NCBI GenBank assembly: GCA_029259545.1
Contig: JAPHEE010000003.1
Coordinates: 10,049 to 74,048 of the forward strand
Origin: Candidatus Alkanophaga volatiphilum
GTDB lineage: Archaea; Halobacteriota; Syntropharchaeia; Alkanophagales; B39-G2
DNA length: 64,000 nt
Direction: 5' to 3'
Shown: piece by piece, positions 1 through 64,000 of the stretch
Numbering within the stretch: position 1 is the stretch's first letter
Layout of the letters: each line of letters starts with the position of its first letter
Made by a program: the position numbers and the translations under genes
The notes under the pieces: generated by a model
Database searches by the model: none
Told to the model about the DNA's origin: nothing
The model's input: the letters and a program-made list of their open reading frames with translations, nothing else

Positions 1-153
1 CGGCGTCGCGTAAAGTCCCTCAACCTCGTCCTTCGCCACCCCCGCATCCTCAAGCGCCAACCTTATAACCTCAAGTGCAAGCTCGCTCTCAGTATTCCTT
101 GGATACTTCCCAATACCCAACGCCCCATATCCAATAATTGCGACTTTGTTCAT
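1..153 (-). CDS. acetyl-CoA C-acetyltransferase (thiolase) N-terminal part; gene continues past window start
   Basis: revcomp of 1-153 translates MNKVAIIGYGALGIGKYPRNTESELALEVIRLALEDAGV..., a typical archaeal thiolase N-terminus; start codon at 151-153. Confidence 0.55.
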   Translation of the reverse strand, partial: MNKVAIIGYGALGIGKYPRNTESELALEVIRLALEDAGVAKDEVEGLYATP

Positions 154-235
154 CAACTACTCCTTTTGCCTCTCATTTTAGCCTTCCATTTTGAAACCGA
201 ACAGGTTCTTAAACCCCCCTTACCAATCCTTTAGC

Positions 236-1270
236 ATGATAAAGGCGGCAGTCATCGGCGCCTCCGGCTATATCGGCATGGAGCTTGTCCGCCTCTTGCT
301 CATGCATCCCGACGCCGAGCTCGTGGCGGTGACCTCAAGACGCTTTAAAGGTTTGCGGGTCGGCGACGTGCTTCCACACCTTCAAGGCTTCACCGACCTC
401 AGATTCGAGGACGTGGACGTCACTGATATCTCAAAGCGGGCGGACATAGTCTTCACGGCGGTACCGCACGGCGCCGCAATGAATTACGTGCCAAAAATTC
501 TGGAAAACGCAAAAGTCGTGGATTTGAGCGCAGATTACCGGCTCGATCCGCAGGAATATGAGAGGATATACAAGAAGAAGCACGAGGATCCAAGAACTGC
601 AGTTTATGGGCTCACGGAGCTTCACGCCGCCGAGATAAAAGAGGCGAGGCTCGTCGCAAACCCCGGTTGCTACCCGACAGGCGCTGTCCTCGCAGTTGCT
701 CCACTGGTTGCGGAAGGTGTCGTCGCTCACATCGTCTTCGACTCGAAATCTGGAATCTCGGGGGGCGGCGCTGAGCCCTCAGAACGCTCGCACTTTCCAA
801 ACCTCGCCGAAAACATCATTCCCTACAACATAACAAAACACAGGCATGTCGCCGAGATAAGAATGGAGCTGGCACGCCTCGCAGGAACTCCCGCCACGAC
901 GCCGAAGGTGAGCTTCACGCCACACGTCATCCCCTGCATTCGCGGCATTCTGACGACGGCGCACGTGCTCCTACGTGATGACGCGAGCGTACCCACGCCG
1001 GAGCAGCTTAAGGGTCTCTACGAGCGCTTTTATGAGGACAAGCCGTTCATAAGGATCCTTGGCGAGAGGACACCGTCGCTGAGCTATGTTCGTGGCACGA
1101 ACTTCTGCGACATCGGCTTCTGGGTGGACGAAGATGCAAAACGCATCGTCGTGGTCTCGGCGATCGATAACCTTGTGAAGGGCGGCGCCGGACAGGCAGT
1201 TCAGAACATGAACCTGATGTTCGGGCTCGCTGAGACCACCGGGCTGCTCACGCCAAGCTTGACACCATAA
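236..1270 (+). CDS. argC: N-acetyl-gamma-glutamyl-phosphate reductase / LysW-aminoadipate semialdehyde reductase (ArgC/LysY family)
   Basis: MIKAAVIGASGYIGMELVRLL Rossmann N-terminus, PGCYPTG active-site Cys motif; start moved to the internal Met of ORF 191-1270. Confidence 0.8.
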   Translation: MIKAAVIGASGYIGMELVRLLLMHPDAELVAVTSRRFKGLRVGDVLPHLQGFTDLRFEDVDVTDISKRADIVFTAVPHGAAMNYVPKILENAKVVDLSADYRLDPQEYERIYKKKHEDPRTAVYGLTELHAAEIKEARLVANPGCYPTGAVLAVAPLVAEGVVAHIVFDSKSGISGGGAEPSERSHFPNLAENIIPYNITKHRHVAEIRMELARLAGTPATTPKVSFTPHVIPCIRGILTTAHVLLRDDASVPTPEQLKGLYERFYEDKPFIRILGERTPSLSYVRGTNFCDIGFWVDEDAKRIVVVSAIDNLVKGGAGQAVQNMNLMFGLAETTGLLTPSLTP

Positions 1271-1331
1271 TAACGACAGCGGGCGGAAACGAAACATTTA
1301 AAGTCAAATATGACATGACGTTTAGTAGAAC

Positions 1332-2249
1332 ATGGAGCTGAAAGAGGTTCAAGCAATAGACACTATGTGTAGAGCTTACTACTGTGACCCTGAAGTTGCA
1401 AAAGAAGTGTTCAGGCACTATGAGTTTCAGATAATGGGAATAACAACTTTTGGCGGCGTGATGCGGAAACTTGGCATAAAGGAGCCAAGCGAGCTTTGGA
1501 GAGTCCTTGCAGACCTTGGAAAAGGCTCCGTCGAAGCTATGCTGCAGGAAATGGGTGAAATAGGTGTGGAATGTGTCTTCATGGATCAGATGATAATCTG
1601 GTCGGTGCGGGAGCACACTGAGATGTGTCATCTCTCGCTCGATTATCTTGCAAAACTCATAGACAGGGCGGACGGCAGGATAGTCGGCGGCGCCGGTTAC
1701 AACCCCTTTAAAATAAAAGAGAGTCTTAAGGAAATAGAGACCGCGGTCCGCGATTACGGCTTCAAATATGTGTGGTTCCACCCGATAAGCTTCGGGCTCA
1801 GACCGAACGACAAGAAGTGCTATCCGCTGTATGCGAAATGTCTCGAGCTCGAAATCCCCGTGTGCATGCAAGTAGGACATTCTGCAGAGCCGCTGCCAAG
1901 CGAGCCCGGACACCCGATGTATGTGGATGAAGTCGCAATCGACTTCCCTGACTTGAAAATCGTGCTGACGCACACCGGCTGGCCTTGGGTGGACGAGTGG
2001 ATTTCGATGCTTTGGAGGCATCCAAATGTCTACGGGAACATCGGCGCCTATTATCCGAGCGACGTTGCGAGGCGAATGCCGCAAATCATTGATTTCATGG
2101 ATCGTCGCGGTCGTGATAAAGTGCTGTGGGCGACGAACGGCTTTGGACTGACACGCTGTAAAAAGGAATTTTTAGAGCTGCCGCTTAAAGATGAAACGAA
2201 GAAGAAGGTCTTAAGGGAAAATGCGATAAAGGTGTTTAAGCTCCGATGA
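1332..2249 (+). CDS. amidohydrolase-2 family TIM-barrel metal-dependent hydrolase
   Basis: 305-aa ORF with LTHTGWPWVDE...YGNIGAY C-terminal amidohydrolase_2-like signature. Confidence 0.55.
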   Translation: MELKEVQAIDTMCRAYYCDPEVAKEVFRHYEFQIMGITTFGGVMRKLGIKEPSELWRVLADLGKGSVEAMLQEMGEIGVECVFMDQMIIWSVREHTEMCHLSLDYLAKLIDRADGRIVGGAGYNPFKIKESLKEIETAVRDYGFKYVWFHPISFGLRPNDKKCYPLYAKCLELEIPVCMQVGHSAEPLPSEPGHPMYVDEVAIDFPDLKIVLTHTGWPWVDEWISMLWRHPNVYGNIGAYYPSDVARRMPQIIDFMDRRGRDKVLWATNGFGLTRCKKEFLELPLKDETKKKVLRENAIKVFKLR

Positions 2250-2554
2250 AGCGGTTTAAACTCGTACTAAAAGCGGAGCATGGCAAGTGCGTGGAGACCG
2301 TCGCAAAGCATGAGTACTGGCGAGCGGTTGATGAGTACATGCGGCTTGAGGACTATGACGACGCCAACGAGCTTGAGCTGAAAATAGAGCTGTTGCGCAG
2401 GTTCTTGGAAGAAACGGATGTCCGCAAGTACAGGGCGGAGCTTGAGGAGCTTCAAGCCGAGGGGAAGGACGCATTTTTAACTCTCGAGCTGGACGAGAAC
2501 GGCGGAGTGCACGTGCAGATTGAAGTGCAAGAAAACCAGATTGAGGAGAAATGA
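2246..2554 (+). CDS. hypothetical protein (acidic, coiled-coil-like)
   Basis: ORF overlapping upstream stop by 4 nt (ATGA), operon-like arrangement. Confidence 0.4.
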   Translation: MKRFKLVLKAEHGKCVETVAKHEYWRAVDEYMRLEDYDDANELELKIELLRRFLEETDVRKYRAELEELQAEGKDAFLTLELDENGGVHVQIEVQENQIEEK

Positions 2555-2970
2555 GAATTTGTGTGCCGACACTTGGAGAAAAAGGGCTTGAAGATGAAGT
2601 ATTTTGGAATTTCGGACTCTCGCCAACGTTCACGTTCGTCGAGCTGGATAGCGGCGATGTCTCAGTCGTTCAAGGCTTCAAAGATGGCTGCGACGGCAGC
2701 AGGATAACTTCTGAAATCATAATGAACAGCGACGTCAGCGTGGTCGTCTGCAGTGGCATAAGCGCGTTCGCCGCCGAGCGTCTCATGAAGTTTGGGATCT
2801 CTGTTTACATCGGCGCAAAGGGTAAAGTCAGAGATGCAGTGGAGGCGTTCAAGGCAGGGCGGCTGCTGAAACTTGAAAAAGCGGCATGCGTGCACGCGAC
2901 CGCTCATGACGAATGCGCAGCCCGGCGGCAAGAGGAGCACGCTTGTTTCGAAAAATGGCGCTCAAAATAA
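2551..2970 (+). CDS. NifB/NifX-like dinitrogenase FeMo-cofactor-binding domain protein
   Basis: 139 aa, DGCDGSR...VVVCSGISAFAAERL...GISVY motif typical of the NifX/NafY/NifB C-terminal domain family; start overlaps upstream stop. Confidence 0.55.
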   Translation: MRICVPTLGEKGLEDEVFWNFGLSPTFTFVELDSGDVSVVQGFKDGCDGSRITSEIIMNSDVSVVVCSGISAFAAERLMKFGISVYIGAKGKVRDAVEAFKAGRLLKLEKAACVHATAHDECAARRQEEHACFEKWRSK

Positions 2971-3800
2971 CGACGCTCTGCGACAACGTCGCCGCAGTCC
3001 GTGAGGGCATACTCGCGGAACATGGCTTCTCCGCCCTAGTTGAGACTGACGACGTTAAAATTCTCTTCGACACAGGTCAAAGCATTTCGGTCGTTAACAA
3101 TGCGGACGTTTTAGGCATCTCTCTGGATGTTGACGCCGTCGTGCTGAGCCACGGGCATTACGATCACACCGGCGGGCTTCTCCACGTGCTGCGGCGTCTC
3201 AGCAAGGGCGGCATAAGGAAGACGAGGGTTTTAGCGCACCCCGACATCTTCCAGAGGAAATATGTGGTCCGGGAGGGTAAGAAGCGATATGTTGGCATCC
3301 CTTATGCTAGGGATAAACTTGAGAGCTTCGGAGCTCGCTTCGAGCTTCAAGCGAGTGCTGTGCGGTTGGCGTCGAACGTCATGACCACAGGCGAGATAAA
3401 GAGGAGAGTGAACTTTGAGAAGGTGGATAAAAGCCTTTACGTGTGGGATTCAGGCTTGAGGCGAGACGAAGTACTAGATGATCAAGCCTTAGTGATAGAT
3501 CTTGACGAACGAGGGATTTTTGTGGTGCTGGGCTGTGCGCACGCAGGCATGATAAACACGCTGGAGCATGCTCTCGAGCTCACTGGCGCTTCCAAGATAT
3601 ACGGCGTCATCGGCGGCACACATCTCCTCGGAGCTGGCGAGCGTAGGATAAATGAGACGTTACGGTGGCTGAAGCGGCACGATGTCTCGCTGGTCGGCGT
3701 TTCACATTGCACTGGCGTGCGCGTCGCCTTGAAGTTTGCAGAGGTGCTTAAGGAGAAGTTTTTCTTCAATGCTGCAGGCACCACTTTATCCGTAGAGTAG
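2955..3800 (+). CDS. MBL-fold metallo-hydrolase
   Basis: HGHYDHTGG metal-binding motif; start moved to internal MALKITT of ORF 2913-3800. Confidence 0.7.
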   Translation: MALKITTLCDNVAAVREGILAEHGFSALVETDDVKILFDTGQSISVVNNADVLGISLDVDAVVLSHGHYDHTGGLLHVLRRLSKGGIRKTRVLAHPDIFQRKYVVREGKKRYVGIPYARDKLESFGARFELQASAVRLASNVMTTGEIKRRVNFEKVDKSLYVWDSGLRRDEVLDDQALVIDLDERGIFVVLGCAHAGMINTLEHALELTGASKIYGVIGGTHLLGAGERRINETLRWLKRHDVSLVGVSHCTGVRVALKFAEVLKEKFFFNAAGTTLSVE

Positions 3801-3827
3801 AAAAGCAAGCAGGATCAACCCAGAAAT

Positions 3828-4361
3828 ATGCAGGTGAGCAAGCGTGTTGGCAGCTCCACTTTAGAGCTTATGGAAGGAGACATCACCGAACTCGACACCG
3901 ACGCTATCGTCAACGCTGCAAATTCTTCACTGAAGATGGGTAGCGGCGTCGCTGGAGCGATCCTCAGGAAGGGCGGCTATGAAATCCAAGAGGAATGTGA
4001 CCGCATTGGATATTGTCCGGTCGGCGGTGCCGTGATAACGACCGGTGGAAAGCTCAAAGCGAAGTATGTAATACATGCCGTCGGTCCCAGATGGGGCGAG
4101 GGCGACGAGGACGAAAAGCTGAAAAATGCGACGCTGAATTCCTTAAAGCTCGCAGATGAGCGAGGGCTAAAAAGCATCGCTTTGCCAGCGATAAGCACAG
4201 GCATATTTGGTTTCCCGATGGACAGGGCGGCGAGGATCATGCTATCTACAGCCATCGAGTATCTAAAGGGCGAAACACAGCTCGAACGGGTAGTGTTCTG
4301 CCTTTATGGTAAGGAAGCTTTTGAAACGTTCAGGAAGACGCTCGAGGAGTTGCTACCTTAG
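3828..4361 (+). CDS. macro-domain protein (O-acetyl-ADP-ribose deacetylase-like)
   Basis: IVNAANSSLKMGSGVAGAI ... VIHAVGPRW macro-domain motifs. Confidence 0.75.
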   Translation: MQVSKRVGSSTLELMEGDITELDTDAIVNAANSSLKMGSGVAGAILRKGGYEIQEECDRIGYCPVGGAVITTGGKLKAKYVIHAVGPRWGEGDEDEKLKNATLNSLKLADERGLKSIALPAISTGIFGFPMDRAARIMLSTAIEYLKGETQLERVVFCLYGKEAFETFRKTLEELLP

Positions 4362-4370
4362 CTCAAAGCG

Positions 4371-4409
4371 TTTAAGAATATTGTTGCTGCTAATCCCATT
4401 CAAAGGTGC
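4371..4409 (+). promoter_or_regulatory. TATA-like promoter motif TTTAAGAATATTGTTGCTGCTAAT...TTCAAAGGTGC (copy 1 of 2)
   Basis: 24-nt exact match with 34248-34271 plus shared downstream TTCAAAGGTGC; AT-rich TATA-like core followed by a GC-rich structured segment. Confidence 0.35.
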
Positions 4410-4476
4410 CGTAGCCGCACTGAGGGATGCCCCTCAGTGAGGGAGAAGTCACTGCCTCCCTAAATACCACTACGGC
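4408..4476 (+). ncRNA. candidate small structured RNA (unknown class)
   Basis: perfect 7-bp closing helix GCCGTAG/CTACGGC enclosing two hairpins (CTGAGGG-ATGC-CCCTCAG and AGGGAG-loop-CTCCCT); no ORF; about 25 nt downstream of the TATA-like motif. Confidence 0.25.
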
Positions 4477-4509
4477 AGTTTCGACGTCGCAGCTCGCTAG
4501 CGCCTCGAT

Positions 4510-4638
4510 TCAAGTACGAGAGACGTTTTCGCTGCCGCACTGCGGGCAGCGTACTGGGAACTTCTCGGGATTCTCTTGGAAGACATAGCCGCACTCGCAA
4601 ATGAAAAACACCTTGTCCTCTTCAGGCTCGAAGCTCAT
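4510..4638 (-). CDS. small zinc-ribbon protein (42 aa; C-x-C...C-x2-C)
   Basis: hand-translated MSFEPEEDKVFFICECGYVFQENPEKFPVRCPQCGSENVSRT; below the ORF-track length cutoff. Confidence 0.4.
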   Translation of the reverse strand: MSFEPEEDKVFFICECGYVFQENPEKFPVRCPQCGSENVSRT

Positions 4639-4642
4639 CTTC

Positions 4643-5473
4643 TCACCCCGCAATAGTTACGTTATGCACGACGAGCATGAAGTTGAAAGGCGATGAGCTG
4701 GAAAAATTCACAAAACGCTTAGAAGGGGGAGGCGGGGAGAAAAGTTTGCCGTTGAAGCTGGCATTGACTTCCTCCAAATAATATATCCAAGCTGAGGAAT
4801 ACTTGCCCCCAACGGAAATATTGACGTAGCTGACTTGCGTGTGGGCTACGACTTCAGTTGCATCCGCCTCGTCGGGATACGGTGTTATCGTCAGCTCGGC
4901 AACGCCGCCGCCTGCCGAGAAGGCGCCTGAGACGTTGATTATGGAGATATACAGATATTTGCTGCCATTGACGTTAAGAGAGGTGATTTTAGGCTTTGAA
5001 ACTATAATGCTGCTTGGGAAAGCTTCGACGACGGCGCCGTTCTCATAAACAATTTCATGGCCGCCAAGGAAGAACACAAGGCTTTGATAAGTAAAGTTTT
5101 CGCTGTACGTGCTGCCACTATCACTCCAAGAAATTTTCATCCAGCTTCCATCAGAGAGGAAGAGCGAGCCTTTACTCACCTTAACCTTAATCGTGCGGGA
5201 TGGAGATTGCCCGAGAGCCACTTTTTCGATGTTACTTTGGATATTAAAAAAGACGGTTTCCATGCTCTGGAAGACGGATTCCTCCTGCGTCTTTTTGATG
5301 AGAGGCACGCCGCCGACGTAGACCACAGCAACAACGGTCATGACCACCGAAAACATAAGGATATACCCAATAACTTCAGAAACTCCTCTTTTGTCAGACA
5401 ATATATTGAGGCGTGTTTCCAAATGAGACACTATGCCGCCGCGGGCTTCAGCGTTCCTTATCTTGAGTTTCAC
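4643..5473 (-). CDS. prepilin-like protein with archaeal class III signal peptide
   Basis: KRG|VSEVIGYILMFSVVMTVVAVVYV: basic residues, Gly, then a hydrophobic helix with Glu at +3. Confidence 0.55.
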   Translation of the reverse strand: MKLKIRNAEARGGIVSHLETRLNILSDKRGVSEVIGYILMFSVVMTVVAVVYVGGVPLIKKTQEESVFQSMETVFFNIQSNIEKVALGQSPSRTIKVKVSKGSLFLSDGSWMKISWSDSGSTYSENFTYQSLVFFLGGHEIVYENGAVVEAFPSSIIVSKPKITSLNVNGSKYLYISIINVSGAFSAGGGVAELTITPYPDEADATEVVAHTQVSYVNISVGGKYSSAWIYYLEEVNASFNGKLFSPPPPSKRFVNFSSSSPFNFMLVVHNVTIAG

Positions 5474-5474
5474 C

Positions 5475-5933
5475 TTACCACCTCCTGAAGCTTAAGGTCA
5501 ACTCTTTAACACCGCCATAGGCGGTTTTGCTTTCAACAGCGGATGCGTTCACCTCAGCGCTCATACCGCTGAGCGTGTAATTCAAGGAAAAACCCTTAAA
5601 AGAATACAACTGGAGCTGATCCGAGGCAGGCGGGATGAGAATGCGGTAATTGCGTCCACCAATCTCCACAGGCAAGCGTTCCGTGACGGTGACGGTGCCA
5701 CCATGCGGCAACGTGAGGATCATCTCCATTATTTCGGTGCTAAAAGCATTCCCTAGATCATTAAACTGTTGTTCAGTTGCCACTTTCGACGGAAAGTCGA
5801 GGAGTGTGTCGTGATAAAGCTGCAAGCTTGCTACGAAGATAATAGCAGCTGTTGCGAATATTATGAATGAAATTGGCGACACCGCCCCGCTTTTCACACT
5901 TCCTTTATTCCAGCGGAATGCTTCTTTCGACAT
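5475..5933 (-). CDS. prepilin-like protein (class III signal peptide)
   Basis: N-terminus KSG|AVSPISFIIFATAAIIFVA. Confidence 0.5.
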   Translation of the reverse strand: MSKEAFRWNKGSVKSGAVSPISFIIFATAAIIFVASLQLYHDTLLDFPSKVATEQQFNDLGNAFSTEIMEMILTLPHGGTVTVTERLPVEIGGRNYRILIPPASDQLQLYSFKGFSLNYTLSGMSAEVNASAVESKTAYGGVKELTLSFRRW

Positions 5934-6324
5934 ACACGCCCAGCGTAAAGTTTACTTTCTCATTTGACAGGAAAATGCGAATGTTTGCACTCCTCTCGTC
6001 CCTTTTTACCACGCTTATGTTCACGATAAAACCATGAGCGGCATATATTTCCGAGACGTTCTCGGCATACCACGCCATCAAGTCGTCGAACGCGCTCTCG
6101 TTTTTAACAAGCTTTGCGACCCTCACGGTCTCCTCATAAAGCTCGTTCATCTCGTAGCTGGGAAATCGAGCCTCCACCTGCGAAATACGGTGACCTGCGG
6201 AGAGTGCTTGGTTCAAAAGCAGTACCACCACGAGCAGCCCGAGCGCGAGGATCAGCCCTGAAAGGACGATCCATTGCCCTTTACGTGCCACGTCGCCCCC
6301 CGCAACGCCGCTCAGATCTGCCAT
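5905..6324 (-). CDS. prepilin-like protein (class III signal peptide, KGQ motif)
   Basis: RKGQ|WIVLSGLILALGLLVVVLLL. Confidence 0.6.
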   Translation of the reverse strand: MADLSGVAGGDVARKGQWIVLSGLILALGLLVVVLLLNQALSAGHRISQVEARFPSYEMNELYEETVRVAKLVKNESAFDDLMAWYAENVSEIYAAHGFIVNISVVKRDERSANIRIFLSNEKVNFTLGVYVERSIPLE

Positions 6325-6848
6325 ACCGTCAACCTCACCTCGTAAACCTCAGGAACGCTTCCATTAAGCACGGTGACGAGCTTCCACGCAGAAATGGCGT
6401 TAGCAGGTGGCTCGTCAAAGCCGAAACAGCTGCTGGCATTGATGCATTTGAGCTTCAAGGGATCGAGTTTTAGGATTTCAGCTTTACAAAATACGCCTCT
6501 GTCGTTAAGGTTTGTCCGTAACCATTGTTCTGTGATGTTTTTGGCGCCGTCCCAATGAGAGCCGTTAACCGTTCCATTGACTTGATGATAAAGCCAGCTC
6601 GTGTGATCTTCCCGCTCCATGTCAAGGACATTGAGGAAGTCCTCAGCATAGAGCTTGAGCTGGACGTCCATGGTTTCAGCAAGTTGCATGCTCGTCGTCG
6701 GGACGGAGCGGGCAGCGAATATTACGACCCCTATTACAAGCATCGCTGCCATCAGGGCCTCTATAGTGTGCATTTGACCTTCTTTCGACCCTTCCTTCGA
6801 CTTTTCTACATTCTTGCCTACCATACGTAAACCACAAGCTTCGCGCAT
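6312..6848 (-). CDS. prepilin-like protein (class III signal peptide, EGQ...E+5)
   Basis: KEGQ|MHTIEALMAAMLVIGVVIFA, Glu at +5 as in type IV pilins. Confidence 0.6.
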   Translation of the reverse strand: MREACGLRMVGKNVEKSKEGSKEGQMHTIEALMAAMLVIGVVIFAARSVPTTSMQLAETMDVQLKLYAEDFLNVLDMEREDHTSWLYHQVNGTVNGSHWDGAKNITEQWLRTNLNDRGVFCKAEILKLDPLKLKCINASSCFGFDEPPANAISAWKLVTVLNGSVPEVYEVRLTVWQI

Positions 6849-7468
6849 CTCACATCGCCAAGTCGGGTGCCGGTGTTCGGAGGCGGATCGTCAATAGCGA
6901 CAAGCCGCTCCATCTTCTCGACGTTGATGTTGCCCCCTTCTGGTAGGGGGCTGCCGATTCGCAGTATCGGCGAGCCGTTGAATTCAAAGAGCGAAACATT
7001 GAAGCTATATTCAAGCTCGCTGCCGTCCACCTCGACGAAAAGCCCAAGCTTTCGGTGTATGTGCTGTTCTTCTGAGATGTTCGTTTGATTATTCCACCAC
7101 TCCTGTAGCTTCTCTATCTTCTCCCACGAAAGATTGTTGGGGATTATATCCTCGTAGGACGACCAAGTCGGAGCTCTTGATGCAAGCCCCACTCTCTTAA
7201 CGTTGCCTAAAACCGAGCTCACTGCTGTCAGGTTGCTGAAATTGAGGTTTTTATGCCATTCTGAAGTTATGAAGCCGCTGACATTGTAAATACCGCCGTC
7301 TTCGACGAGAATCGAGCTTGTTCGGTAAGCAACGGGCTGGAGATCGGAGGCTCTCGTCTGCATGGGCGTGAAGAGGGTCGGCAGGAGCGATACGAGAAGA
7401 ACTAATGTGAGCATAAAAACAGCGATGCCTGCGAGGAAATCCGTGCTCACTTGCGCCTTTTTTGTCAT
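6818..7468 (-). CDS. prepilin-like protein (class III signal peptide)
   Basis: KKAQ|VSTDFLAGIAVFMLTLVLLV. Confidence 0.55.
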   Translation of the reverse strand: MTKKAQVSTDFLAGIAVFMLTLVLLVSLLPTLFTPMQTRASDLQPVAYRTSSILVEDGGIYNVSGFITSEWHKNLNFSNLTAVSSVLGNVKRVGLASRAPTWSSYEDIIPNNLSWEKIEKLQEWWNNQTNISEEQHIHRKLGLFVEVDGSELEYSFNVSLFEFNGSPILRIGSPLPEGGNINVEKMERLVAIDDPPPNTGTRLGDVRCAKLVVYVW

Positions 7469-7539
7469 GTTTTAAAAAGTTGGGAGCCAGAGATAAAAAA
7501 TTGCGGAAAATTGGAAGAAAAATATAAAGGATATGGAAG

Positions 7540-10038
7540 TTAACTGACCTCCTCTATGCGCACCCGTATTGCTGCGGCGGGGTCGTTCGTCGGTCCTATG
7601 TATCTCTCCTCCCCACCGACGAGTTCGCGCACGTGTAGCGATACTATGTGTGTGCCGCTGGACATCGGCACCCATGTGACGCTTATCCTCACGTCTTTCT
7701 CCTCTCCGTTTAAAATTTCATCCCTCCGTGCTAAGAGCATGCCGTCAACACGAAGTTTCACCCTGACCGTAACTGAGTGGTTCTTGTTGTTCTTAATGCC
7801 CAGCGCATATGCGTCAACATCGACTGGCTGTCCTATTGTCGGACTTTCGGGAGTGACGCTGAAGATATGCCTACCGCTCCACGTGACGTTACCGCTCATT
7901 TCGGAGCCAACGCCTTCGCCAACCACTATTATCTCAGTCGTTGAATCCGTCTTACCGAAATTGTCTTCAACCTCAAGCCTCACGGTGTACTCTCCAGGCT
8001 GGCTGTATGCGTGGCTTATCATAACCACGTTGCCCTCCACGTCCCAGCCGCCGTCCCCATCTAAGTCCCATCTGTAGACGGCTATGTAGCTGTTGGGGTC
8101 GTAGCTCGCAGAAGCGTCGAGCGTGACGGTCTCGTTCGTCTTCACTTCGGTCTTGTCGGCTTCGAGCACCGCCACCGGCGGCAAGTTCCTCAAGACTCTT
8201 ATCCCATGTGTTGCGCTCGTTTTCGCCCCGTCGTCGTCGGTGACGGTCAGCCTTACTGTGTAGTTACCGGCGCTGGCGTAAGCGTGGGACACGACGGCGC
8301 CGCTCGCGGTCGTTCCGTCGCCGAAGTCCCACTCGTAGGCGACAATGACGCCGTCGATGTCTGAAGCATCTGCTTCGAACTGCACCTCGACGCCCTCACT
8401 TGTGACCTCTGGTCCCGCTATGCTCACGCTCGGCGCCCTGTTATTCACCTTCACAGTAACGCTCGTGCTGTTCTTCGCCCCGTGGTTGTCGGTGACGGTC
8501 AGGGTCGCCGTGTAGGTGCCGTCGTCGGCGTAGGCGTGGGACACGACGGCGCCGCTTGCGGTCGTTCCGTCGCCGAAGTCCCACTCGTAGCTGATTATCG
8601 AGCCGTCGGGGTCGTAGCTCGCAGAAGCGTCGAACGTTATGTCCTCATAGGTGTAAGTTTCGTTCGGACGTGCGGTCGCAACGGCGACGGGCGGCGCCGT
8701 GACAGCGACGCTGAGCGAGGGCAGCGGGACTTCGTGCTCCTCACCGAAGACATCTTCGTAAGCGACTATGGAGTTCTCGGTATTCAGAACGACATCGCCC
8801 GAAACCAATGGCTTGACGTCGAAGGACACGCTCCAAGTCTCATTGACGGAAAGCTCGCCGACGCTCCATATTAGCTTGTTGCCCACGATCTGCGGCGTCT
8901 GCGTCGCATTGCCGGCGTACGTGACGGCATCTGCGAGCTTGAACGTGACGACGACGTCCTTGGCGGTGATGTTGGAAAGCTCGACCGCCAGCTCCTTGTA
9001 GATGTTAAGGAGATCATCACTGGTTGCCGGGAAGAAGGATTCGCCGCCCGTCGTTTCTGCGATCTGCGTCAGCTCGTCGTAGTTGACGCCGCCCCAGCCG
9101 ATGACGTAGATCGGGATCCCGTCAGCCGCCGCCCTTTGTGCTTGATCGAGCGGGCTGACGCCCATGTTCCACCAGCCGTCCGTCAGCAGGATTATGGCTT
9201 TGACGGCGTCATTCCGCCCGTAAGCTTCGAGGTGGTCGAGCGCCCTGTCGAGACCCTCCCCCATGGGCGTGCCGCCGCTCGCAGAAAGCCCGTTGATCGC
9301 ACTCTTGACGGCGTCCTTGTCCGTAGTCAGGCTCTGAACAACTTTACAATACGCAGAATAGCTCCAGCCATCGGAATGGAACTTCACGAGCGCCGCCCTG
9401 TCGTTGCTCTTTAAGAGATCGACGAACTCGCTAGCAGCATTCTTTGCCCCTTCTATTCTCACAGGCTGTAGCTCCACGCAGAACGTCCTATCGGGCTGCG
9501 TGTAGCCTGAGCGGTAGTAGTAGAGCCTTGCGTAGACCTCATAAGTCCCTGGTTGGAGGTTGCTCCAGCGAACAACCGAGTACGCCCCCTTGGTACTCGT
9601 CTTCGCCCCTGTATCTTTGTTCTTCAGGTAAGCGTAGTAGTAGTCGTAGTAATAGAAGTAGACGTCAGCGCCGTAGCCTCTACCCGGTAAGGTCTGAAGC
9701 ATGATCTCCACATCCGCAGGCGAGGAGATGGTGAACTCCCCGATCTTCTGGTAGCTCGTGGTGAGCGTCACGTCACGCACGTCGGTTATGATCGCCCCGT
9801 AGCGGTTCATCGAGCCTGAGCAGTCCATGACGAGGGCGACGTCGAGCGGGAACGATATCTCAGACGTCCCACTTCCGGTGAGCACGATCGTCACCCTCGT
9901 GGTCTCGCCGAGCTGGATGACGTCCGGGCTGACGCTCGCGTCCACACTCACGTGCACGCCGCCTTGCGCCGCCGTCGCCACGGTTGCCGCCACGAGCATT
10001 GCGAATGCAAAGATTGCTGACAGTTTTGCGCCTCTCAT
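7540..10038 (-). CDS. large secreted von Willebrand factor A domain protein with three PKD domains and a Tyr-rich segment
   Basis: signal peptide MRGAKLSAIFAFAMLVAATVATA; vWA MIDAS-like DVALVMDCSGSM and LLTDGWWN motifs; three repeats of YEWDFGDGTTASG / YRWDLDGDGGWD (PKD). Confidence 0.8.
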   Translation of the reverse strand: MRGAKLSAIFAFAMLVAATVATAAQGGVHVSVDASVSPDVIQLGETTRVTIVLTGSGTSEISFPLDVALVMDCSGSMNRYGAIITDVRDVTLTTSYQKIGEFTISSPADVEIMLQTLPGRGYGADVYFYYYDYYYAYLKNKDTGAKTSTKGAYSVVRWSNLQPGTYEVYARLYYYRSGYTQPDRTFCVELQPVRIEGAKNAASEFVDLLKSNDRAALVKFHSDGWSYSAYCKVVQSLTTDKDAVKSAINGLSASGGTPMGEGLDRALDHLEAYGRNDAVKAIILLTDGWWNMGVSPLDQAQRAAADGIPIYVIGWGGVNYDELTQIAETTGGESFFPATSDDLLNIYKELAVELSNITAKDVVVTFKLADAVTYAGNATQTPQIVGNKLIWSVGELSVNETWSVSFDVKPLVSGDVVLNTENSIVAYEDVFGEEHEVPLPSLSVAVTAPPVAVATARPNETYTYEDITFDASASYDPDGSIISYEWDFGDGTTASGAVVSHAYADDGTYTATLTVTDNHGAKNSTSVTVKVNNRAPSVSIAGPEVTSEGVEVQFEADASDIDGVIVAYEWDFGDGTTASGAVVSHAYASAGNYTVRLTVTDDDGAKTSATHGIRVLRNLPPVAVLEADKTEVKTNETVTLDASASYDPNSYIAVYRWDLDGDGGWDVEGNVVMISHAYSQPGEYTVRLEVEDNFGKTDSTTEIIVVGEGVGSEMSGNVTWSGRHIFSVTPESPTIGQPVDVDAYALGIKNNKNHSVTVRVKLRVDGMLLARRDEILNGEEKDVRISVTWVPMSSGTHIVSLHVRELVGGEERYIGPTNDPAAAIRVRIEEVS

Positions 10039-10049
10039 GGCTTCACCCC

Positions 10050-10325
10050 CTAACTGGTTATTTCGATCGTGGTGTTTTCGAGCACTTGCTGCACGAACTC
10101 CACTAAGTTTTCGATGTAGACGACGCTCGCCGCATCAAACGGGTCGGTACCCACTACGAACTCGACGAGGTCGGGCAACCCGTCACCGTCGGAGTCCACA
10201 TCCACGGCGTCGGGAATGCCATCGCCGTCGGCGTCCGGAAGCTCGCCGGCAAGCGAGACCGAAAGCAGCGAAAGCATGCAAAGAACCAGCACCACGATGA
10301 GAACCGCAGCAAAAATCTTCTTCAT
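10050..10325 (-). CDS. small secreted protein with tandem DxDxDG calcium-binding-type motifs
   Basis: signal peptide then DADGDGIPDAVDVDSDGDGLPD (thrombospondin type-3 / EF-hand-like Asp loops). Confidence 0.55.
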   Translation of the reverse strand: MKKIFAAVLIVVLVLCMLSLLSVSLAGELPDADGDGIPDAVDVDSDGDGLPDLVEFVVGTDPFDAASVVYIENLVEFVQQVLENTTIEITS

Positions 10326-10720
10326 AGCCCACCCTCCCTCTTTAAGAGGCGTTCAACAAGCCATACGTCATCGGCTATGCCGCACGTGCTGCTTTTGCCT
10401 CGTGCGCTCTTGTAAATTTTAAATGAGATGTCGAACTTCTGGTCATGCTCGACATCCGGCTCCGTGACGACCCCGTTGTCGTCATCAGGGAAGGAGACCG
10501 CTGCCGCCGCCGCAGTAGGAGCCGTGAGCGCGAGCAGCACTGCCGCCCCTGAAGCCTCGAAATTCGGACGCCTCCCAAGCTGCGCATCTTTGATGTCTGG
10601 AACTCCGTTGTGGTCGGCGTCCACGAATATGTGCGAGAGCGTTGCGTCGTTCGCGCTACCGCACATTACGAATATAAAGAATGCTACGAGCACTGCGACT
10701 GCCACGATTCTTACCCGCAT
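10322..10720 (-). CDS. small secreted protein with DADHNGVPD calcium-binding-like motif
   Basis: signal peptide MRVRIVAVAVLVAFFIFV, Asp-rich loop, Ala-rich linker. Confidence 0.45.
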   Translation of the reverse strand: MRVRIVAVAVLVAFFIFVMCGSANDATLSHIFVDADHNGVPDIKDAQLGRRPNFEASGAAVLLALTAPTAAAAAVSFPDDDNGVVTEPDVEHDQKFDISFKIYKSARGKSSTCGIADDVWLVERLLKREGGL

Positions 10721-10886
10721 AGAGCCTCAATCAGATGTTAAGAAAGTCGTTTTAAGTCCATTTCTGAAGGATAAAAATTTGTTGCCGTTGTTTTTGAAGT
10801 TGCGCAAGCGTGATTGCTTTCGGGATATCGAAAATTTGTTAAAAGTTACGATTAGACTTATATTGGAGTTTCTAAAATTTTCTCAC

Positions 10887-11678
10887 GTGAAGCGGCTTAC
10901 GGTGCTGACGGCGGTAGCAGGCTTGGCAATTGCCGCCCTCTTGATCATATGCATGTCGATGCTCGCACCGCCGCACGAAGACAAAGCTGAAGCGCTACTT
11001 GCATCGTCAAAAGATGCGGTAAAGAGCCTTCACACGTTAAGAGCCGAAGTTTATACACTGAAGGATGTCAAGGCGCCTGCCGCACACGAACGAGCTAAAT
11101 ATGTTTTCAGTATTGAGCTTGCAAGCGATTTGGGCACGAAAATCTCGTTTAATGGGTTTGAGTTCGAATATGAGGGGGAGAACGAAGAAAAGATGGAAAT
11201 GGTGGGTGGTGAGCTTGGAAAGACACTTGAAGGCGCTTGGCTTCTTGAAAAAGACACGTATTATTGGCTGTACACGCCTGCGGTCGCGGAACATGTCGTC
11301 GAGTACAGGACGGGGAGCGGGCTGCTGAAGTACGAATTCCTGCCCATATTCCACTTTGACATCGCTGAGCTTTTCAGTTTTGCCGAAAACCCCAGGTATT
11401 TAGGGACCGAGCGTCTAAGGGTTGGGAACGATACTATCGAGACGCACGTCGTCGGGTTCGACCTGCCGCCGTCGCTCATGCCGTGGCGGGCTGCTGCCAC
11501 CGTGAAAGTGTGGATTTCCGATGCCGACAAGCTCCCCCTTAGAGCCATCATCACCTCAAGATACGAGAACACGAACATCACGCTCGAATTCGGCTGCACA
11601 CACTACGAAAAAGACGTGGAACTGCCACCTGAACATTTTGAAGTCCCTGAGGATCTTCTCATAGTCAAGCGTTATTGA
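10887..11678 (+). CDS. membrane-anchored/secreted protein, possibly LolA-like (DUF4367-type) fold
   Basis: probable GTG start giving [26 protein letters not shown] anchor (ORF-track start 10428 overlaps the minus-strand gene); domain assignment tentative. Confidence 0.4.
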
Positions 11679-12071
11679 ATTCTATTCAGCGTTTTCAAGC
11701 GTCTTGGGAGGTCCAGAATCTTGGCTGGGACGCCTATTGCGAGCTTCCAAGCAGGGACGTCCTTCGTGACGACGGCGCCGGCGGCGACAAAGGCGCCCTC
11801 TCCGATCTCCACGCCGGGAAGAACGACGGCGTTGGCGCCCACGGTTGCGCCACGCCTTATGCGGTCCTTTCAGAGGATACTCTTCTCTTATGGGGTACTT
11901 GTCGTTCGTCAGCACGACGTTCGGGCCTAAAAACACGAAGTCCTCGACGACGGTGTTCGTAGGAATGTAAACGTTGGATTGTATGCTCACGTTGTTGCCT
12001 ATTCGAGTTTTCACCCCGTTGAACCTGTACTCTTCCAGACCTATCTTCTTCTCAGCAACCTCCCTCAGCAC
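11672..12071 (-). pseudogene. hexapeptide-repeat (LbH) acetyltransferase/gamma-CA-like gene with a frameshift
   Basis: N-part MLREV...[22 protein letters not shown] in one frame; genuine continuation [43 protein letters not shown] in an adjacent frame (shift near 11850). Confidence 0.55.
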
Positions 12072-12319
12072 TCTCGCTGTGGCCGAGTATCACATTTTCG
12101 AGAATTACAGCGTTCTTTCCTATCTTAGTGTTCTATATTTTCACGGACTCGTGGATCATCTTCATAATGGTCACTGGGAGGACTTATGTAACCTTTATGG
12201 GTCGCTGAAAAGATGGGCGGAGCAGCATGACACTCACCACCAGCCTGCCGATTTTCTCCGAACGACACCCTTATAAGAGACAACACTGAAAAAAAAGGAG
12301 GGGACGCAGGGGAGGGACA

Positions 12320-14968
12320 ATGCTGAAGAAGGAATACGAGCACGGAAAGGTCGAGAGGAAGTGGTTGGAGCGTTGGGATGACTCCCTCTACTATTTCGAC
12401 AAGTCGTCGGAGGCGGAGCCTTATATCATAGATACGCCGCCTCCCTACCCGACGGGGGATTTTCACATCGGAAATGCCCTGAATTGGTGTTATATTGATT
12501 TCATAGCCCGCTACAAGAGGATGCGGGGCTACAATGTGATGTTTCCACAAGGCTGGGACTGCCACGGGCTGCCGACTGAGGTTAAAGTCGAGGAGCTGCA
12601 CGGCATCACGAAGAACCAAGTCTCACGGGCGGAGTTCCGCCGCCTTTGCCGAGAACTCACGCTCGAAAACATCAGGAAGATGAAAGAGACGATGCGACGG
12701 CTCGGCATGAGCATCGATTGGAGTCAAGAATACATCACGATGGAAGATTACTACAAGAAGTTCGTGCAGTATACGTTTGTCAAGCTGTTCAAGGAAGGGC
12801 TTATCTACAAGGCGGAACATCCTGTGAACTGGTGTCCTCGCTGCGAGACCGCAATCGCATCTGCGGAGGTCGAATACGAGGACAGGGAGACCTTTCTGAA
12901 TTACCTGAAGTTCAAGCTCGTCGATGGCGGCTACGTGGAGATAGCAACCACGCGTCCTGAGCTCCTGCCGAGCTGCGTCGCCGTCGCCGTCCACCCCGAT
13001 GACGAGCGGTACAAGGATCTAGTAGGCAAGGAGGTGGAAGTGCCGATCTTCTCACAAGTTGTCAAAGTTTTCGCCGACGAAAGCGTCGACCCGTCGTTCG
13101 GGACGGGCGTCGTGATGATATGTACGTTCGGCGACCGGCAGGACGTCCGCTGGTGGAAGGAGCACGGGCTCCCGCTACGCCGCTCCATAGATGAACAGGG
13201 CAGGATGACGGAGCTTGCTGGCAAATACAAAGGGCTAAGCGTTGAGGAAGCTCGCCGCCAAATCATAGAGGATCTAAGGGCGCAGGGCATACTCACGAAA
13301 CAAGAACGGCTTCAGCAGAGCGTCGGCGTCTGCTGGCGTTGCAAGACGCCTATCGAAATTCTCTCCACAAAGCAGTGGTTCTTGAAAATAGATGGCGATC
13401 GTGTCGTGGAGGCGGCTCGTCGTGTGAAATGGGTGCCTGAGCACTTCTTCCTGCGTCTGAAGAACTGGGCGGAGTCGTTAGAGTGGGACTGGTGCATCTC
13501 TCGACAGCGCATCTTCGCGACGCCGATCCCGATCTGGTATTGCAAGAGGTGCGGGCATGTCATAGTAGCGAGCTATGAGGAACTGCCCGTCGATCCTTTG
13601 GAGCGACCGCCGAGCGTGGAGCGCTGCGAGCGCTGCGGCGGCACCGAGTTCGAGGGCGAGAGCGACGTGCTCGACACTTGGATGGACTCCTCGCTGACGG
13701 CGCTCTGGGTTGCGGGCTGGCGTCCGTGGGGCGATACGAAGTTCGAGCCGACGGCGCTGAGACCGCAGGGGCATGACATCATAAGGACGTGGGCGTTCTA
13801 CACCATTCTGAGGACGCTACTCCTCACCGGCGAGATCCCCTGGGAGACGATCGTCATAAACGGGATGGTCCTCGGCGAGGACGGCTACAAGATGAGCAAG
13901 TCGAGGAACAACATCGTGGCGCCCGAAGAGGTCATTGAAAAATATGGAGCGGACGCCTTCAGGCAGTGGGCGGCGATCGGTGGCGCCGTCGGGAGCGACG
14001 TGCAGTTCCGCTGGAAGGACGTCGTCGCCGCCCGCCGCTTCCTGCAGAAGCTCTGGAGCATTTTGCGCTTTGCGATGCAGCACCTCGAAGACTTCACGCC
14101 CCCCGAAGACGACATCAGAACGCTGCGCACCGTGGACAAATGGCTGCTCGTGAAGCTCAGCAAGCTCGTAAAAGACGTCACCGAGAACATGGAAGCCTTC
14201 AAGTTCGACGAGGCGATGCGGCGGCTCAGAGCCTTTTGTTGGGGCGTCCTCGCCGACAACTACATCGAGCTCGTGAAAGCCCGGCTCTACGGGCGTTTCG
14301 GGGACGCCGCCCGTGACTCCGCAAGGACGGCGCTCTACATCACGCTGAAGACCGTCGCCGCCCTCCTCGCGCCGTTCACACCGTTTTTCGCAGAGGAGTT
14401 GTACTCAAGGGTTACTCGTGGTAACGAACTTCGGAGCGTCCATCTTGAAAAGTGGCCATCGCCGTTGCCTTATGATGAGGATGCAGAGCGCAAAGGTGAT
14501 GTTCTAAACGCGATCGCCGCCGCCGTCAGGAAATACAAATCGGAGCGAGGCATGCCGCTGAACGCCCCACTTGGAAAATTGGAGGTTTACAGTAACATCG
14601 ATGTTTCAGAGGAGGACGGATTGGACGACCTTTCGAGCGCCGCGGTTGCCGAAATCGAGTTTAGGAAGGACGTGACAGCGCTTAAAGCCGAAGTTGTGCC
14701 GGTGAAGGTGGCTCCAAAGTTAAGCGTCATCGGTCCGAGGTTTAGGGATAAAACTAAGGAAATAATCAAAACTTTGGAAGAAGCGGACCCGAAAGAGGTG
14801 GACAAGCAATTACAAGAGCGGGGAAGCTTCGTGCTTCGCTTGGGGGAGGAGCAGATCGAGCTTGACAGCGAGTGTCTCGAGGTGGAGCGGAGCTTCATGC
14901 TGAGGGGTAAGGCTGTGGACATTCTCGAGGTTGACGGCGCCGTCATAGTCGTAGAGCGGACAGGATAG
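12320..14968 (+). CDS. valS: valine--tRNA ligase
   Basis: 882 aa class I aaRS; [19 protein letters not shown] (HIGH-type), KMSKS present, WCPRCETAI editing-domain motif; length typical of archaeal ValRS. Confidence 0.75.
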
Positions 14969-15287
14969 ACGACAGATCTTCCGTCTCATTTTTCCGCAGA
15001 GCAGATCGCCCAGAATATACCGCCTCTATGAATATGTGCTCTTCGGGAATCCCTCTCGGATCGTATTCCATGAGGTACTCCCTCCGGCTGAAAGAGCTTC
15101 GGTAAAAACGTATTGCGCCGCCATGTCTGTTCATGAAGTAGAAGCTTACCTCAGTGAGGCATTGTCTCTTCAGCTTGTATTTCTTGCCGTTGATGCGGAC
15201 AATGCATTTTGGTAGTTTGAGCGTCGCACTCACGTTCTCGCCGTCAAGATGTACGACAGTTTTAGAGGGGCGTTCCTCCCAACGCAT
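14943..15287 (-). CDS. hypothetical protein
   Basis: ORF with start moved to internal MRWEERP to avoid overlap with the valS 3' end; no recognisable domain. Confidence 0.3.
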
Positions 15288-15659
15288 TCGGTAAGATTCA
15301 CCAGAAGCCGTATATTTCGCATCACAGGGACGATGTCCGTCGAAACTCACTCCTCCGAGTATCTCCCCGCCCTGAGTCACCAGAATAAACGTTATCCACG
15401 GGCTCGAACCTTATTCCCCTCGGCAGGCTTCCTATCTCTCGTATTCTGCGTCTGAATAGCATACCCAATAAAGTGGGGGTCGTTAAATAAAAGTAACCCC
15501 ATTTTTGTGCTGAATAAAAATGCAATTTCAAGATAGGCTTCCTGCGACAATTGCGGCAGTTTTAAATAGGGCTTCAAATGACTACGAGATGTCCTCCCCT
15601 GACTCCATCCGTAATTTTTGGATCAGGATTTGGGCTGGGCAAGATGGGGTGAAGCGTAT

Positions 15660-16523
<864 letters not shown>

Positions 16524-16553
16524 TTCTTCCTCCTCTTTTATTTGGAAAGCTCG

Positions 16554-17896
16554 TCAAAGAAGGAATTTCAGAAGCACACTTGGCGACAGTGCTTTTCTTT
16601 TCGGCAGAACGTTTGTCACGACGCCGCAGAGTAACTCTGCCAGTCTTTCGTCCATGGACGCATTTTTTATTATCCTATCCAGCAATAAGGGGCGTCTTAC
16701 GAGCCTTCTGAGGAGTGACCTCCGCCCTCGCTTAGCAAGGGGCTTCCCGGAGAGGTTGGGGGTGGTTCAGACGATCGGGCGGGGTCACCGCAGCCCTGCC
16801 CGCAGGATATACCCACGGCTCGCTCCGACTCGCATCACTTCGGAAAATTAACTGCCTCCACCCCAATCATCCCCGCCCGCAGGACGAACCTTCTTAGCGA
16901 CTGAAGGTAAAGAGTGCCTGAAGTCTGCGGCGAATTGTTTTTTCCATGCCGTGTCGTATTCTTTCAGCGTCCTTAGACTCGTGTCCTCAAGCTTCAAAGC
17001 CTTCGCAGCGACATCAGTAGCAAGCTTCCCGCTTTCGAGCGCTGCCCTCGCCGGTAAGGGGGTTCACAAAGGACGCGGCGTCCCCTATGAAGAGAATTCC
17101 GTTCGTGGCGGCTGCCGCCCGTCGGGACGAGCCAGCCTCTCGCCTTGCCTGCTTTGCGTCCTTTAGCCTTGTGGCACCGGTAATAAACCTTTTAAAGTAC
17201 GCGTTCAGGTTTATCTTCCTGTGCGCCGGCATCACGCCCACACCCACATTCGCCATGTCGTCACCAATCGGGAATATCCAGCCGTAACCTGGCAGCAACT
17301 TTTGCTCATAATGAAACTCAACGAAATCAAAACTTTCAACGCCGGAAAAGTATGCACGGACCGCGACGCCTACGTTGGCTCGCCTTTTTCTCTCCTCTTT
17401 TAACAGGTACCTCGTGAGTGCTGAAAATGCGCCGTCAGCGGCGATCACTACTTCTGAATTTATTTCAGTGATGTTACCATCATGTTTGCCCCTGACGCCC
17501 ACGACGCTTTTATTTTTCAACAGAGGCTCTTTAACCAGAACTTCGAAGAATTCGGCGCCCGCATCAACGGCATGACTTCGTAAAATCTCGTCGAATTCCA
17601 TTCGTGGAGCTACATAGCCGTAGGGTCTGTCTTAGGACTTTTTGCGCTCATGCGGTAGCCGCTCGGCGAGAATATGGTTATGCCATCGGACTTTTTGAAA
17701 CCGCTTCGCTCAATGGTTCCAAGGAGCCGCATTTCCTCTAGCGTCTTCAGCGAGCGTGGAGAAATGGCGTCGCCGCACACTTTTTCCCGCGGAAAACTTC
17801 TTCTATCAACTAGTAGAACGTCATAGCCGGGTCTTGCGAGGAAGTGTGCGCAGGCGCCCGCGGTCCAGCGCCGACGATGGTGACGTCCTTTCGCAT
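16554..17896 (-). pseudogene. geranylgeranyl reductase family (FAD-dependent) gene with at least 3 frameshifts, interrupted by a MITE-like insertion
   Basis: MRKDVTIVGAGP then shift; ...PYGYVAPRMEFDEILRSHAVDAGAEF; ...FIGDAASFVNPLTGEG then shift to IALESGKLATD...; tail LVRRPLLLDRIIKN downstream of the inserted repeat; begins directly after the hmgA stop. Confidence 0.7.
16715..16912 (+). mobile_element. MITE-like repeat copy A (about 198 nt, ACCTCC...GGAGGT-type terminal inverted repeats) inserted in the GGR 3' region
   Basis: homologous to 42542-42780 (GTGACCTCC...CTTAGCGACTGRAGGTAAA ends, shared internal blocks GGGCTTCC, GGTTGGGG, CGCAGGATRTACCCACGG, AAATTAACTRCCTCCA, ATCATCCCCGCCC). Confidence 0.55.
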
Positions 17897-17898
17897 CG

Positions 17899-19131
17899 TT
17901 AACGGTTCAGCCGCATGTGCGCCTCCGCAAGGTGTCGTGCGCCGAGAGCACCGATTAACGAGACCTCGCCGGCGAGCACTGCTGCCGCCACGATTTCAGC
18001 GAACTTCTTGGCGTTGCTGCCGGGCGGGTTGCCGGGACCGTAGACGCCCATTATGGAGAGCGCTTCTTTCTGCGTGCCGAGGGCGGTGCCGCCACCGACA
18101 GTTCCTACCTGTAACGACGGTAGCGTCACTGCAAAGTAAAGGTCGCCGTCCTCGGTGACCTCCGCCGTCGTGATCCCGTGCGAGCCCTCGACCACATGTG
18201 CCTCATCCTGACCGGTGGCGATGAATATCGCCGCGATTATGTTGGCGAAGTGAGCATTGAAGCCATAAGCTGCAGCCTGGGCGCTGCCGACGAAGCACTT
18301 CCGGTAGCAAACCTCAGCCATGGCTTCGGGCGTCGTCTTCAGCACCTCTTTGACCACCTCACGCTTTAAGACCACCTCCGAGACGACCGTTTTGCCCCGA
18401 CCGCGGAGAAAATTCATCGCCGACGGTTTTTTGTCGACGCAAAGATTGCCTGAGAGGGCTATGTGTTCTAAGTCAAGCTCCTGCTCTAGGAACTTAAGGA
18501 TTTCGTCTGTCGCGAACGTCGCCATGTTCATGCCCATGGCGTCGCCGGTGCCGTAAACGAAACGTAAGAACAGGTTCCTACCGACGATGTAAGGCTCGAT
18601 CCGTTGCAGCGTGATGAATGGGTCGGTGTCCTCCGCTATTTTCTTCAACTTTTCAAAGTTCTCTTCGATGAAGCGGGCGGCGCGCACGGCGTGCTCCGCG
18701 CTCTTAGCTTTCAGCACGGGACCCCGCGCCATGCCGTCCCGCAGCACGAAGGAGCGGGCGCCACCACTGCGGTTTATGGCGGTACAGCCTCGATTCACCG
18801 ACGCGACGAGGGCGCCTTCGGTGGTGGCTAGGGGTATAAAGTAGGAGCCGTCTGCGAATTCACCTTTAACCTGAAGAGGCCCTGCAATGCCCAGCGGGAG
18901 CTGCGCCACACCTATCATATTCTCGATGTTCGCCTTCATCGCCCTGTTGGCATCTATGGAGAAGTTGCCGATGTTTTCGAGACGCACGCCGGTTATGCGT
19001 TCGATTGCGCGACGACGTAGCTCCGTCGCCTTGAAACTATCGCCGCCCGTGTAATCCTCGACCTCGTACAGCTTTATCTCACCCTTCACGATCTTCTCCA
19101 CAATCTCTTCATCACGCACCTCAACGCTCAA
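17899..19131 (-). CDS. hmgA: hydroxymethylglutaryl-CoA reductase (class I)
   Basis: 410 aa; GDAMGMNMATFATDE and catalytic region motifs. Confidence 0.85.
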   Translation of the reverse strand: MSVEVRDEEIVEKIVKGEIKLYEVEDYTGGDSFKATELRRRAIERITGVRLENIGNFSIDANRAMKANIENMIGVAQLPLGIAGPLQVKGEFADGSYFIPLATTEGALVASVNRGCTAINRSGGARSFVLRDGMARGPVLKAKSAEHAVRAARFIEENFEKLKKIAEDTDPFITLQRIEPYIVGRNLFLRFVYGTGDAMGMNMATFATDEILKFLEQELDLEHIALSGNLCVDKKPSAMNFLRGRGKTVVSEVVLKREVVKEVLKTTPEAMAEVCYRKCFVGSAQAAAYGFNAHFANIIAAIFIATGQDEAHVVEGSHGITTAEVTEDGDLYFAVTLPSLQVGTVGGGTALGTQKEALSIMGVYGPGNPPGSNAKKFAEIVAAAVLAGEVSLIGALGARHLAEAHMRLNR

Positions 19132-19210
19132 GTTTCCGCATCACCGTGGTTGCTATTTTCTTGCACATCGGTACGAGGAGGGAAAATTTAAATGTTTCGT
19201 CAATCTCAAA

Positions 19211-19483
19211 TTGGGCTCTACGGTAAAGGGGCGTGCGAGCATGAGGCAGGAGCAACGTGAAAAGGAAAAACGAATGTGGAGGTTGGGGTTTTTGGGCTTC
19301 TTGGGATTCCTAGGGTTTCAGGCATTTGCGTTTCACGACCCCTGGCTGCTGTTCCTCTTTTGTCTGTTCAGCCTCTTCGGATACTTCAGATACTACAACG
19401 AGAAGCTGAAGCACCTCTGGTGGCTCGGAGTTGCGGGGTTGATCGTAGCCGTTCTCGGGGTCTTGGGTTTTATCAGGGTGTAG
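19211..19483 (+). CDS. possible small membrane protein
   Basis: hydrophobic repeats LGFLGFLGFLGF and a second TM helix; weak evidence. Confidence 0.2.
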   Translation: MGSTVKGRASMRQEQREKEKRMWRLGFLGFLGFLGFQAFAFHDPWLLFLFCLFSLFGYFRYYNEKLKHLWWLGVAGLIVAVLGVLGFIRV

Positions 19484-20326
19484 GAAATAGTGCCACTTCA
19501 GTCCGGTTCGCCCTTTCGTTTTCTAATCGCTTTGGATTCACTTTCACTTATGTTCGCACATCGCTCCAAGTGCCACATAAAACCTATGGGTGATCTCTGG
19601 AAACGGTAGTCCAGTATTTCTGGAAGTGAGAAAACAGCTACTGAAAAAAGATATACGGATTCCTTCCACAGATTGGATTCATGATTATGCCCCGAGGTTG
19701 GGGATTGGGGAATACTTTATTGTTGAAGTTCCGAAAGGAAAACGATCGAAGAAGCGTGGGGTTATGTAGAGAGGGCAGAGGAGTGCTTTAGAGCGTGTCA
19801 AAGGGGTTTTCGCAAACTGCCGAGAAGTTGGAACGTTGCTTAACAAAATTGTAGGCGATAAATTCAAAAGCTCTCCAACGATTAGAAAATGGAACAAAGT
19901 GATCGGAAAGTTTGAGCACTTGGCGTCGTTAGGTCTGCATGTGGAGGAGATAAAGAAGGAAAGGCCTGAAGGGGATGTCAGCCACTCCCGTCTGAAGAAC
20001 GGGAGCTTGCTCACAATGTCCCGCCGGGACGTTCATCAGCCAATCAGGACGGCTGCTTCGCCTCACGGGCTGGAAAGCTGGCAGACCGCTCCAGCCCACG
20101 AGAACAAATACGCAAAACACATATAAATAATCTTCGCCAATTCCTCCCCCCGACAGGGGGCTTCCTTGGCGGTGGGAGTGTGAAGATTGGGAAAGCGGAG
20201 GCTGAGCACGTACTGATTTAAGGCATTAATCAAGTATGCGGAAGAGTTGTTAAAGGGAGGCTGACCTGAAGCGAGCTATGCTCAAATTTCACTGCGGCAA
20301 GGCTTCACACCGGAACGTCGAGTGAG

Positions 20327-20863
20327 ATGCCCAGCTTGCAAATTAAACGGCGGGATGAAAATATGACAAAATTGCACCTGATTGGTCACATAGTATATGC
20401 TGGCTTGTATGGAATATTGATGGCATCCGCAATCTCTTGTTATAATTCTGCCAATTTGGCGGAGCTACTTTACGCAGGATGGGCAATCTTGACATTTGGA
20501 ATTATCTTTTTGCTATGGTCAAGCAAATCACGAAAGAAAAGGTATAGAGAGAACATGAGTAAGAGTAGGGAAACTTTTGTTGAAAGCGGGACGTATGCTT
20601 TTGTTCGCCATCCAGAATTCCTCAGTCACATCCTGATAATTTTTGCACTGATTGTTATCTCGCAACACTGGATCAGCTTGGCTGTCGGCACAATCCTAAT
20701 TGTTCTACTGTGTCTTGCTATGGTAGAAGAAGAAAGGAGAAACATAGAAAAGTTTGGCGATGCATATAAGGATTATATGAAAAGAGTTCCGAGAATAAAT
20801 TTAGTAGCCGGAATTGTCGGGCAAATGCGTAGCGGGAGAGGAAATAAGAGAAAAAGCAGATGA
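20327..20863 (+). CDS. isoprenylcysteine carboxyl methyltransferase (ICMT/PEMT) family membrane protein
   Basis: TYAFVRHPEFLSHILIIFALIVIS...EEERRNIEKFGDAYKDYMKRVPR signature; lower-GC gene. Confidence 0.65.
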   Translation: MPSLQIKRRDENMTKLHLIGHIVYAGLYGILMASAISCYNSANLAELLYAGWAILTFGIIFLLWSSKSRKKRYRENMSKSRETFVESGTYAFVRHPEFLSHILIIFALIVISQHWISLAVGTILIVLLCLAMVEEERRNIEKFGDAYKDYMKRVPRINLVAGIVGQMRSGRGNKRKSR

Positions 20864-20884
20864 AACTCTAAAATGAGTGGGCGC

Positions 20885-20990
20885 CCTGCGGTGCTTCGTG
20901 CCTCGCCCTTTGGGTTACTTAACAGGTGGATATTTGGTCCGCTTACGCTCGCCCAAATTTGCTCCGCAAACTTTACATATCCCTAACATT
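20885..20990 (+). repeat. direct repeat copy 1 (island boundary / duplicated upstream region)
   Basis: CAGGTGGATATTTGGTCCGCTTACGCTCGCCCAAATTTGCTCCGCAAACTTTACATATCCC, about 85% identical to 23374-23434, with weaker similarity extending 40 nt upstream. Confidence 0.55.
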
Positions 20991-21066
20991 AGGTGAAACG
21001 ATTTCCATCGCCTCGAAAAGATTTAAAATTAAGGAAGTTAATTTTTCTATTAACAGGGTGAGAAGA

Positions 21067-21375
21067 ATGCTGACTTCAGAAGAGATATTGAGGAAAATAG
21101 AGGAAAATAGAGATAAAATCAAAAGATTTGGGGTTAAAAGGATAGGTTTGTTTGGCTCATATGCAAGGGGGGAGCAGAGAGCAGAGAGTGATGTAGATAT
21201 AGTGGTGGAATTTGAAAAGGGAAAGGCGACCTTTGATAATTTTCTGAATCTGGCAGAATATCTGGAAGAGCTTCTGGGTAAAAAAATTGATCTGCTCACA
21301 AAGGAGGGTGTAAGAAGTATAAAAATAGAACACATCCGAAAAGAAATTGAGGAGAATGTGATCTATGTCTCGTAG
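21067..21375 (+). CDS. mntA: nucleotidyltransferase antitoxin (MntA-like, minimal nucleotidyltransferase)
   Basis: GLFGSYARGEQRAESDVDIVVEF motif; start moved to internal MLTSEEILRK because the ORF-track start lies inside the direct repeat. Confidence 0.7.
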   Translation: MLTSEEILRKIEENRDKIKRFGVKRIGLFGSYARGEQRAESDVDIVVEFEKGKATFDNFLNLAEYLEELLGKKIDLLTKEGVRSIKIEHIRKEIEENVIYVS

Positions 21376-21607
21376 AGGCGATAGAGAGTTCCTGCTTGAT
21401 ATACTTGAAGCATGTAACAGAATTATTGATTTCACAAAAGACATGTCATACGATGAATTTGCAGAAGACATAAAAACACAGGATGCGGTATTACGAAACA
21501 TAGAGATAATAGGTGAGGCTGTTAAGAATATATCGGATGAACTAAAAAACAGACACGGCGATATAGAATGGAAAAAGATTGCAGGATACACTTCTATTTC
21601 GGAGTGA
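21365..21607 (+). CDS. hepT: HepT-like (DUF86) HEPN toxin
   Basis: 80 aa overlapping mntA by 11 nt; HEPN-like helix pattern with R-x4-6-H region (NRHGDIEW). Confidence 0.65.
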   Translation: MSRRGDREFLLDILEACNRIIDFTKDMSYDEFAEDIKTQDAVLRNIEIIGEAVKNISDELKNRHGDIEWKKIAGYTSISE

Positions 21608-21813
21608 ATTTAGATATAGTCTGGGACGTTGCCAGAAATAAAGTTCCGGTATTGAAAGATAAGATTTCAAAGTTATTATCGGAACTGGAGTGAAAAAAGG
21701 GAAATTAAAGTATGCAATGGTGTGCACTCTTGCAACCCGAAGGGTTGCTTGGGGCTAACGCCCTCACTCATGAACACAACGAAACGGTTGTCGCTCATAC
21801 AGCAGTTGCTAAA

Positions 21814-22242
21814 ATGGAGAAGATCTCCTTATGGCAGATCGGAAAAGAGAAAGTTATTGAAATGGATACAAAATTAGCCAATAATTTGATTTCAACTCTT
21901 GAAAACGTGAATTTACAAGGAACGTGTGCCATATTTGAAGAAGACGTTGAAAAACTGAAGCAAGAAGGCAGGATAATTGAAATTACATTCAGAGAGCCGA
22001 TCAACGTAACGATAAGCCAATGGATTAAACCAGAGGATAGGAATCACATTCCAATTAATGCAAGCGGTTACAGGATTCTGACAAACGTTGAAAAAGCAGT
22101 ATTTGTCTTGAAAGGAGATTACGAAGGAAATATACTAACAAAAAGTGCCGATGTTAAAGGATATGGTTGCTGGGCAATCTCAAAAGATGGTGAGATAGAC
22201 AAAAATTGGATAAGTGAGGTTGAAAAGGAGGTTGAAAAATGA
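21814..22242 (+). CDS. hypothetical protein
   Basis: AT-rich ORF; start moved to internal MEKISLW; no recognisable domain. Confidence 0.4.
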   Translation: MEKISLWQIGKEKVIEMDTKLANNLISTLENVNLQGTCAIFEEDVEKLKQEGRIIEITFREPINVTISQWIKPEDRNHIPINASGYRILTNVEKAVFVLKGDYEGNILTKSADVKGYGCWAISKDGEIDKNWISEVEKEVEK

Positions 22243-23291
22243 GAAAAAAGTTAATAGCTCTCAGCATTCTTTGCATCCTCGTAGGATTCGTCGGTATAAC
22301 CATTAATCACTTAAATTCTGATCAGATTTACACCTGCATTTCACCGAGCGCTTATGGCTTGCCTTTATCCAGCTTGTGGAAAACTGTTTTGGAAAATGCT
22401 GGGGTGGAAAACGAGACAGCCGTTTTACAGTGGCTTTACGTTAAGATAGATAGAGATGGGAGAGTTGAGCACATCGTTTTGCAGTTCTCCGGAACTTTCG
22501 ATGGAGAGCCGAGGTGGTATCAGGTTGAGGTCTCTTGTGGAAAGGTGAGGTGGCACTCGTGGAAAGCTGAGAAAGTTGGCGAAGGCTTGCACCCCTTAAC
22601 CCTGTTCAAGGAGATAGAGAAGCTCAACCTTAGAGAAATACCTTCTGGCGAGAACGGTATTACCATCGACACAGCTCCGATATCGGGAAGCGTTGGATAC
22701 GAAGACAAGTATTCCGACATCTACCTTCTGAAAAATGGCGTGCTAATCCGATTGAAGAGGATAATCTTTGATAGCGACATACCTTGGTATCCGATTGGGA
22801 TTTGCAAGAGGGAAAAATACAACGCATCTGTAGTCGAAGCCAACAGAATTGAGGTTAGCAAGAATGTTGTCATCAACTTAACCAAGGGAAATAAGGAAAA
22901 CCAGTGTATCGTGATTTTCATCCCCCAAGACTTGAGCAAAGCTAAAGTCGTTGAGTATAGAGAAGGTTTGATGACACCACCACTCCAGAAGCTTGAGGAG
23001 GTATCAAGACAACATCCAATAGTTAAAAAATACCTTGAAATGCATCCAAGTGCAACATATTACGTTGAAATGGTATATCTTACATCTGAGGGCTTAGTTT
23101 ACCAAGTTGACGAACAATGGAGGATAAAAGATTTTGAAAGCGTTAGTAGTGCCGGTAAACCCGCAGATGGTAAAGATCATTACTGCTGGGTTGTTCACTG
23201 GCACGATCCTACGCCAGGAGTTGGCATAGACCATATTGTTGTCTACATTGATAGAGACACCTATGATAGCGTGTTTGTCCAAGAAGGGTAA
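22239..23291 (+). CDS. hypothetical membrane-anchored/secreted protein
   Basis: 350 aa, N-terminal TM/signal MRKKLIALSILCILVGFVGITI; start overlaps upstream stop (ATGA). Confidence 0.5.
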   Translation: MRKKLIALSILCILVGFVGITINHLNSDQIYTCISPSAYGLPLSSLWKTVLENAGVENETAVLQWLYVKIDRDGRVEHIVLQFSGTFDGEPRWYQVEVSCGKVRWHSWKAEKVGEGLHPLTLFKEIEKLNLREIPSGENGITIDTAPISGSVGYEDKYSDIYLLKNGVLIRLKRIIFDSDIPWYPIGICKREKYNASVVEANRIEVSKNVVINLTKGNKENQCIVIFIPQDLSKAKVVEYREGLMTPPLQKLEEVSRQHPIVKKYLEMHPSATYYVEMVYLTSEGLVYQVDEQWRIKDFESVSSAGKPADGKDHYCWVVHWHDPTPGVGIDHIVVYIDRDTYDSVFVQEG

Positions 23292-23334
23292 AGGTGTTGA
23301 AAATAAAAAGAGGAAAATGATAGGCGGGACTTCG

Positions 23335-23441
23335 TGAACTCTCCGCTTTGCTTCGGTGCCAACACTCGGACGACAGGTGGATATGTGGCTTCGCTACGCT
23401 CACCCAAATTTGCTCTGCAAACTTTACATATCCCCAGAATG
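23335..23441 (+). repeat. direct repeat copy 2
   Basis: matches 20885-20990 (see copy 1). Confidence 0.55.
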
Positions 23442-23470
23442 TTAGGCAAAATGCTTAAGGTGTAGAGAAA

Positions 23471-23806
23471 ATGAACGACCAAATAAATCCAGAACCACTA
23501 AATAAAACTGGCAAAGTGATGGTAGCCTTAATAATATTGGAAGTTATAGTAATGTGGATGTTTGCAATTTACGCTTATTTAACCCTTCCCCAGGAAGTTC
23601 CTGTTCACTTTGGATTTAAAGGAGAACCAACAAGGTATGGTGATAAATCTACATTTTTAATCGTTCCAGCAGCATTCAGCATAGCTCCTGTAATATTTCT
23701 CTTCTGGACAAAGTTTAGATTTACTCTAATTAACAGAATCAACATAACGAAAGTTTCTCCAGAAAAAAGGGGTTGCCGGAGTTGTTCCTCCCGACCAGAA
23801 CGGTGA
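23471..23806 (+). CDS. DUF1648 (SdpI/YhfL N-terminal-like) membrane protein, possibly 3'-truncated at the island edge
   Basis: LPQEVPVHFGFKGEPTRYGDKST motif; the C-terminal tail runs into GC-rich sequence (CRSCSSRPER), suggesting junction or truncation. Confidence 0.5.
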   Translation: MNDQINPEPLNKTGKVMVALIILEVIVMWMFAIYAYLTLPQEVPVHFGFKGEPTRYGDKSTFLIVPAAFSIAPVIFLFWTKFRFTLINRINITKVSPEKRGCRSCSSRPER

Positions 23807-24048
23807 ACTTGGAAAATTCCAGCGGCTTTTTACAGCTCCTGATGCCCCTGAATTCCCTAATGTTCACCTGTGAGACGAACATGGCAACCATCTCAACGTT
23901 GCTGCCGGCACTCTTAAACGTTGTCGCCGACGGGTTAAGGTCGTCGCCACGTGAGCGCTGGTACGGGAGATCCACGATCGTACTAATAGCTTGTCCGTGG
24001 GAATTTCCAAGCGGACAAGCTAAATACTCCCGGAACTAACTAAGGGGG

Positions 24049-25149
24049 ATGCAAGCGGTACTAGCGCTCGAGGACGGCACGCTTGTGGAGGGCGTGGGCT
24101 TCGGGTACCCGAAGGTGGCGACCGGCGAGCTTGTGTTCGCAACGCCGATCACGGGCTACGAGGAGGCGCTGACCGACCCCTCGTACAAGGGGCAGATTCT
24201 CATGCTCACGTACCCGCTCATCGGGAACTACGGGGTCAGCGGCGCCAGATTCCAGTCCGACGGGATAAAGGTGGAGGGCTTCGTCGTGCGTGAAATATGC
24301 GAGCGTCCGTCGCACCACAAGTCGAGGATGACTATAGACGAGTTTTTGCGTTCGGAAGGCATCCCCGGAATTTGCGAGGTGGACACGAGGATGCTCACGA
24401 TAAAGACGAGGCGCTACGGCACGATGAAGGCGTGCCTCGTCGTGAAGGAGACGATAAGTGACGCCGACAGAGAAAAAGCGCTGGAGCTGGCGGAGAAGCA
24501 GCCCGACATTTCCGAGCTCGACCTGATAGAGCAGGTGACTTGCAGGAAGCCCTACAGGATAAAGGGCAGAGGCAAGAGGATAGCGGTGCTGGATATGGGC
24601 ATCAAGCGCAACATCCTGAAGAGCTTAGAGCGACGTGACCTCGACATTTACGTGTTCCCGGCGTGGACGCCCCCCTCCGAGATCGAGGGCGTGGAGCCCG
24701 CCGCCATCCTGCTCTCCAACGGTCCCGGCGACCCCAAACGTGGGAAGAACGCCGTGAGCGTCGTGAAGCACTTCTTAGGGCGGCTCCCGATATTCGGCAT
24801 CTGCTTGGGGCACCAGATAATAGCGTTGGCGCTGGGCGCCTCCACGTACAAGCTGAAGTTCGGGCATCGGGGCGCAAACCAGCCGGTCAAGGACCTCAAG
24901 CTCGGAAGGGTCTTCATAACGTCGCAGAACCACGGGTTTGCCGTCGCCGAGGAGTCGCTGGACGCTGCGGAGGAGGGCACGCAGGTTACGCAGATAAATG
25001 CGAACGACTCGACGGTCGAGGGTCTGGAAAACCCGTACTTGGGCGTGCACTGCGTGCAGTACCATCCCGAGGCGTGCCCCGGACCCTGGGACACCGAACG
25101 CCTCTTCTTCGACAAGCTCCTCAAAATCGTGGACACGTGGCGTGCCTGA
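24049..25149 (+). CDS. carA: carbamoyl-phosphate synthase small (glutamine amidotransferase) subunit
   Basis: 366 aa; CarA N-domain plus class I GATase ICLGHQ motif. Confidence 0.85.
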   Translation: MQAVLALEDGTLVEGVGFGYPKVATGELVFATPITGYEEALTDPSYKGQILMLTYPLIGNYGVSGARFQSDGIKVEGFVVREICERPSHHKSRMTIDEFLRSEGIPGICEVDTRMLTIKTRRYGTMKACLVVKETISDADREKALELAEKQPDISELDLIEQVTCRKPYRIKGRGKRIAVLDMGIKRNILKSLERRDLDIYVFPAWTPPSEIEGVEPAAILLSNGPGDPKRGKNAVSVVKHFLGRLPIFGICLGHQIIALALGASTYKLKFGHRGANQPVKDLKLGRVFITSQNHGFAVAEESLDAAEEGTQVTQINANDSTVEGLENPYLGVHCVQYHPEACPGPWDTERLFFDKLLKIVDTWRA

Positions 25150-25467
25150 AACAAACAGCTTGGACAGCCGAGGCTCCGGCGACGCCCCGCAGATTTCTGA
25201 ATTCGTGCCTCCTACGCTTTGACCTCCACGTTGCGCCGCACCACCCAGCCAGCACTGTAGGGGGCGTGCGGTGCGGGGCGGCGGCGCCCGCCGTGCGCGC
25301 CGTCGGTCTCTCGGCATCGTCCCCGCCGGCTGAGCCCGAACGAAGGTGATGATGGGGGTGGGGCACCGCCTCTAACGCTTGGAGCCGCTCGGCGCTCCGT
25401 GTTCGAGCGGACGCCCGCACCGCAGTTCGGCGGCAAAGCCGCCTCCCAAGCGCGCTCACGACCGCAC

Positions 25468-27063
25468 CTACCGTAGTAGAGCCCTGACAAATCCCGAATT
25501 GCCCCTGATATCAACCCTGCTGTACACATCATCCACAACCTCGAGCCCCCTCTTTATGCCGTCTATCCATTCCTCCATAGCATCTATCGCCTTAAACACC
25601 AAGCGAAGCATTACCCTTGAAACTAATGAATTTCCCTTCATCAACTTACCCACCAACCTTCTGGAATTGTAAACACTCAATTTCCAGCCAGCCACTATGC
25701 AATCTATCGCCTCTTCGGGTAATTTTAAGAGATATGTGAAGTCCGCCTCCTTCTTCCTCTCTATCGCCGAGCCTCCTATAGGTATAAGGAGCAGCGGGAA
25801 AGTCCAACCGATGAAACCCTCGCCTCTCAAATCATCTATCAGCTCTGTGGTCGCTATGTAATCATCTGCAGTTGCGTCCGGAAACCCCACAATGTATGTG
25901 TAACATGGATACCAGTACGCATCGTTAAATAGCTTTGAGGCTTCAATTAGAACATCCGGCCAGTCTTCAGGCTTGTACGGGCGCACCTTCCCCCTAAAAT
26001 ACTTGCTCACGATCCTCGGACTTGCGGACTCGAAACCTATTTGAGGAAACGCCGGCTCATCCTCGCTCAACCCCTCAATTTCCGAAATGTACTCGACCAC
26101 ATCCCTCATGACCAATGCAGAGGCGCAGGACACGTGGGAAAATCCGACCCTCCTCGAAATTCCGTACTTCGCCGCCAGGGATGTCGATGACTCAAATAAC
26201 TTTTTGACCGCGTCGGGGTTCAATCGCAGCCCGTCGGCTCCGTACAACAACACATCCTCGGTGACAAAACTTATGTTCTCCACGCCATTTCTCAAATTGA
26301 ACTCAATCTCTTTCAGGACGCTATCAAGTGGTATGGACCTGAACTTCCGCACCGTCGGATTGCAGAAGCGGCACCCCCTCGGACATCCTATCGTTATTTG
26401 AACCAGTCCGTTCCTGCTCGGAGTTGTTATTAGTGGAATCCTGTCCGCAGGTGCCGACTCTCCACGGATGTGTCTCGGCACCTCCTCGCCGTCAAGAATC
26501 CTCTTGACCATCAAAGGAAATGTCACTTCGCATTCACCATCGTACAACACATCTATACCGTACTCATCTTCATATCCTCTCAACTGCCAGTTGCCCGGTC
26601 CGCCCACGATCACCCTGAACCCGTACTTTTCCTTCAGACTTTTTATCTCATACATGAGCTTTTCAAACTCAAGTTCTGTGCACGTCTTCCCCCCACCGCT
26701 TAGCGACCTCAGCGTCCATGAGACGGGCGCCAAGCCCTTCGGGTCAAGCACGTGCACCCCGACTATTTCCGTGTCTTCACCGATAGCCTTTCTTATCATG
26801 TGCGGAGGGGTGACCACAACATCCTCTCGGCTGAAGCCGGAGGCGAGTAGAGAAGCTTCAACCTTACCCAGAGCGTAGGGGGCGTACTTTGCCCTCAAAC
26901 CATCGGTGGGCGTCTTAGGCGCCAGCAGGCGGTACTCCACAACCTTGGGCACGAGCCTGTACGGCATGCACAGCCCAAACCCAAAGAAATCAAAACCGTG
27001 GTAATCCGTGAAAACGGCTCTGTCTGCGGTCAAAACTATCCTCGTCACCTCGATCACCCCCAC
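25468..27063 (-). CDS. B12-binding-domain radical SAM protein
   Basis: CPRGCRFC radical-SAM cluster motif preceded by a B12-binding-like N-domain. Confidence 0.7.
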   Translation of the reverse strand: MGVIEVTRIVLTADRAVFTDYHGFDFFGFGLCMPYRLVPKVVEYRLLAPKTPTDGLRAKYAPYALGKVEASLLASGFSREDVVVTPPHMIRKAIGEDTEIVGVHVLDPKGLAPVSWTLRSLSGGGKTCTELEFEKLMYEIKSLKEKYGFRVIVGGPGNWQLRGYEDEYGIDVLYDGECEVTFPLMVKRILDGEEVPRHIRGESAPADRIPLITTPSRNGLVQITIGCPRGCRFCNPTVRKFRSIPLDSVLKEIEFNLRNGVENISFVTEDVLLYGADGLRLNPDAVKKLFESSTSLAAKYGISRRVGFSHVSCASALVMRDVVEYISEIEGLSEDEPAFPQIGFESASPRIVSKYFRGKVRPYKPEDWPDVLIEASKLFNDAYWYPCYTYIVGFPDATADDYIATTELIDDLRGEGFIGWTFPLLLIPIGGSAIERKKEADFTYLLKLPEEAIDCIVAGWKLSVYNSRRLVGKLMKGNSLVSRVMLRLVFKAIDAMEEWIDGIKRGLEVVDDVYSRVDIRGNSGFVRALLR

Positions 27064-27074
27064 AATTATATTGC

Positions 27075-28034
27075 GTGGACGCTACCATAACCCTGATGCC
27101 GAGCGTCAGCTTTGTGGGCAGGGTGTTGAGGGTGCTGCCGCCGGCGGGCGGCGCCGACGCCAAAAGTAGAAGCCTGATCGTCGCAAACGAGCGTGACTAC
27201 GTTCGTGTCTTCTTCCGGGACGAAAAGGCGGAGCTTCTCGACGAGATAAACGTCGGCGACGTCCTCCTCATCGAAAACGCCTACGCCGGCGGAAAGCACG
27301 CAACGAAAACCATCAGCGTCGGCAGATATGCGAGGGTCAAGAAGCTCGACTTGGAAGTCAAGGCGTTGCGGGACGTCGGAGCCACGCACCTCACGACGCT
27401 CGCCGTCGCCCGCCCCGAGCGCAACCACGTCTGCGTCGCCGGCATCGACGAGCACGGAAACTGGCTCCGCCTCCAGTCCATATACGAGGAGGACGTCTTC
27501 CCGCAGGGACGGGCGCCGAACTTCAGAAACCTCTGCGTCTCCAAGGTTTACGTGGACGAGTGGCGTGGCGGAAACCCACGGCTGGAGGATCGCTTCTTCG
27601 TGTTCGGCGGGGGCGTCGTCAGGGAGCTCGGCGACGAGGAGAAGAGGAGGTTTCTGGAGGAGCACTTGGACGAGTCGGTGGATGCCGTTTTCAAGAGCGG
27701 GCGGACGCTCGGGCTGATAAAGCCGAGGATCTTAAGGGCTTATGAAGACCGCCGGGCTCGCCGTGAGGGGCGGACGTACGAGCAGTACATAAGATTCGAC
27801 TTCAGGGACGGCGCCGGCAGGCTGTTCCGTGGCTGGTCGTGCCGCTGCCTGTCGTTCTACGACTTCTGGAACGAATTCAAGCGTCGGAAGCGCCTCTTCT
27901 TCGGCTACCGCATGCTGCGGTTCCTGCGGAGGCACACCGTCTATTTCTGCATTGGACTCACGCATACGGACTACGGCTTCAAAAACCTCGAATACGGGGC
28001 GTTCCCGATGGTCGTCGGCGTGCACATCGTCTGA
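27075..28034 (+). CDS. hypothetical protein (possible N-terminal OB-fold)
   Basis: protein-like composition; the competing antisense ORF 27066-27665 looks like GC-frame noise. Confidence 0.45.
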   Translation: MDATITLMPSVSFVGRVLRVLPPAGGADAKSRSLIVANERDYVRVFFRDEKAELLDEINVGDVLLIENAYAGGKHATKTISVGRYARVKKLDLEVKALRDVGATHLTTLAVARPERNHVCVAGIDEHGNWLRLQSIYEEDVFPQGRAPNFRNLCVSKVYVDEWRGGNPRLEDRFFVFGGGVVRELGDEEKRRFLEEHLDESVDAVFKSGRTLGLIKPRILRAYEDRRARREGRTYEQYIRFDFRDGAGRLFRGWSCRCLSFYDFWNEFKRRKRLFFGYRMLRFLRRHTVYFCIGLTHTDYGFKNLEYGAFPMVVGVHIV

Positions 28035-28096
28035 CCTTCCAGCTACCCGCCGGCAGCTCGCCGTCGCCCGTTGCCCGCCGCCGTCGCCGTCGAGCG

Positions 28097-29632
28097 TCAG
28101 CAAGGCTCTATGGTGGACGGCGGCTTCGAGGAGATGGCGTAGGCGACCCACGTCACGCCCTCGACCTCGTTGGTGATCCGCCGGCTGATGTTTTCGAGCA
28201 CGTCGTACGGCAGCCTGGCGAAGTCGGCGGTCATGGCTTCGACGGACTCGACGACCCGCACGATGACGATGTGCCCGAGGCGACGCTCGTCACCGAGGAC
28301 GCCGGTCGCAAGGTCGTCCCCGACGACCGCGAACGCCTGCCAGACCCTGTCGTACCAGCCGCTCTTCTTCAATTCCTCCTCGACGATGAACGATGCTTCC
28401 CGGCAGATCCGCAGCTTCTCCTCGGTGACCTCGCCGATGATGCGGGCGGCGAGCCCCGGTCCGGGGAACGGGTGCCTCCTTATTATCTCCTCAGGAAGCC
28501 CCAGCTCCCTCGCTATCTCCCTGACTTCGTCCTTGTAAAGGTCTTTTATCGGCTCTATGAGCCTGAGGTTCATCCTTTCCGGGAGCGCACCGACGTTATG
28601 ATGCGACTTTATCCTCGAAGCACGGGCGCCGCTCTGCGCCCTTGCGCTCTCGATCCTGTCGGGGTATATGGTGCCCTGGGCGAGGAAGTCCACCCTGCCG
28701 AGCTTTCGAGCCTCCTCCTCGAAAACCCGGATGAACTCCTCCCCTATGACCCTGCGTTTCTCCTCGGGGTCGCTCACGCCTTTAAGGCGACGCATGAAAC
28801 GCTCCTTAGCGTCGACGTGCACGACCCGCAGCTTAAGTCTTTTGAAGGTTTCCAGAAGCTCCTCCGTCTCGTTCTTCCGCATGAGCCCGTGATCCACGTA
28901 GATGCACGTCAGGTTGTCGCCGACCGCTTTGTGCACGAGGAGCGCCGTCGTCGTGGAGTCGATGCCGCCGCTGAGCGCGCAGATGACCTTCTTGTCGCCA
29001 ACCTCCCTTCTTATTTCCTCTATAGCACGCCGCACGAAGTCCTTAAGCTCCCAGTTGCGCTCCAGTCCGCAGATCCGAAACAGGAAGTTCCCGATGATTT
29101 CCTTGCCGCTCTCCGTGTGGTGCACTTCGGGGTGGAACTGCACGCCGTAGACGTTCTCGCCCCTGATGCGGAAGGCGGCGAGCGGCGAGTGCTCCGTGTG
29201 CCCCAAAATTTCAGCGTTCGGCAGCTCTTCTATCCGGTCGCTGTGCGACATCCAGACCGTTATCCTCCTGCGAATGCCGTGGAACAGCTCGTCTTCCTTA
29301 TCTATAAAAAAATCGGTCTTTCCGAACTCCCTCTGCTCAGCACGCCGCACGACGCCGCCTTTGAGGTGCGCGATGAGCTGCGCACCGTAACAAATCCCCA
29401 AAATCGGGACGCCGAGCTCGAAGACCACAGGGTCGCATGTCGGCGCATCCGACTCATAAACGCTCTTCGGTCCTCCTGAGAATATTATCGCCCGCGTCCC
29501 CTCCTTTACAAGCTCTTTCGCAGGGATATCGTGCGGGAAGAGCTCGGAATACACACCGAGCTCCCGACACCGCCTGACGATTAGATGCGCGTACTGCCCG
29601 CCGAAGTCCAGCACTGCGACCTTTTGCCGCAT
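28097..29632 (-). CDS. guaA: GMP synthase (glutamine-hydrolysing), full-length two-domain type
   Basis: KVAVLDFGGQY GATase start, SGGVDS PP-loop, C-terminal dimerisation domain. Confidence 0.85.
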   Translation of the reverse strand: MRQKVAVLDFGGQYAHLIVRRCRELGVYSELFPHDIPAKELVKEGTRAIIFSGGPKSVYESDAPTCDPVVFELGVPILGICYGAQLIAHLKGGVVRRAEQREFGKTDFFIDKEDELFHGIRRRITVWMSHSDRIEELPNAEILGHTEHSPLAAFRIRGENVYGVQFHPEVHHTESGKEIIGNFLFRICGLERNWELKDFVRRAIEEIRREVGDKKVICALSGGIDSTTTALLVHKAVGDNLTCIYVDHGLMRKNETEELLETFKRLKLRVVHVDAKERFMRRLKGVSDPEEKRRVIGEEFIRVFEEEARKLGRVDFLAQGTIYPDRIESARAQSGARASRIKSHHNVGALPERMNLRLIEPIKDLYKDEVREIARELGLPEEIIRRHPFPGPGLAARIIGEVTEEKLRICREASFIVEEELKKSGWYDRVWQAFAVVGDDLATGVLGDERRLGHIVIVRVVESVEAMTADFARLPYDVLENISRRITNEVEGVTWVAYAISSKPPSTIEPC

Positions 29633-29771
29633 GCCTCGTTCCATCTCGTCAGTTTCGTCTCTGGTATTAAATTGATTGTTGCTCTCGCAGGGCAGCTTGC
29701 CATGTGATTACGAAAGCGTTAAATCATATTTTATCATTATCTATGACTGTGCCCCCATAGGTGTTTGGGTG

Positions 29772-29906
29772 ATGAGAATGGCTGTTTTGTGTGAGTTATG
29801 CGGTAAAAGTGAGGCTATATACGAGTGTAGTGAGTGCGGTGCGAAAATATGCGACGATTGCACGAAAGAAGTGTCCTATGAGGAGTATCATCCCGGTATC
29901 GAATGA
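29772..29906 (+). CDS. small zinc-ribbon protein (about 44 aa), possibly longer via a frame change
   Basis: MRMAVLCELCGKSEAIYECSECGAKICDDC; an adjacent frame downstream encodes ...KKKLCLKCFEE. Confidence 0.3.
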   Translation: MRMAVLCELCGKSEAIYECSECGAKICDDCTKEVSYEEYHPGIE

Positions 29907-30004
29907 AGGGCGAGTCCTTCATAGGGGCGATGAGTGAGGGGCGGGTGAAGAAAAAGTTATGCCTGAAGTGTTTCGAGGAGGTAGACCTGTTGGGGTGAGA
30001 CGTT

Positions 30005-31636
30005 TTGCAAAATGAGGTCTCTGAAGAATCTGAGTTGATAGCAACCGTTGGGAAGACCTCTGTGAAAATAAAAGAAGTAGTTAGGGACGCCCGTGGCATA
30101 GAAGAGGTTGTGAAGCTGGCGATCGAACATCCGGACTTCGGCTGTCGGAGCGGCGGCTGCAGCAGGTCGAGTGCCGCCTCCGCATATACCCGTCGGCGAG
30201 GGATCTCAAGGATTTCTCCTCGGCAGATACTCGCCGCTGCATGTTCCTCAGTCGGAGACGTGCACGGACTGCTCGCTCGGACCTTGCGACCTCAGCACCG
30301 AGAGGGGCGCTTGCGGCTCGGACATGCGGACGAAGTGCGCAAGGGACAGCCTGCTCGCAGCGTGTCGTGGCGCCTCCCAGATGATCTCGCACGCCCGTGA
30401 GCTCCTCGACGAAGCGCTTAAGCGCTTCGGCAGAGACGAGAAAATAAGCCATGGACGCAACGTCAGATACCCGTCGATATGCACGATGCTCTTCACCGGA
30501 AAGCCGATATATACGCTGGACGACGCCGATGACGCCCTAAAATATGCGGAAAGGCAGCTTTCTGAACTTCTGGCGGCAGCGACGGCGCCTGGTGAATTGG
30601 ATGTTCTTGACCTAGAGTGCAAAGCGATGCATGCGGGCTCGATGTTTTACTTGCGGCGGAGGTGGCGGAGCTCGTCAAGGAATCCTGCTTCGGGCTTTGT
30701 AGCGCGGCTGAACAGGACCTCGTAGACCTTCCGAACTTCCCGCACTTCATAGAGCGTGGCGTCGGCGCCCTCGACCTCGGAAAGCCCGTCATTCTCTTCC
30801 TCGGAAACTCGTTCCTCGCGGGCATAGAAACCATCGAACTTGTTAAAAAGCGGGGGCTCGAAGACGAAATTCAGATCTGCGGCGTCGGGCAGATGGGCTT
30901 CGACCTCGGCAGACGTTATGAGCGGGTGAAGCATCTTGGCGGCGCCCTGAAAGCGTTGAGGGTGGTACGTGCCGGCGTCGCCGACGTCATCGTCGTGGGC
31001 GAGCAATGCGTCCACCTTAACTTGAAGAGGCGAAGAGGGCGAGAACCGCCGTAATTGCCGTCTCGTCATCAGCATGGGGCTTGACGACATGACCGGCGAG
31101 GAAACCTCGAAGATCGTGGAAATGCTAGTAGGTGGCGAGGTGACAGGCGTCCTCATCCTGAATCCAGATAAGGCGGCGGAGGTCGCCATCGAGACCGCAA
31201 GGGCGCTCTCTAAAGGGAGGGAGAAAAGCTTATGCTTCCAAGACTCAGCGACGCCGCCCGCTGCAATGGCTGCGGCGTATGCGACGACGCCTGCCCGAAT
31301 GCTCTTGAGGTCTCGGAGGCGGTACTCGCAGCAAAGGGCGGCGACGCCGAGAAACTTAAAGAACTTTACGACAGCTGCTGGTTCTGCGCGCGTTGTGAAG
31401 GCGTCTGTCCTGAGAACATACCAATAATGAGCCTGATCCTGAGCGCCGCCAAGGACAAAATGCGAGCGGAGCGCTTCAAGATGCGACCCGGCAGGGGTAC
31501 GCCTGTTATCGAGTATAGGGATGTCGCCTACGCCTTCGGCTTCGGGACGGTTTCCGGAATGGTGGCGATCATAGGCTGTAGTGCATACCCGGGAAGCGAG
31601 CGGGATGTCAGCTACATGACGAGCTTGTGGATATGA
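30005..31636 (+). pseudogene. cdhA: CO dehydrogenase/acetyl-CoA synthase alpha subunit (CdhA) remnant: N-terminal about 470 aa equivalents with at least 4 frameshifts; C-terminal half absent
   Basis: pieces in alternating frames: TCTDCSLGPCDLSTERGACGSDM (CODH CxxGPC motif), ADVIVVGEQCV, and 2x[4Fe-4S] RCNGCGVCDDACP...CWFCARCEGVCP ferredoxin insert. Confidence 0.7.
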
Positions 31637-32406
31637 ATTATCTTGTACTGACCGCAGGTTGTTGCGCGGCGGACATCGCATCCTTCTACGGCTGTACGCT
31701 CTGCCAGAGCTTTGCGCCGAACCACTGCTGCGTGATCACGCCCGACCGTACGCCGTTCTGCGGCGTTCTTAATTGGCATAACGCTCGTGCGTGCCTCGAC
31801 GTCGACCCCATGGGCTACTGCTTCGTCATTCCGAAGGGTGAGTGTTTGGACCCCGACGTCGGATGCTACTCTGGCGTCGAGAAAGCAATCTACGAACGCT
31901 CGAACCGCACGATAAAGCGGGTGTACTTGTACTCAACAATAAAGTACCCGATGACATCTTGCGGCTGCTTCGAGATTCTAGTGTTCTACATTCCGGAGGT
32001 TGATGGTCTCGGCATTGTGAACCGCACCTACAAGGGCAAGACGCCTTTGGGCGTGCCGTTCTCGACGCTTGCGGGCATGTGCGGCGGGGGCGTCCAGTAT
32101 CATGGCTTCTGCGGCGCCTGCGTCCTTTATCTCAAAAGCCCGAAGTTTGCGCAGGGCGACGGCGGCTGGGATCGTGTCGTCTGGATTCCTAAGGACCTGA
32201 AGATGAAGATCGCCGACGCCATCCCAGAGACGCACTTCCATCTCATACCAACCGAAGAGGACGCCGTCGAGCCCGATGAACTCAAGGAGTGGCTGAAGAA
32301 GGTCGAGCACCCCATAGTGAAGAAGTTCTGGAAAGACGGCGAGCCGCAGCCAATACAGCTGCCGGGCCCCGGCGAGCTATGGCCTGAAGACAAGGAAGAA
32401 GACTAG
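31627..32406 (+). pseudogene. cdhC: acetyl-CoA decarbonylase/synthase beta subunit (CdhC) C-terminal half only, fused to the cdhA remnant
   Basis: FYGCTLCQSFAPNHCCVITPDR, TSCGCFE (A-cluster Cys-Gly-Cys), FAQGDGGWDRVVW; N-terminal about 220 aa and cdhB missing. Confidence 0.7.
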
Positions 32407-32892
32407 CTAGGGGCATCGACTCAGAAACTCTCTTATCTTTACTTCCTGCGCCTTTTTCGCATTTTCGAGCTTTTTGGCAAGCTCTTCACTCAGGGCAACG
32501 CCGGTCACCCCCCTTAAAATCTCGACGTAAGAAACAAGTTCTTTCTCTAGGAGCAGCTCGTAGAAGCGTAGGACTGCTCGCTCCTCGACAGCAGGGGCGA
32601 CTGCTGTCAGTTCGTGCAACACCCTTATCTTTTCCACGCTTTCCTTCGGATTCGTCGCCATACGAGCAAAGAGTTTTGCATAAGCGTTTTGGATGACCCC
32701 GTCCTCGAGCTTCGGCAGGAAGCCTATGGACTTCACGAGCCTAGCAACGCCGTGCACTAAACACTTTTCAAGAAGCCGTTCACACTTCTCTCTGACGCAT
32801 GCCTCAAGTTCCCGCCTCAATTTCTCACGGGCGGCGGCGTCCGCCTCTGCCTCTAACGCCTCTTTTAAAGTCAGTATCTCTTCAACCTTCAT
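32407..32892 (-). CDS. hypothetical helical protein
   Basis: start moved to MKVEEILTLKEAL; overlaps upstream stop (ATGA). Confidence 0.4.
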   Translation of the reverse strand: MKVEEILTLKEALEAEADAAAREKLRRELEACVREKCERLLEKCLVHGVARLVKSIGFLPKLEDGVIQNAYAKLFARMATNPKESVEKIRVLHELTAVAPAVEERAVLRFYELLLEKELVSYVEILRGVTGVALSEELAKKLENAKKAQEVKIREFLSRCP

Positions 32893-33287
32893 CACCCAAA
32901 GTAAGGAAAGCTTCGTTTTTTGTAACATTCCTCCTTGAAAGGGCAGCCCTCCGCAGTCCAGCATGCAAGATACGCTTCTTCGACGTACTCGTCCTCCTCA
33001 TCGTCGTAGTCCTCGAACACGAATCGCGGCTCGAAGCACTCGTAGCTATCCCAAGGGCGGATGATCCTGCCCCGGCAGTAGCCTACGCTCCCCTTCTTTA
33101 TCCCTTCTATCAGCTCCTTTAACGTCTCATCGATCTCGTAATCCCACACCGGCACCTCGACACGCTCCCCTAGGATCTCAACCACAACGACCTCATCGCT
33201 CTTCGTCCGCTTAATGTCGAACATCGCCTTCCTCACAACAGCGTGTTCCCAATGCTTGCACGAATAGCAGCAGTGCATCTTTCTCAC
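32892..33287 (-). CDS. hypothetical Cys-rich protein
   Basis: 131 aa with 9 Cys (HCCYSC, CRGR, CWTAEGC). Confidence 0.4.
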   Translation of the reverse strand: MRKMHCCYSCKHWEHAVVRKAMFDIKRTKSDEVVVVEILGERVEVPVWDYEIDETLKELIEGIKKGSVGYCRGRIIRPWDSYECFEPRFVFEDYDDEEDEYVEEAYLACWTAEGCPFKEECYKKRSFPYFG

Positions 33288-34075
33288 CCTAAGCTTACGT
33301 AGGAAAATATCTTTTCTTTGATCTCGTATATGCGTTCTACGGCTTCGCCACCGACGTCTATCGGCGCCTTTCCCTCCATGTCTGCCCTTATCAGGGTTTC
33401 ATCGTAAGGGATGACGCCAATGACCGGTATCCGCAGCTCCTGTTCGAGTTTACTTCTGAGAGTTTCGACGACCGCCTCGTCGCTTGCCTTGTTTATGATC
33501 GCTGCTATGTCGTTCACGCCAATGTCTGCTGCAAGCTTTTTGATGCGTTTTGCGGTCTCAACGGAACGCATTCCGGGCTCGACAACCGCCAGCATTAGAT
33601 CGACACCCCTTGCGGTGCCGCGTCCTAAATGCTCGATGCCTGCCTCCATGTCGAGGATCACAACCTTACCCCTGAAGATCACATGCCGGAGAAGCGCCCG
33701 TAAAAACGCATTTTCAGGACATACGCAGCCGCCCCCGCCCTTCTCAACAGTGCCCATCACGATAAGACGGACGCCGTCCGGGGCGACGGCGCTGTACTTC
33801 GCAACGACATCGTCCACCTTTGGATTGAGCTTGTAGACGCCACCGTAGCCGCCAGTCCTTTCGTATATCAGGTCCTTAAGCTCCGAGATGGGCGTCGGCA
33901 CCTCCGAAACGCCAAGCGCCGACGCGAGATTCATGGCAGGGTCGGCATCTATGGCGATGACCTCATAGCCGTCCCTCGCAAGCGCCCGGGCAAGCGTGCC
34001 CGCAAGCGTTGTCTTCCCAACGCCACCCTTCCCTGAGATCGCTATTTTCACGCCTCTTGCCTGCATGGCTACCAT
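33284..34075 (-). CDS. cooC: CO dehydrogenase maturation ATPase CooC (MinD/ParA family)
   Basis: GKGGVGKTT P-loop and GGGCVCPENA CxC motif. Confidence 0.8.
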   Translation of the reverse strand: MVAMQARGVKIAISGKGGVGKTTLAGTLARALARDGYEVIAIDADPAMNLASALGVSEVPTPISELKDLIYERTGGYGGVYKLNPKVDDVVAKYSAVAPDGVRLIVMGTVEKGGGGCVCPENAFLRALLRHVIFRGKVVILDMEAGIEHLGRGTARGVDLMLAVVEPGMRSVETAKRIKKLAADIGVNDIAAIINKASDEAVVETLRSKLEQELRIPVIGVIPYDETLIRADMEGKAPIDVGGEAVERIYEIKEKIFSYVSLG

Positions 34076-34247
34076 ATTTTTAGTCTATAACTTAAGTTTC
34101 AATCAGAATTAGCTTGAGTTCTCTTTTTAAAGAACTCGTACGTTTTAGCCATGTTACTCACAGCAGAGGAGACATCTTTGCTTGCACGCAGCGGTGGTAA
34201 AATCGTATTGATGGAAGAAGCACATGGAAACATAGAGCGAGAGCACA

Positions 34248-34288
34248 TTTAAGAATATTGTTGCTGCTAATTCCCGCCTTTCAAAGGT
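34248..34288 (+). promoter_or_regulatory. TATA-like promoter motif (copy 2 of 2)
   Basis: 24-nt exact match with 4371-4394 plus TTCAAAGGTGC; a second canonical TATA (ATTATTTATAAAGG) at 34309-34322. Confidence 0.35.
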
Positions 34289-34490
34289 GCAGCAGGGGAG
34301 GCGGCGGGGATTATTTATAAAGGGCGTGTATTATGCGTTGCTCGCGGTGCGGGTTGGGTCGGGCGCCGAAGTGAAGCCTCGACACCGCAACCTCTGCCCG
34401 TGAGGCTGAAAGAGCCGCCGGGCAAGGCGAGGATGAACTGGAAACCCCCTCAGAATGCCCCTTCAGCGAGGGGAGGCGGTCACAAATCAC
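34289..34490 (+). ncRNA. candidate structured non-coding RNA (unknown class)
   Basis: about 200 nt GC-rich non-coding sequence with helix-forming segments (GCGGTG...CACCGC; CCCTCAGAATGCCCCTTCAGCGAGGGGAGG resembles the copy-1 hairpins). Confidence 0.2.
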
Positions 34491-34950
34491 ACCTCATTTG
34501 TGAATCACTTATGAAACCTGAATCTTGCCAGAGAACGGACACGTATGCACGTCTTTTTAACGTTCCGTAAAGACTTGCTGTTATTTTTCTATGGCTGGAG
34601 TGTATATGAAGGCTGGAATTGCGGAGGTCGTGATGCGGCAATTTGCGGGCTCTGGTTAAGGATCCACGTGGGTCCTATCCGGTTTCCATCTGCTCCATAA
34701 AGCATGTTTGTTACCCTGCAAGTGTGTTAGAAGTAGCTTGTCATTGCGGTGAAGTGTTGCGCTACACAATATTAACAATGTTGTAGTCCCTCCCATCACA
34801 ATAAACGTATTGCTTTTAGATGGGCATATTTGGGCGTTAATGCATCGCTGCAAAGCCCTTGCGAGCGTTTCTAATGACCTGTACGAAAGCAATTGGGCCA
34901 ATGAAAAACTCATCCCCGAAGCTTTTAACATGCCGACGCAAAATTTGTCT

Positions 34951-35689
34951 GATGGAGTACAAAGTCGTTGGAGACAACCTCCAGATCGTAGAGATAACGC
35001 TCGAGGCGGGCGAGAAGGTTTACGCCGAGGCTGGCGCCATGGTTTACATGAGCGGCAATGTCAAAATGCAGGCGAAGGTCAAAGGTGGCATTCTTAAAGG
35101 CTTGAAGAGGAAGCTTGCCGGCGAGACGCTCTTCTTGACGGAATTCTCTACGAGTAGCGGTTCTGGCATCGTCGCATTCGCCGGGAACGCCCCTGGCACG
35201 ATCCAGCCCGTCGAAATATCTTCGGCAGAGCGAAGGGAGTTCATAGCGCAGAAAGACGCGTTTTTGTGCGCGGAGGACGGCGTCGACCTCGACATCACGT
35301 TCACAAAGAAACTTGGCGCCGCCATTTTCGGTGGCGAGGGCTTCATCCTCGAAAAGTTCTCAGGCGAGGGTCTTGTGTTCTTGCACGCCTGCGGTGACTT
35401 CATAGCGAAAGAGCTGGGCGTCGGCGAGACGCTGAGAGTGGATACTGGCTGCATCGTCGGCTTTGATGCCTCTGTGAAGTACGATATCGAGTTTGTAGGC
35501 GTTAAGTCTGCACTCTTCGGCGGCGAAGGCATTTTCGTGGCGACGCTCACAGGTCCTGGCAGGGTTCTCTTACAGTCGATGACGCTGCACAACCTCGCGG
35601 CAGCGCTTCGCCCATTCCTGTCGACTGGGATGTCCGGCGCCGACCGTGAGATAGGTTTCAAAATAGGGGGCTTTAAGATAGACATCTGA
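34951..35689 (+). CDS. TIGR00266/AIM24 (DUF124) family protein
   Basis: MEYKVVGDNLQIVEITLEAGEKVYAEAGAMVYMSGNVKM start typical of this family. Confidence 0.6.
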
Positions 35690-35692
35690 GGT

Positions 35693-36058
35693 GTGAGGAT
35701 GGGATACGAAGACGAAATAATGGGTTATCAGCTTGCAGAGCGGTTGAAATCAGGTCTTATAATGGGACAGAGGCTCATAGACACGTTTTCCTCGTTGGAA
35801 GAGAGCGAGCGTGGCGGCGCTCGGAAGATAGTGCTCACATTCTTCGAGGGGCTACTCAGCGAGACACAGTTTGCGCTGAATTTCACAAGCATGCAAGAGT
35901 TTGCAGAAATAGCCTCGGAGTTGCGAGATGTAATGAGAAAGGTCGAGGCTGGCGAACTCTCAGATACGAACTTGAACATAGGGAGGGCAATTTCAAAGGC
36001 GACGACGGTCTGCGACGCAAAAATTAGAGCTTTAAGAGTGATTTTTGAGGCTGATTGA
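35693..36058 (+). CDS. hypothetical protein
   Basis: 121-aa ORF adjacent to the AIM24-like gene. Confidence 0.35.
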   Translation: MRMGYEDEIMGYQLAERLKSGLIMGQRLIDTFSSLEESERGGARKIVLTFFEGLLSETQFALNFTSMQEFAEIASELRDVMRKVEAGELSDTNLNIGRAISKATTVCDAKIRALRVIFEAD

Positions 36059-36083
36059 CGCTGTTATGTGCTTGGTGGGAAGT

Positions 36084-36896
36084 ATGGACAAAATAACAAA
36101 GAGGTTTAAAGAGTTGAAGGAAAGAGGCGAAGGCGGGCTGATAGGTTTTATCACTGCTGGCGACCCCTCTGCCGATGCTACCGTTAAGATCGCAGATGCT
36201 TTGATAAGCGGCGGAGTGGACTTCCTCGAACTTGGCTTGCCGTTTTCAGATCCCATAGCTGACGGTCCAACCATACAAAAGGGGACCGAACGTAGTTTGA
36301 GGGCGGGTATGACACCTGACCTTTATTTTGAGGTCGCTAGGGATATTGAGGGCGTGCCGAAGATATGCTTGACTTATTACAACTTGGTCTTGAGGCGGGG
36401 CTTCAGAAAGTTCATAGAGGATTGCAAACGTGCTGGCATCGACGGTTTGATCGTGGCGGACCTCCCGATAGACGAGGCAACGCCGCTCCTCGAGCGATGT
36501 CGAGCGGAGAATTTCCACTTAATTTTCCTTGCGGCGCCGACGACGAGCGACGAGCGGCTGCGCTGGATAATGAGGGAGACTTCCGCCTTCTTGTATTTGG
36601 TGTCACTGCTCGGCGTCACCGGCGAGCGTGAGAAACTTTCTGCTTACGTGAAGCCGCTCCTGCGGAAAATAAGAGCGTTAGAGCAGGATATTAAAAAGGA
36701 GGTGAACGTGGGGGTCGGCTTCGGAATTTCAAGACCCGAACACGTCAGCGCCGTGATAACAGCGGGGGCGGATGCCGCTATTGTCGGAAGTGCCTTCGTC
36801 AGACTTATCGAAGAAAATGTTGATAACGAAGAGAAAATGCTGGAGGAAATAGAAAAATTTGCAAGGGCGCTGAAGGAGGCGACACGCCGCTCGTAG
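36084..36896 (+). CDS. trpA: tryptophan synthase alpha chain
   Basis: GLIGFITAGDPS...FLELGLPFSDPIADGPTIQ motifs. Confidence 0.8.
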   Translation: MDKITKRFKELKERGEGGLIGFITAGDPSADATVKIADALISGGVDFLELGLPFSDPIADGPTIQKGTERSLRAGMTPDLYFEVARDIEGVPKICLTYYNLVLRRGFRKFIEDCKRAGIDGLIVADLPIDEATPLLERCRAENFHLIFLAAPTTSDERLRWIMRETSAFLYLVSLLGVTGEREKLSAYVKPLLRKIRALEQDIKKEVNVGVGFGISRPEHVSAVITAGADAAIVGSAFVRLIEENVDNEEKMLEEIEKFARALKEATRRS

Positions 36897-37019
36897 CCAA
36901 GGTACTTTGGGCTAACATTTACAAATTTCGGCGGGAGAAAGCTTATGTTTAACATGAGATGAATCGCCGTTGGGTTTATACATTCGTTTTGCAATTTTGC
37001 TATTAGCGAGGCTGCGGGT

Positions 37020-37640
37020 ATAGCCTGCGGGCAGGCTGCGGTGAGCCGCTCGCCGTCGTGAGGCTCCCGGCTTCAGCCGTGGAGTAGCTCACAAAGTGCG
37101 GCACGAAGCTGCACTCCCCTCCGGCTTGGCACACAGCCCCCGCCCACACCATATAAGCATGGGCCCGTTTAAACGCCGTAGCTCCGAGGACGCCAATGAG
37201 GGGAGCAGCTGGGGATGGAGGCAGTTTGGAATCTACCTTGATCTCACTGCTTGTTGGGACTTTCGGGCGGGAAACCCTTTAGGTTTGCGTTGGTCTGGGC
37301 TCGGGGACGGACGCCTTTTCACATCACTGGCAACCGACTTCAGCACCCCCCGGCGCTCCGGTCTAAGGAGGCACTTTATCTTCCCGTTGCTTGCAAGACC
37401 CTGGGGATACAGGGGAGGCGGGTGGGGAAGTTTAAATACTTCAGTCTACTGAAGATTGGAATGTTTCTGATGACGCAAGGGGGAAGAGATGGGCAAATAG
37501 CCCATGCCTTAAGAGGCATGGGATGGGGGAGCTGTGAACCCCCCCGAATCCAGATGAAGCCTTAGCCGTAAAGGCAGGTGGAACGGGAGAAGCCCCGTCC
37601 GTAGGGCGGGGTAGTTCACCCTTTCTACCTTTCTATAGCT
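37020..37640 (+). repeat. 620-nt GC-rich non-coding composite repeat block (X-motif plus MITE-like segment)
   Basis: no ORF of 60 aa or more on either strand; 37115-37150 CTCCCCTCCGGCTTGGCACACAGCCCCCGCCC matches 61239-61270; 37385-37440 resembles the MITE left arm. Confidence 0.45.
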
Positions 37641-37725
37641 TTGAGCGCTGCCGACGACGCTTGACACAGGGAGGCTTCAGATGATTACTGTGTCATCCAA
37701 ACGTCAATCCGAATCTCTAATGCAG

Positions 37726-38130
37726 TCACTCCACACGCTCGACCAATGAGATGTTCAACACTCGCTCCAACTTTTGTCGCACTCTATCTTCAGGAACAAG
37801 TTCGCCCCGCTCTATCTTGCGGAGAAGTGAGACCTTCTCATTTATCTGCTTTGCAAGCTCTTCCTGCTTGAGTCCTAACTTTTCCCGGGCGTCCTTAATA
37901 CGCTTTCCGAAATCGGGAACGATCTCAAAGCTCAGCTCTTCATCCATAAGCTTGTATATTTTCTTCTTCCTTACCACCGGCGTTTTCACGCTGCTTGGTT
38001 TCACTTGCCGCTCGGTGACGACAACGCCGTATTTTGCGCAAGCCTTACAGACCCGTAGCTTAGAAGTGCCGATCTCAACGAGGTATGTGTGCGGCACATC
38101 CGCCCCGCATATCTCGCATTGCTGCGCCAT
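37726..38130 (-). CDS. mbf1: archaeal multiprotein-bridging factor 1 (Zn-ribbon plus HTH)
   Basis: CEICGA...CKAC zinc ribbon and C-terminal XRE-type HTH (LGLKQEELAKQINEKVSLLRKIERG). Confidence 0.7.
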   Translation of the reverse strand: MAQQCEICGADVPHTYLVEIGTSKLRVCKACAKYGVVVTERQVKPSSVKTPVVRKKKIYKLMDEELSFEIVPDFGKRIKDAREKLGLKQEELAKQINEKVSLLRKIERGELVPEDRVRQKLERVLNISLVERVE

Positions 38131-38188
38131 TTTGCATCAACTATTTATTAAGGTCGGACAAATTAAAAGGGAAACAGAGGGATAAAAG

Positions 38189-39427
38189 ATGGAAGAAAGT
38201 GAGAGGGTGCCGCCGGAAGCGAAGGACGATCTTTCGAGATACCTCATGGACAGGATAAGGCAGCTTGAAGAGATGAACTACCGCCTCAGGGAACGTATTT
38301 CCAGAATCGAGCGGGAGAAGCGATATCTGGAAGAACAGCGGCTGCGGTACGAGCGGGAGCTGAGGCGGCTGAGCAATGAGGTCGAGCGGCTGAAGTCTCC
38401 ACCACTGATCGTCGGGACGGTCATTGACGTTCTCGGCGACGGCAAGCTCCTTGTGAAAAGCAGCACCGGCCCCAAATTTGTGGTCAACGCTTCCGGCTTC
38501 TTGGACGTCGCGTCCTTGCGTCCCGGGACGCAAGTCGCTCTCAACCAGCAGACATTGTCCGTCGTCGAGGTCCTGCCTTCGATGAAAGATCCCATGATAT
38601 ATGGGATGGAAGTGATCGAGGCGCCTGACGTCGACTACGACCAGATAGGCGGACTTGAAAGGCAGATACAGGAGTTGAGAGAGGCAGTAGAGTTGCCGCT
38701 GATCGAGCCTGAGAGGTTCGAGCGGATAGGGGTTGAGCCGCCGAAAGGCGTCCTCCTCGTGGGACCGCCGGGCTGTGGAAAAACGCTTCTTGCAAAGGCA
38801 GTAGCGAAAAGGACGCTCGCCACGTTCATCCGTGTAGTGGGCTCGGAACTCGTCCAGAAGTACATAGGGGAGGGCGCCCGCCTCGTGAGGGAGCTCTTCG
38901 CCCTCGCCCGTGAAAAGGCACCCTCGATAATCTTCATAGATGAAATAGATGCTATAGGCGCCCGGCGTGTGGATGACGGCACTTCTGGCGACAGGGAGGT
39001 ACAAAGGACGATGATGCAGCTCCTTGCCGAGATCGACGGCTTCGACCCGCGGGGTGACGTCAAGATAATAGCGGCGACGAACCGCCCCGATATTCTCGAT
39101 CCGGCGTTGTTGCGTCCTGGGCGCTTTGACAGGATTATAGAAATACCGATGCCAGATTACGAAGCCCGCATAAAAATATTTGAGATACATGCGAGAAAAT
39201 TGCGGCTGGGCGACGACGTGGACTTCGGGAAGCTCGCTGCGATGACCGAAAACGCAACGGGCGCCGATATAAAAGCAATAACGATGGAAGCTGGGATGTT
39301 CGCGGTGCGGGAGAACAAAGAATGTGTTGAGATGGTAGACTTCGAACGAGCGGTACGGAAAGTCATGGCGGGCGGGCAGAGAGAAATACTAAAGGAGCTT
39401 AAAGAGCCAGGGGTGATGTTCGCCTAA
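38189..39427 (+). CDS. pan: proteasome-activating nucleotidase (AAA ATPase)
   Basis: N-terminal coiled coil, GPPGCGKT Walker A, AAA SRH region. Confidence 0.85.
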
Positions 39428-39464
39428 TAATATTTTCACTATTTACAAAATGTCGCTAAGAAAG

Positions 39465-39484
39465 CCCCTCACTTCAGTGAGGGG
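39465..39484 (+). terminator. GC hairpin CCCCTCACTTCAGTGAGGGG after pan
   Basis: perfect 8-bp stem immediately 3' of pan. Confidence 0.35.
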
Positions 39485-39508
39485 ATGAATTAGGGGTGGT
39501 AGGTGGTT

Positions 39509-39531
39509 TTTATACTCTGAAATTAGTATAA
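39509..39531 (+). repeat. IS200/IS605-type left-end hairpin TTATACT-ctgaaatt-AGTATAA
   Basis: perfect 7-bp inverted repeat a few nt upstream of the tnpB start. Confidence 0.45.
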
Positions 39532-39535
39532 AGAA

Positions 39536-40754
39536 TGATGGAAATAACAAAGACCATCAGGTGTAAACTCATCGGACTAACGAAGCGAAAGTTAGACTTA
39601 ATCGAGAATACGACAACTTCCAACACTACTTGAAGACAGGAGAAGATAGAGGCGTTTATTCTGCAACGAAACAGCAAGGGAAAAGAGCCTATCGAAAAAT
39701 TGACCTTAAAAAAGAATATCCTCTTGTCATAAGAAAAGACCTGATGGATATTTGGAAGACTGATAACAAGCTCGCCAAATACTGGGCTCGCATTCCCGTT
39801 CACGGTGTTAGAGGCGGTATTAAGGTTGCTTTAGCTCATCAACCCTTCAACTTCGAGGAGTGGGGAATTTGTGGCTCTAAACTCGTTAGAAAGAATGGTG
39901 AGTTCTACCTCCATGTGACGGTCAAAAAGAATGTTGAACTCAGGAAGGAATACTCATCCATCATAGCAATCGATATGGGAGCGAGATGGGTGGGGGTGTC
40001 GGTGGCGCCCCACCGCAGTAAGCCAAAGTTCTACGGCAAGAGGGTGAGAGAGGTTAGAGGAAAGTATTTCCGGTTGAGGAGGAAGCTTGGAAGGGAGAAG
40101 AAACTACTGGCGATAAAGAGGACAGGACATAAGGAGAAGAGAGTTGTGAATAATGAGCTACACAAGATAGCAAAGGAAATTGTTGATGAAGCTGAGAAGC
40201 ACAACGCAATAATTGCAGTCGGTAATTTGAATGGGGTTAGAAAGAACAACAGGGGAAGAAAAGTGAACAGGAAAGTTAATTCGATGCCTTTCTACAAACT
40301 GAAGGAATATATCAAGTATAAAGCCCTTGAGAGAGGAATTGCAGTGATAGAAGTTCCAGAATTTAACACATCAAAGCAATGTTCTCGTTGCGGCTCGATG
40401 CGAGCTGAAAGACCTTCTCAAGGATTATTCATCTGCAAGGATTGTGGCTACCAGATTAATGCCGATGTGAACGGAGCTAAAAATATATTGAAGCGAGCCC
40501 AGGGCTATATGCTCTGGGCAGGGGCTTCTGTGACCCAGCCCGAAGGGGGGAGCAGGTACATCCTGCACACTCCCCAACCTCCCAAGGCTTCCGGTGGAAG
40601 CCCTGACTTTAGTCGGGAGGAGGTCACGAGGCTTAACTACCAGTCTATCGTAAATGCGACGAATCCTTTGCCATTTGAATTTAAATCCAGCAAGAACGCC
40701 GTTGTAAACAAAAAAGTTTTTATACGTATAATCCTCGCTTTCTCTTGTGAGTAA
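39536..40754 (+). pseudogene. tnpB: IS605/IS1341-family TnpB (RNA-guided nuclease family) with an N-terminal frameshift
   Basis: MMEITKTIRCKLIGLTKRKLDLIEN in one frame, then EYDNFQHYLKTGEDRGVY... in the ORF-track frame (39630-40754); RuvC-like and CSRCGS...CKDCGY zinc-finger motifs; no tnpA adjacent. Confidence 0.7.
40515..40627 (-). mobile_element. MITE-like repeat copy E (internally deleted, reverse orientation) inside the tnpB 3' end
   Basis: CTGCACACTCCCCAACCTCCCAAGGCTTCCGGTGGAAGCCCT...GGGAGGAGGTCAC is the reverse complement of the copy-B left arm. Confidence 0.45.
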
Positions 40755-42123
40755 GCTTAGAGGCTTGATAACGTATATTGCAGGACTGTTACTGACAGTT
40801 ATTGTAGTTAGTGGAACAGACCTCAACGCGAGTCAGATGGTATCCGTCACGATATTCATCGCTATAATTCTCGGAGCTATACTTTTTTGGAGATTAAGGC
40901 TGGCATTCGCGCTCGCCGGGGTCGCTGTTCTCCTGTTCTCGAGAGTATTAGACGTCCCGCATCTCATGAAGTACGCGCATTTCGATGTAATTCTTTTCCT
41001 TATGGGTATGATGACAGTAATAGGTTTTCTTGAGGAACAAGGTTTCTTTGAGCACGTCCTAGAAATACTTTTTAAGTACTTCAGCAGGAGCGGTCTTATG
41101 CTTATTTCTGGCCTTCTACTGATGTCCGCCGTTTTTGCAGCGCTCGTTGACGAAGTAACATCAATATTATTCATAACGGCACTGACGTTGCGCATAACTA
41201 AACATTACGACCTCGATCCACTACCGATGGTCATAGCTACCGTAATGGCTACTAACGTCGGCAGCAGCTTCACCGTTGTAGGCAACCCCATAGGCGTACT
41301 CATTGCATTTGAAGGAAACCTGACGTTCCTTGATTTCATCAGATGGGCCACTCCTATTGGTGTTATGGTGTTGATCTTGACCATAATACTTGCGTCCTTG
41401 TATTGGCGCCCTTACATTACGAAGCTTAATGATATGATGAACCTTTTAGGAGAGCCCAATCTTGGGGAGGAAGCAGATAAGCGTAAAATGAGAGTATCAT
41501 GGGCAATTTTCCTCTGCACGATAGGCGGTCTTGTATTACATCATCCTTTAGAGGAACTGTTGCACCTCGAAAGGAACACTTTATTGTTAGCGGTCCCACT
41601 AATAATGGCGGGAGTGACGCTGTTGATAAGCGGGGAGAGGGCAAGAGAGCTTATTGAGCGTCGAGTTGATTGGTGGACGTTAGCATTTTTTATATTCTTC
41701 TTCGCAACGGTAGGAACGCTTGCATACACTGGCGTCACGGAAATCATAGCCGAAGCTATCATAGCATACGCTGGCGGCAACCCAATTTTAATAACCGCTT
41801 TGATAACGTGGACTGCTGGCGTACTGAGCGCATTTATGGACAACATACTGGCAGTGGCTACACTGGTATCAGTCGTACACGGACTTGAAGCTTATGGTTA
41901 CCATGTATTCCCAACATGGTGGGGCATGCTTTTTGGCGCTTGCTACCTCGGTAATTTGACGATGATAGGTAGCACCGCGAATATCGTGGCGCTTGGCATA
42001 CTTGAGAAGGAAAGAGGCCGCCATATCCATTTTTTCGATTGGTTTAAGCCCGGATTGGTGATTGCAGTGCCTCAGCTGACGCTCGCAACGATATTGCTAC
42101 TGCTCCAACATTTCGTGTTTTAA
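40747..42123 (+). CDS. ArsB/NhaD-superfamily ion transporter (permease)
   Basis: 458 aa polytopic membrane protein with duplicated permease halves; start overlaps the tnpB end. Confidence 0.6.
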   Translation: MSKLRGLITYIAGLLLTVIVVSGTDLNASQMVSVTIFIAIILGAILFWRLRLAFALAGVAVLLFSRVLDVPHLMKYAHFDVILFLMGMMTVIGFLEEQGFFEHVLEILFKYFSRSGLMLISGLLLMSAVFAALVDEVTSILFITALTLRITKHYDLDPLPMVIATVMATNVGSSFTVVGNPIGVLIAFEGNLTFLDFIRWATPIGVMVLILTIILASLYWRPYITKLNDMMNLLGEPNLGEEADKRKMRVSWAIFLCTIGGLVLHHPLEELLHLERNTLLLAVPLIMAGVTLLISGERARELIERRVDWWTLAFFIFFFATVGTLAYTGVTEIIAEAIIAYAGGNPILITALITWTAGVLSAFMDNILAVATLVSVVHGLEAYGYHVFPTWWGMLFGACYLGNLTMIGSTANIVALGILEKERGRHIHFFDWFKPGLVIAVPQLTLATILLLLQHFVF

Positions 42124-42342
42124 TTTGGTTACTGTGATAACGATTATTACGAAGGTGAAAAGCAGTAAATCGTAACGTCTCCATACGTTATCAATGTAGG
42201 GGCGTCCGCCTTTCGATCTCAAATTTGGTTTGCCCTCGCACGGTGACGAAGGCGCTGCGGGCGTTTTCAAAAGTCCGCCAACCCATGTAACATACGGACG
42301 GTATGTTGCGCATTTATATGTTTTCGTCGCCGAAGTCGTGAC

Positions 42343-43310
42343 GTGAGCCGTAAGGTTGGAATATATATCCGGGTTAGCACGCAGGAGCAAGCTGAAAGCG
42401 GTATTAGTATCGAAATACAACGCTCCTTACTCTACAAGTTCTGTGAGCTGCACGGCTGGGAAGTTCACAAAGAATATGTGGACGCCGCCAAGAGTGCGGC
42501 GACCATAGAGCGAAAGGCGTTGCAGGAGCTTCTTGAAGACTGTGACCTCCTCCCCTGCTCACGCAAGAGGGCTTCCACCGGAAGCCTTGGGAGGTTGGGG
42601 AGTGTGCAGCACAAAGCTACGCTCCCCGCCGGGCGGGTCACGACGCCCCTGACCGCAGGATGTACCCACGGACTCGCCCAGACCTACATTAAACTTTCGG
42701 AGTATAAAAAATTAACTACCTCCAACCTCCCCAATTCATCCCCGCCCTCAGGACGAGCCCTCTTAGCGACTGGAGGTAAAATGGAGAAGTAGATACAGTC
42801 GTTGTGTTTAAGCTGGATAGACTTTCGAGGTCGCTTCGTGACCTGATCCTATTAATGGACGAGCTTAAAAGGTACGGCGTCGACTTCGTGAGCGTCACCG
42901 AACGCATAGACACGACAACCGCCGCCGGGAAACTCATGTTTCATATAATCGGGGCGTTTGCGGAATTCGAGCGGGAGATGACGATCGAGAGGACGAAGCT
43001 GGCGATGGACAAGAAGGTTAAGGAGGGCTCGTTTGTCGGGCGGCTCCCGCTTGGCTATCGCTACGACGAGAGCCGCCGCATAGTCCTTTCGGAGGACGCC
43101 GAAACCGTCCGCTGCGTGTTCTTTGACTTCCTCGAGACGCAGAACGTCAGTGAGGTCGCCCGGAAACATAACATGTCGAGGATGCAAGTTTACAGAATAC
43201 TTAGAAACCATTTTACGCTGGCATTGTCCACTGGCGGGACGTGGAGTGGCGGGGCAATCACCCTAAGATCATCAGCAAGAGGACGTTCGAAAAAGTCCAA
43301 AGGATTTTAA
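42343..43310 (+). pseudogene. small serine recombinase (resolvase/invertase family) disrupted by a MITE-like insertion
   Basis: N-part VGIYIRVSTQEQ (catalytic Ser)...LLEDCD, then 239-nt insert, then DTVVVFKLDRLSRSLRDL...GAFAEFEREMTIERT and C-terminal HTH; the two halves lie in different frames. Confidence 0.7.
42542..42780 (+). mobile_element. MITE-like repeat copy B (239 nt)
   Basis: the insert splitting the recombinase; ends GTGACCTCC... and ...CTTAGCGACTGGAGGTAAA; homologous to copy A. Confidence 0.6.
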
Positions 43311-43338
43311 ATTCGAGGAAGAACAGGAGCCGTAAGAG

Positions 43339-43905
43339 TCACAAAGTGAAAGAGTAGGTCTTCTCCTTAAGGCTTCTCCCCTCGAGTTCAAAGAGGTGCA
43401 CGATGCACGAGCGCCGGCTTACGTCGAGGAACATGAACGACGGCTTCCCGGAGCCACCACCGCCGCCCCAGACGCCCGTTGCGGAGCCGGGGTTCAGAAG
43501 TAAAACCTTCTTGCCGCCGGCGAGCCCTCGCATTAAGACCTGCGGGCGGTGCGTATGCCCTGAAATCAAAACATCGACGGCAAGCGTTTCCGCGATCCGA
43601 CATAGTTCCTTTACATTTCCCCTGGGGTAAATCCCATCGCCGTGTATCAGCCCTATTTTTAAGCCTTCAATCTCGGCAACGTCCCACTTCTTGAGGTTTA
43701 AATAGTCCATGTTGCCCCTGACGACGTGTAACTCACCGAACTCGGCGTAAAAGTCCAAGAGTTTCTCATCGGTGAGGTCGCCGGTGCAGAAGACCTGGCT
43801 CGTGCCGCCACTCATTATCCTCTCCACGATAACATCATCTATTTTCTTCGCCCTTGAAGGGATGTGCGTGTCTCCAATGACGAGAAGCCTCACATCCCCG
43901 CCCAT
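43339..43905 (-). CDS. metallophosphoesterase (YfcE/MJ0936-like)
   Basis: LLVIGDTHIP, GHTHRPQV, GSATG motifs. Confidence 0.7.
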   Translation of the reverse strand: MGGDVRLLVIGDTHIPSRAKKIDDVIVERIMSGGTSQVFCTGDLTDEKLLDFYAEFGELHVVRGNMDYLNLKKWDVAEIEGLKIGLIHGDGIYPRGNVKELCRIAETLAVDVLISGHTHRPQVLMRGLAGGKKVLLLNPGSATGVWGGGGGSGKPSFMFLDVSRRSCIVHLFELEGRSLKEKTYSFTL

Positions 43906-44648
43906 CCGCCCTCGCCCATGTCGTCGTCGGTTCTATAACACACAACCTCCTGCCTCTTTATCGGGAGCCACCTGAAGACATGCGGCGCCTCCCTTCTAAC
44001 ACGCTCTTTCAGCTCTTTCCACTCATTCAGGTAAGAGCGCCCGGCTTTTGCAAGTTCTGGTGGATACTCGCCAATGAGCATATCTTCTTCGTATGCTACG
44101 CCTTCGAGCCCTACCCAACTGTAATACTCGCGAAGCCTTTCAATAAGCTCACGCTTCTCGCTCTCGCTTGTCTCTTCCTCAATGATATAAAAGCCCACAG
44201 GTATGTACTTCGAGCCACTGTAGACCTGACCCACGCAAATAGCCTTTACTCTGCGTAAGTTTCCCTTCCTTATTTCTTCCTCAATAAGCGCCTCTACTTC
44301 CTGACGCCGCCCTCCTGCCTCTTCCAAAGCTTTTATCACCGTCGAGGGGCGTAACGGCGAAAATGTAGAAAGCAAGCCTGCAAGCAGTAGCTCTAAAGAT
44401 GGCTCCTTTACAACTCTATCATACACCCTCAAAACCTTCCTTGCAACTTCTTCTGAAAAGCTGTCCTTTTTATACCTATACGAGCCTCGAACGTTCTCCA
44501 CGAGGCTCCGGCGCTCAAGCTCGCGCAGCGCACGCCGCACATCATCCAAAGGCTCGTCGAGGCGGGCAGCAAGCTCTTCGGCGCTAAGCTCCTCGCCCCC
44601 CTCTTTGAGGTATTTCAATACCTTCACGGGCGTGGGCATCTCTAACAT
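43890..44648 (-). CDS. hypothetical protein with N-terminal winged-helix-like region
   Basis: 252-aa ORF; N-terminus resembles wHTH (VRRALRELERRSLVE). Confidence 0.4.
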   Translation of the reverse strand: MLEMPTPVKVLKYLKEGGEELSAEELAARLDEPLDDVRRALRELERRSLVENVRGSYRYKKDSFSEEVARKVLRVYDRVVKEPSLELLLAGLLSTFSPLRPSTVIKALEEAGGRRQEVEALIEEEIRKGNLRRVKAICVGQVYSGSKYIPVGFYIIEEETSESEKRELIERLREYYSWVGLEGVAYEEDMLIGEYPPELAKAGRSYLNEWKELKERVRREAPHVFRWLPIKRQEVVCYRTDDDMGEGGWAGM

Positions 44649-44688
44649 TCTAGGTATTTTGTTCTTGCCCCTGTTTTAATCTTGCTCA

Positions 44689-45336
44689 TCAGCAGTCACG
44701 TAAAGCCTGCTCTATCAAACGCCTTGCCCACCTTAGCTTTCGCTGCTTCGTCGCACTTACGCTTTTATCTTCGAAGTCGAAGCCGACGAGCTTTATGGAG
44801 GCGGCACCGAACTCCTTCGCGATGAAAACGCAGCGATCGCCGTCGGTGAAGCCGCCGAAGTTGTGGACGTGCGGCGGCAGCGGTCTGGCTTGCGTCGTGC
44901 AGAGTACCCTACTAAGCTCCGGCAGCACCCTTCTTATCATATCGATGTTGTCGCCGTGGGCGTGCGCCACGACGATAGCTCCGAGCCTGCTTGCGTAGAT
45001 GATATCAGGAAGATAGCCGTCGAGGTCGCTTACGATGATGTCGGGGAGCACGCCGCACTCCAAGACGACGGAAGTGGCGCCGTCCGCCGCCAAAACTACG
45101 TACTCAAAAGGGTCGATATTCCTCAGCTCCTCTCGGAGACATGGGGCAGCCCCGCATACAAGGACGTCCTTCCCCTCGATCACACCCCTCAGCTCCTCCA
45201 CGCTCACCTCCTTCCAGCTCATCCTTGAAATAGCCTCCGCTGCTACCGCCGCCGCCTCCTCATCCCTCTTCCGGTCATAGCCAAAGTCCGCTAAAATACG
45301 CTCGTATATCGGCTCCCACTCCTCAAACCGCATCAT
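44689..45336 (-). CDS. MptE-like 6-hydroxymethylpterin diphosphokinase family (DUF115) protein
   Basis: VLVCGAAPCL...VVLAADGATSVVLECGVLPDIIVSDLDG pattern. Confidence 0.5.
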   Translation of the reverse strand: MMRFEEWEPIYERILADFGYDRKRDEEAAAVAAEAISRMSWKEVSVEELRGVIEGKDVLVCGAAPCLREELRNIDPFEYVVLAADGATSVVLECGVLPDIIVSDLDGYLPDIIYASRLGAIVVAHAHGDNIDMIRRVLPELSRVLCTTQARPLPPHVHNFGGFTDGDRCVFIAKEFGAASIKLVGFDFEDKSVSATKQRKLRWARRLIEQALRDC

Positions 45337-45381
45337 ATTATTAAGGGGGCTCGCACAAAAATAGCACCGACGGCGGCAGCT

Positions 45382-46560
45382 ATGAAATACATAACCTTAA
45401 TAGGCGACGGCATGGCGGATTACCGCATCGCTGAGCTCGGCAATAAGACCGCACTCCAGGCTGCGAGCACGCCAAACATGGACTTCATAGCAGCAACGGG
45501 ACGTTGCGGCGTCACGAGAACCATTCCCGACGAGATGCCAGCGGGTAGCGATATCGCCATCCTCTCCATACTTGGCTACGACCCCCAAAAATACTACACC
45601 GGAAGAGGTCCGCTGGAAGCCCTAGGCAGGGGCGTGGAGCTGGATGGCAAGGATATTGCGTTCAGGTGCAACCTCGTAACTGTGAGCGGCGAGAGACTCG
45701 TGGATTACAGCGCCGGACATATTTCAAGTGAAGAGGCGAGGGTGTTGATCGAGGAACTTAATGAACGTCTTCCTGATGTCGAAATATATGCGGGCGTGGG
45801 ATACAGGCACATCTTGGTGCTGCGGGATGCGTTCGATGGCGAGATTCCCGAATGCACGCCACCGCATGACATGCTTGGCGAGAACTTCCACACGCACCTG
45901 CCTGAGAACGAGGCTCTCAAGCAACTCATCTTAAAGTCAAGAGAAATACTCGAGACGCACGAAATAAACAAGAAAAGGGAAAAAGAAGGGAAGCAAAAGG
46001 CAAATATGATATGGCTCTGGGGCGGAGGCGTGAAGCCTGAGCTCCCAAGCTTTAAGGAAAAATACGGTGTTCATGGCTCGGTGATTTCGGCAGTGGACCT
46101 GATTAAGGGCATTGGGCGAGCCTTGAGGCTTGTTATCGTCGATGTGCCCGGCGCCACGGGCTACTTAGATACAAACTACGAAGGAAAAGCAAGATATGCC
46201 CTTAAAAGTCTTCAGCGCAATGATTTTGTGCTTGTACACGTCGAGGCGCCGGACGAGGCGGCTCACGAGGGGGATGTCGCCGCCAAAATCAGAGCGATTG
46301 AAGACTTCGACGAGAAAGTGGTTGGGAACGTCCTTGCGGGCGTGCCTGATCTCGGCGCCGCTCGAATCTTAGTAATGCCTGACCATTATACGCCGGTCTC
46401 GGTGCGAACGCATACGAAGGAGCCCGTGCCGTTCGCTATCGCAGAGCTACCAAGCGGCGACGAGGGCGACTCCGTAAAAAGTTTCGACGAATTTTCAGCA
46501 CGCAAGGGAGCGTTTGGGAACACACCTGTTGAAGAGCTTATGAAGATGCTCATTTGCTGA
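45382..46560 (+). CDS. apgM: 2,3-bisphosphoglycerate-independent phosphoglycerate mutase, archaeal type
   Basis: LIGDGMADY N-terminus and ApgM family length/motifs. Confidence 0.8.
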   Translation: MKYITLIGDGMADYRIAELGNKTALQAASTPNMDFIAATGRCGVTRTIPDEMPAGSDIAILSILGYDPQKYYTGRGPLEALGRGVELDGKDIAFRCNLVTVSGERLVDYSAGHISSEEARVLIEELNERLPDVEIYAGVGYRHILVLRDAFDGEIPECTPPHDMLGENFHTHLPENEALKQLILKSREILETHEINKKREKEGKQKANMIWLWGGGVKPELPSFKEKYGVHGSVISAVDLIKGIGRALRLVIVDVPGATGYLDTNYEGKARYALKSLQRNDFVLVHVEAPDEAAHEGDVAAKIRAIEDFDEKVVGNVLAGVPDLGAARILVMPDHYTPVSVRTHTKEPVPFAIAELPSGDEGDSVKSFDEFSARKGAFGNTPVEELMKMLIC

Positions 46561-46570
46561 GCTGGGAGCT

Positions 46571-47866
46571 ATGACGCAGGCTGATGAGAGGGGAGAAATG
46601 ACGGCAGTGGGGAAGACGCTTGCTGACGAAGACGTTCTTGAGACGGCGAAGCGAATACTTAGTGAGGGCTACGTCTGCGACAACTGCTTGGGGCGGCAGT
46701 TTGCCCGTATTTCCACTGGAATGACCAACCGGGAGCGGGGACGCCTCATAAAGGAAAAGCTCAGAAAACGGGGGCTTTTGGAGAAGGAAAAATCTTCTGA
46801 GAAGTGTTGGGTCTGCAACGGGCTTTTCGAGCGTGTCGAGGAGTGGGCGTGGCGGGCGGTGGCGGCGCTGCGAGATTATGAGTTCAATACGTTCCTCGTC
46901 GGCACGAGGATGAGCGGACTACTCGCCGAGAACGAAGAAATGCTCTGGGAGCTCACCGGCGCCGAGTACGCCGAGCCGCTGAAGTCGGAATTCAACCGGG
47001 AGGTCGGGAAGATTCTGCAACGCTTGCTAGGCAAACGTGTCGATTTCAAAACGCCGGACGTCCTCGTCCTCATCGACCTGAATCGGGAGACCGTGGAGCT
47101 TCAGGTGCGTCCTGTCTTCATTTACGGACGCTACCGGAAGCTTGTCCGCGGAATTCCGCAGACGAGGTGGCCGTGCCGCTCCTGCAGGGGTGCGGGCTGC
47201 GAACGCTGTAACTTCACCGGGAAGATGTATCCGGAATCCGTCGAAGAACTCATAAAAGCGCCGGTCGTCGAGGCATTCGAAGCTGAAGACATGATTCTTC
47301 ACGGCTGTGGGCGTGAGGACATCGATGCCCGCATGCTCGGACGCGGACGCCCGTTCGTTGCTGAAGTCGTCGCCCCGAGGCGACGAACCGTGGACCTGCG
47401 GCGGCTCGAGGAGAGAATCAGGGAGAGCAGCGGCGGTAAGGTCGAGGTTCTGGGTCTGCGCTACGTTACGAAGGACGCCGTCGAGATCGTAAAAAACGTG
47501 AAAGCCGCTAAGACTTACAGGTTCAAGCTACAGCTCGCCGGAAAGGTGGATGAGCAGCAGCTCAGAGCCGCCTTAGAAGGGCTGAAGGGCGTGATACGAC
47601 AAAGGACGCCGCTGCGCGTCGTGCATCGCCGCGCTGATATCGTCAGAGAGCGAGAAGTCTACGACGTCCGCCTCGTGGAACTTGGTGAGCAGCCGATCGT
47701 GGAACTGCGGTGCGAAAGCGGGCTCTACGTTAAGGAACTTGTGTCCGGCGACGAGGGTAGAACCAAGCCAAGCCTTAGCGAGCTTCTTGGCGTCGCTGCC
47801 GAAGTTTCGGAACTTGACGTTCTCGATGTCGAATTTGAGCTGCCAGCGAGCGGTGGTCCTACCTGA
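46571..47866 (+). CDS. pus10: tRNA pseudouridine synthase Pus10
   Basis: CDNCLGRQFARI zinc ribbon, THUMP-like region, C-terminal catalytic domain. Confidence 0.75.
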   Translation: MTQADERGEMTAVGKTLADEDVLETAKRILSEGYVCDNCLGRQFARISTGMTNRERGRLIKEKLRKRGLLEKEKSSEKCWVCNGLFERVEEWAWRAVAALRDYEFNTFLVGTRMSGLLAENEEMLWELTGAEYAEPLKSEFNREVGKILQRLLGKRVDFKTPDVLVLIDLNRETVELQVRPVFIYGRYRKLVRGIPQTRWPCRSCRGAGCERCNFTGKMYPESVEELIKAPVVEAFEAEDMILHGCGREDIDARMLGRGRPFVAEVVAPRRRTVDLRRLEERIRESSGGKVEVLGLRYVTKDAVEIVKNVKAAKTYRFKLQLAGKVDEQQLRAALEGLKGVIRQRTPLRVVHRRADIVREREVYDVRLVELGEQPIVELRCESGLYVKELVSGDEGRTKPSLSELLGVAAEVSELDVLDVEFELPASGGPT

Positions 47867-47954
47867 CGACATAAGTACTGATAATATTTATCTATGACCT
47901 CAAACTATACCCACTCACACCGCAATAAAGGGAGGAAGGGGCAGGGCGGACGCC

Positions 47955-49172
47955 GTGGGCAATATCTTCGAGAACTTGCTTGGAGAAAGTAGAATTTTTG
48001 AAAATAAGGACGTTTTACGTCCGAGCTATGTGCCCGGACGCCTCCCGCACCGGGAGGAGCAAATAGAGTGTTTAGCTCGAGCTCTCGCCCCGGCGTTGAG
48101 AGGTGAGACGCCTTCCAACATACTGGTCTACGGGAAGCCAGGAACCGGAAAGACTGCGACCGTCCGGTACGTCGAGCGGGAGCTGAAGGACGCCGCCTGC
48201 AAGGTCGGGAGCAAGTGCATGCTGTTCTATTTGAACTGTGAAATAATAGACACGCAGTACCGAGTCTTTGCAGCAGTCGCAAGACAACTTAGCAAAAACG
48301 TGCCGATGACCGGCTGGCCGACAGACCACGTCTATCAGGAGTTCAAAAACGCTTTGGACGCCGAGGGTGGCTGCGCTATAATCATCCTCGACGAGATAGA
48401 CAAACTTGTCTCAAAGGGCGACGAAGCCCTTTACACGCTTTCAAGAATGAACTCGGAGCTTAGAAATGCAAGAATAAGCATAATAGGCATCTCTAACGAC
48501 CTTACCTTCACAGAGCGTCTTGATCCCAGGGTGAAATCCTCTCTGGGGCAGGAAGAAATAGTGTTTCCACCGTACAACGCCGTGCAGCTTCGTGATATTC
48601 TTGAGCAGCGCGCGAAAATAGCTTTTAAAGAGGGGATCCTTGATGACGACGTGATTCCGCTGTGCGCGGCGTTCGCCGCCCAAGAACATGGGGACGCCCG
48701 CAGAGCGCTTGACCTTCTGAGGGTTGCAGGCGAGCTGGCGGAGCGTGAGAATGCTGCGAAAGTCAGAGGCGAACATGTAAAGATGGCAAAGAATAAAATA
48801 GAGGCGGACAGAATCGCTGAGGTTGTGCGAACGCTGCCTTTGCAATCGAAGCTCGTGCTCAGCAGCATTTTACTGCTGGATACCGAGCGCAGAAAGAGGC
48901 GTTTCAGCACCGGTGAGGTTTATAACATGTATCGCAAATTATGCAAATACACAGGGACGGATGTACTGACGCAGCGTCGCGTGACGGACCTCATCTCAGA
49001 GCTCGATGCGTTGGGGTTGATAAACGCCGTGGTCATAAGTAAGGGACGATACGGGAGGACAAGAGAAATATCGCTGAGCGTGCCCTCAACCATAGTGAAA
49101 TCCGTGCTCTTTGAGGATTACAAGCTGAGCGCGCTCGCGGGAGTGAGGTTGAAGGTGCAGATGACCCTTTAG
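47955..49172 (+). CDS. cdc6: Orc1/Cdc6 replication initiator
   Basis: [16 protein letters not shown] Walker A, AAA+ fold, C-terminal winged helix. Confidence 0.85.
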
Positions 49173-49177
49173 GGGGG

Positions 49178-49558
49178 ATGAGAGTGGCGAAGATGTATGT
49201 AAAGTTTGAGGTGCCTGCGGAGCTAGAGAAGAAGGCGCTTGAAGCCTTACAAACTGCAAGGGACACGGGAAGCATAAAGAAGGGGACGAACGAGACGACA
49301 AAAATCGTGGAGCGAGGACTTGCGAAGCTCGTGTACATAAGCGAGGACGTGGAACCCGAGGAGATCGTCGCGCATCTCCCACCGCTGTGCGAGGAGAAGA
49401 AGACGCCCTATATATACGTGAAGAGCAAGAAGACGCTGGGTGCAGCTTGTGGCATCGAGGTGAGCGCCGCAGCGGCGGCTATCGTCGACCCCGGGAGTGC
49501 AGAGGACATGATCAGAGAAATAACCGAAGAGTTAAAGAAAATACGGGGTGAGGGGTAA
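49178..49558 (+). CDS. rpl7ae: ribosomal protein L7Ae
   Basis: [55 protein letters not shown]. Confidence 0.85.
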
Positions 49559-49564
49559 GGAGAA

Positions 49565-49777
49565 ATGGCTGAGGAGGAGGCGACACCTGCTGAAGTCCTA
49601 GAAATCATCGGCAGGACGGGGATGCACGGTGAAGTGACGCAAGTAAAATGTAAAATCTTAGAAGGTCCGAACAAAGGACGTATAATTACGAGGAACATCT
49701 TAGGGCCCGTGCGGGTTGGTGACATCGTAGTGCTGCGGGAGACTGCACGGGAAGCAAGAAAGCTCACCGCTAGATAA
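49565..49777 (+). CDS. rps28e: ribosomal protein S28e
   Basis: [40 protein letters not shown]. Confidence 0.85.
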
Positions 49778-49791
49778 GGGGGCGGACTACG

Positions 49792-49965
49792 ATGAAGTGC
49801 TCATTTTGCCAGCGGGAGATAGAGCCGGGCACCGGTAAGATGTTCGTGCGGAACGACGGCACCGTTTTCTATTTTTGCTCCTCAAAATGCGAGAAGAACC
49901 AGATAAAGCTGCGGAGGAAGGCTAGGAAGGTGAAATGGGCGAGAAAGGCGGCAAGAGCTGAGTAG
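49792..49965 (+). CDS. rpl24e: ribosomal protein L24e
   Basis: hand-translated [50 protein letters not shown]...; below the ORF-track cutoff. Confidence 0.8.
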
Positions 49966-50026
49966 GCAAGCTTGGGTGAGCAGAGCGGAGTTGATCAACC
50001 ATGACGAGCGGGTAGGAGTTGGAAAA

Positions 50027-50452
50027 ATGGCGAGAGAACGAACTTTTCTAATGATAAAGCCCGAAGGCGTGGAGCGGGGGCTTGTGGGTGAGATTATTTC
50101 GAGGTTTGAGCGCCAGGGCTTCAAAATAGTGGCGCTGAAGCTCACAAGGCTCAGTAGGGAGCTTGCGGAAAGACACTATGCTGAGCATCGGGGCAAGGAC
50201 TTTTTCGAGCCTCTTGTCTCGTACATAACTTCAGGACCGGTCGTACCGTTCGTCATAGAAGGTGAGGATGCCATCAGGGTCGCTCGTGAGATGGTCGGGG
50301 CGACGGACCCAAAAAAGGCTGCACCTGGAACCATAAGAGCGGATTTCGGCATTGATGTCCAGCGCAACGTCATACACGCAGCTGACTCCCCCGAGACCGC
50401 AAGAAGGGAAATAGCAATACACTTCAGCGAGGATGAACTCATAGAGTGGTAG
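50027..50452 (+). CDS. ndk: nucleoside diphosphate kinase
   Basis: [25 protein letters not shown] and catalytic His region; start at internal ATG (ORF-track start 49976 is GTG). Confidence 0.85.
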
Positions 50453-51783
50453 GCTTGCGAGGAGAAGAGCTTTACGATGTGCTTGCGCAAGTGAAAGCGG
50501 ACTACGTGGAGGTGAAGCTGCAGGAGTGGGAGGTTTTTAGCTTAAAGCTCTACGACGGGCAGGTTCAGGATATAAGGGCTTATGAGGACCGTAAAGTTGG
50601 CTTGAGAGCTTTAAAGAACGGCAGCTGGCTCGTCCTTTCTTCCGCCAAAGGAGAGAAGGTTTCAGACTTGGTGGAAAAGGCAAAGCGCCTTATCGCGAAG
50701 CTTCCGCATGGCGATGCCAGATTGGCGCTCGTTAGCCGACACAAAGACAGATATGCGTTAAGGAAAGAGGATATAGGTCTTGAAAGCAAAGTGGAATTTT
50801 TTAGGCAGTTAGAGAGTGTTGCGACCGAGGACGTTCTCGTGTGGAGCGTCCCGATAAGATATACAGAAGTCGTGGAGAGCAAGCACGTCATCACCTCGGA
50901 GGGCGTGGATGTCTTGCAGGAAATTCCCTTCGTGCTTCTTTCTATAACGGTGAACACTGCAACCACTTCGCACAGCCGGCTCTTCGGCGGCGTCGGCGGC
51001 TTTGCAGCCCTCGATGCCGGAAAAATTATGGAGAATGTGCGGGAAATGTGTAAAGCGGCAGTCGCTCAACTCACCGCAAAACGTGTCAGCGGGAAGTTCA
51101 AAGCAATCTTTTCGCCTTCCGCCGCCGGCACGCTTGCGGAGAAGGTAGCGCACATGCTCGAAGCCGACTTCGTTAGGGACGGCATTTCGGCGCTCCGTGC
51201 CGCTTTCGAGCGTGGCGAGCGTGTGGCGCCGGCTTTCTTCTCGCTCTCCGACGCGCCTCTCGACGGCTGCTTCTGCTTCTACAAGTACGACGACGAGGGC
51301 GTGGCTGCACGTGAGAAGAGGTTGATCGAGGAAGGCGTGCCGGAGGAGCTTATCCACAGCAGGGAGACCGCTGCGAGCTTCGAGACCGCGCCCAACGGCG
51401 GCGGCAGGGGCCCTCTAGGCGCAATGCCGATGCCAAGGACGAGCGCTGCGTTTATAAACCGCAGCGATGCGAGCTTTGACGAAATAATGGACGTGAAGCA
51501 GGGCATCTACGTGGGCGGCATCGCCGAGAGCAACGTCTCAGTTAGAGATGGAAACTTCAAAATGCTCGCTCAGGAGTGCTATCTCGTTGAGGATGGCGAG
51601 CTGAAAAAGCCCTTAGGCGCAGTAACGCTCGTGGGCAACTTACTTGAACTCCTACGTGGCATAGAGATGGTGGGCGACGACTTCGAGCTTGCGAACATAA
51701 CATTCGACGAGAAAGCCGGGCAGGTGGTACATGTCTGCAGCGGCGGCCCGCACCTGAGGGTGGCGGAGGTCAAGGTGGTCTAG
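50446..51783 (+). CDS. TldD/PmbA family metallopeptidase
   Basis: 445 aa with TldD/PmbA-like fold markers. Confidence 0.7.
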
Positions 51784-52158
51784 TCCGACGTTAACGGCTG
51801 ATGCTCATCTCTAAGTGCAAAGTTCGACCAATGGGCGAATTGGGCGGGTGCGTGGGTCGTAGCCAGCGTTTGTCGGGCGAGTATGATGGTGCCGAGCCCG
51901 ACGGCAAGGTTGAGCAGGCACATCTTTGAGATATTTGAATAGGCGAAGGCAATTGTTTTACTCTAATAAAATCCTCTTTTAAGAAAAGCGATGGATAATT
52001 ATGGCGAGCCTATTTGAGAAAATTCCTTGCTTATACAGGGAGGCACACTGTCGCAAGAGCGAGCCATCCACAAACGTGGAGGTCAAGATCTTCTGAGAAG
52101 CTCCCACCTGAAAGAGTTTTAGGTTACTGCTGGAAAGGTGGAAGAAAATAATTTGAAA

Positions 52159-53454
52159 CTACACGGGAATCAGCATTCTCTCCCCTCCTTCCCAGTTCTT
52201 TGAATAGCATTCGATTCTTTTAGCTTCTAGCTCGTGTTCCGCAGCTCTAATACTTATTGGAATCGAAACGGCTGGAATCTTCTTTATTTTCACTTCTCTC
52301 TTCTCCACTATTACGGGTTTTTTCTCAATGCGTTCTATTTGAATGGGCAATGCAGCTATGTAAATTGTGTTATTCGTTAACGCTACGTCTCCGATTTCTC
52401 CATTTAGAATGTAAAAATTCAGGATTTTGCCATTTTCGTCAAACATGAACAGGATGCAATTGCTGAACCAAGCTATGAAGGTTGTTTTGTCCCGTATGAT
52501 TTTTCCTTCCAACTCGTACGTGCCAGGGGTTGGATAGGTAACGTTCACTATCCTAGCCCATACGATCTCACCATCGGAGCTGAGTTTGGCTAAAAAGGGA
52601 TAATCCTGATCGTTCAAACGCTCGTGAACCAAGCCAACGACATAAACGCAATCTTCAGCGTACACGGCGTAGAGATCTACCCAATATTTCTCCACCTCAT
52701 AAAATTCTGGAACCTTTTCACCTTCTTTCTCAGCAGCTTTTCTTTTCTCCTCAGGAATTTTAACCTTAACCTTTACTTTCTCATCCGATTTTAAGCTGGT
52801 AGCCCATTCGAGTTCTCCATCCTTGTTAAGTTTGATTACACTATTCCACCTCGTTGCGTATATTCCATCCGAAACGGATATGTCATCGTTTAGGTCTCCA
52901 AATCTGTGTCCGCTCCTCCTCAACAACTCTACCGCCCAAATTACGTTTAAATCTTCATCAGTTTTGACAATTCCATCCCTCGTGTTGAGGTATAGATACT
53001 TCCCGTCGCTTTCAATGTCAAAAACGTTCAGAATGTCTTCGTAATAAACTGGAATCGGATTCTCTCTTGTTCCTTCGTAGCCAACCCTCTTTGTCACGAG
53101 ATCTTTCACCCATACAACTTTGCTGTTTCTGATCTTAACGACATCAACGCCAGCAGCGTAAATATTGCCGTTAAAGCACTTGAGAACGTTTGAAACCCAT
53201 AGACTCCCGTTCAACGTCAGATTCCAACTATTAGCTCTGATATGCGGAATCGGCGGGCTTTCCAGACTCCTGTTTATCTCCATTATGTAGATATTTTTAT
53301 CGTCCGTTGCGATATTAATTCCTTCGATCGTTTCAAACCTGTAGTCTGGATTTCCATTAAATCTAGAAGTTGTTAGGTAGTTAACAGAAAATGTTACGGC
53401 AAATGTTGCAGCTGCAACTATTGCCAACACTAATAGCCTATTCACCTCAAACAC
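52159..53454 (-). CDS. membrane-anchored PQQ-like beta-propeller repeat protein (lower-GC gene)
   Basis: N-terminal TM, repeated ...DG.I.W...-type blades. Confidence 0.5.
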   Translation of the reverse strand: MFEVNRLLVLAIVAAATFAVTFSVNYLTTSRFNGNPDYRFETIEGINIATDDKNIYIMEINRSLESPPIPHIRANSWNLTLNGSLWVSNVLKCFNGNIYAAGVDVVKIRNSKVVWVKDLVTKRVGYEGTRENPIPVYYEDILNVFDIESDGKYLYLNTRDGIVKTDEDLNVIWAVELLRRSGHRFGDLNDDISVSDGIYATRWNSVIKLNKDGELEWATSLKSDEKVKVKVKIPEEKRKAAEKEGEKVPEFYEVEKYWVDLYAVYAEDCVYVVGLVHERLNDQDYPFLAKLSSDGEIVWARIVNVTYPTPGTYELEGKIIRDKTTFIAWFSNCILFMFDENGKILNFYILNGEIGDVALTNNTIYIAALPIQIERIEKKPVIVEKREVKIKKIPAVSIPISIRAAEHELEAKRIECYSKNWEGGERMLIPV

Positions 53455-53502
53455 CTCACTACTTATTTCTGACCGACAATGTGATTTTTCGTATCCATGG
53501 TA

Positions 53503-54246
53503 TCACCTTCCAATTACTATTATTTCATCAACTGTTTCATCAACCCTTTCCTTGCCTTGATTCCAATACAGATATACAATGCTGACTCGAACTCCTTTGC
53601 AAGCCTTAAACCCACCAATATCTATTGCATTATCCTCCCATGCAAATCCTTCCAATGAAAGGGATTCACCAGCAGCCTCAGAAGCAACGAAGAATGTGTT
53701 TTTATAGCGGGAAATGTCGTGCGAGCTTAACAGCTCTTTCAATTCCTCATCTGTAACATTTCTGTAATGCCATTCAATTCCTGCTGCATCTTCAGCATAT
53801 TCAGCAATTTCAAGCGAGAACGCATCTGCAGATTCGTTGTAGAATTTAAACACAATAGGTAACTCTGGCTTAGCTAGCGGATGGGCAATGACTTCAACAA
53901 AATATCCAGAAACAGAATACCCAATGTCGCAGAAATAGATTTTGCCATAGCGTTTCAATAATTCCTCAACCTTCTCTCTTCCTGCTTTCTCTTCAAGAAC
54001 TCTCTTTACAGCATCCAGAATGGTAGGATTTCCCTTTCCAAACAGCTTTTTTCCAAGTTGCTCGTAGCTGTAGGGTTGCGGTATTTCGACGATCGGAGAT
54101 TCTTTATCTTCTTCCCATACGCTTTTTAATTTTCCAGAAGGACCAATCTCGATATGAACCACATGAACTAGCTGGGTATAAGCTGCTACACCCACCACAG
54201 CCACGAGAAGTATTGGAACCACGAGTTTAAGTATTTTCATGATCAA
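53503..54246 (-). CDS. hypothetical membrane-anchored/exported protein (lower-GC gene)
   Basis: N-terminal TM MIMKILKLVVPILLVAVVGVAAY. Confidence 0.45.
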   Translation of the reverse strand: MIMKILKLVVPILLVAVVGVAAYTQLVHVVHIEIGPSGKLKSVWEEDKESPIVEIPQPYSYEQLGKKLFGKGNPTILDAVKRVLEEKAGREKVEELLKRYGKIYFCDIGYSVSGYFVEVIAHPLAKPELPIVFKFYNESADAFSLEIAEYAEDAAGIEWHYRNVTDEELKELLSSHDISRYKNTFFVASEAAGESLSLEGFAWEDNAIDIGGFKACKGVRVSIVYLYWNQGKERVDETVDEIIVIGR

Positions 54247-54272
54247 ACTAATAATTCTCTACTTAAATTAAG

Positions 54273-54575
54273 CTACCGTGAAGCCCCGATTTCACTTAAC
54301 ATTTTGCGAATATGCAAAGTTCGGCGAAGCCGAATTTGGGCGAAGCGAAGCCGTATGTTCGCTGTTAGGCGAAGTGCACTTTTCACTTCTCTATTTCCTC
54401 CTTCATATCTTTTGACAGTTTTGACAGGTAATAAAAAAGGAAATATAAGCCATGCTGGCATTGAAAGTGAAAATGGTAAAAACCAAAGAGGCAACTTTCC
54501 ATGAATCTTGCCAAGATATATTCCGAACTCCATAATAAGAAGGGAAAAAGTAAGAATGGCACTTAAACACAGCAC
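54273..54575 (-). CDS. possible small membrane protein
   Basis: hydrophobic ORF at the island edge; weak. Confidence 0.2.
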   Translation of the reverse strand: MLCLSAILTFSLLIMEFGIYLGKIHGKLPLWFLPFSLSMPAWLIFPFLLPVKTVKRYEGGNREVKSALRLTANIRLRFAQIRLRRTLHIRKMLSEIGASR

Positions 54576-54594
54576 AGCCTCAAAGTATCTGTTA

Positions 54595-55466
54595 ATCCAA
54601 AAAGTCCTCCGTGCTCGAAGCCCTGTCCCTGCTGCCCAGACCTAAAGACGTGCTTTACCCATGGGGGGACGAGAGAAAACTTCCTCGCCAGACTTCACGG
54701 AGGACGGAGCTCGCTCGTTTACGGCTACTCGGGAAAAGCTGAAATCGAGTACACCATAAACGGTCGCACTTGGGTTCTGGAGTTAACCGACGACGGAATT
54801 ATGAATCTCAAATTCGGTGAGGAGTTTGTCGATAACATCGCCGATGCCGACCTCGCATCCCTTCTGGGAATCGGCAAAGATGATTTGAGGAGTTGCGTCT
54901 TCTTCCTACCTCATCTCTACAGGGAAATGACCATCGCACTGGACAGAGAGGCGAAAAATCTGAAGAATCGAATCGTCAAGGATGAAGCCAACGTAAGGGT
55001 TGCGAGAGAGGTGAGCAAGTGCGTGGACGACGAATACACCGAAGTTCTTTGGGAGGAGGAAGGGCTCAGCCTCAGGAAGGAGTTTCCTGACAGGGGACCC
55101 CTCTACATAAAAATCGACGATCTCGGGGACGGGTTGAGGAAGGCGGTGAGGGTCATGCTCTTGTTGGAGGTGACGCAACCAAAATTAATCCTGTAGGACG
55201 ACTTCGAGGCTTCCGCGCATCCGAGCCTCGTGAAAATGCTGCTCGAATGGTTGAGCGAAAAGGACTGGCAGGTGGTCATAGCGACGCACAGCATAGATGT
55301 GCTCTGCGGACTGCTGGAGGTCGGGCTGGAGGACGCCACGGCTCTGCAGCTCAAGAAGTCGCCGCAGGACGGGCTGATCGGCGAAAAGCTGACGCTCGAC
55401 GAGCTGGAGGACGTTATCTACGCAAATCATGACCCACGCCTCCTTGCGGACGCACTGGGGCTGTGA
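54595..55466 (+). pseudogene. AAA15/AAA21-type ABC ATPase, 5'-truncated (Walker A lost), frameshifted, with an in-frame TAG
   Basis: ...SSVLEALSLL (post-P-loop helix) in one frame; ...KLIL[TAG]DDFEASAHP...VVIATHS (Walker B LILLDD with TAG at 55197-55199, and ATHS H-loop) in the frame of ORFs 54801 and 55230. Confidence 0.6.
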
Positions 55467-56170
55467 TTCGCATGCTCGTCATCAGGGAGCTCGGAAGCCA
55501 AAAGCCAACGTTCGTCGTTTCGACGGGAAACGGGAACTTCGAATTCGATGTGGTATCCGCCTTTGCCGAAAAGTATGACGGGAGGGGCTTGCTCTGGTTT
55601 CCGAAAATCCCCAAAGCGGGAATGAGGGTCATAGGCAGGAGAAGGGCGGCGGGCGGCGAGGTGAAGGGTCTCCCGGCGTGCAGGATAGTGAACACGTACC
55701 CGGGAAAGTACGGAATCACCTCGTTCGTATTCCTGATGGATGCGGAGCACGTAAAAAGTGCTGAGGATGTCTTAAACTACTTCAGCGAGGAGCTAAGAGT
55801 GAGAAACCTTCGACTCCAGGAGTTTGAGGAGGGCGCATTCCTGATAGAAGGGTCTGTGGGCGCTCATAAGGTGCGGGTTCATACCGCCGTGCTGGGCGAG
55901 ACCAAGTGCATCGAGGAAAACGTAGCAAGACTCGTTGAGATCGAACTCAAAATTCCGATAGATGTGGAGGGGATGAGAAGCAGGTCTGAGGGTAAGGAGT
56001 TCAAAAAGCTTCTTCGGAAAGCAGTCATGGAAGCTTTGAGGAGGCGTAGGTTGAGCGTGAAAGATTTGATAGACGGGGCGAGCGTAGAGAGTTTAGAGCG
56101 TGCTTTTCCGAGCCTGAGCAGGATTTTCAAGATCGTTGAAAAAGAATCCTTGGCGTCTGGAAACTCGTAG
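55463..56170 (+). CDS. hypothetical protein, putative partner of the ATPase
   Basis: 235 aa, GTG start overlapping the ATPase stop; no recognisable domain. Confidence 0.45.
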   Translation: MIRMLVIRELGSQKPTFVVSTGNGNFEFDVVSAFAEKYDGRGLLWFPKIPKAGMRVIGRRRAAGGEVKGLPACRIVNTYPGKYGITSFVFLMDAEHVKSAEDVLNYFSEELRVRNLRLQEFEEGAFLIEGSVGAHKVRVHTAVLGETKCIEENVARLVEIELKIPIDVEGMRSRSEGKEFKKLLRKAVMEALRRRRLSVKDLIDGASVESLERAFPSLSRIFKIVEKESLASGNS

Positions 56171-56621
56171 TGCGCCGACGCCGTCGGATTGGGGGTGCGG
56201 TGCGTCCGGTCACGGCTCCTGCGGGCTACCTTGCCGCCCCCTCTCGACCGACGCATGAAGCTCGGTCACACGCCGGCGTCGGGAAGAGGCACGACGTGAC
56301 TTGAGGCGGCTCGCAGAGCTGCTTGCTTGCCGTGATGCGACCGGCGGCGAGCGGCACGCCGCCGCAAGGAGCCTCCGGCAGAGCCGGTGCGGGGACCGCT
56401 CGGAGCCTCCCGCATTCCGCAACGCCCACGCCTTGGGGCTTGAAGCTCGTTTCCGCACACGGCGCTTCTCGGAAAGCTCTGGAGGGTTCCGCCTCGCCCC
56501 GCACCCCCACTCAGGCAGGCTCGCAGCATGCCTCACGGAAACTTCTGCGATGCGCCGGCTCGCACGCCTATCGTCCATACTTGCCTCTCAACGCTAACCG
56601 CCCTCGACGGTCGGTTCCCTC

Positions 56622-57397
56622 CTAGACCTGCCTGTACCCTTCCAAATCAACAGTTATGTGTCCGTAAAGCTTTTTCAGCTCGGAAAGCACGTCGCTTCTC
56701 GACGATAGCCCCGAGACGAGCGCCGGAATCTCGTCTCTCGGAACCTCGATCCTCGCAATCGGAAAGTGGTCCCGCACCCTTACGAGGCTTATCTCAGGCA
56801 GGGTTCTGAGGATTTCTTCAGCCTTTTCAACCCTGCGAAGCCTCTCCAACGTTATTCTTTCGTTAAGGGGGATGCGGGTTGCGAGGCACGACTCCGGGGG
56901 CTTCCCCGCCACGCTTTCATCTATCTCCGAGACGAGCCTGCGAACGTCATCCTTCGAGAGCCCAAGCTCGGCGAGCGGCGAAATGACCCCAAACTCCTCT
57001 AATGCTTTTAACCCCGGTCTTTCCTCCTTTATGTCGGAGGAGTTCGTCCCGTCGAGAATCACGGAGTATCCTGCGTCTCTTATCGCCTTAAACACCTTTC
57101 TCTTACACAAGTAGCACCGCTCCCTCCCGTTTCTGGCGATTTCGCCGTCCAAGACGCTTATCTTGATCGTTTTATGCACGATTCCGAATTTTCTGGCGAG
57201 CTCTTTCGCCTCCTTCAAGGAGCGGCGGTGGACGAATTCCGAGTCTATCGTGACGGCGTCGGCGACCCTTCTGGCGGCGAATGCGACGAGAAAGCTATCT
57301 ACGCCCCCGGAGAAAGCTACCGCCGCCCGCACGCCGCCCAAACTGCGTATGCGTCTCTCTATATAGTTCTGAAGCTCGGAAATGCTCGCCATTCCAA
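56622..57397 (-). CDS. LarE-like / TIGR00268 PP-loop ATP pyrophosphatase (sulfur-transferase family)
   Basis: [10 protein letters not shown] start, [12 protein letters not shown]-loop, CYLCKR motif; the ORF-track N-terminal extension to 57938 is GC-rich read-through and not part of the gene. Confidence 0.65.
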
Positions 57398-57968
57398 TCC
57401 CCCCATACGTTCTTCGCCGTAAAGCGGTTTCGGCTGCCGCCCTCGGGCAGCCCCGCCGCTTTCCGCTTGGGGTGCTTGCTGCTAGGGATGCCTCACAGCA
57501 GGCTGCGACGAGCACCTGCGTGCCGTCGCCCGCCGCCTCCGACGAGCCACCGCCGTGTTCCGGCGCGCACGCACGCCGTCGTGACGCCCACGGGCTCAGA
57601 GCCTTCGATTCGACATCACACGCCCCCTCCCAGTGACGTGCACGCCCCCGCTCGCATTCTGCGGCTTCGCCGCTCTTCCGGTCGCCATCGCCGAGCCGAG
57701 ACTCCTCGATGACGTGTGCGCCGCCGTATTCGGGGTTGCGTTCTGAGGGCTGCGTCGCCCCGAGGTACGCGTCGACCGCCGCGATTCCGGCGTAGGCTTC
57801 GACGCCGTTCAGCCAGACCCGCCGCATTTTGATCGGGGGGTCGGCGTGCCCGAAGTTCAGAAATTGTGAATACAACGGATAACGATCAACAGGGCTCCCA
57901 CGCCGCACGAGCTCCGTCATCCCGTCGGCGGTCACCACCGAAACGCTGCCGCCATGAAGCTTCGCCGC

Positions 57969-59273
57969 TTAAAATTTCAGCCTCTCAACGGGCGCCGAGA
58001 GCGTGAAGCTGCCCTCCAAAATCCTCCTTTTCAGCAGCTCAGCAAGCTTCTCCGCCTTGTGGCGGTCGGACTGGCGGGCGGTCACTGGCACCTCCCGCCC
58101 GCCGAGGACGACCTTCCCGAGCTCCGCCGAGAAGGCGCCGGCGACGCACGAACGCACGCACGCCCCGCAGTTGAAGCACAAAACTTCGTTTACTTTTTTG
58201 CGTGCGGCGTCGAACGCCCCCGTCGGGCAGACTTCGGAAACCTCGCAAACGTCGCACGAAATGCACTTCGAGGCGTCGAACGTCACCTTCGCCCGCTTCC
58301 AGACATCCGCATACGTTATCTCAAATATGGGCTCCCGCCCGTGGACGTCGGCGACGACGAGCTTTATCTCCGAATCCAGCCGCTTCGCGTTTTCCAGCAC
58401 CCGCTCGTTCAGTATCGGGATCGGCACCGCCCACGAATTCACGACTTCGGGACCGGCGGGGGTGACGAAGCCGCCGAGGAACTCGGGGAGCATCTCGTGC
58501 ATGTCGGCGATCCCCATGAGGTTCGGCTTCTCGGGCGTGCTCCTCGTCCCCCGCCCTATGATGAAGCCCGGAGCGCCGCTCATCAGGATTCTCGTGCCCA
58601 CGCCTATGGTTTCCAGCGTGGGGTCCTTCTCAAGCGGGTTCAGCTCGCCACATCCCGAAAACGTGAGCTCCTTAAAGGGACCCTCAAGCTCCTTCACCGA
58701 GAATATCGTGGGCACCGCGCCCTCTTTGGGATTCACGAAAGCCAAGTAGTTCCTGAAAGCGTTCCTCGTGCTGCACAGTTTCGCAAACGGGATTTCGTCG
58801 AGGGTAACCGTCGTCTCTATCCTTTTACCCTCCTTGGTTTCCACCTCGACGCTTACTTCACGGCGGAGGACGAGGTCTCTAAAAAGGTGCCCGCCGCCGT
58901 ACTTGCGGTCGCGGTGCGCCGTGCCGTAAACCATGACATCGACGACTCCAAGCCGCTCGTTCGGGCAGGGTCCGACGAACGCCGGAACGCCATTCAGGAA
59001 GACCCTCGACGCTCGCTCGAACGTGTTCGGCTCGGCGACTCGAAACGATAGTACTGCGAACGTCCCGCTCATCACGCCGCACGTCGCCGCCGTCACTATA
59101 TCAACGTCCTCGAAACGCACGTCCTCGCCGCCCCGCACCGCATCGCAGAGCTCCCTCGCCGTCATTACAACGGCTTCGCCGCCCCTTATCTTCTCGTTGA
59201 TCTCAGATATCGTCCGCCTCTTCACGCTCACCAGAGCTCCCTCCGCAATCCTCACACTTCGGATTCCTCGCAA
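57969..59273 (-). CDS. DUF39 homocysteine-biosynthesis (L-aspartate semialdehyde sulfurtransferase-type) protein with C-terminal 2x[4Fe-4S] ferredoxin domain
   Basis: DUF39-like N-domain and CISCDVCEVSEVCP...CFNCGACVRSC ferredoxin motifs. Confidence 0.7.
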   Translation of the reverse strand: MRGIRSVRIAEGALVSVKRRTISEINEKIRGGEAVVMTARELCDAVRGGEDVRFEDVDIVTAATCGVMSGTFAVLSFRVAEPNTFERASRVFLNGVPAFVGPCPNERLGVVDVMVYGTAHRDRKYGGGHLFRDLVLRREVSVEVETKEGKRIETTVTLDEIPFAKLCSTRNAFRNYLAFVNPKEGAVPTIFSVKELEGPFKELTFSGCGELNPLEKDPTLETIGVGTRILMSGAPGFIIGRGTRSTPEKPNLMGIADMHEMLPEFLGGFVTPAGPEVVNSWAVPIPILNERVLENAKRLDSEIKLVVADVHGREPIFEITYADVWKRAKVTFDASKCISCDVCEVSEVCPTGAFDAARKKVNEVLCFNCGACVRSCVAGAFSAELGKVVLGGREVPVTARQSDRHKAEKLAELLKRRILEGSFTLSAPVERLKF

Positions 59274-59750
59274 CCTCCACCTCGGAAAACTTCATGTCCC
59301 AGCCGTTGAAGAGCAGGAGCCTGTTCTTTAAGAGCTCCCCGACGCCCACGACGTATTTCACGACCTCCATCGCCTGAATGCATCCTATGACGCCGGCAGT
59401 CGCCCCCAAGACGGGAAGTGTTTCACGGGGCGGGGCTTTTGGGAAAATACATCTCAGACAAGCAATCTCCCCCGGGACGATCGTCGTAACTTGCCCGTCG
59501 AGCCCCCGGACGCCGCCGTGCACCATCGGAACGCCCCTTTTCAACGCCGCCCTGTTGAGCAAATACCGTGTCTCGAAGTTATCCATCGCATCGACGATGA
59601 CGTCCACATTCCTGGCAAGCTCGAACGCACTCTCCTCGTCTATTTTCGCTGAAAGGGCTTCGACGTCCGCTTCGGGGTTCAGCCCCCTCAGCTCCTCCTC
59701 CGCAGACCTCGCCTTCGACCTGCCAAGCGCATCGAGTAAATAAGAGCGTG
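59203..59750 (-). pseudogene. ThiF/MoeB-family E1-like gene remnant lacking the N-terminal Rossmann part, with a frameshift
   Basis: SNLHRQPLLHAL then frame change, then LLDALGRSKARSAEEELRGLNPEADVEAL...DAMDNFETRYLLN...CxxC...CEDCG; no room upstream for the missing N-terminus. Confidence 0.5.
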
Positions 59751-59821
59751 TAAGAGTGGCTAAAGGATTTTCGTAAACGCCTTAATTTATACTGGGAAAC
59801 ATCGACCATAGCCGAGACGGG

Positions 59822-61186
59822 GTGGTGCAGGTGAGGAAGTTTGATATCTTGGTCGTTGGAGGTGGTCCAGGAGGCTTTGTCTCTGCGCTGCTTACGAAGC
59901 GCCTAAGCCCCGAAAAGTCGGTGGCTCTGGTCAGAAGGGACGAAAAAGCCATCATCCCCTGCGGAGTTCCCTACGTCTTCGGAACGCTGAAAGACGCCGA
60001 CAAGGACATCCTACCCGATGATCCTCTGAAAAACGCTGGCGTTGAGGTGGTGATCGGCGAGGTATCCTCCATAGACCTCAAGGAGAAGAAGGTTGTGTTA
60101 TCCGGCGGCGAGGAGCTGGGCTACGAAAAGCTCGTTTTGGCGACCGGCTCGTACCCCGTCAGAATTCCCGTCAAGGGCACCGACCTGGGCAACGTGTTCT
60201 ACGTGGTCAAGAGCTACGACGCCACGGCTCAGCTGAAAGATGCTATCGAAAAAGCCAAGAACGTGGTCATCCTCGGAGGGGGCTTCATAGGCGTCGAAGT
60301 GGCTGAAGACGTTGCGAGGAACTACGAGGACAAGAAGGTAACGATCGTAGAGATGCTTCCTCACTGCTTGCAGAGAAACTTCGACCCGGAGTTCTGCGAG
60401 CTGGCTGAGGAGAAGCTGAAGTCTCTCGGCGTCGAGATCAAGACCAATACTCTCGTCCAAGAGCTGGTGGGGGAGGGAGGAGTCGTAAAGTCGGCTAAGC
60501 TCTCAACGGGCGAAGAGATTCCAGCAGATCTGGTGATAATAGCGGGAGGGACTAGGGCGAACGCGGAGCTCGCAGAGAAAGCTGGGCTGAGGATGGGCGC
60601 ATTCGGAGCAATAGTCGTAGACGACTTTTGCCGGACAAGCGATGCCAACGTGTGGGCTGTTGGGGACTGCGCCGAGAAGAGAGACCCCTTCACCGGAAAG
60701 CCCACGCCCGTGATGTTGGCTTCGATAGCGGCTAGGGAGGGGCGGGTTGCGGCGCTGAACATCTTGGGAATAGGCTCCAAGGGGCTCAGGGGAGGAACCG
60801 TTCCCGTGTTCTCCACCATAATCGACGACTTGGCGATGGGGGCTGTGGGCATGACCGAGTCTGCTGCCAAAGCCGAGGGCTTCGACGTCATAGTCGGAAA
60901 CGCCACAGCCCCGGACAAACACCCAGGTGCGCTTCCTGGGATGAGGGAGCTTAGGGTTAAGCTGATCTTCTCCAAAGTCGATGGGAGGCTGCTGGGGGCG
61001 GAGGCTGCCGGGGGCGCTAGCGTAGGCGAACTGGTAAACGTATTGGGCGTAGCTGCTCAGCTCGGCGCAACGGTGTACGACCTTGTCACCATGGAGTTTG
61101 GTACGCACCCGAGGCTAACCGCGTCGCCGATAGCATACCCCATCCTCGCTGCTGCGCAGGATGCGCTGGCTAAGCTGCTAAAGTGA
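59822..61186 (+). CDS. FAD-dependent pyridine nucleotide-disulfide oxidoreductase (CoA-disulfide reductase / NADH oxidase family)
   Basis: ILVVGGGPGG, single redox Cys IIPCGVPY, second Rossmann VVILGGGFIGVE. Confidence 0.8.
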   Translation: MVQVRKFDILVVGGGPGGFVSALLTKRLSPEKSVALVRRDEKAIIPCGVPYVFGTLKDADKDILPDDPLKNAGVEVVIGEVSSIDLKEKKVVLSGGEELGYEKLVLATGSYPVRIPVKGTDLGNVFYVVKSYDATAQLKDAIEKAKNVVILGGGFIGVEVAEDVARNYEDKKVTIVEMLPHCLQRNFDPEFCELAEEKLKSLGVEIKTNTLVQELVGEGGVVKSAKLSTGEEIPADLVIIAGGTRANAELAEKAGLRMGAFGAIVVDDFCRTSDANVWAVGDCAEKRDPFTGKPTPVMLASIAAREGRVAALNILGIGSKGLRGGTVPVFSTIIDDLAMGAVGMTESAAKAEGFDVIVGNATAPDKHPGALPGMRELRVKLIFSKVDGRLLGAEAAGGASVGELVNVLGVAAQLGATVYDLVTMEFGTHPRLTASPIAYPILAAAQDALAKLLK

Positions 61187-61238
61187 CCCCCTCACGGGCG
61201 GGTTTCCGCCGACGGGGTGCGGCTCGGACGAGCCGCTC

Positions 61239-61434
61239 CCCGGCTTGGCACGCAGCCCCCGCCCGCCAATTTCTTTACGGAGCCCTCTCGGCGAAGGTGA
61301 CCTCCCGCTCGGCAAGGAGCTTCCGCCGGGGTTGGGGAGGTTGTGGGGGGGTGTGCGGCACGGGCTGCGCGCCCCGCCGAGCGGGTCACCCTCAGGACGG
61401 AGCATCCTACGACCGAGGGTAAAACCCTCTTTCC
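61239..61434 (+). mobile_element. composite repeat: X-motif (61239-61270) plus short MITE-like copy D (61297-61434)
   Basis: CTCCCCGGCTTGGCACGCAGCCCCCGCCC matches 37115-37150; GTGACCTCCCGCTCGGCAAGGAGCTTCC...GGTTGGGGAGG...GGGTCACC...GAGGGTAAAA parallels copies A and B. Confidence 0.45.
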
Positions 61435-61544
61435 GTAGCGTCTAGAGGAGGCTTTCTTCGAGGTTCGGTTTCATAACCACAATACATCCTCACGAGGGGT
61501 GCGACGAGGTTTGAGCCGAGACGCTCCGAAAAGGCAGCTTCTGA

Positions 61545-61866
61545 CCCTACTCAGCGTGTTGAGAAGGTCAAAATCCTTTCAAGCTTCTTCGTCTCCAGCA
61601 ATCCTCCTTCGTCAAAGCCCATCCCGACTGGCGGTTCAGGTTGCTGAGCTCGACGATGTCGGAATCCACGAGGCACGAGGATGAGCCTCCCGACGCTCGC
61701 CGCCAGGTAGCGGAGGAGCCCGAGCCGCCAACCCCGCCACCAAAACCCTCGCCCTTTTCAACTTCTTCTGACCATCCTCGCCGAAAATTCTTATTTGCCG
61801 GTCGTATCTTTCCATTTCTCTCCTCGATAGCATTCTACCACCCTTTTGGGCGAATCGCACTCGCAC
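61545..61866 (-). pseudogene. ThiF/MoeB-family N-terminal remnant with multiple frameshifts
   Basis: MERYDRQIRIFGEDGQKKLKRARVLVAGL; then in other frames RYLAASVGRLILV and VDSDIVELSNLNRQ; C-terminal part absent. Confidence 0.5.
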
Positions 61867-61930
61867 ATACTTTCAGAGTACAACGCCGCCACCTTCTCCG
61901 CACCCTCCCTCGAAATTTCTAAACCCTTCA

Positions 61931-62146
61931 TCACCAAATCCACAAGATACGTGAGTTCTCCATCAGACAACCTTCGTTGTTTTCGAAGTCTTTAACGTCT
62001 TCAGAGAAATGATTAGAGAGCGGCGGCAGCACGGACCCGAATGGTATTTGAGAAGACCCGTAGTCGAACTCCGGAGCGAGTTTCTTTAGCAGTGCTGCGT
62101 CCTTCCCGGTAAGCATTCTCGGCACGCCCCTTACGCTAATGCTCAC
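61931..62146 (-). CDS. hypothetical small protein
   Basis: 71-aa ORF; weak. Confidence 0.2.
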   Translation of the reverse strand: MSISVRGVPRMLTGKDAALLKKLAPEFDYGSSQIPFGSVLPPLSNHFSEDVKDFENNEGCLMENSRILWIW

Positions 62147-63272
62147 GGTACGAATGCGTCGTACGTCCGCGGTAGGCGGCAGCGCAATGCTCGCAGCAGA
62201 ATGTTAGCTCCTCCCCCTCCGCAACGATCTTGACAGGTCTCTCCACCATCACCCTTCCACACGTCGCGCACTTCTCCTTCTTCCTCTTCAGCAATTTCCT
62301 CACCTCTGCGTGCAGAATCAATCCCAACAGCACCAGTGCGCATATTGTCTTTATCATAGCCATCACAGGAAGCCCACCAGATGGAACCCGTAGGATATCA
62401 ACACCGTCGTGAATACTATCGAAGCGACGTAGAGCACGGCGGTTTTCTTCCCCATGACCTTCCCGACGGCGAACATCGTGGAGAGGTTCGTTGCAGGTCC
62501 TGCGATCAGCACGACAAGCCCGGCGCAGGGGAGCATGCCCTTCTCGATGAGCGAGGCGACGAAAGGAACGGAGGCGGTCGAGCATATGTACATCGGCGTC
62601 GCCAGCAGCACCATGATTATCGGCGAAAAGACGCCACCAAAGTACCTCTCGATAGCGCCGGAAGGCACGAGCGCCGCAATCATGCCGGCGCCGAACAAGC
62701 CCCGCGAGGATGTACAAGCCGACATCGCCCACCATGTCCACGAAGCCGTAATGAAGGACGGTCTCAATCCTGCCAACGTGGGTTTCAACATTGATGTCAC
62801 GAGCGGCGTCGCCTCCGTCTGCTTCAAGAACCCCCCCCTCTTTCGAGACAAACCCCGCAAGAGTGCCCGTGGCGATGGCGACGGCGAAGCTCGCAGTTAT
62901 TTCGGCGACGGCAAACCGCCAGCCGAGCATCCCAAAGGTGAGAAACAGGGCTGTGACTGTCGTCGCAGGCGTCGCAATGAAAAATGCGAGCGTCGACGCT
63001 TTGGACGCTCCCCGCTCGTATAAGCTCAGACCGGTGGGGATCACGCCGCACGAGCACAGCGGCAACGGAATCCCGACGAACGTTGCGATGAAAATCGAGC
63101 GTAGCCTTCCGGTGCCGAGGTATTTAAGCAACAGCTCCGACGGGACGAACGCTTTTAGGATGCCGGCGAACAAGAAACCCAACAGTAGCCACGGCGCTGC
63201 TTCCTCCGTGAATTCCCACGTCCGTAAGAGCACACTCGCCAGCACGCTCGCAAACTCGTTCATCCTTCTCAA
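62136..63272 (-). pseudogene. DUF318-type permease fused to a C-terminal TRASH/YHS metal-binding domain, with two frame changes
   Basis: N-part (GIPLPLCSCGVIPTG) and C-terminal CATCGRVMVERP...FCCEHC in one frame; second permease half (ORF 62363-62860, ...PMYICSTASVPFVASL...) in another frame. Confidence 0.55.
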
Positions 63273-63401
63273 GTGTTCGCTCTACCTACTCTTTAATTTC
63301 GCCCTTCGCACTAAGAGCGACGTTCCGGAACAGCGGTTGACTCCAGTAGGAGGCGATGCGTGCCGAACGCCCCGTAGCGTTTAAAGCGCGAGTACACTCT
63401 T

Positions 63402-63680
63402 TCAAAACACCCGCGCTCCTGAAGGGCACTCCTCCACACACTTCCGGCAGCGTGCGCAAAACTCGCCTAACGACACGACGCCCTCGCCCGAAGACACCTT
63501 CGTGTCCTCAGATCCTCTAACCTCGGCTTTCATCGAAAAGACGCCGCCGAGCACCTCCTCCCTGACGAGCTCGTTCAGCCCCTCTATCGGACAGACCTTG
63601 ACGCACACGCCGCAGCCTATGCAAAGCTCGTCATTCACCCTTGGGGATCTTCTTCGGCGCCTCAGGAAACTTCCGGACAA
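63402..63680 (-). CDS. 2x[4Fe-4S] ferredoxin
   Basis: CIGCGVCVKVCP and CARCRKCVEECP motifs; true start uncertain (possible GTG, or upstream MVEVIVV in another frame). Confidence 0.5.
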   Translation of the reverse strand: MSGSFLRRRRRSPRVNDELCIGCGVCVKVCPIEGLNELVREEVLGGVFSMKAEVRGSEDTKVSSGEGVVSLGEFCARCRKCVEECPSGARVF

Positions 63681-63703
63681 CTATAACTTCGACCATTTTT
63701 CTT

Positions 63704-64000
63704 CCCCCTGAGCTACAACACCCTCTCCAAGCTCATCGTAATTACCCGGTTTATCTCCTCACGGAGCAGCGGTGGGAAGCCCTCAGTTTCGACATCTAAG
63801 AAGCCACGGGCTATCATCGAGGTCGCGGTGGACTCGTCGAGCCCCCTGCTCATCATATAATGCAGTTGCTCCTCGGCGATTCGCCCGATGGCGGCTTCGT
63901 GTGTCAGGTTTGCGTCAGGCGTCGCGCTCCTGAGCTGCGGGCCCCTTGCATGGAGCGTAACCTTTGAGCGTGCCTCGCATCGTTATTTTCGACTCGCCGG
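63704..64000 (-). CDS. SufB/SufD Fe-S cluster assembly protein, C-terminal part (gene continues past window end)
   Basis: revcomp ends ...FLDVETEGFPPLLREEINRVITMSLERVL*, a SufB/D-like C-terminus. Confidence 0.55.

Follow-up and report, generated by a model that had tools for sequence, protein, structure and literature searches.

Whether five adjacent prepilin-like genes and a large secreted protein encoded beside them in the alkane-oxidising archaeon Candidatus Alkanophaga volatiphilum make up a pilus module, and where the machinery to assemble it is encoded, is the question raised by this locus. A sequence-only reading had regarded it as an archaeal analogue of the bacterial minor-pilin/PilY1 tip-adhesin operon, and all the ORFs it named are present where it placed them in the window, i.e. 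the whole 64-kb stretch of DNA that was analysed. The locus is an accessory-pilin and adhesin module of the catalogued euryarchaeal type IV pilus "clade 2 / system 2". To the whole reading, an accessory-pilin/adhesin module of a euryarchaeal type IV pilus-like system with PilB3/PilC3-type machinery, including the mechanism proposed below, we assign a probability of about 0.62. The features are listed here, with an arrow at the cleavage-like position of each motif.

G0, 4510..4638, minus strand: 42 aa, four-Cys zinc-ribbon (rubredoxin-like) protein without signal peptide; last gene of the operon
G1, 4643..5473, minus strand: 276 aa, DUF7289 pilin-like protein, mature N-terminus [KR]G↓VSEV(I/V)GY invariant; OD814_000253
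G2, 5475..5933, minus strand: 152 aa, DUF7266-like, pilin-like protein, conserved cleavage-like motif G↓(A/T/V)
G3, 5905..6324, minus strand: 139 aa, small pilin-like protein, weakly DUF7261-like, conserved motif [KR]G↓Q(W/M/L)I(I/L)L
G4, 6312..6848, minus strand: 178 aa, DUF7288 pilin-like protein, conserved motif (G/A)↓Q-x-x-T-(I/L)-E
G5, 6818..7468, minus strand: 216 aa, DUF7287 pilin-like protein, conserved motif (A/G)↓(Q/K)-x-(S/T)-x-D-(F/L)
G6, 7540..10038, minus strand: 832 aa, secreted, adhesin-like protein with Sec signal peptide, vWA domain, DUF11-like region, three PKD domains and C-terminal domain; OD814_000258
G6 C-terminal domain, 7543..7941, minus strand: residues 700-832 (~130 residues), locus-specific, always at the extreme C-terminus; candidate docking module
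G7, 10050..10325, minus strand: 91 aa, secreted protein with signal peptide and two TSP3-type Asp-rich repeats
G8, 10322..10720, minus strand: 132 aa, two hydrophobic stretches (one a signal peptide or anchor) and a pair of degenerate DxDxNG-like loops; opens the operon
Intergenic region G8/G9, 10721..10886, no strand: 166 bp, AT-rich, divergent; promoter role presumed from sequence
G9, 10887..11678, plus strand: 263 aa, membrane-anchored protein, probably of LolA/LprG-like fold; OD814_000261

The locus spans 4510-11678 of the window and consists of a tightly packed minus-strand operon in the order G8-G7-G6-G5-G4-G3-G2-G1-G0, with G9 transcribed divergently. The G1-G9 proteins are identical to A. 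volatiphilum OD814_000253-261. The same nine-gene order is found in the sister species A. liquidiphilum (locus L004); all ten ORFs, G0-G9, are intact in the two species, and their dN/dS values fall between 0.05 and 0.20, with dS near-saturated. Meanwhile, G1 reaches 217-385 FPK in alkane cultures (Zehnle et al. 2023 supplements). G0-G9 constitute one conserved unit under purifying selection, of which at least G1 is transcribed. As had been noted before, neither ATPase nor platform protein was found in the 64-kb window, and the same holds for a prepilin peptidase and a PilA-type (major pilin) gene, which might be taken as a sign that the module has lost its ATPase, or that the ATPase has moved away, and that what is left is decaying. 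Such decay is hardly credible, because it is contradicted by the selection and expression results and by the presence of matching machinery elsewhere in the same metagenome-assembled genome (MAG).

Judged by sequence, G1-G5 are type-IV-pilin-like proteins with class III signal-peptide-like N-termini. Each has a single N-terminal hydrophobic segment after a short basic leader that ends in G or A, and the motifs recognized by the sequence-only reading (KRG↓VSE, KSG↓A, RKG↓QW, KEG↓QMHTIE and KKA↓QV) are present and in register across homologues from up to 12 other loci (16 homologues in the G1 alignment), with varying leader length. A crude class III motif scan (six frames, ORFs of at least 50 aa) picks up G1, G2, G3 and G5, and misses G4 solely through Glu at +5; its remaining matches are only the Sec signal of G6, a 10-TM permease and two antisense ORFs. 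Since there are so few other matches, five signal-like N-termini in succession are far beyond chance. In Pfam searches, G1 matches DUF7289 (E 3.8e-24) and Pilin_N (6.5e-5), G4 matches DUF7288 (3.7e-12) and G5 matches DUF7287 (7.5e-13). The matches of G2 to DUF7266 (E 0.0018) and of G3 to DUF7261 are under threshold, which weighs against the module reading, as does the lack of a significant PDB fold match for the AF2 model of G1. This model shows a beta-rich globular domain (pLDDT 70-94) with an unconfident N-terminus, and for these two reasons the pilin fold of G1 remains predicted.

Zehnle et al. 2023 place G1, an exact match to MDF2956631.1, in their 'electron transport' category as 'pilA' and report that Alkanophaga lacks multihaem cytochromes and that pilA and flaB are highly expressed. 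On this basis the locus might encode subunits of conductive filaments for direct interspecies electron transfer to the sulfate-reducing partner; however, the DUF7289 protein G1 (276 aa) is beta-rich and of predicted minor-pilin type, and its expression lies several-fold under that of the Pilin_N genes OD814_000332 and OD814_001675 (647-3129 FPK). The locus also gives no hint of redox cofactors or aromatic stacking, the sole Tyr-rich stretch being an insert in the vWA domain of G6. We consider such a role very unlikely.

In ANME-1 and two other archaeal MAGs, the same five-gene set adjoins a trio of genes that encode a PilB3-type (PilB3_N/T2SSE) ATPase, a T2SSF platform protein and the KaiC-like DUF7125. 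This physical linkage is found in ANME-1 loci L001 and L002, in L007 and in L018/L019, and the zinc-ribbon and LolA-like genes of relatives are linked to the same trio. G1-G5 therefore belong to a type IV pilus system. In A. volatiphilum, an ATPase-T2SSF-DUF7125 trio is located at a separate locus (L021) of the same MAG, on a contig that ends at DUF7125. The tetranucleotide correlation between L021 and the window is r = 0.935, and the L021 trio clusters at no less than 90% identity with MDF2957361-63 of A. volatiphilum. Its members show 59-63%, 50-53% and 30-40% identity to the pilin-linked trios. These results support the earlier expectation that the machinery is encoded elsewhere, and place it in the same MAG, as far as the ATPase and platform protein are concerned; a prepilin peptidase was not located.

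The 832-aa G6 has the domains first read from its sequence: Pfam matches cover a vWA domain (1.3e-20) and three PKD domains (8e-69), and the MIDAS is intact (D72-x-S74-x-S76, T257, D287). The Tyr-rich insert of ~115 residues (80-193) follows the DxSxS loop. Homology of G6 to PilY1 was considered and ruled out, as Pfam and sequence comparison revealed neither the PilY1/PilC C-terminal beta-propeller domain nor any sequence similarity to PilY1. The C-terminal domain of G6 belongs to no Pfam family and is kept in nine proteins with differing N-terminal modules (vWA plus three PKD, vWA alone, one or two PKD, or TSP3 plus PKD), whose genes either immediately precede the G3-G2-G1 homologues or lie among them. 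By sequence search the domain appears almost absent outside such loci, with only 33 matches at E≤1e-3 among 1.84 billion representative proteins. In addition, phmmer matches G2 to the N-termini of proteins of 757 aa in L011 (4e-7) and 853 aa in L015 (2e-4). In L011 and Geoglobus L015 the DUF7266 pilin is fused to a vWA domain, and in Haloplanus L017 to PKD; these fusions sit at the G2 position in the same gene order. Loci with G6-type C-terminal-domain proteins have a short G2, whereas no such protein is encoded where G2 is long and fused.

Archaeal surfaces very commonly carry PKD and vWA proteins, G6 bears a Sec signal in place of a pilin-like N-terminus, 71 nt separate it from G5, and L018 and L019 encode no such protein. 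G6, G7 and G8 might accordingly be ordinary surface or S-layer-associated proteins, mere neighbours functionally unlinked to the pilus. However, the place of the adhesin-type gene upstream of the pilin genes is kept in Alkanophaga, ANME-1 and L007, the C-terminal domain is essentially confined to proteins at this position, three distant lineages have the DUF7266 pilin joined to vWA or PKD, and a G7-type TSP3 repeat is part of the ANME-1 adhesin. Mere neighbourhood is thus improbable. The co-occurrence of the vWA/PKD protein with the pilin set across homologous loci supports a conserved linkage rather than chance adjacency, and G6 is a plausible candidate tip adhesin, its tip location being presumptive.

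L018 and L019 contain the five genes and the machinery, with no adhesin and no PilA-type pilin within ±10 kb, suggesting that the five proteins may need no adhesin for their action, and perhaps no long filament either. It is conceivable that G1-G5 are membrane-anchored machine parts, such as a short pseudopilus or a FlaF/FlaG-like base complex spanning the S-layer, with G6 on the cell surface and not on a pilus. Their strict 1:1:1:1:1 conservation in fixed gene order would fit a stoichiometric complex, and the leader of G4 is long (~25 residues), with an acidic residue at -2. Nevertheless, within each family a variable leader is combined with a conserved G/A at -1 and a conserved mature N-terminus, as for cleaved substrates; the fusions of G2-type pilins to vWA or PKD heads resemble bacterial modular pilins at pilus tips; and PilA-type genes adjoin the set in L001, L002, L009 and L010. 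We regard the machine-part explanation as unlikely, though it deserves more weight than the other alternatives.

The sequence-only reading had placed calcium-binding DxDxDG loops on G7 and G8, which holds for one of the two. TSP3 repeats are clear only in G7 (Pfam TSP3_bac, 29.9 bits against a cut-off of 25); G8 has degenerate loops, and domain searches gave no family match. The calcium regulation proposed from these loops is unsupported, and in L009 the ANME-1 PKD adhesin begins with the equivalent TSP3 repeat. G7 and G8, the latter an exact match to OD814_000260, are kept in L004 at 84% (dN/dS 0.08) and 68% (dN/dS 0.20) identity. G9 is a conserved member of the pilus system: its homologues are neighbours of the adhesin in L002 and L009, and in L018/L019 they accompany the ATPase operon (hhalign 99.7%, E 1.4e-25). 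A 416-aa ORF for G9 was rejected as over-extended, its start being fixed at GTG 10887 by homologues and the NCBI 263-aa protein. The AF2 model of G9 is of low confidence (pLDDT 49), yet its top 38 Foldseek matches are all LolA-superfamily proteins (LprG, LppX, RseB, LolA; best E 3e-7), with weak Pfam matches to DUF2092, DUF3108 and LolA_like; a LolA-like fold, as first suggested, is probable. G0, overlooked by the earlier reader, begins 4 nt past the stop of G1. It gives weak zinc-ribbon Pfam matches, has a dN/dS of 0.05 against A. liquidiphilum, and its homologues lie immediately downstream of DUF7289 in L001, L002/L003, L004, L006, L007, L009, L010, L018 and L019.

In the mechanism that we propose for the accessory-pilin/adhesin module, G1-G5 would be cleaved by a prepilin peptidase encoded elsewhere and would come together through the hydrophobic helices at their N-termini, forming a complex of low abundance by which a filament is primed or capped. 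Separately encoded PilA-type pilins would make up the filament, with the ATPase and platform protein acting in trans to build it. G6 would leave via Sec and attach non-covalently through its C-terminal domain to the pilin complex, with the DUF7266-type subunit G2 as its most likely partner; we infer this docking from gene fusion/fission and co-occurrence. Its metal-dependent vWA (MIDAS) and PKD domains could then be displayed, letting the cell adhere to a surface or to its partner bacterium. G7 may be an N-terminal piece split off from the same adhesin type, and the membrane-anchored G9 and the putatively cytoplasmic zinc ribbon G0 may serve as conserved accessory factors.

Some PilY1 proteins contain a vWA domain. 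The type IVa FimU-PilVWX set with PilY1 (M. xanthus, P. aeruginosa) likewise combines a fixed, low-abundance set of pilin-like proteins with a large non-pilin adhesin, and both PilY1-type adhesins and G6 have a variable head and a conserved C-terminal part. However, there are five pilin-like genes here instead of four, and no PilY1-like calcium site was identified in this locus. Retraction is not known for archaeal pili. The proposed PilY1 analogy lies in this shared logic and does not extend to the sequence of G6, which shows no relation to PilY1. Nearer analogues of G6 may be modular vWA pilins and docked tip proteins. S. sanguinis PilB is a pilin bearing a vWA domain (PMC8179133); it and TadG of Tad pili carry a complete-MIDAS vWA on a type IV pilin-type subunit for adhesion, exactly the DUF7266+VWA architecture of L011 and Geoglobus L015. 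In contrast, the vWA of G6 has the insert after the DxSxS loop and is not fused to a pilin module, its protein having a Sec signal and a separate C-terminal domain, and the archaeal pilin modules show no detectable sequence homology to bacterial pilins. The Kil (Tad-like) pilus of M. xanthus resembles the A. volatiphilum arrangement in that several paralogous tip-complex operons (kilLMN 'Tip' clusters) supply one machine, and V. cholerae TcpF is a secreted protein docked non-covalently on the tip minor pilin TcpB (PMC12075869). Both are bacterial, with three-subunit tips and no homology to the archaeal case, which is purely predicted.

With clade 2 / system 2, including the Haloferax volcanii pil loci from which the Pfam name PilB3_N comes, the A. 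volatiphilum system shares the DUF7287, DUF7288, DUF7289 and DUF7261/7266-like proteins, the PilB3_N+T2SSE ATPase, the single T2SSF platform and the KaiC-like protein. Makarova, Koonin & Albers 2016 (PMC4858521) describe clade 2 pilin sets as frequently encoded away from the ATPase/TadC module and predict arCOG02911 (250-550 aa, all-beta) to be a minor pilin; according to a preprint, system 2 loci often carry adhesin-like proteins (Sivabalasarma & Albers 2026, 10.64898/2026.04.22.720090). A PilY-like analogy has likewise been drawn in the literature for this class. The system class, the separable pilin sets, the adhesin-like proteins and the analogy are therefore already known. In A. volatiphilum, however, the split is complete, with no machinery, peptidase or PilA found within 64 kb, and the adhesin stands as a Sec protein of its own, whose C-terminal domain is lineage-specific. 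Term searches found no mention of LolA in either source, nor of 'zinc' in the 2016 paper, where 'Zn-ribbon' occurs twice. The new details, in a set known from genes alone, are the G2-type pilin fused to vWA or PKD elsewhere, the rare C-terminal domain of G6, and the LolA-like and 42-aa zinc-ribbon proteins as conserved members.

The locus comprises ten genes at positions 4510-11678 of the window, nine of which lie on the minus strand nearly without spacing. They are listed here in order of transcription, followed by the divergent gene, with locus tags of the Candidatus Alkanophaga volatiphilum MAG MCA70_species_1 obtained by exact-sequence look-up.

10322-10720, minus strand: G8, small protein (OD814_000260), first transcribed
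10050-10325, minus strand: G7, small protein (OD814_000259), second
7540-10038, minus strand: G6, 832-aa vWA/PKD adhesin-like protein (OD814_000258; database name merely "PKD repeat domain protein"), third
6818-7468, minus strand: G5, pilin-like protein (OD814_000257), fourth
6312-6848, minus strand: G4, pilin-like protein, fifth
5905-6324, minus strand: G3, pilin-like protein (OD814_000255), sixth
5475-5933, minus strand: G2, pilin-like protein (OD814_000254), seventh
4643-5473, minus strand: G1, pilin-like protein (OD814_000253), eighth
4510-4638, minus strand: G0, zinc ribbon of 42 codons, last, 4 nt after the DUF7289 gene G1
10887 onward, plus strand: G9, membrane-anchored protein (OD814_000261)

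Neighbouring genes from G0 to G8 overlap by 4-31 nt or are spaced by 1-11 nt, with a single exception of 71 nt between G6 and G5. G9 diverges from G8 across an AT-rich spacer of 166 bp and is followed by the gene for valyl-tRNA synthetase (MDF2956640.1). Its true start is the GTG at 10887, giving 263 aa; an alternative ORF of 416 codons is an artefact that runs 153 codons too far upstream (10428-10886, plus strand), antisense through G8, which is a real gene where the two overlap (dN/dS 0.20, exact NCBI match). The assignment of G6 and G1 to OD814_000328 and OD814_000332, suspected from a table of Zehnle et al. 2023, was wrong, the exact look-up giving OD814_000258 and OD814_000253.

Each of the five pilin-like proteins (G1-G5) has one hydrophobic segment, which is N-terminal and follows a basic leader with a final Gly or Ala. 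A predicted class III signal peptide, i.e., a short charged leader ending in G/A/S and followed by about 20 hydrophobic residues, is present in all five. The leaders differ in length and sequence, and the mature N-termini are family-specific and in register among homologues from up to twelve other loci. The conserved motifs are [KR]G|VSEV(I/V)GY in G1, G|(A/T/V)-x-x-(P/I/L) in G2, [KR]G|Q(W/M/L)I(I/L)L in G3, (G/A)|Q-x-x-T-(I/L)-E in G4 and (A/G)|(Q/K)-x-(S/T)-x-D-(F/L) in G5. Judged from sequence, this pattern is characteristic of class III signal peptides that undergo cleavage. When all ORFs of at least 50 aa in the six frames of the window were scanned with a crude motif, G1, G2, G3 and G5 were recovered, and besides them only a multi-pass permease, two antisense ORFs and the Sec signal peptide of G6 matched; G4 was missed solely because of a Glu at +5.

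Matches above the Pfam gathering score were obtained for G1 (DUF7289, E 4e-24), G4 (DUF7288, E 4e-12) and G5 (DUF7287, E 7.5e-13), and Pilin_N came near its threshold in G1 (24.2 bits, cut-off 25.2). The matches of G2 to DUF7266 and of G3 to DUF7261 are sub-threshold; both proteins are homologous to the N-termini of DUF7266-matching proteins, one above threshold (locus L011) and one below (Geoglobus locus L015). The same searches recovered vWA and PKD in G6 and TSP3_bac in G7. With five of five leaders, conserved motifs and three of five families above Pfam thresholds, the five adjacent prepilin-like genes proposed by the sequence-only reading are real. The AF2 model of G1 shows a helix at residues 67-86 and, after it, a beta-sandwich (pLDDT 70-94), residues 1-67 being below 50. 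Foldseek searches of this model against the PDB gave no significant match (best E 3e-3, TM at most 0.14), and supported neither a pilin fold nor a likeness to bacterial minor pilins. G1 also fits the published description of arCOG02911 as a likely minor pilin of 250-550 aa and all-beta structure (PMC4858521). A literature search on the DUF family names of the pilin-like proteins returned no papers.

The locus of the sister species A. liquidiphilum (L004) has the identical order G9 / G8-G7-G6-G5-G4-G3-G2-G1-G0, and the order G5-G4-G3-G2-G1 is also kept in the Geoglobus locus L015 and in L011, L013, L018 and L019, so that the gene order proposed for comparison among relatives is conserved. In ANME-1 (Methanophagales) loci and a MAG labelled Bathyarchaeia, G3-, G2- and G1-type genes and a zinc-ribbon gene come after one or two PKD/vWA proteins, which in turn come after a PilB3_N+T2SSE ATPase, a T2SSF platform and a DUF7125 (KaiC/RecA-like) protein. 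Further members of this set are seen only where the contig extends far enough: a G9 homologue in L002 and L009, PilA-type Pilin_N genes in L001, L002, L009 and L010, and, on the other side of the ATPase in L001, a ParA/MinD gene with DUF7287 and DUF7288. In two NCBI MAGs (L018 and L019), a set of DUF7287-DUF7288-127aa-140aa-DUF7289-zinc ribbon is transcribed divergently from a 152-aa gene and the genes for ATPase, T2SSF, DUF7125 and a protein of 245 aa, the last being a G9 homologue (hhalign probability 99.7%, E 1.4e-25). Altogether, the PilB3-type ATPase and platform adjoin the homologous pilin set in L001, L002, L007, L018 and L019. The Bathyarchaeia-labelled locus (L007, DATKWH010000050.1) is a complete ANME-1-type locus with ATPase, platform, DUF7125, G3-/G2-/G1-type genes, zinc ribbon and two adhesins with the C-terminal domain found in G6, one of them with a vWA domain. 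Its proteins are ANME-1-like in their similarities, and under that label they suggest horizontal transfer or a mis-binned contig.

No ATPase or platform ORF was found in the 64-kb window by single-sequence and profile searches (E<=10), nor was any GxGD-type polytopic peptidase or PilA-type gene seen there, which bears out the earlier statement that the window lacks an ATPase and platform. The machinery had been expected elsewhere, and it was located at another locus of the same MAG. A 9.4-kb metagenomic contig (L021) carries a PilB3_N/T2SSE ATPase, T2SSF and DUF7125; the upstream 4.9 kb hold housekeeping genes of an ordinary kind and are free of pilin genes. Its tetranucleotide composition correlates with that of the window at r = 0.935, as against 0.85 for the sister-species locus and at most 0.54 for all non-Alkanophaga loci. 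The contig's proteins share clusters of at least 90% identity with MDF2957361-63, which are consecutive in A. volatiphilum. In gene order the trio matches the pilin-linked trios of ANME-1 and L018, with identities of 59-63% for the ATPase, 50-53% for the platform and 30-40% for DUF7125. Composition, protein clusters and collinearity with identity tie L021 both to the same organism and to pilin-linked machinery. That the locus in the window is an orphan remnant is hardly credible: dN/dS between the two Alkanophaga species is 0.05-0.20 for all ten genes, which rules out a decaying remnant or pseudogene.

The window also encodes a MinD/ParA-type ATPase (33284-34075, minus strand; CbiA E 1e-26) with weak sequence similarity to the ParA beside the ANME-1 pilus ATPase. 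A stand-alone FleN/MinD ATPase has been proposed for clade 2 pili by Makarova et al. 2016 (PMC4858521). A TnpB/Cas12f-like protein (39630-40754, plus strand; Cas12f1-like TNB domain, E 2e-23) is the remnant of an IS200/IS605-type element. Two low-GC islands (20000-24000 and 52000-54000; GC 0.41-0.43 versus about 0.55 elsewhere in the window) hold a nucleotidyltransferase, a DUF1648 protein and several ORFs (22239-23291, 52159-53454 and 53503-54246) whose products have a hydrophobic N-terminal segment and match no Pfam family. The islands may consist of surface-protein genes gained by horizontal transfer.

The adhesin-like protein G6 has a Sec-type signal peptide, a vWA domain (E 1.3e-20) with the complete set of MIDAS residues (D72, S74, S76, T257 and D287) and three PKD domains (E 8e-69). 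A Tyr-rich insert of about 115 residues (residues 80-193; window 9460-9801, minus strand) lies in the vWA domain between the DxSxS MIDAS loop and helix alpha-1. Its sequence includes ...YFYYYDYYYAYL...YARLYYY... and matches no Pfam family; the same arrangement aligns in the vWA protein of L007, and by analogy with PilB or RrgA the insert might make up an "arm" next to the MIDAS. G6 ends in a C-terminal domain of ~130 residues that has no Pfam family; a CARDB identity for it lacked Pfam support and was dropped. This domain is common to nine proteins, whose heads are vWA with three PKD, vWA alone, one or two PKD, or TSP3 with PKD. All nine are encoded immediately beside G3-G2-G1 homologues; elsewhere in the fetched loci, no ORF carries the domain. 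A search of 1.84 billion representative proteins gave just 33 matches, the full-length ones lying at, or a few residues from, the C-terminus of proteins of 227-832 aa.

In three distant lineages the protein at the G2 position is a long fusion: 757 aa with DUF7266+VWA in L011, 853 aa with DUF7266+VWA in Geoglobus (L015) and 513 aa with DUF7266+PKD in Haloplanus (L017). The window encodes G2 (152 aa) and G6 separately and not as one polypeptide. The two arrangements are complementary in distribution, since G2 is short where the G6-type C-terminal domain occurs and loci with fused G2 are without such proteins. The linkage of the vWA/PKD protein to the pilin set, asserted earlier from position, is thereby supported: gene fusion, the shared C-terminal tail and the complementary distribution link both G6 and G7 to the pilin genes. 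A mere adjacency of G6-G8 to these genes is improbable. Fusion, fission and co-occurrence lead us to infer a role for G6 as a detachable adhesive head, which would dock on the pilin-like complex via its C-terminal domain; the docking partner is probably G2.

The two small secreted proteins had both been described as built around DxDxDG loops. This holds for G7, which has a predicted signal peptide and a TSP3_bac match of 29.9 bits (cut-off 25), and not for G8, whose Asp loops are all degenerate and which matches no family, TSP3 included. With TSP3 above threshold in just one of the two, the proposed calcium regulation is not supported. The TSP3 repeat of G7 is the counterpart of the N-terminus of the ANME-1 adhesin in L009, which suggests that G7 is a fragment split off from that type of protein.

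Taken as a whole, the best-supported reading (probability about 0.6) is as follows. G1-G5, as predicted prepilin-peptidase substrates, would be processed and make up a complex of low copy number that primes a PilA-type filament or forms its tip; this filament would be assembled by the ATPase and platform acting in trans, and G6 would be displayed on the G1-G5 complex as a MIDAS/PKD adhesin. The main rival, which we regard as less likely, takes G1-G5 as a short pseudopilus or as a base structure like FlaF/FlaG, and G6 as a cell-surface protein. L018 and L019, which have neither PilA nor adhesin genes nearby, speak for it; the DUF7266 fusions place adhesive domains on the G2-type subunit itself. 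Within the reading of a tip complex bearing G6, a more specific proposal for ANME-1 and Alkanophaga is offered tentatively: a split modular pilin, in which vWA/PKD/TSP3 heads would plug non-covalently, via the rare ~130-residue C-terminal domain, onto the DUF7266-type subunit of a five-protein tip complex.

Two further conserved components accompany the pilin set. G0, absent from the earlier gene list, is a predicted cytoplasmic four-Cys zinc ribbon; its homologues lie directly downstream of DUF7289 in at least 10 related loci, in some of which (e.g., L001) the gene was uncalled by gene callers. The AF2 model of G9 is poor (mean pLDDT 49), its alignment being shallow because the word-indexed homologue search gave only two proteins. 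The top 38 Foldseek matches of this pLDDT-49 model in the PDB all belong to the LolA superfamily (LprG, LppX, RseB and LolA), with a best E of 3e-7 and TM of 0.3-0.46. The Pfam matches to DUF2092, DUF3108 and LolA_like are all sub-threshold and agree with a LolA-type fold, and a profile search against PDB sequences found nothing. A LolA/LprG-like fold is therefore likely from the model matches, and the earlier description of the divergent anchored protein as LolA-like is probably right, except for the start of the gene. In the available text of Makarova et al. 2016 and Sivabalasarma & Albers 2026, a term search found no mention of LolA; "zinc" was likewise not found in that of Makarova et al. 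(PMC4858521), though "Zn-ribbon" occurs there twice.

In the supplementary tables of Zehnle et al. 2023 (PMC10322722), G1 (OD814_000253) is placed under electron transport as "pilA". Four retrieved table passages give its FPK, as 385, 217, 273 and 0; the values of 217-385 indicate that G1 is transcribed. The same tables list OD814_000328, OD814_000332 and OD814_001675 as further "pilA"-annotated genes of the MAG, and the Pilin_N-type OD814_000332 and OD814_001675 have FPK values several-fold above that of G1. A conductive-filament role of the locus would suit the electron-transport heading, and is very unlikely. Judging by locus-tag numbering, OD814_000328 and OD814_000332 probably lie just beyond the end of the window on the same 137-kb contig. 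These other "pilA"-annotated genes are candidate major pilins for the G0-G9 module. The feature is real, conserved and expressed.

For Alkanophaga and ANME-1, tight consortia with sulfate reducers are the sole mode of life. If the split modular pilin is true, it would give obligately syntrophic archaea exchangeable tips for recognition of partners or surfaces, with the pilus motor encoded elsewhere, and could hold A. volatiphilum, which is without multihaem cytochromes, to its sulfate-reducing partner. For partner contact in Alkanophaga, published work points loosely at "pilA/flaB" filaments (PMC10322722). An accessory-pilin/adhesin module (OD814_000253-261) is now set apart from the major pilin candidates, and its matching operon of ATPase, platform and KaiC-like protein has been located. 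The analysis supplies parts that can be tested, namely a MIDAS adhesin, a domain that may serve in docking, and a series of fused versus split pilin/adhesin genes across archaea, and the gene fusions indicate which subunit carries the adhesin in a class known by Pfam "DUF" names. The LolA-like and zinc-ribbon proteins add two conserved components to archaeal pilus biology that appear to be unreported. The new points (the fused-versus-split DUF7266/adhesin series, the rare C-terminal domain, and the LolA-like and zinc-ribbon members) are incremental; a further one ties the module to an organism whose attachment to its partner awaits an explanation.

Since the homologous loci carry the same pilin set and machinery, the locus is a member of euryarchaeal type IV pilus clade 2 (Makarova et al. 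2016) or system 2 (Sivabalasarma & Albers 2026), and no new kind of machine is revealed. According to these surveys, pilin sets and ATPase/TadC modules are often apart and exchangeable, adhesin-like proteins are frequent in such loci, and the analogy with PilY has already been drawn (PMC4858521; 10.64898/2026.04.22.720090). The sequence-only reading, which saw an archaeal analogue of the minor-pilin/PilY1 tip-adhesin operon, was thus right about the pilin-like genes, the linked adhesin and the machinery elsewhere; its claim of novelty fails, and its calcium regulation and PilY1 parts lack support. G6 is no homologue of PilY1: it is without the defining C-terminal beta-propeller domain of PilY1/PilC with its calcium site (no Pfam or NCBIfam match) and has no sequence similarity to PilY1, which is absent among its PDB sequence matches. 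The module works in a like manner to the bacterial minor-pilin/PilY1 system but is not a member of it. Nearer functional analogues than PilY1 are the vWA-bearing modular pilins PilB and TadG, in which, however, head and pilin are fused, unlike G2 and G6; the archaeal DUF7266 fusions in L011, L015 and L017 have the same architecture as PilB of S. sanguinis (PMC8179133). Also nearer are the Kil pilus of Myxococcus, in which several paralogous tip-complex operons serve one pilus, and Vibrio cholerae, in which TcpF docks on TcpB (PMC12075869).

Follow-up and report, generated by a model that had tools for sequence, protein, structure and literature searches.

Gene-less miniatures of a TnpB-carrying IS200/IS605-type insertion sequence keep a predicted guide-RNA scaffold in a heat-loving alkane-oxidising archaeon

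The window analysed here is a stretch of 64,000 nucleotides from one contig of Candidatus Alkanophaga volatiphilum. It contains a geranylgeranyl reductase reading frame and a serine recombinase gene that are each split by a copy of a short repeat, an insertion sequence with a tnpB gene, and a number of smaller elements. The features are as follows (PATE, palindrome-associated transposable element).

39447-40627, plus strand: full-length TnpB-only (IS1341-type) insertion sequence of 1,181 nt, parent type of the family; TTTAC at 39442-39446, then the left end; right end ...GGAGGTCAC
39630-40754, plus strand: tnpB reading frame as listed; the gene actually begins at the ATG near 39528
40490-40627, plus strand: copy E, putative omega-RNA-like scaffold with stems S1-S5; overlaps the tnpB 3' end and stops at the right end; presumed guide in the flank from 40628
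42542-42775, minus strand: copy B, PATE of 234 nt with left end, TATA-like box and intact scaffold; TTTAC at 42776-42780 (minus strand)
16715-16906, minus strand: copy A, decayed PATE of 192 nt lacking stem S3 and the TATA-like box; TTTAC at 16907-16911
61297-61418, minus strand: copy D, decayed PATE of 122 nt, about 30 nt of left end joined into the S2 loop; TTTAC at 61419-61423
61183-61296, minus strand: variant PATE G, tandem neighbour of D on its 3' side with no gap between them; read directly, with a weak covariance-model score of 9.7 bits; repeat D9; right end GGGGGTCAC
36923-37171: composite relic in which two related elements lie in opposite orientation, 36923-37092 (plus, preceded by TTTAC) and 37041-37171 (minus)
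37380-37619, plus strand: PATE of a third family, 240 nt; preceded by TTTAT; right end ...GGTAGTTCAC; covariance model 25.2 bits
34253-34483, plus strand: PATE with a second left-end type, GTTGCTGCTAAT...; preceded by TTTAAG; right end ...GGCGGTCAC; covariance model 16.2 bits; repeat D8
4377-4452, plus strand: ends-only mini element of about 76 nt with the left-end type of 34253-34483; finishes in GAAGTCAC; repeat D8

It is evident that the four copies named in a preliminary description of this DNA (A, B, D and E) are real and clearly homologous. A BLASTN search of copy B against the window recovers A (E = 4e-26), E (E = 5e-24) and, as a 40-nt partial match, D (E = 1e-4), and the covariance model scores E at 130.9, B at 113.6, A at 61.8 and D at 19.0 bits. 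At least five further elements or relics of related families are present beyond these four; the two halves of the composite relic score 21.4 and 25.5 bits, and the relic is kept, with small indels, in L001 and L004. Copies A (192 nt), B (234 nt) and D (122 nt) have no room for a protein-coding gene. Every copy had been thought to lie inside a gene or pseudogene, which is true only of A and B; E forms the tnpB 3' end in a full-length insertion sequence, and D is found beyond the end of a gene and adjoins another element. Copy D, which is also devoid of S1 and of a promoter, is placed between the presumed target motif of G and the left end of G, and the oxidoreductase gene at 59822-61186 takes its stop codon from the right end of G, GGGGGTCAC.

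Copy A splits the geranylgeranyl reductase frame (minus strand) into ...FAADFRHSL upstream of the element and LLRRLVRRPLLLDRIIKN... downstream of it. As had been noticed before, the current stop of the gene falls within copy A and the displaced C-terminus is still readable beyond the element. The 195-aa fragment matches PF22578 (GGR_cat), and the gene has at least two more frameshifts and is therefore a pseudogene. No empty site for copy A was found among the related contigs recovered (L074-L078), each of which has the insertion or breaks there, so the limits of copy A follow from the reading frame and from analogy with copy B. Copy B splits the serine recombinase gene at 42343-43310, which encodes Resolvase and Recombinase domains. 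A self-splicing intron or in-frame insert was considered for both copies and rejected: the length of A is divisible by 3 but stop codons occur within it, the reading frame is shifted by B, and no match to a ribozyme family turned up.

The left and right ends of A, B and D match those of the tnpB element at 39447-40627 and of full-length copies in L027 and L046. The protein of this element scores 173.4 bits against NCBIfam NF040570 guided_TnpB (cutoff 100) and 82.7 bits against PF07282 (cutoff 26.3; E = 2e-23), and TnpB and Cas12f are its best relatives in the PDB. Compared with L001 and L004, in which tnpB is intact, the gene has lost 4 nt and with them its frame, and the window copy is thus a pseudogene; it is the sole tnpB of the window. 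A six-frame scan for HUH/Y motifs, a crude method that gives weak evidence, found no Y1 HUH TnpA in either the window or the fetched loci. The autonomous parent sought in the preliminary description is present in the window, as an element with matching ends that carries TnpB alone, in frameshifted form, and no transposase.

The insertion of copy B can be read against an empty allele. In the closely related sister strain L001 the recombinase gene is uninterrupted exactly at the site of B, where the empty sequence is GAAGACTGTAAAAACGG and the filled sequence is GAAGACTGT, then GACCTCC...GGAGG, then TAAAATGG. The insertion is clean and lies just 3' of TTTAC, with zero target duplication and an ambiguity of only 2 nt (AC). 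The earlier idea of a non-autonomous repeat with recent mobility is borne out by this comparison, and no target-site duplication accompanies it. Three changes lie near the target motif in the flank of copy B. Two of them are coding changes, one synonymous and one conservative, and a reading of the cluster as repair scars was dropped in favor of ordinary allelic differences; the third, a 1-nt loss in an A-run, falls outside this account.

The same boundaries recur in other copies. TTAC is found in 14 of the 14 distinct left-end flanks and TTTAC in most of them, and the sequence further upstream varies. The family right end is GGAGGTCAC, with GTCAC or TCAC as the right-end boundary motif (TEM); the boundary is independently confirmed by L004, to which homology stops at GGTCAC, and the flanks beyond GGTCAC differ from copy to copy. 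The left end common to the insertion sequence and the PATEs is GTCGCTAAGAAxG followed by a hairpin, GATGAATTAGGGG and a TTTATA box, and the parent shares the motif GTCGCTAAG and the hairpin with copies A and B. Ends-only mini elements of 48-76 nt, which have no RNA, still possess both ends. There are no terminal inverted repeats, and imperfect palindromes are located near both ends. The left hairpin lies 18-20 nt, and the right hairpin (S5) 10 nt, from the cleavage site at the respective end, with AAAG or AAGG at the left hairpin foot and GAAG or GATG at the right. This spacing and these foot tetranucleotides agree with the layout of IS608. Since the ends, the target motif and the subterminal hairpins are all of the IS200/IS605 type, the elements belong to the PATE class.

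The family had originally been described as MITE-like, and a classical MITE would be a deletion derivative of a DDE-transposase element with the inverted repeats GTGACCTCC / GGAGGTAAA and target-site duplications. A size of 190-240 nt, the dispersed copies and a 6-nt ACCTCC/GGAGGT inverted match at both junctions of A and B agree with such an origin. The first of these ends is genuine, GTGACCTCC being the reverse complement of the right end GGAGGTCAC, whereas GGAGGTAAA consists of flank and target motif: its GTAAA is the flanking TTTAC and lies outside the element. The sole inverted match, the supposed ACCTCC repeat, is 6 nt long, and one of its arms is made up of flanking TAC and the first element bases CTC, thereby taking in the flanking target TTAC. 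Nor is the repeat a defining feature; the parent insertion sequence begins with AAAAT instead of CTCC, and with starts of AAAAT, GAAAG, CTTTA or CTTCA in the parent and other copies the repeat is not conserved. The protein of the parent is TnpB and not a DDE enzyme, and the empty/filled pair without duplication refutes the MITE reading, which we consider almost certainly wrong.

A second alternative is mobilisation of the IS607 type or by another serine recombinase, with the AC at both junctions as the crossover dinucleotide. The AC ambiguity is indeed seen on either side of both A and B, the serine recombinase gene at 42343-43310 lies close by, and IS607 elements likewise carry TnpB and are devoid of inverted repeats or duplications (PMC6188088). 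However, the left end of all full-length copies runs straight into tnpB with no serine-recombinase tnpA upstream, and the nearby recombinase lies outside the element and is the victim of insertion B. The conserved 4-5-nt target TT(T)AC, the related GTCAC at the right end and hairpins set 18-20 and 10 nt from the ends suit single-strand transposition of the IS608 type instead, and a serine recombinase is very unlikely to have moved these elements.

We therefore interpret A, B and D as PATEs, that is, internal-deletion, non-autonomous derivatives of a TnpB-only IS200/IS605-family insertion sequence with a full-length copy at 39447-40627, and estimate the probability of this reading at about 85%. 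It is supported directly by homology, the ends, the target motif, the lack of duplication, presence/absence polymorphism, an RNA structure with covariation and membership of the parent protein in TnpB. The repeat family is thus a gene-less miniature of a TnpB-carrying IS200/IS605-type transposon that still has a structured guide RNA, as predicted from the features of its conserved core.

Read in the sense of tnpB, this core consists of five stems, with the right end as its exact 3' limit. Among 31 copies from many archaeal phyla, the 43 pairs of the model are paired in 92.4% of cells, compared with 36-48% when partners are slid; compensatory changes occur at 19 pairs, and the observed value was reached by 0 of 500 shuffles. 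A putative pseudoknot between a GUGACC loop and the GGUCAC 3' end is invariant across copies, and ACCUCC could instead pair with GGAGGU. Both strands fold well (z-scores of -2.4 to -4.5) and thermodynamic folding does not tell them apart. The strand was instead assigned from the Rfam HgcC matches and from the counts of 83 G-U pairs in the tnpB sense versus 38 A-C pairs, 19 of the latter coming from a single conserved position. The RNA is GC-rich even where the host genome has 34% GC. It occupies the position of an omega RNA, on the tnpB strand and overlapping the tnpB 3' end, with the scaffold running to the right end and variable flank thereafter. A core with such anatomy is a predicted TnpB guide (omega) RNA scaffold of about 135 nt.

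The preliminary description had opposed a structured RNA to a mobile repeat, and this proves to be a false dichotomy, as the family is a mobile repeat with a covarying structured-RNA core. The strong covariation, the sub-threshold HgcC matches and the presence in many archaeal phyla could also be explained by ordinary, duplicated HgcC-like genes for cellular noncoding RNAs, whose likeness would reflect RNA function rather than mobility. This explanation is highly improbable given precise presence/absence polymorphism inside a gene between near-identical strains, the disruption of genes by copies, the physical location of the RNA inside a tnpB insertion sequence whose ends and target motif are defined, and the retention of both ends by the 48-76-nt minis that have no RNA.

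At gathering thresholds Rfam finds nothing in the window, and the relation to HgcC (RF00062) appears only in E-value mode. The matches are 37.5 bits for E (E = 5e-5), 30.6 for B, 46.0 for L009, 38.9 for L046 and 38.4 for L056, so that all lie between 30.6 and 46 bits, under the gathering threshold of 50, with E-values of 9e-8 to 4e-3. The scaffold is thus a significant, sub-threshold relative of HgcC and not a curated member. The Rfam model aligns to S2, S4, S5 and the 3' end GGAGGAGGUCA on the tnpB-sense strand; the central S3, in contrast, is absent from the alignment. HgcC is a high-GC RNA of AT-rich hyperthermophilic archaea, recognised since 2002 without an assigned function, and Rfam lists its function as unknown. 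No description of HgcC as a TnpB guide RNA was found in the literature searched, where the only link noted is a tetraloop motif common to HgcC and IS1341 right ends, reported in 2015 (PMC4615843). The orphan family HgcC seems to represent the guide RNAs that belong to this TnpB clade, an assignment that would give it a function.

Elements of this kind are already well known; the present ones are recently mobile and reside in a heat-loving alkane-oxidising archaeon. The PATEs of Haloquadratum walsbyi and other haloarchaea are likewise gene-less and devoid of inverted repeats or target duplication, with palindromic sequence close to the termini and, at the 5' end, a target oligonucleotide of 4-5 nt (PMC3119063). 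They too arose by core deletion from IS605/IS1341-type (TnpB) elements, include ends-only versions of about 50 bp, and show strain-specific insertions and side-by-side pile-up (PMC3119063). The present elements differ in their hosts, here an alkane-oxidising thermophile together with other archaea of hydrothermal settings, and in belonging to an unrelated sequence family. Furthermore, unlike haloarchaeal PATEs as described, most copies here keep the whole predicted guide-RNA scaffold and the TATA-like box; guide-RNA retention in PATEs was not appreciable in 2011. As in IS608, ISDra2 and ISGst elements, the left end directly follows the target motif (TTAC in IS608, TTTAT in ISGst2, TTTAC here), and the right-end motif TTCAC of ISGst2 compares with GTCAC here (PMC10055086). 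In IS200/IS605 elements the guide RNA similarly extends from the tnpB 3' end to the right end and on into the flank, and the PATE-like minis of G. stearothermophilus also have the ends of their parent (PMC10055086). In contrast to IS608, ISDra2 and ISGst, no tnpA with these ends was present in the data searched, the TnpB and RNA sequences are distant, and the system is known here from sequence alone. The sotRNAs of Halobacterium, sense overlapping transcripts, are placed and oriented alike at the 3' ends of IS1341-type tnpB genes and were detected experimentally (PMC4615843), whereas the RNA described here is predicted from sequence and covariation. PATEs and the TAM/TEM logic thus have precedent in PMC3119063 and PMC10055086, and an intergenic RNA derived from a PATE is expressed in Halobacterium (PMC4615843).

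The PATEs insert directly 3' of TTTAC without duplication and, by analogy with the IS200/IS605 family, would be moved as single-stranded DNA by a Y1 TnpA supplied elsewhere in the genome. The core RNA may be a tnpB-sense transcript up to the right end, with the adjacent host sequence as guide. In intact PATEs such as B, the AT-rich TATA-like box brought by the left end lies directly upstream of the scaffold, and elements that keep both would therefore act as protein-less guide-RNA cassettes. TnpB provided in trans and loaded with a PATE guide might cut the empty allele, consisting of TTTAC plus flank, which would then be re-copied by homing. Because the tnpB of the window is frameshifted, supply of both proteins in trans is assumed; we infer TnpA dependence, transcription, TnpB binding and homing.

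Different deletion junctions (those of B/L009, L056, L068, the L019 type, L025/L057 and L022) all keep the TATA-like box together with the scaffold, S1 onwards, and these are independent origins; for the part from S2 to the right end, the search pattern itself accounts to some extent for its retention among the copies collected. As independent deletions have repeatedly kept the tnpB TATA-like box and the full scaffold, it is conceivable, though we offer this tentatively, that PATEs are not just debris but are selected as guide-only satellites or parasites of TnpB, and that HgcC RNAs are TnpB guide RNAs across archaeal phyla in hydrothermal habitats. In such a satellite, each insertion could create a new guide and exploit TnpB from elsewhere for homing into empty alleles. 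The scaffolds of A and D are damaged, and hence not every copy can be a functional guide-RNA gene. Retention of the box and scaffold by independent deletion derivatives might alternatively reflect host-level selection, the guide RNAs having been co-opted by the host or TnpB for RNA-guided repression or defence, and Halobacterium growth is affected by a PATE-derived RNA and by a tnpB 3' RNA (PMC4615843). We think co-option very improbable, since the copies either destroy genes or lie in pseudogenes, decay is under way in A and D, and the flanking 'guides' are mere insertion-site sequence.

Many GC-rich repeats interrupt genes and fragment assemblies in Candidatus Alkanophaga and neighbouring hydrothermal archaea. 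Their boundaries and target motif are now set, and annotation gains from treating them as IS200/IS605-derived PATEs and not as inverted-repeat MITEs. Exploitation of TnpB in trans by protein-less elements is directly testable with the published metatranscriptomes of the cultures in BioProject PRJNA862876, and genome-editing groups could take an interest in a thermophilic TnpB that has about 360 aa and for which the TTTAC motif and the scaffold are defined. The pattern search of genomes returned 67 loci, of which about 29 bacterial ones (Amycolatopsis and others) were discarded as chance or coding matches. A single match in a Thermodesulfobacterium bin has an Alkanophaga-like GC content and is probably misbinned.

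Four stretches of the window, named in the preliminary description as copies of one repeat, proved homologous when copy B was used as a BLASTN query against the window. The hits were copy A (E=4e-26), copy E, which lies in reverse orientation (E=5e-24), copy D, as a partial match of 40 nt only (E=1e-4), and a previously unlisted fragment near 37000. A repeat search of the window also paired 16795-16819 with 37011-37035, and 37121-37145 with 61240-61264. The copies and the insertion sequence (IS) containing one of them are as follows.

16715-16906, minus strand: copy A
42542-42775, minus strand: copy B
61297-61418, minus strand: copy D
40490-40627, plus strand: copy E, the 3′ end of the IS
39447-40627, plus strand: TnpB-only IS

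Copy A was said to lie within a geranylgeranyl reductase gene and to supply its stop codon, and the reading frame, on the minus strand, bears this out: it runs ...FAADFRHSL and enters the element, which contains the stop, and beyond the element it continues in frame (LLRRLVRRPLLLDRIIKN...). The remaining fragment of 195 aa matches PF22578 (GGR_cat). In addition to copy A, this gene carries at least two frameshifts and is therefore a pseudogene. Copy B cuts a serine recombinase (PF00239) into pieces of 149 aa and 168 aa.

The ORF whose 3′ end holds copy E (39630-40754, plus strand) encodes a TnpB. It scores 173 bits against NCBIfam guided_TnpB (cutoff 100) and matches PF07282 (E=2e-23), and the nearest solved structures to its product are TnpB and Cas12f. 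The left end of the IS, directly 3′ of a PAN ATPase gene, reads TTTAC^AAAATGTCGCTAAGAAAG (carets mark element boundaries), a hairpin, GATGAATTAGGGG, TTTTTATAC and then ATG. The same architecture is found at the supposed right ends of copies A and B when read in minus orientation: TTTAC^CT(T/C)CAGTCGCTAAGA(A/G)GG, a hairpin and GATGA(A)TTGGGG. The tnpB gene, the matching left end and copy E thus make up a complete TnpB-only IS of 1,181 nt (39447-40627), the parent element with matching ends for which a search had been proposed. Since the left end is common to the IS and copies A and B, we consider copies A, B and D to be deletion derivatives of such elements on the opposite strand. Relative to L001 and L004, two near-identical sister contigs in which the gene is intact, the tnpB of the window has a 4-nt deletion (aact; region 39528-39640) and goes out of frame after about 25 codons. 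From window position 40628 and L004 position 12443 onward, following the common PAN gene and tnpB element, the sequences diverge completely, with an NFACT gene in L004 in place of the ArsB-type permease of the window; the boundary of the element is here the breakpoint of a rearrangement.

The sister-sample contigs were recovered through lookup of the neighboring PAN protein, and the same genes as in the window are present in run SRR22214801 of the Candidatus Alkanophaga enrichment study (PMC10322722). The recombinase in L001 carries no insertion and is 298 aa long. Its empty site reads ...CTTGAAGACTGTAAAAACGGAGAAATAG..., compared with ...CTTGAAGACTGT^GACCTCC...GACTGGAGG^TAAAATGGAGAAGTAG... at the filled site, or TTTAC^CTCCAGTCGC...GGAGGTCAC^AGTCTTC on the element's own strand. 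Copy B is thus inserted directly 3′ of TTTAC with no target duplication, and the sole ambiguity is two bases, AC, that could belong to either side of the junctions. Transposition by a serine recombinase, as in IS607-like elements, would fit this AC overlap but agrees with neither the element organization nor the conserved target. TTAC, usually as TTTAC, is present in 14 of 14 distinct left-end flanks from this window and other genomes, and the sequences beyond it are unrelated between copies. The right end is independently confirmed by L004, where homology ends at GGTCAC and the downstream flank is different. The left hairpin begins 18-20 nt inside the element and the right hairpin finishes 10 nt ahead of its end. 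The tetranucleotides adjoining the two hairpins at their feet, either AAAG or AAGG for the left hairpin and either GAAG or GATG for the right one, presumably relate to TTAC and TCAC in the manner of the IS608 guide tetranucleotides, which is a lead rather than a test.

The presence and absence of copy B between strains of the same enrichment series indicates recent mobility, as had been proposed. Near its target motif (window 42776-42800, L001 14364-14390), a run of five A is one base shorter in the filled allele, so that precise excision would leave the recombinase frame unrestored; two substitutions, one synonymous and one conservative, are also found there.

The preliminary description correctly saw a mobile repeat, whereas its assignment to MITEs was wrong. 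The ACCTCC terminal inverted repeat on which it relied is partly flank, given insertion just 3′ of TTTAC, and is missing from the parent IS, which begins AAAAT. From these sequence features, the class that fits copies A, B and D is the palindrome-associated transposable element (PATE). PATEs were defined in Haloquadratum as elements without inverted repeats or duplications, with near-terminal palindromes and a 4-5-nt target, derived from IS605/IS1341 elements via core deletion and including ends-only forms of about 50 bp (PMC3119063). PATE-like miniature elements, and the logic of target motifs at the left end (TAM) and boundary motifs at the right end (TEM), have been described in Geobacillus (PMC10055086). 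A 48-nt element at another locus (L009 2437-2484) is made up solely of the left-end hairpin region joined to the terminal 14 nt of the right end, with TTTAC still preceding it, and resembles the 52-bp terminal-only PATEs known from Haloquadratum.

When representative genomes were scanned once for a pattern derived from the invariant blocks, 67 loci were obtained, about 38 of which are genuine and archaeal; the others, in Amycolatopsis and elsewhere, were dropped as chance coding matches to the pattern. Thirteen genuine loci are in a Candidatus Alkanophaga liquidiphilum MAG, eight are in one Archaeoglobaceae MAG, and others are in Thermococci, Methanosarcinales, Undinarchaeota, Aenigmatarchaeota, Hodarchaeota, Thermoproteota, Thermoplasmata and Hydrothermarchaeota. 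A full tnpB adjoins the match in seven loci, and many others are PATEs. Two public contigs need comment. In L014, binned to the bacterial partner in a Candidatus Thermodesulfobacterium syntrophicum MAG, the 3′ end of a tnpB gene carries the same RNA; with its Alkanophaga-like GC (0.51), this contig is probably misbinned rather than a cross-domain transfer. In the Thermococci contig L017 (1-66, tnpB-sense orientation), an Illumina Nextera adapter (…AGATGTGTATAAGAGACAG) is fused to the tnpB start, evidently contamination in a public MAG.

Five stems (S1-S5) are supported by the tnpB-sense alignment of 31 sequences. Among 1,213 cells, 92.4% are paired, compared with 36-48% when partners are slid, compensatory changes are present in 19 of 43 pairs, and 0 of 500 shuffles reached the observed values. 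G-U outnumbers A-C (83 versus 38) in the tnpB sense, with half of the A-C from one conserved position. GUGACC of the S2 loop and GGUCAC at the 3′ end, both invariant, could pair with each other, and an alternative ACCUCC/GGAGGU pairing is also possible. The RNA begins in the last tnpB codons, its 3′ terminus coincides exactly with the right end, and the sequence that follows varies per copy. This is the layout of a TnpB omega RNA.

Scored with a covariance model of these 31 sequences, E, B, A and D reach 130.9, 113.6, 61.8 and 19.0 bits, respectively. Copy B has kept every stem and, about 30 nt upstream of S1, the AT-rich left-end box TTTTTATAC. Copy A is without this box and S3, and copy D joins about 30 nt of the left end into the S2 loop. 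PATE lineages differ in their deletion junctions (B/L009, L056, L068, L019-type, L025/L057 and L022), and all of these retain both the TATA-like box and the scaffold starting at S1. For the stretch between S2 and the right end, retention is in part imposed by the search pattern; this does not apply to S1 or the box.

Rfam gave no match at curated thresholds. In E-value mode, HgcC (RF00062) matches on the tnpB strand, with 37.5 bits for copy E, 30.6 for copy B and 38-46 for other copies (E 9e-8 to 4e-3), every score being under the threshold of 50. The match sites are as follows.

40520-40640, plus strand: window
42529-42651, minus strand: window
3911-4034: L009
3786-3912: L046
2799-2921: L056

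The function of HgcC has been called unknown (PMC5732400), and its only tnpB link in the literature searched is a common tetraloop motif reported in 2015 (PMC4615843). These matches suggest that HgcC RNAs are TnpB guide RNAs.

Homology to the tnpB IS, exact ends, a target motif, lack of duplication, insertion polymorphism and RNA structure are what is observed here. By analogy with the IS200/IS605 family (PMC10055086), Y1 TnpA given in trans would drive single-strand 'peel and paste' transposition, the scaffold and its flank would be transcribed, and TnpB would be guided to cut the empty TTTAC-plus-flank allele, letting recombination restore the element. No TnpA was detected in the window or the fetched loci by a crude motif search. 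The elements are a further case of a known kind, in which only the HgcC link and the reading as a 'guide-only cassette' are mildly novel.

The covariance model and direct reading revealed a variant element, G, in tandem with copy D. Copy D lies exactly between the presumed target motif and the left end of G, as predicted by repeated use of the same TTTAC. The right end of G (GTCAC, GTGAC on the plus strand) gives the TGA stop of a pyridine-nucleotide disulphide oxidoreductase gene (59822-61186, plus strand). Besides G, related PATE families are represented in the window by a minimum of four more elements or relics, which differ in left-end type and have TTTAC, TTTAT and TTTAAG among their target motifs.

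61183-61296, minus strand: variant element G
36923-37171: composite relic, from the covariance model and direct reading
37380-37619: 240-nt element preceded by TTTAT
about 34253-34483: second left-end type
4377-4452: ends-only miniature element of about 76 nt

In A. liquidiphilum, the second left-end type, with target TTTAG, is joined to a family-1 right end.

Two other repeats were observed in the window. Direct repeats of 62 nt (20922-20983 and 23373-23434, 85% identical) surround a 2.4-kb segment with a GC of 0.37-0.43, compared with about 0.54 elsewhere, and may represent the termini of a small integrated element. Direct repeats of 90-147 nt also lie inside an 832-aa ORF (7540-10038, minus strand), at 8063-8665, where the sequence is GC-rich, and this ORF probably encodes a repeat-domain protein.

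Follow-up and report, generated by a model that had tools for sequence, protein, structure and literature searches.

What are the two similar repeats that lie on either side of an MntA/HepT toxin-antitoxin (TA) pair in a low-GC stretch of an archaeal chromosome? The window, that is, the whole stretch of 64,000 nt from Candidatus Alkanophaga volatiphilum analyzed here, had been described in the sequence-only reading as carrying direct repeats about 85% identical and 2.45 kb apart. These proved to be real: a 62-nt core (20922–20983 and 23373–23434; 85% identity, starts 2451 bp apart) is present where none is expected by chance, and the conserved 32-nt half of this core has exactly two occurrences in the window, where shuffles give an expectation of 0.00. 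Searches with nhmmer and a covariance model lengthened both copies to about 100 nt (20906–21004 and 23357–23457). Pfam bore out the gene content as well, with an ICMT-like gene outside the repeats and mntA-hepT plus two unannotated open reading frames (ORFs) inside. A low-GC island bracketed by the repeats had also been claimed, of which the low GC stood and the bracketing did not. GC content is 0.35 to 0.48 from about 20250 to 23850, against 0.55 to 0.65 in the flanks, which are archaeal chromosome, and the stretch overruns both repeats, starting about 650 nt before copy A and ending about 330 nt after copy B. A coding reading of the repeat was discarded, as the reading frame differs between the two copies. 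Searching the whole window against Rfam at gathering thresholds gave no match, the tRNA scan of the window found none, so that no tRNA-type attachment site is present there, and a sigma-70 promoter/terminator scan was set aside since the host is archaeal.

The repeat family has four copies in the window, A and B on the plus strand and C and D on the minus strand. Site calls come from covariance model R1, which was built in this analysis, and the copies are described below as attC-like sites with outer boxes R'' and R' and inner boxes L'' and L'. The sites and the genes around the first two of them are as follows.

20327–20863, plus strand: ICMT/DUF1295/PEMT-like membrane methyltransferase gene (Pfam)
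20906–21004, plus strand: attC-like site A, closing the ICMT-like gene segment and preceding the mntA cassette; R'' ACTTAAC 20917–20923, R' ATTAGGT 20988–20994; R1 81.5 bits, E=2e-24
21067–21375, plus strand: mntA, nucleotidyltransferase antitoxin of MntA/HepT (Pfam NTP_transf_2, E=2.4e-16)
21365–21693, plus strand: hepT pseudogene, in two ORFs (21365–21607 and 21568–21693)
21730–21768, plus strand: attC remnant of the mntA-hepT cassette (window/L032 alignment)
21712–23291, plus strand: two unannotated genes (176 aa; 350 aa) ending at site B (ORFs, Pfam)
23357–23457, plus strand: attC-like site B, upstream of the DUF1648 cassette; R'' GGACGAC 23368–23374 (degenerate), R' GTTAGGC 23441–23447; R1 84.6 bits, E=1.7e-25
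54284–54381, minus strand: attC-like site C; R'' GCCTAAC 54370–54364, R' GTTAAGT 54300–54294; nhmmer E=9e-5; R1 79 bits, E=1.4e-23
51793–51889, minus strand: degenerate attC-like site D; R1 21.6 bits, with E=6.5e-4 for the full set of loci searched and 1.8e-5 in a local search with filters off

Site C belongs to the DUF1648 cassette, and its R'' exactly complements the R' GTTAGGC of site B. In site D the L-box positions are deleted; it marks the far end of a second low-GC block and adjoins a PmbA/TldD gene. The gaps are 2352 nt between A and B, 2394 nt between C and D and, with the inversion described below undone, about 0.6 kb between B and C. The 350-aa product has an N-terminal membrane/signal segment and a precomputed match to PF27293 AF_1575.

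Each site runs from R'' (RYYYAAC-like) through a short spacer, L'', two variable hairpins, L' and a longer spacer to R' (GTTRRRY-like). It is an imperfect palindrome of 67 to 98 nt with asymmetric spacers (median 4 nt on the 5' side and 7 nt on the 3' side), and its center ranges from no hairpin to a 5-bp hairpin H1 plus a 5- to 8-bp hairpin H2. In a MAFFT alignment, 82.5% of cells were paired versus 16 to 41% with partners slid, and the covariation score (0.161 versus 0.096) was reached by 0 of 500 shuffles. When 37 copies were aligned, both sides had changed in 18 of 27 pairs, amounting to 107 such cells against 45 ± 5 in shuffles. Of 36 copies, 32 have AAC; of 35, 24 have GTT and another 6 have ATT. 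A strict match to the consensus is seen in 14 of 36 copies for R'' and in 9 of 35 for R', accepted attCs giving 5 of 10 and 6 of 10, respectively. The alignment shows no consistent bulge in the L''/L' pairing. In each of the three window copies so compared, folding slightly favors the bottom strand, and A-C versus G-T mismatches in the L stem number 20 versus 10. Folded singly as RNA or DNA, the sequences were not significantly stable (z of +0.3 to −2.8). Beyond the limits of a canonical attC, GAAAT following R' and a CTAAC..CTC motif preceding R'' are also conserved.

The outer boxes carry a signature that crosses cassettes. R'' of a site forms 49 of 68 Watson-Crick pairs with R' of the preceding site and 30 of 68 with its adjacent R', versus 33.2 ± 4.5 when R'' and R' are paired at random (P=0.00035). 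The TTRRRY opening a cassette thus complements the R'' closing that same cassette, not the neighbor's box. As for the boundary, the DUF1648 gene was found behind five different upstream sites, the common sequence always beginning at G|TTAGGCGAAATGCTT, while its own site is common up to ...GCAAAAY G and then continues as TTAAGT or TTAGGC. These five contexts place the cassette boundary at G|TT in R' or no more than about 2 nt away. Chimeras from relatives L014 and L032 had also been tried for the crossover position and were ambiguous (columns 66–102); it was the DUF1648 contexts that settled the position.

With a core pattern that left out both R boxes, a metagenome scan returned 24 loci versus about 1.5 expected, of which about 20 are true, and model R1 identified 37 copies (E≤0.001), of which many are grouped in arrays on one strand. 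These arrays hold five sites in 4.3 kb (L010), four (L031), three (L017) or three plus a weaker, truncated fourth (L021), in the same orientation at 0.3- to 2-kb spacing and usually with one co-oriented ORF per interval. The 21 intervals measured have a median length of 788 nt, and all but one have their longest ORF on the same strand as the site. The hosts are metagenome contigs, one labeled hydrothermal vent, and the metagenome-assembled genome (MAG) UBA148 of a wastewater lineage, whose contig 62 carries two copies (L009). UBA148 was also the one true match, beside three chance matches, in a genome collection from which the window's own species is absent; the viral contigs searched gave no match to the repeat family.

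Three relatives show what changes at the sites. On either side of the block between A and B, L014 matches the window at 98% identity, but the block itself (20999–23371) is missing from it; in L019, site A is joined directly to the 245-aa gene that in the window lies between C and D; and in L032, mntA-hepT forms a 765-nt cassette behind a different gene. The ICMT-like gene keeps its place beside HMG-CoA reductase in three strains (L014 and L019 being collinear with the window), and variable cassettes follow its attC. The sequence-only reading had called for comparison with relatives lacking the island, and L014 supplies it, with presence/absence exactly at the repeats. It had also set against an island a repeat that occurs before many unrelated genes with no such polymorphism; the repeat does precede many unrelated genes, but the polymorphism is present nonetheless. 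Near-identical strains that differ by whole cassettes at the sites provide population-level evidence for archaeal chromosomal cassette exchange, as does the DUF1648 cassette gene with its five different upstream sites.

Taken together, we consider it probable that the repeats are attC-type recombination sites between mobile cassettes, in a chromosomal integron array without a nearby integrase (CALIN). Within the window, at least two same-orientation sites lie less than 4 kb apart with no integrase found beside them. None was detected among the window's ORFs of at least 180 aa (Pfam) or in the precomputed Pfam matches for 14 to 35 kb, and none in any fetched locus by Pfam and a crude motif scan. 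Upstream of the ICMT-like gene there is no site and no GTTAAGT, and an intI/attI platform was not found. If the reading holds, a site would fold as single-stranded DNA, an integron-integrase-type tyrosine recombinase encoded elsewhere or acting in trans would cut at G|TT, and cassettes would exit as circles and re-enter at another attC.

Integrons in Archaea were first reported in 2022 from genome scans and recombination tests in E. coli; they are mostly CALINs, and TA systems are the commonest annotated cassette function (PMC9668308). The published list includes a hydrothermal-vent Archaeoglobaceae MAG and UBA148, whose complete integron is on another contig than the two-copy one; contig 62 is absent from that list, and the sequence of the repeat family is not present in the supplementary data of Ghaly 2022 (PMC9668308). 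Our sites resemble those archaeal CALINs in being imperfect palindromes less than 4 kb apart with RYYYAAC...GTTRRRY ends, mostly with one co-oriented ORF per cassette and a TA cassette in the array, in being more alike within than between lineages and in lying on an archaeal chromosome beside housekeeping genes. They differ in having L boxes GGATATGTGG / CACATATCC, a conserved CCCAAAT and AACTT, whereas published archaeal attCs read TAACAAnTC...GCCGAC... (PMC9668308). A covariance model of accepted attCs, R2, which is a small stand-in made from 10 attCs of Ghaly Data S9/S10, gave no match at default filters; once these were switched off, its best score was 8.7 bits (E about 5), which is noise level. 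With no integrase found and no match to this model, the locus was classed as a cluster of attC sites without an integrase, its attC type being specific to the lineage. Since the accepted-attC model misses this site family, surveys may undercount archaeal cassette arrays. Vibrio cholerae repeats (VCRs) are a lineage-specific attC family of sedentary chromosomal integrons. The likeness to them lies in highly similar sites of ~100 nt recurring along a single chromosome array, in a variable terminal structure that is long and branched, in interspersed TA cassettes and in strain-to-strain cassette differences; here, by contrast, the host is archaeal, an intI/attI platform was not found, there are 2 to 5 sites per contig and the sequence family is unrelated.

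We doubt, but keep as a tentative extension, that the family is a distinct archaeal attC class largely missed by integron finders, perhaps served by a recombinase that is not a canonical IntI, with the L'/AACTTT half perhaps doubling as a BRE/TATA promoter for the next cassette in arrays lacking a common promoter. In that case, the 2022 survey would understate both the spread of such arrays in Archaea and their capacity for self-expression.

Other explanations were weighed against the same data. A selfish small repeat (MITE- or REP-like) or a structured RNA such as a 3'-UTR or terminator hairpin, located between genes by chance and with rearrangement by homologous recombination, would account for covarying hairpins, for an element conserved from the window's archaeon to UBA148 and for the failure to find a recombinase. 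We regard this as very unlikely: G-U pairs show no excess over A-C mismatches (42 versus 53), as for DNA rather than a top-strand RNA, Rfam has no match, and the copies are strictly co-oriented with genes at one per gene boundary. Moreover, the cross-cassette R''/R' complementarity and the fixed G|TT boundary are unexpected for either a selfish repeat or an RNA.

The sequence-only reading had raised duplicated promoter/leader regions, which can be framed as portable modules, each a BRE/TATA-like stretch with an initiator region, copied before accessory genes, with gain and loss by homologous recombination. Each copy does lie roughly 15 to 80 nt upstream of a start codon in the same direction, and AAACTTTACATAT, which resembles an archaeal BRE/TATA element, is followed about 26 nt downstream by the conserved GAAAT. 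The spacer CTAACA before TTAGGT is also common to the window and L032 despite their differing upstream cassettes, suggesting exchange within the element rather than at G|TT; homologous exchange fits the common spacer better than a G|TT cut does. The proposal nevertheless fails on the TATA-like stretch, which covaries with a partner 50 nt upstream (CAGATATGC, CAGATAGCC, CTTTTATCC), e.g., as GGATAAAAG/CTTTTATCC and GCATATCTG/CAGATATGC; this L''/L' covariation likewise removed a TATA-box reading of TTTACATAT. The N inside TTTNCATAT is free to vary, and a promoter module gives no reason for a gene-end box to complement the 6-mer before the same gene. Thus, we consider such modules very unlikely.

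That copies A and B are the attL/attR remnants of one integrated 2.45-kb element is highly improbable, since direct repeats around a low-GC block with a TA pair and a 98%-identical relative without exactly that block (L014) are outweighed by the lack of an integrase or tRNA, a low-GC stretch overrunning both repeats, two further copies in the window and up to five within about 4 kb in relatives' arrays, a block that is the mntA-hepT cassette (alone in L032) fused with a second cassette, and a neighboring DUF1648 gene that is itself a cassette between the same sites. What survives of the att-site remnant claim is recombination-type sites with presence/absence at the repeats, as in L014; with four copies, arrays and no integrase or tRNA, they are not the ends of one element.

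Within the cassette array, the first block shows decay. The mntA and hepT genes are adjacent, overlapping NTase and HEPN genes as in the type VII MntA/HepT (NTase/HEPN) TA system, and MntA is intact by Pfam. The difference lies in the toxin gene: a 16-nt deletion after 21584 takes out the GMRDKL codons, including the arginine of Rx4HxY, and causes a frameshift, so that positions 1–86 and 91–119 of the Pfam HepT profile are split over two ORFs. The hepT of L032, our reference for this deletion, is intact (114 aa, motif RDKLIHFY) and keeps Rx4HxY. Lacking the motif arginine and an intact reading frame, the window's hepT is inactivated, and the pair is not a working TA module here; it may once have stabilized the array, its toxin gene now being dead. 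Homology between the window and L032 ends inside R'' (ACT|TAAC), where L032 has a complete attC at 570–682. Judged from this alignment, the mntA-hepT cassette's own attC was deleted and two cassettes were fused, and the loss of one site explains why the window's cassettes are unusually long and multi-gene.

The DUF1648 gene had been reported as truncated at the GC transition. The truncation is real, at 23772/3, and its cause is an inversion breakpoint, not an island edge: a 30.8-kb inversion with breakpoints 23772/3 and 54603/4 explains the truncated gene and cut the array in two. The parts concerned are the following.

23471–23772, plus strand: DUF1648 cassette gene, 5' part, cut by the inversion; the ORF runs 23471–23806 (Pfam)
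23773–54603, no strand: inverted segment, 30.8 kb (frames restored, Pfam, blastn)
23773–23882, minus strand: AAA_15 ATPase gene, N-terminal fragment, ending in the P-loop GRNNSG|
52159–54240, minus strand: genes for 245 aa and 431 aa, both unannotated, which make up the second low-GC block between C and D
54384–54603, minus strand: DUF1648 cassette gene, 3' part (reconstruction)
54604–55466, plus strand: AAA_15 ATPase gene, remainder, starting |KSSVLEAL...

The breakpoints fall inside the DUF1648 and AAA_15 ATPase genes, not at attC sites, and both reading frames are restored once the inversion is undone. Residues 1–51 over the restored junction then match positions 1–50 of the Pfam AAA_15 profile, full-length DUF1648 homologues (P0001 and P0002) span the junction, and loci L034–L038 are collinear across 23774|54603 by blastn. 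L019 was rejected as proof of the uninverted order, for an A × C inversion in the inverted genome gives the same junction; with that junction ambiguous, the case for the inversion rests on L034–L038. Before the inversion, the order was ICMT-like gene, A, [mntA, dead hepT, lost attC, 176-aa gene, 350-aa gene], B, [DUF1648], C, [245-aa gene, 431-aa gene], D. The 245-aa and 431-aa genes gave no Pfam match.

The locus thus shows how such an array decays: its toxin gene is dead, the loss of a site has fused two cassettes, and an inversion has cut through a cassette gene. The 5' part of DUF1648 carries an additional 33-nt deletion after 23737, and the 3' part has a 2-nt loss near its 3' end, with the natural stop 14 nt before R'' of site C. 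The remainder of the AAA_15 gene has decayed too: it contains one frameshift and, at about 55197, an in-frame stop.

The two direct repeats described in the sequence-only reading share a gapless 62-nt core at 85% identity (20922-20983 and 23373-23434, 2451 bp apart), and each copy reaches about 100 nt once its flanks are included. Their conserved 32-nt half occurs twice in the window versus not once in 100 shuffles. The gene content attributed to the locus was confirmed by Pfam:

20327-20863, ICMT/DUF1295-like gene
20906-21004 (+), repeat copy A
21067-21375, MntA
after MntA, HepT, broken into two ORFs
between HepT and DUF1648, two ORFs without annotation (176 aa and 350 aa)
23357-23457 (+), repeat copy B
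23471-23806, DUF1648

GC content is 0.35-0.48 over about 20250-23850 and 0.55-0.65 outside; thus, the island is indeed of low GC, but it is not bracketed by the repeats, since the stretch overruns both. Upstream of the ICMT-like gene, the 195 nt at 19979-20173 are missing in the related contig L019, whose remaining sequence is 95-97% identical to the window. The gene content of the window marks its host as an archaeon (Cdc6/Orc1, PAN, Pus10, and archaeal pilin-like proteins), and some of its proteins match families named for Archaeoglobus fulgidus genes (AF_1575). The same locus is present in five metagenome assemblies, and one related contig is labelled hydrothermal vent metagenome.

A profile made from the two copies revealed copy C, a third and diverged one (minus strand, about 54297-54367), within a second low-GC block. 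The central hairpin of copy C shows a compensatory change from TTTGC/GCAAA to TTCGGC/GCCGAA. Species-representative genomes yielded one true relative, in MAG UBA148 (L009), and a metagenome scan with a core pattern, from which both end boxes were left out on purpose, gave 24 loci versus about 1.5 expected, of which about 20 are true. A covariance model (R1), built from 20 distinct aligned copies and a structure written for those copies, then matched 37 copies at E<=0.001 across the window and the fetched loci, including a degenerate fourth window copy (51793-51889, minus strand). Many R1 copies lie in same-strand arrays: 5 copies in 4.3 kb in L010, 4 in L031, 3 in L017, 3 plus a weaker truncated fourth in L021, and 2 each in L009, L023, and L032.

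Each site reads R'', a 3- to 4-nt spacer, L'' (GGATATGTGG), a variable hairpin (H1), CCCAAAT, a second hairpin (H2), AACTT, L' (CACATATCC), a spacer of about 7 nt, and R', spanning 67-98 nt from R'' (e.g., GCCTAAC, ACTTAAC, GTATAAC) to R' (e.g., GTTAGGC, GTTAAGT, GTTATAC). The layout published for integron attC sites (PMC8946536) is the same: the boxes R'', L'', L', and R', a central spacer that stays unpaired, and a terminal structure that varies. No clear extrahelical bases were seen in the present sites. In the MAFFT alignment, 82.5% of cells pair, versus 16-41% with partners slid, and the covariation score is 0.161 versus 0.096 in shuffles, none of 500 reaching 0.161; two-sided changes occur in 18 of 27 pairs of the 37-copy alignment, which was itself fitted to the model. 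That TTTACATAT is simply a TATA box is ruled out by paired L''/L' variants (GGATATGTG/CACATATCC, GCATATCTG/CAGATATGC, GGCTATCTG/CAGATAGCC, GGATAAAAG/CTTTTATCC, and GGATATGCG/CGCATATCC). Since G-T pairs are not in excess (42 versus 53 A-C mismatches) and Rfam gave no match, the constraint looks like one on DNA rather than on a sense-strand RNA. Conservation extends slightly past both R boxes, and about 11 nt, or one helical turn, upstream of R'', beyond the canonical attC, many copies have another motif that contains AAC (CTAAC..CTC or GCCTAAC-N7; e.g., window 21750-21768 and L010 2166-2190).

In integron arrays, crossover occurs at G|TT of R', and therefore the leading TTRRRY is the cassette's own and complements R'' of its terminal attC, while the R' adjoining a given R'' is part of the next cassette. 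Complementarity of R''(n) with R'(n-1) is thus the decisive test for an integron-type array, and it was scored at four variable positions in 17 consecutive site pairs. Of 68 possible Watson-Crick pairs, R''(n) formed 49 with R'(n-1) and 30 with the adjoining R'(n), against 33.2 +/- 4.5 for random partners (P=0.00035 for the upstream R'); the upstream R' was the better partner 13 times, the worse 3 times, and tied once. In the window, R'' of copy C (GCCTAAC) exactly complements R' of copy B (GTTAGGC), and R'' of copy A (ACTTAAC) that of copy C (GTTAAGT).

Five observations in related loci show that cassettes move. L014 lacks 20999-23371 with 98% identity to the window on both flanks, a presence/absence polymorphism of the island. 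In L019, the ICMT-like gene and its site are joined straight to the start of the 245-aa gene that the window has in its second low-GC block. L032 carries mntA and an intact hepT behind a different gene, as a cassette of 765 nt that has its own site. In L034-L038, DUF1648 is intact (homologues P0001 and P0002, at 85% and 80% identity) and stands as a one-gene cassette flanked by sites on both sides; in L035-L037, a glycosyltransferase follows it. Behind five different upstream sites, the common sequence of this cassette starts at G|TTAGGCGAAATGCTT, and its own site is common up to ...GCAAAAY G, then continues as TTAAGT or TTAGGC. Cassette intervals have a median of 788 nt (n=21), with the longest ORF on the site's strand in all but one (20/21). 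The window and L032 have one spacer, CTAACA, in common, which points to homologous exchange between sites as well. A retropepsin-like aspartyl protease gene (L026 7617-8135 (+); L010 3029-3200 (+), truncated) runs into the same site variant in two unrelated contexts, with the common protein end ...PMVEIL.ATPPNSRH, and is another cassette found in two places. Directly upstream of the three-site array of L035 lies an IS110-family transposase gene (DEDD_Tnp_IS110, 465-905 (-)); the IS110/IS1111 elements include some that target bacterial attC sites.

An integrase was found neither in the window nor in any fetched locus, and upstream of the ICMT-like gene there is neither a site nor an attI-like sequence. 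When ten accepted attC sites from Ghaly et al. (their primers and Data S9) were made into a comparison covariance model, that model missed these elements. According to that survey, UBA148 has a complete integron (contig 63) and, on contig 23, a CALIN (a cluster of attC sites lacking an integrase); contig 62 carries two copies of the present family, yet it is absent from their list (PMC9668308). Their list does include a hydrothermal-vent MAG of the Archaeoglobaceae (PMC9668308). The locus behaves like an array of integron cassettes and is classed here as a CALIN whose attC family is specific to its lineage; such arrays have been known from Archaea since 2022 (PMC9668308).

The window array is decayed. 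Both genes of the proposed MntA/HepT pair are recognised by Pfam, but a 16-nt deletion after 21584 shifts the hepT frame and removes GMRDKL of the Rx4HxY motif. The site expected after hepT is missing, and homology to L032 ends inside R'' at 21768, so the block between copies A and B is a fusion of two cassettes. The suspected truncation of DUF1648 is real: a 30.8-kb inversion, whose breakpoints are 23772/3 (within the gene) and 54603/4, accounts for it. When the inversion is undone, DUF1648 again reads ...SPEKRG|FWINRYF..., a junction spanned by full-length homologues and by five collinear contigs, and an AAA_15 ATPase gene regains its P-loop (GRNNSG|KSSVLEAL), with the Pfam AAA_15 match running across. 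Both broken genes were damaged further afterwards: DUF1648 has lost 33 nt by deletion and is frameshifted at its 3' end, and the ATPase gene has a frameshift as well as an in-frame stop. The inversion is also present in L014 and L018, and its breakpoints lie 230-315 nt from the sites, which therefore did not mediate it. The inverted segment contains a Cdc6/Orc1 gene (47955-49172 (+)), and a replication origin may therefore lie near the inversion or inside it.

Elsewhere in the window, a TnpB-like protein (39630-40754 (+); Pfam Cas12f1-like_TNB, E=2e-23) is encoded where GC drops again (to about 0.46 over 39-42 kb), adjoining a CitMHS/ArsB-type transporter gene, and may be an IS200/605-type remnant. 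The geranylgeranyl reductase gene (17014-17780 (-)) is apparently split into a 195-aa ORF matching GGR_cat and, just upstream, a separate 56-aa ORF resembling the N-terminal part, a split that a frameshift or pseudogene formation might explain. A large VWA and triple-PKD surface protein adjoins archaeal pilin-like genes (DUF7289, DUF7287; the group at 7540-10038 (-), 4643-5473 (-), and 6818-7468 (-)); together they resemble a gene cluster for a surface structure, with no connection to the cassette array.

Follow-up and report, generated by a model that had tools for sequence, protein, structure and literature searches.

The cdh genes in the window (the whole 64,000-nt stretch of DNA that was analysed) are very probably a dead redundant paralogue: a module of a small zinc-ribbon ORF, cdhA, cdhB and cdhC, situated beside cooC, that is decaying in the cultured strains of Candidatus Alkanophaga volatiphilum. 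At positions 30005-32406 of the forward strand, CdhA residues 1-568, in nine pieces, and CdhC residues 222-460 are directly joined. The CdhA pieces use the three forward frames in the order 2, 1, 0, 2, 1, 0, 2, 2, 1; the sequence-only reading, which had CdhA spread over at least five frames, thus recognised the fragmentation correctly but not its form, as there are only three frames per strand and the remnant consists of nine alternating segments. The features of the locus are listed below, in window numbering, with lesions placed by base-by-base alignment to the intact conspecific allele.

29772-29906, + strand: truncated small zinc-ribbon ORF, the module's first gene, 44 codons against 75 in the intact allele; its last CxxC pair is lost through a 1-nt deletion at 29896/29897
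30005-30143, + strand: CdhA residues 1-46, frame 2, ending at a 1-nt deletion (30143/4)
30144-30212, + strand: CdhA residues 48-69, frame 1, ending at a 10-nt deletion (30212/3)
30213-30644, + strand: CdhA residues 74-217, frame 0, with the N-terminal Cys motif CTDCSLGPC (Prismane, 3.5e-09), ending at a 1-nt deletion (30644/5)
30645-31020, + strand: CdhA residues 219-342, frame 2, with ADVIVVGEQCV, ending at a 4-nt deletion (31020/1)
31021-31068, + strand: CdhA residues 345-360, frame 1, ending at a 4-nt deletion (31068/9)
31069-31225, + strand: CdhA residues 363-413, frame 0, ending at a 2-nt insertion, AA (31224-31225)
31226-31618, + strand: CdhA residues 414-545, frame 2, the 2x[4Fe-4S] insert and the next segment (Fer4_7, 2e-08), with an in-frame 3-nt deletion inside it (31506/7), ending at a 4-nt deletion (31618/9)
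31619-31683, + strand: CdhA residues 548-568, frame 1, with GTG 31627 and ATG 31633 as start codons of a chimeric ORF
31683-31684, + strand: junction of a 1975-nt deletion, with microhomology TTCTAC at 31684-31689
31684-32406, + strand: CdhC residues 222-460, comprising the whole A-cluster domain and every Cys ligand; at the 3' end of cdhC, 5 nt are deleted (32402/3), which creates a new stop
32407-32892, - strand: conserved 161-aa ORF (o161), intact, free of indels relative to strains with the intact allele and with a ratio of non-synonymous to synonymous changes (N:S) of 0:6
32892-33278, - strand: conserved 128-aa ORF (o128), intact
33284-34075, - strand: cooC, Ni-insertion ATPase of 263 aa, intact, N:S 0:6

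The motifs from which CdhA and CdhC had been recognised all lie where the sequence-only reading put them and can be read in ORFs: CTDCSLGPC in ORF 30171-30725, ADVIVVGEQCV in ORF 30617-31054, two copies of CxxCxxCxxxCP in ORF 31232-31636, and FYGCTLCQSF, TSCGCFE and GDGGWDRVVW together in ORF 31627-32406. The fragments are colinear with residues ~60-537 of solved CdhA chains (9c0q_A, 3cf4_A and 8riu_A; E 1e-16 to 1e-24) and with residues 181-406 of CdhC (9c0s_E; E 4e-73), and Pfam matches are to Prismane, Fer4 and ACS_CODH_B_C (7.7e-74). The colinear homology, the N-terminal Cys motif and the 2x[4Fe-4S] insert place the remnant in the CdhA family (PF03063 with a Fer4 insert). There is no uninterrupted cdhA frame of ~780-850 codons, the seven frame-shifting indels leaving a longest open piece of 184 codons, and CdhA residues 569-852, needed for the complete CODH fold and active site, are absent owing to the 1975-nt deletion. 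The gene for the epsilon subunit, cdhB (PF02552), which encodes 154 aa between cdhA and cdhC in the intact alleles L002 and L004, is wholly deleted. The A-cluster domain of CdhC (PF19436) is present, with its four [4Fe-4S] Cys ligands and the Cys-Gly-Cys Ni site; the spacing C-x2-C-x8-C-x9-C and TSCGCFE can be read directly from the CdhC-derived ORF. CdhC residues 1-221 (PF03598, the N-terminal domain) are missing, a Pfam search of the fragments returning no PF03598, and 19-21 CdhA-derived residues stand in their place.

Three environmental, conspecific strains (L002, L004 and L093), with ~98% DNA identity, have the locus intact in identical synteny, in the order zinc-ribbon ORF, cdhA (852 aa), cdhB (154 aa) and cdhC (464 aa), and the same locus is intact in the sister species A. 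liquidiphilum. The intact zinc-ribbon ORF is 75 aa long in L002 and 73 aa in A. liquidiphilum and overlaps or abuts the cdhA start. Measured against the intact allele, 11 lesions have accumulated in the window allele, 10 of them deletions: eight small indels in cdhA (seven deletions, one insertion), the 1975-nt deletion, and the small deletions in cdhC and the zinc-ribbon ORF. No stop codon in the relic was created by substitution. The 1975-nt deletion, whose junction has 6 nt of microhomology, puts cdhC codon 222 in frame directly after cdhA codon 568, so the CdhA remnant does run straight into the C-terminal half of CdhC, as had been read from the sequence; the reported loss of cdhB and the CdhC N-terminal half also stands, but the deletion is larger than proposed and removed CdhA 569-852 as well.

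Within this species the cdhA remnant is evolving as unconstrained DNA, rich in non-synonymous changes and indels: its N:S is 9:4, compared with 5:33 for the genes that flank it (Fisher p = 3e-4), and its ratio of indels to substitutions (8:13) and that of neighbouring intergenic DNA (12:19) are both ~0.6. In contrast, purifying selection still acts on guaA, on cooC and on the two small ORFs beside it. The claim that cooC is intact was borne out: the full-length product matches Carboxydothermus hydrogenoformans CooC1 end to end (3kje, E 1.2e-51, residues 10-255 against 2-248), keeps the MinD-type deviant Walker A P-loop GKGGVGKT and the CxC metal-binding motif (GGGCVCPEN against GGSQCYCREN in 3kje), and is identical in protein sequence across six contigs of relic and intact strains, with 6 synonymous and 0 non-synonymous changes.

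Given that the window derives from a metagenome assembly and that the MAG contains other seemingly split genes (acad OD814_000410-412 and, also within the window, a split resolvase and a fragmented GGR-like gene), the frame changes might be sequencing or assembly errors in a true genome with an intact cdhA-cdhB-cdhC. This explanation has next to no probability. The same 11 lesions occur in three assemblies (ERZ26872903, ERZ26872905 and a Logan assembly of the raw reads SRR22214791; L001, L003 and L005) from at least two different read sets, on contigs with a coverage of 230-420x according to their names, and an intact reading does not emerge. Subsets of the lesions recur in further strains (L087-L089), including a MEGAHIT-style assembly, and form a nested series: L089 has one 1-nt deletion, three 4-nt deletions and the 1975-nt deletion only, the full set of eight small indels is present in L087 and L088, with private deletions of 9 and 24 nt in addition, and the 5-nt deletion is an addition of the window lineage. 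Since these subsets are nested across independent assemblies, the stepwise decay is genuine. Moreover, homopolymer errors do not account for losses of 4, 10 and 1975 nt, the cdhA remnant shows a non-synonymous bias in its substitutions, and the ~3.4 kb of flanking coding DNA has no indels relative to an intact-allele strain (none in the 1533 nt of guaA, none in the 1827 nt of o161-o128-cooC). Close relatives with an intact orthologue at this position and lesions that are reproducible in independent data are both features of a pseudogene; a third, relaxed constraint, was shown for the cdhA remnant but not for the CdhC-derived ORF. The error reading is effectively refuted. A genuine relic, together with the reported absence of mtd from the A. 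volatiphilum MAG (Zehnle et al. 2023), could instead mean that the lineage is shedding the Wood-Ljungdahl/ACDS pathway and that this was its last cdh operon, the snapshot of pathway loss that the sequence-only reading had proposed. This is very improbable. The rest of the genome holds cdhD, cdhE and further cdh operons: the source data of Fig. 5 in Zehnle et al. (2023) list two complete operons (cdhE, cdhD, cdhC, cdhB, cdhA), OD814_000941-947 and OD814_001273-001278, with expression 2-6 times that of the relic, and an intact paralogous zinc-ribbon-cdhA-cdhB-cdhC module (OD814_000198-200, MDF2956576.1, L094) was confirmed in sequence, sharing 40% (CdhA), 51% (CdhC) and 42% (zinc-ribbon ORF) identity with the relic locus and reaching FPK 637 and 668 in the hexane culture, ~2-3 times the relic's 192-324 (Zehnle et al. 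2023). The proposed catabolism, complete oxidation of alkanes to CO2, requires ACDS (Zehnle et al. 2023), and undamaged copies of the locus exist in conspecific environmental strains and in the sister species. With complete operons and a cdhABC paralogue elsewhere in the genome, what some strains have lost is a redundant paralogue and not the pathway. The relic is one of four CODH/ACS gene sets, and redundant, the functional complement being three loci as judged from the MAG and the paper's annotation for the two complete operons and from sequence for the paralogue; it has no bearing on whether the lineage has the Wood-Ljungdahl pathway.

A further possibility is that only cdhA decays and that the chimeric ORF of 257-260 aa, a CdhA leader on the CdhC A-cluster domain (257 aa from 31633-31683 and 31684-32406; deposited as MDF2956659.1), is a selected, expressed, stand-alone Ni-Fe-S protein. 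None of the three relic sub-lineages (P0142, P0147 and P0151) has lost the open frame, and the ORF retains every A-cluster Cys ligand and has no internal indel in ~720-780 nt, where ~3.4-3.7 would be expected at the rate of the cdhA remnant (P(0) = 0.025-0.033); its ATG shares bases with the stop codon of the preceding fragment (ATGA, 31633-31636), and its transcripts were detected (FPK 192). Of the changes derived in the relic clade, those in cdhC are 2 N : 10 S and those in cdhA 10 N : 5 S (p = 0.019), or 2:7 and 9:3 (p = 0.03) once variants seen in an intact allele are removed, and across alleles the CdhC-derived part has an N:S of 7:20 against 14:10 for cdhA (p = 0.025), a test confounded by recombination. 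However, a selected product remains unlikely. The locus recombines, as seen from homoplasies among relic alleles, from 'relic' variants (8416, 8683 and 8695) in the intact L093 and from a variant tract of L087 (8938-9067) that is mostly outgroup-like, and synonymous variants in the cdhC part may therefore be imports from intact genes; synonymous divergence in that part is ~5x the divergence of all kinds in the neutral cdhA remnant beside it, an excess that post-deletion evolution alone is insufficient to produce. When the window is compared with L002 alone, the cdhC part has an N:S of 3:6, not significantly different from either class. The ORF also has no PF03598, the domain that docks CdhC to its partners, and no family of stand-alone A-cluster domains was found, the PF19436-only matches resembling gene calls cut at contig ends. 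Finally, the dead upstream fragments are transcribed at an equal or higher level, so the transcript signal is not specific to the chimeric ORF. That an in-frame microhomology deletion made a free-standing A-cluster domain which has been kept open, transcribed and under purifying selection is accordingly quite doubtful; if true, it would be a newborn small Ni-Fe-S protein that could, for instance, carry metal or clusters or act as a regulator for the three remaining CODH/ACS systems, together with cooC.

In the dead redundant paralogue, a microhomology-mediated deletion of 1975 nt thus fused cdhA codon 568 with cdhC codon 222, eight small indels split the cdhA remnant into its nine frame segments, and one small deletion each affected the zinc-ribbon ORF upstream and the cdhC 3' end. 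The loss was presumably tolerated because the two complete cdhABCDE operons and the intact cdhABC paralogue were kept, and these remaining sets would carry the acetyl-CoA cleavage needed for alkane oxidation.

Ca. A. volatiphilum originates from a 70 °C alkane enrichment from the Guaymas Basin (Zehnle et al. 2023). The window matches ENA ERZ26872905 NODE_12 at 100%, its proteins are deposited in the MDF29566xx series of this organism, and the relic locus carries the tags OD814_000279/280/281/284, tags converting to MDF accessions by a constant offset of 2956378 that was verified with four genes. The relic fragments are listed as expressed ACDS genes, with FPK 192-324, in the Fig. 5 source data (Zehnle et al. 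2023); transcripts thus map to them and the locus is not silent. Those entries, OD814_000279-281, are fragments of a dead cluster, and the GenBank entries MDF2956657-659 deserve a flag as pseudogene pieces. The words 'pseudogene' and 'cdh' do not occur in the main text of Zehnle et al. (2023), and among the papers searched none pairs Alkanophaga with 'pseudogene'. Alleles ranging from intact through early relic to late relic are available for this one locus in public assemblies and constitute a small, clean natural record of the decay of unconstrained DNA in an archaeon enriched at 70 °C, made up almost entirely of deletions and with about one indel per two substitutions.

In comparison with the archaeal ACDS genes cdhA-cdhB-cdhC (Methanosarcina CdhA/CdhB, 3CF4; 9C0Q-9C0T; 8RIU), the relic is colinear over CdhA ~60-537 and CdhC 181-406 and its N-terminal Cys motif, 2x[4Fe-4S] insert and A-cluster Cys-Gly-Cys motif remain recognisable, but it lacks a continuous cdhA ORF, CdhA 569-852, CdhB and CdhC 1-221, and the ancestral module differed in having no adjacent cdhD/cdhE and a small zinc-ribbon ORF in front. 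The intact alleles of the species (L002, ERZ584659; L004, JGI 3300014887; L093, Ga0209411) and of Ca. A. liquidiphilum (L090-L092) share with the window allele the synteny guaA, zinc-ribbon ORF, cdhA, cdhB and cdhC, then o161, o128 and cooC on the opposite strand, then AIM24 and trpA; they encode CdhA of 847-853 aa, CdhB of 148-154 aa and CdhC of 463-464 aa, whereas the window allele has its 11 lesions. The paralogous module L094 has the same architecture, including the zinc-ribbon ORF and the lack of adjacent cdhD/cdhE, but is intact, adjoins thiolase genes and is more expressed. Engineered truncated ACS chains (3GIT, without the N-terminal domain, E 2e-53; the A-cluster fragments 3S2X, E 5e-23, and 5GOL) are matched by the 257-aa ORF, which is equivalent to the C-terminal, cluster-binding portion of ACS; those are laboratory constructs, whereas the relic truncation is a natural deletion with a predicted product. 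Kuo and Ochman reportedly described a deletional bias in the decay of prokaryotic pseudogenes, and Grogan, Carver and Drake are said to have reported in 2001, for Sulfolobus, the frameshift-rich mutation spectra of hyperthermophilic archaea. The relic resembles such deletion-biased decay of redundant paralogues, both in its share of deletions and in its indel-to-substitution ratio; its decay is not unusual in kind and is notable mainly for the stepwise allelic series preserved in public assemblies.

Both the relic CODH/ACS (acetyl-CoA decarbonylase/synthase) operon and the adjoining intact cooC proposed by the sequence-only reading were recovered. Positions 30005-32406 of the + strand hold no long ORF but a succession of short ones that alternate in frame, and all of the motifs quoted by that reading are present in the + strand translations: CTDCSLGPC, ADVIVVGEQCV and two ferredoxin-type CxxCxxCxxxCP motifs, together with FYGCTLCQSF, TSCGCFE and GDGGWDRVVW. 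The pieces match the Pfam families Prismane/CODH, 4Fe-4S dicluster and ACS_CODH_B_C (E 7.7e-74), and none has a Pfam match to the CdhC N-terminal domain. Against solved structures, the pieces align in order with CdhA residues ~60-207, 218-328 and 400-537 (9c0q_A, 3cf4_A, 8riu_A), and the final ORF aligns with residues 181-406 of the CdhC chain 9c0s_E. On the opposite strand, cooC (33284-34075) encodes a full-length CooC, which matches C. hydrogenoformans CooC1 (3kje, E 1e-51) from end to end and retains the P-loop and the CxC metal motif. In membership tests the window copy failed as functional CdhA, CdhB and CdhC and passed as CooC; Rfam and tRNA scans of the window gave no match.

Two conspecific contigs, L002 (ERZ584659) and L004 (JGI 3300014887), have an identical CooC, the same synteny and intact cdh genes (zinc-ribbon ORF, 75 aa; cdhA, 852 aa; cdhB, 154 aa; cdhC, 464 aa). 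A third intact allele, L093, was recovered by scanning JGI metagenomes with DNA patterns, and the syntenic locus is also intact in the sister species Ca. A. liquidiphilum (L090-L092). Global alignment of the window with L002, at ~98% DNA identity, gave the following lesions.

Lesions of the window relative to L002 (window coordinates)
29896/7, deletion of 1 nt, in the zinc-ribbon ORF
30143/4, deletion of 1 nt
30212/3, deletion of 10 nt
30644/5, deletion of 1 nt
31020/1, deletion of 4 nt
31068/9, deletion of 4 nt
31224-5, insertion of 2 nt
31506/7, deletion of 3 nt, in frame
31618/9, deletion of 4 nt
31683/4, deletion of 1975 nt
32402/3, deletion of 5 nt

The cdhA remnant is thereby divided into nine segments in frames 2,1,0,2,1,0,2,2,1 and, because the ancestral frame is free of stop codons in all nine, inactivation of cdhA was entirely by indels. 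None of the small indels is a homopolymer slip; microhomology at them amounts to 0-2 nt. The 1975-nt deletion is flanked by the hexamer TTCTAC, which encodes Phe-Tyr in both cdhA and cdhC, and fuses cdhA at codon 568 precisely to codon 222 of cdhC (junction peptide of the resulting 257-aa chimeric ORF, MNYLVLTAGCCAADIASFYGCTLCQSFAPNHCCVITPDR), with the loss of CdhA 569-852, the whole of cdhB and CdhC 1-221. Two runs of indels return to frame (1, 10 and 1 nt deleted, -12; 4 and 4 nt deleted and 2 inserted, -6), raising the possibility of compensating frameshifts. This was rejected given that the shifted readings run into stops (ORF ends 30400 and 30725) ahead of the points where the frame returns, leaving no long product, and the sums are treated as chance. 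Programmed recoding was likewise rejected, given seven frame-shifting indels of mixed sizes and the absence of a third of CdhA and the entire CdhB.

The lesions reflect genuine decay rather than sequencing error. Relative to L002, indels are confined to the cdh remnant and intergenic DNA, with none in 1533 nt of the flanking guaA nor in the 1827 nt spanning cooC and the small conserved ORFs o161 and o128. An exact look-up of CooC returned six contigs; ENA ERZ26872905 NODE_12 is 100% identical to the window across 20.8 kb, ERZ26872903 carries the identical relic, with 3 mismatches across 11 kb, and a 3.1-kb contig from the Logan assembly of raw run SRR22214791, covering only part of the relic, is 100% identical to it. 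Other relic alleles carry subsets of the lesions: L089 (ERZ27248328), whose contig starts inside cdhA, has only one 1-nt deletion, three 4-nt deletions and the 1975-nt deletion; L087 and L088 (ERZ26872898, ERZ26872900) share the full set of eight small cdhA indels together with the 1975-nt deletion, lack the 5-nt deletion, and have private 9-nt and 24-nt deletions upstream; the 5-nt deletion was added in the window lineage. Alleles that descend from one deletion event and decay stepwise along their genealogy would be expected to nest in this way. With codons read in the ancestral frame, the cdhA remnant differs from L002 by 9 non-synonymous and 4 synonymous changes, as against 5:33 for guaA, o161, o128 and cooC pooled (Fisher p = 3e-4), and selection on it is relaxed. 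Its indel:substitution ratio (8:13) equals that of the intergenic DNA at 34230-34913 (12:19).

The sequence-only reading also took the relic as a snapshot of Wood-Ljungdahl/ACDS loss, and here it fails. An exact look-up of seven window proteins led to GenBank MDF2956636-667, 'Candidatus Alkanophaga volatiphilum' (MCA70_species_1), a short-chain alkane oxidiser from a Guaymas Basin sediment enrichment at 70 °C in which ACDS is proposed to split alkane-derived acetyl-CoA (Zehnle et al. 2023, PMC10322722). The source data of that paper list other cdh loci in the MAG, two of them with cdhABCDE.

CODH/ACS loci of MAG 4, with FPK in the hexane culture (Fig. 5a source data, PMC10322722)
OD814_000941-947, cdhE, cdhD, cooC, cdhC, cdhB, cdhA, FPK 467-1244
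OD814_001273-001278, cdhE, cdhD, cdhC, cdhB, cdhA, FPK 681-1072
OD814_000198 and 000200, cdhA and cdhC, FPK 637 and 668
OD814_000279, 280 and 281, CdhA 'Prismane', CdhA '4Fe-4S' and CdhC 'C-terminal', FPK 324, 200 and 192.5
OD814_000284, CooC, FPK 231

Tags OD814_000279-281 and OD814_000284 are the relic locus, the offset between tag and MDF accession being constant at 2956378 in four genes (198; 263, a 3-hydroxyacyl-CoA dehydrogenase at 15618-16523; 281; 284). The second cdh copy that the earlier reading asked after was confirmed in sequence for one intact paralogue, P0176 (MDF2956576.1), in module L094 (zinc-ribbon ORF; cdhA, 842 aa; a 156-aa ORF; cdhC, 488 aa), which is also found in the run containing the relic; identities are 40% (CdhA), 51% (CdhC) and 42% (zinc-ribbon ORF). 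A scan of a genome-contig collection with conserved peptide patterns of intact CdhC gave no second copy among the matches listed, the best being 45% identical. From the source data and the L094 sequence, therefore, the relic is one of four CODH/ACS loci and a paralogue of the same type is still working; the mode of decay is the standard one, deletion-biased and indel-rich, in a redundant paralogue. In GenBank, MDF2956657.1 and MDF2956658.1 are two cdhA fragments. Neither 'pseudogene' nor 'cdh' occurs in the main text of Zehnle et al. 2023 (PMC10322722) and the literature search found no paper pairing Alkanophaga with 'pseudogene'; that the three genes annotated as 'ACDS' are fragments thus appears not to have been recognised before, and is an annotation-level correction.

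The cdhC-derived part appears less decayed than the cdhA part, which raises the possibility that the chimeric ORF (31633-32406, MDF2956659.1), a CdhA-derived leader followed by the CdhC A-cluster domain, retains function. At 257-260 aa, it stays open in each of the three relic sub-lineages (P0142, P0147, P0151) with every A-cluster ligand present, has no internal indels (P ~0.03 at the cdhA-remnant rate), and its ATG start shares bases with the stop codon of the fragment before it (ATGA); across alleles the cdhC-derived part shows 7 non-synonymous to 20 synonymous changes, against 14:10 for cdhA (p = 0.025). However, none of this is taken as evidence of function, and retained function is very unlikely. 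The alleles are homoplasic: because the intact L093 shares several 'relic' variants and a variant tract of L087 (8938-9067) is mostly outgroup-like, recombination with intact genes is occurring, and dN/dS was rejected as proof of function. Divergence at synonymous sites of the cdhC part is several-fold higher than overall divergence in the neighbouring, neutral cdhA remnant and so cannot postdate the deletion on the same genealogy, and in the window allele alone the ratio is 3:6, not significant against either class. Furthermore, the CdhC docking domain is absent and no natural family of stand-alone A-cluster domains was found; PF19436-only matches, most of them on short contigs, start either within the domain or at an internal methionine and look like truncated gene calls. 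Gene conversion from a paralogous cdhC, considered as a source of the synonymous variants, is unlikely given that the paralogue is only 51% identical in protein; nothing closer than 59% was among the cdhC relatives listed, a set that missed the near-identical intact allele and may be incomplete.

L093 (Ga0209411_100060), elsewhere 98-99% identical, contains a ~380-nt tract with ~60 substitutions and small in-frame indels spanning the L002 cdhA 3' end and cdhB 5' end (L2rc 6996-7374). This points to recombination with a cdhAB donor of greater divergence.

Other genes and non-coding features of the window were also noted.

Broken or apparently broken genes, and repeats
42343-43330, +, serine recombinase (resolvase), one 254-aa ORF in the sister species
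42343-42543, +, resolvase residues 1-67, followed by a foreign insert of ~220-240 nt
42762-43214, +, resolvase residues 64-213, then a frameshift near 43208-43214
42542-42780, 40493-40627 (inverted), 16776-16911 and ~37005-37047 (inverted), copies of a ~140-150-nt repeat
17610-17780, 17014-17601 (Pfam GGR_cat, partial) and putatively 16848-16997, -, pieces of a geranylgeranyl-reductase-like gene

With 77-86% identity between copies, the repeat resembles a small non-autonomous mobile element. The resolvase insert is one copy, and another lies in the 3' part of a TnpB (Cas12f1-like) ORF (39630-40754), the part in which TnpB guide RNAs are usually encoded. The geranylgeranyl-reductase-like gene (~16848-17780), adjoining a repeat copy, appears split over at least three frames and is probably a third pseudogene in the 64-kb window. 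Two non-coding stretches of ~0.8 kb (34076-34858 and 36897-37725), neither with an Rfam match, have no counterpart in Ca. A. liquidiphilum, where the spacers are 92 nt (cooC to AIM24) and 5 nt (trpA to an HTH gene). Low-GC islands at ~20900-23450 and ~52000-55000 (37-45% GC vs ~55% elsewhere) contain ORFs without a Pfam match in the scans made, and a nucleotidyltransferase (20926-21375). Direct repeats of 62-63 nt (20922-20983 and 23373-23434, 90% identical) bracket the first island, which may be an integrated element. Outside the window, the N-terminal, middle and C-terminal domains of an acyl-CoA dehydrogenase of the same MAG are annotated as three consecutive genes (OD814_000410, 411, 412; PMC10322722), which points to a further gene split by frameshifts and to a pseudogene load that is generally indel-driven in this genome.

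A zinc-ribbon ORF of ~72-75 aa with four CxxC pairs lies 5' of cdhA in both Alkanophaga 'cdhABC-only' paralogous modules (window 29772-29906; L002; L090 4794-5015; L095 706-924) and could be a small partner protein dedicated to this CODH/ACS subtype. CdhA relatives at 55-77% identity come from Ca. A. liquidiphilum, Ca. Syntropharchaeia MAGs and metagenome contigs. The ancestral module is of the archaeal ACDS cdhABC family, in a divergent paralogue type that has no adjoining cdhD/cdhE and has the conserved small zinc-ribbon gene in front of it.
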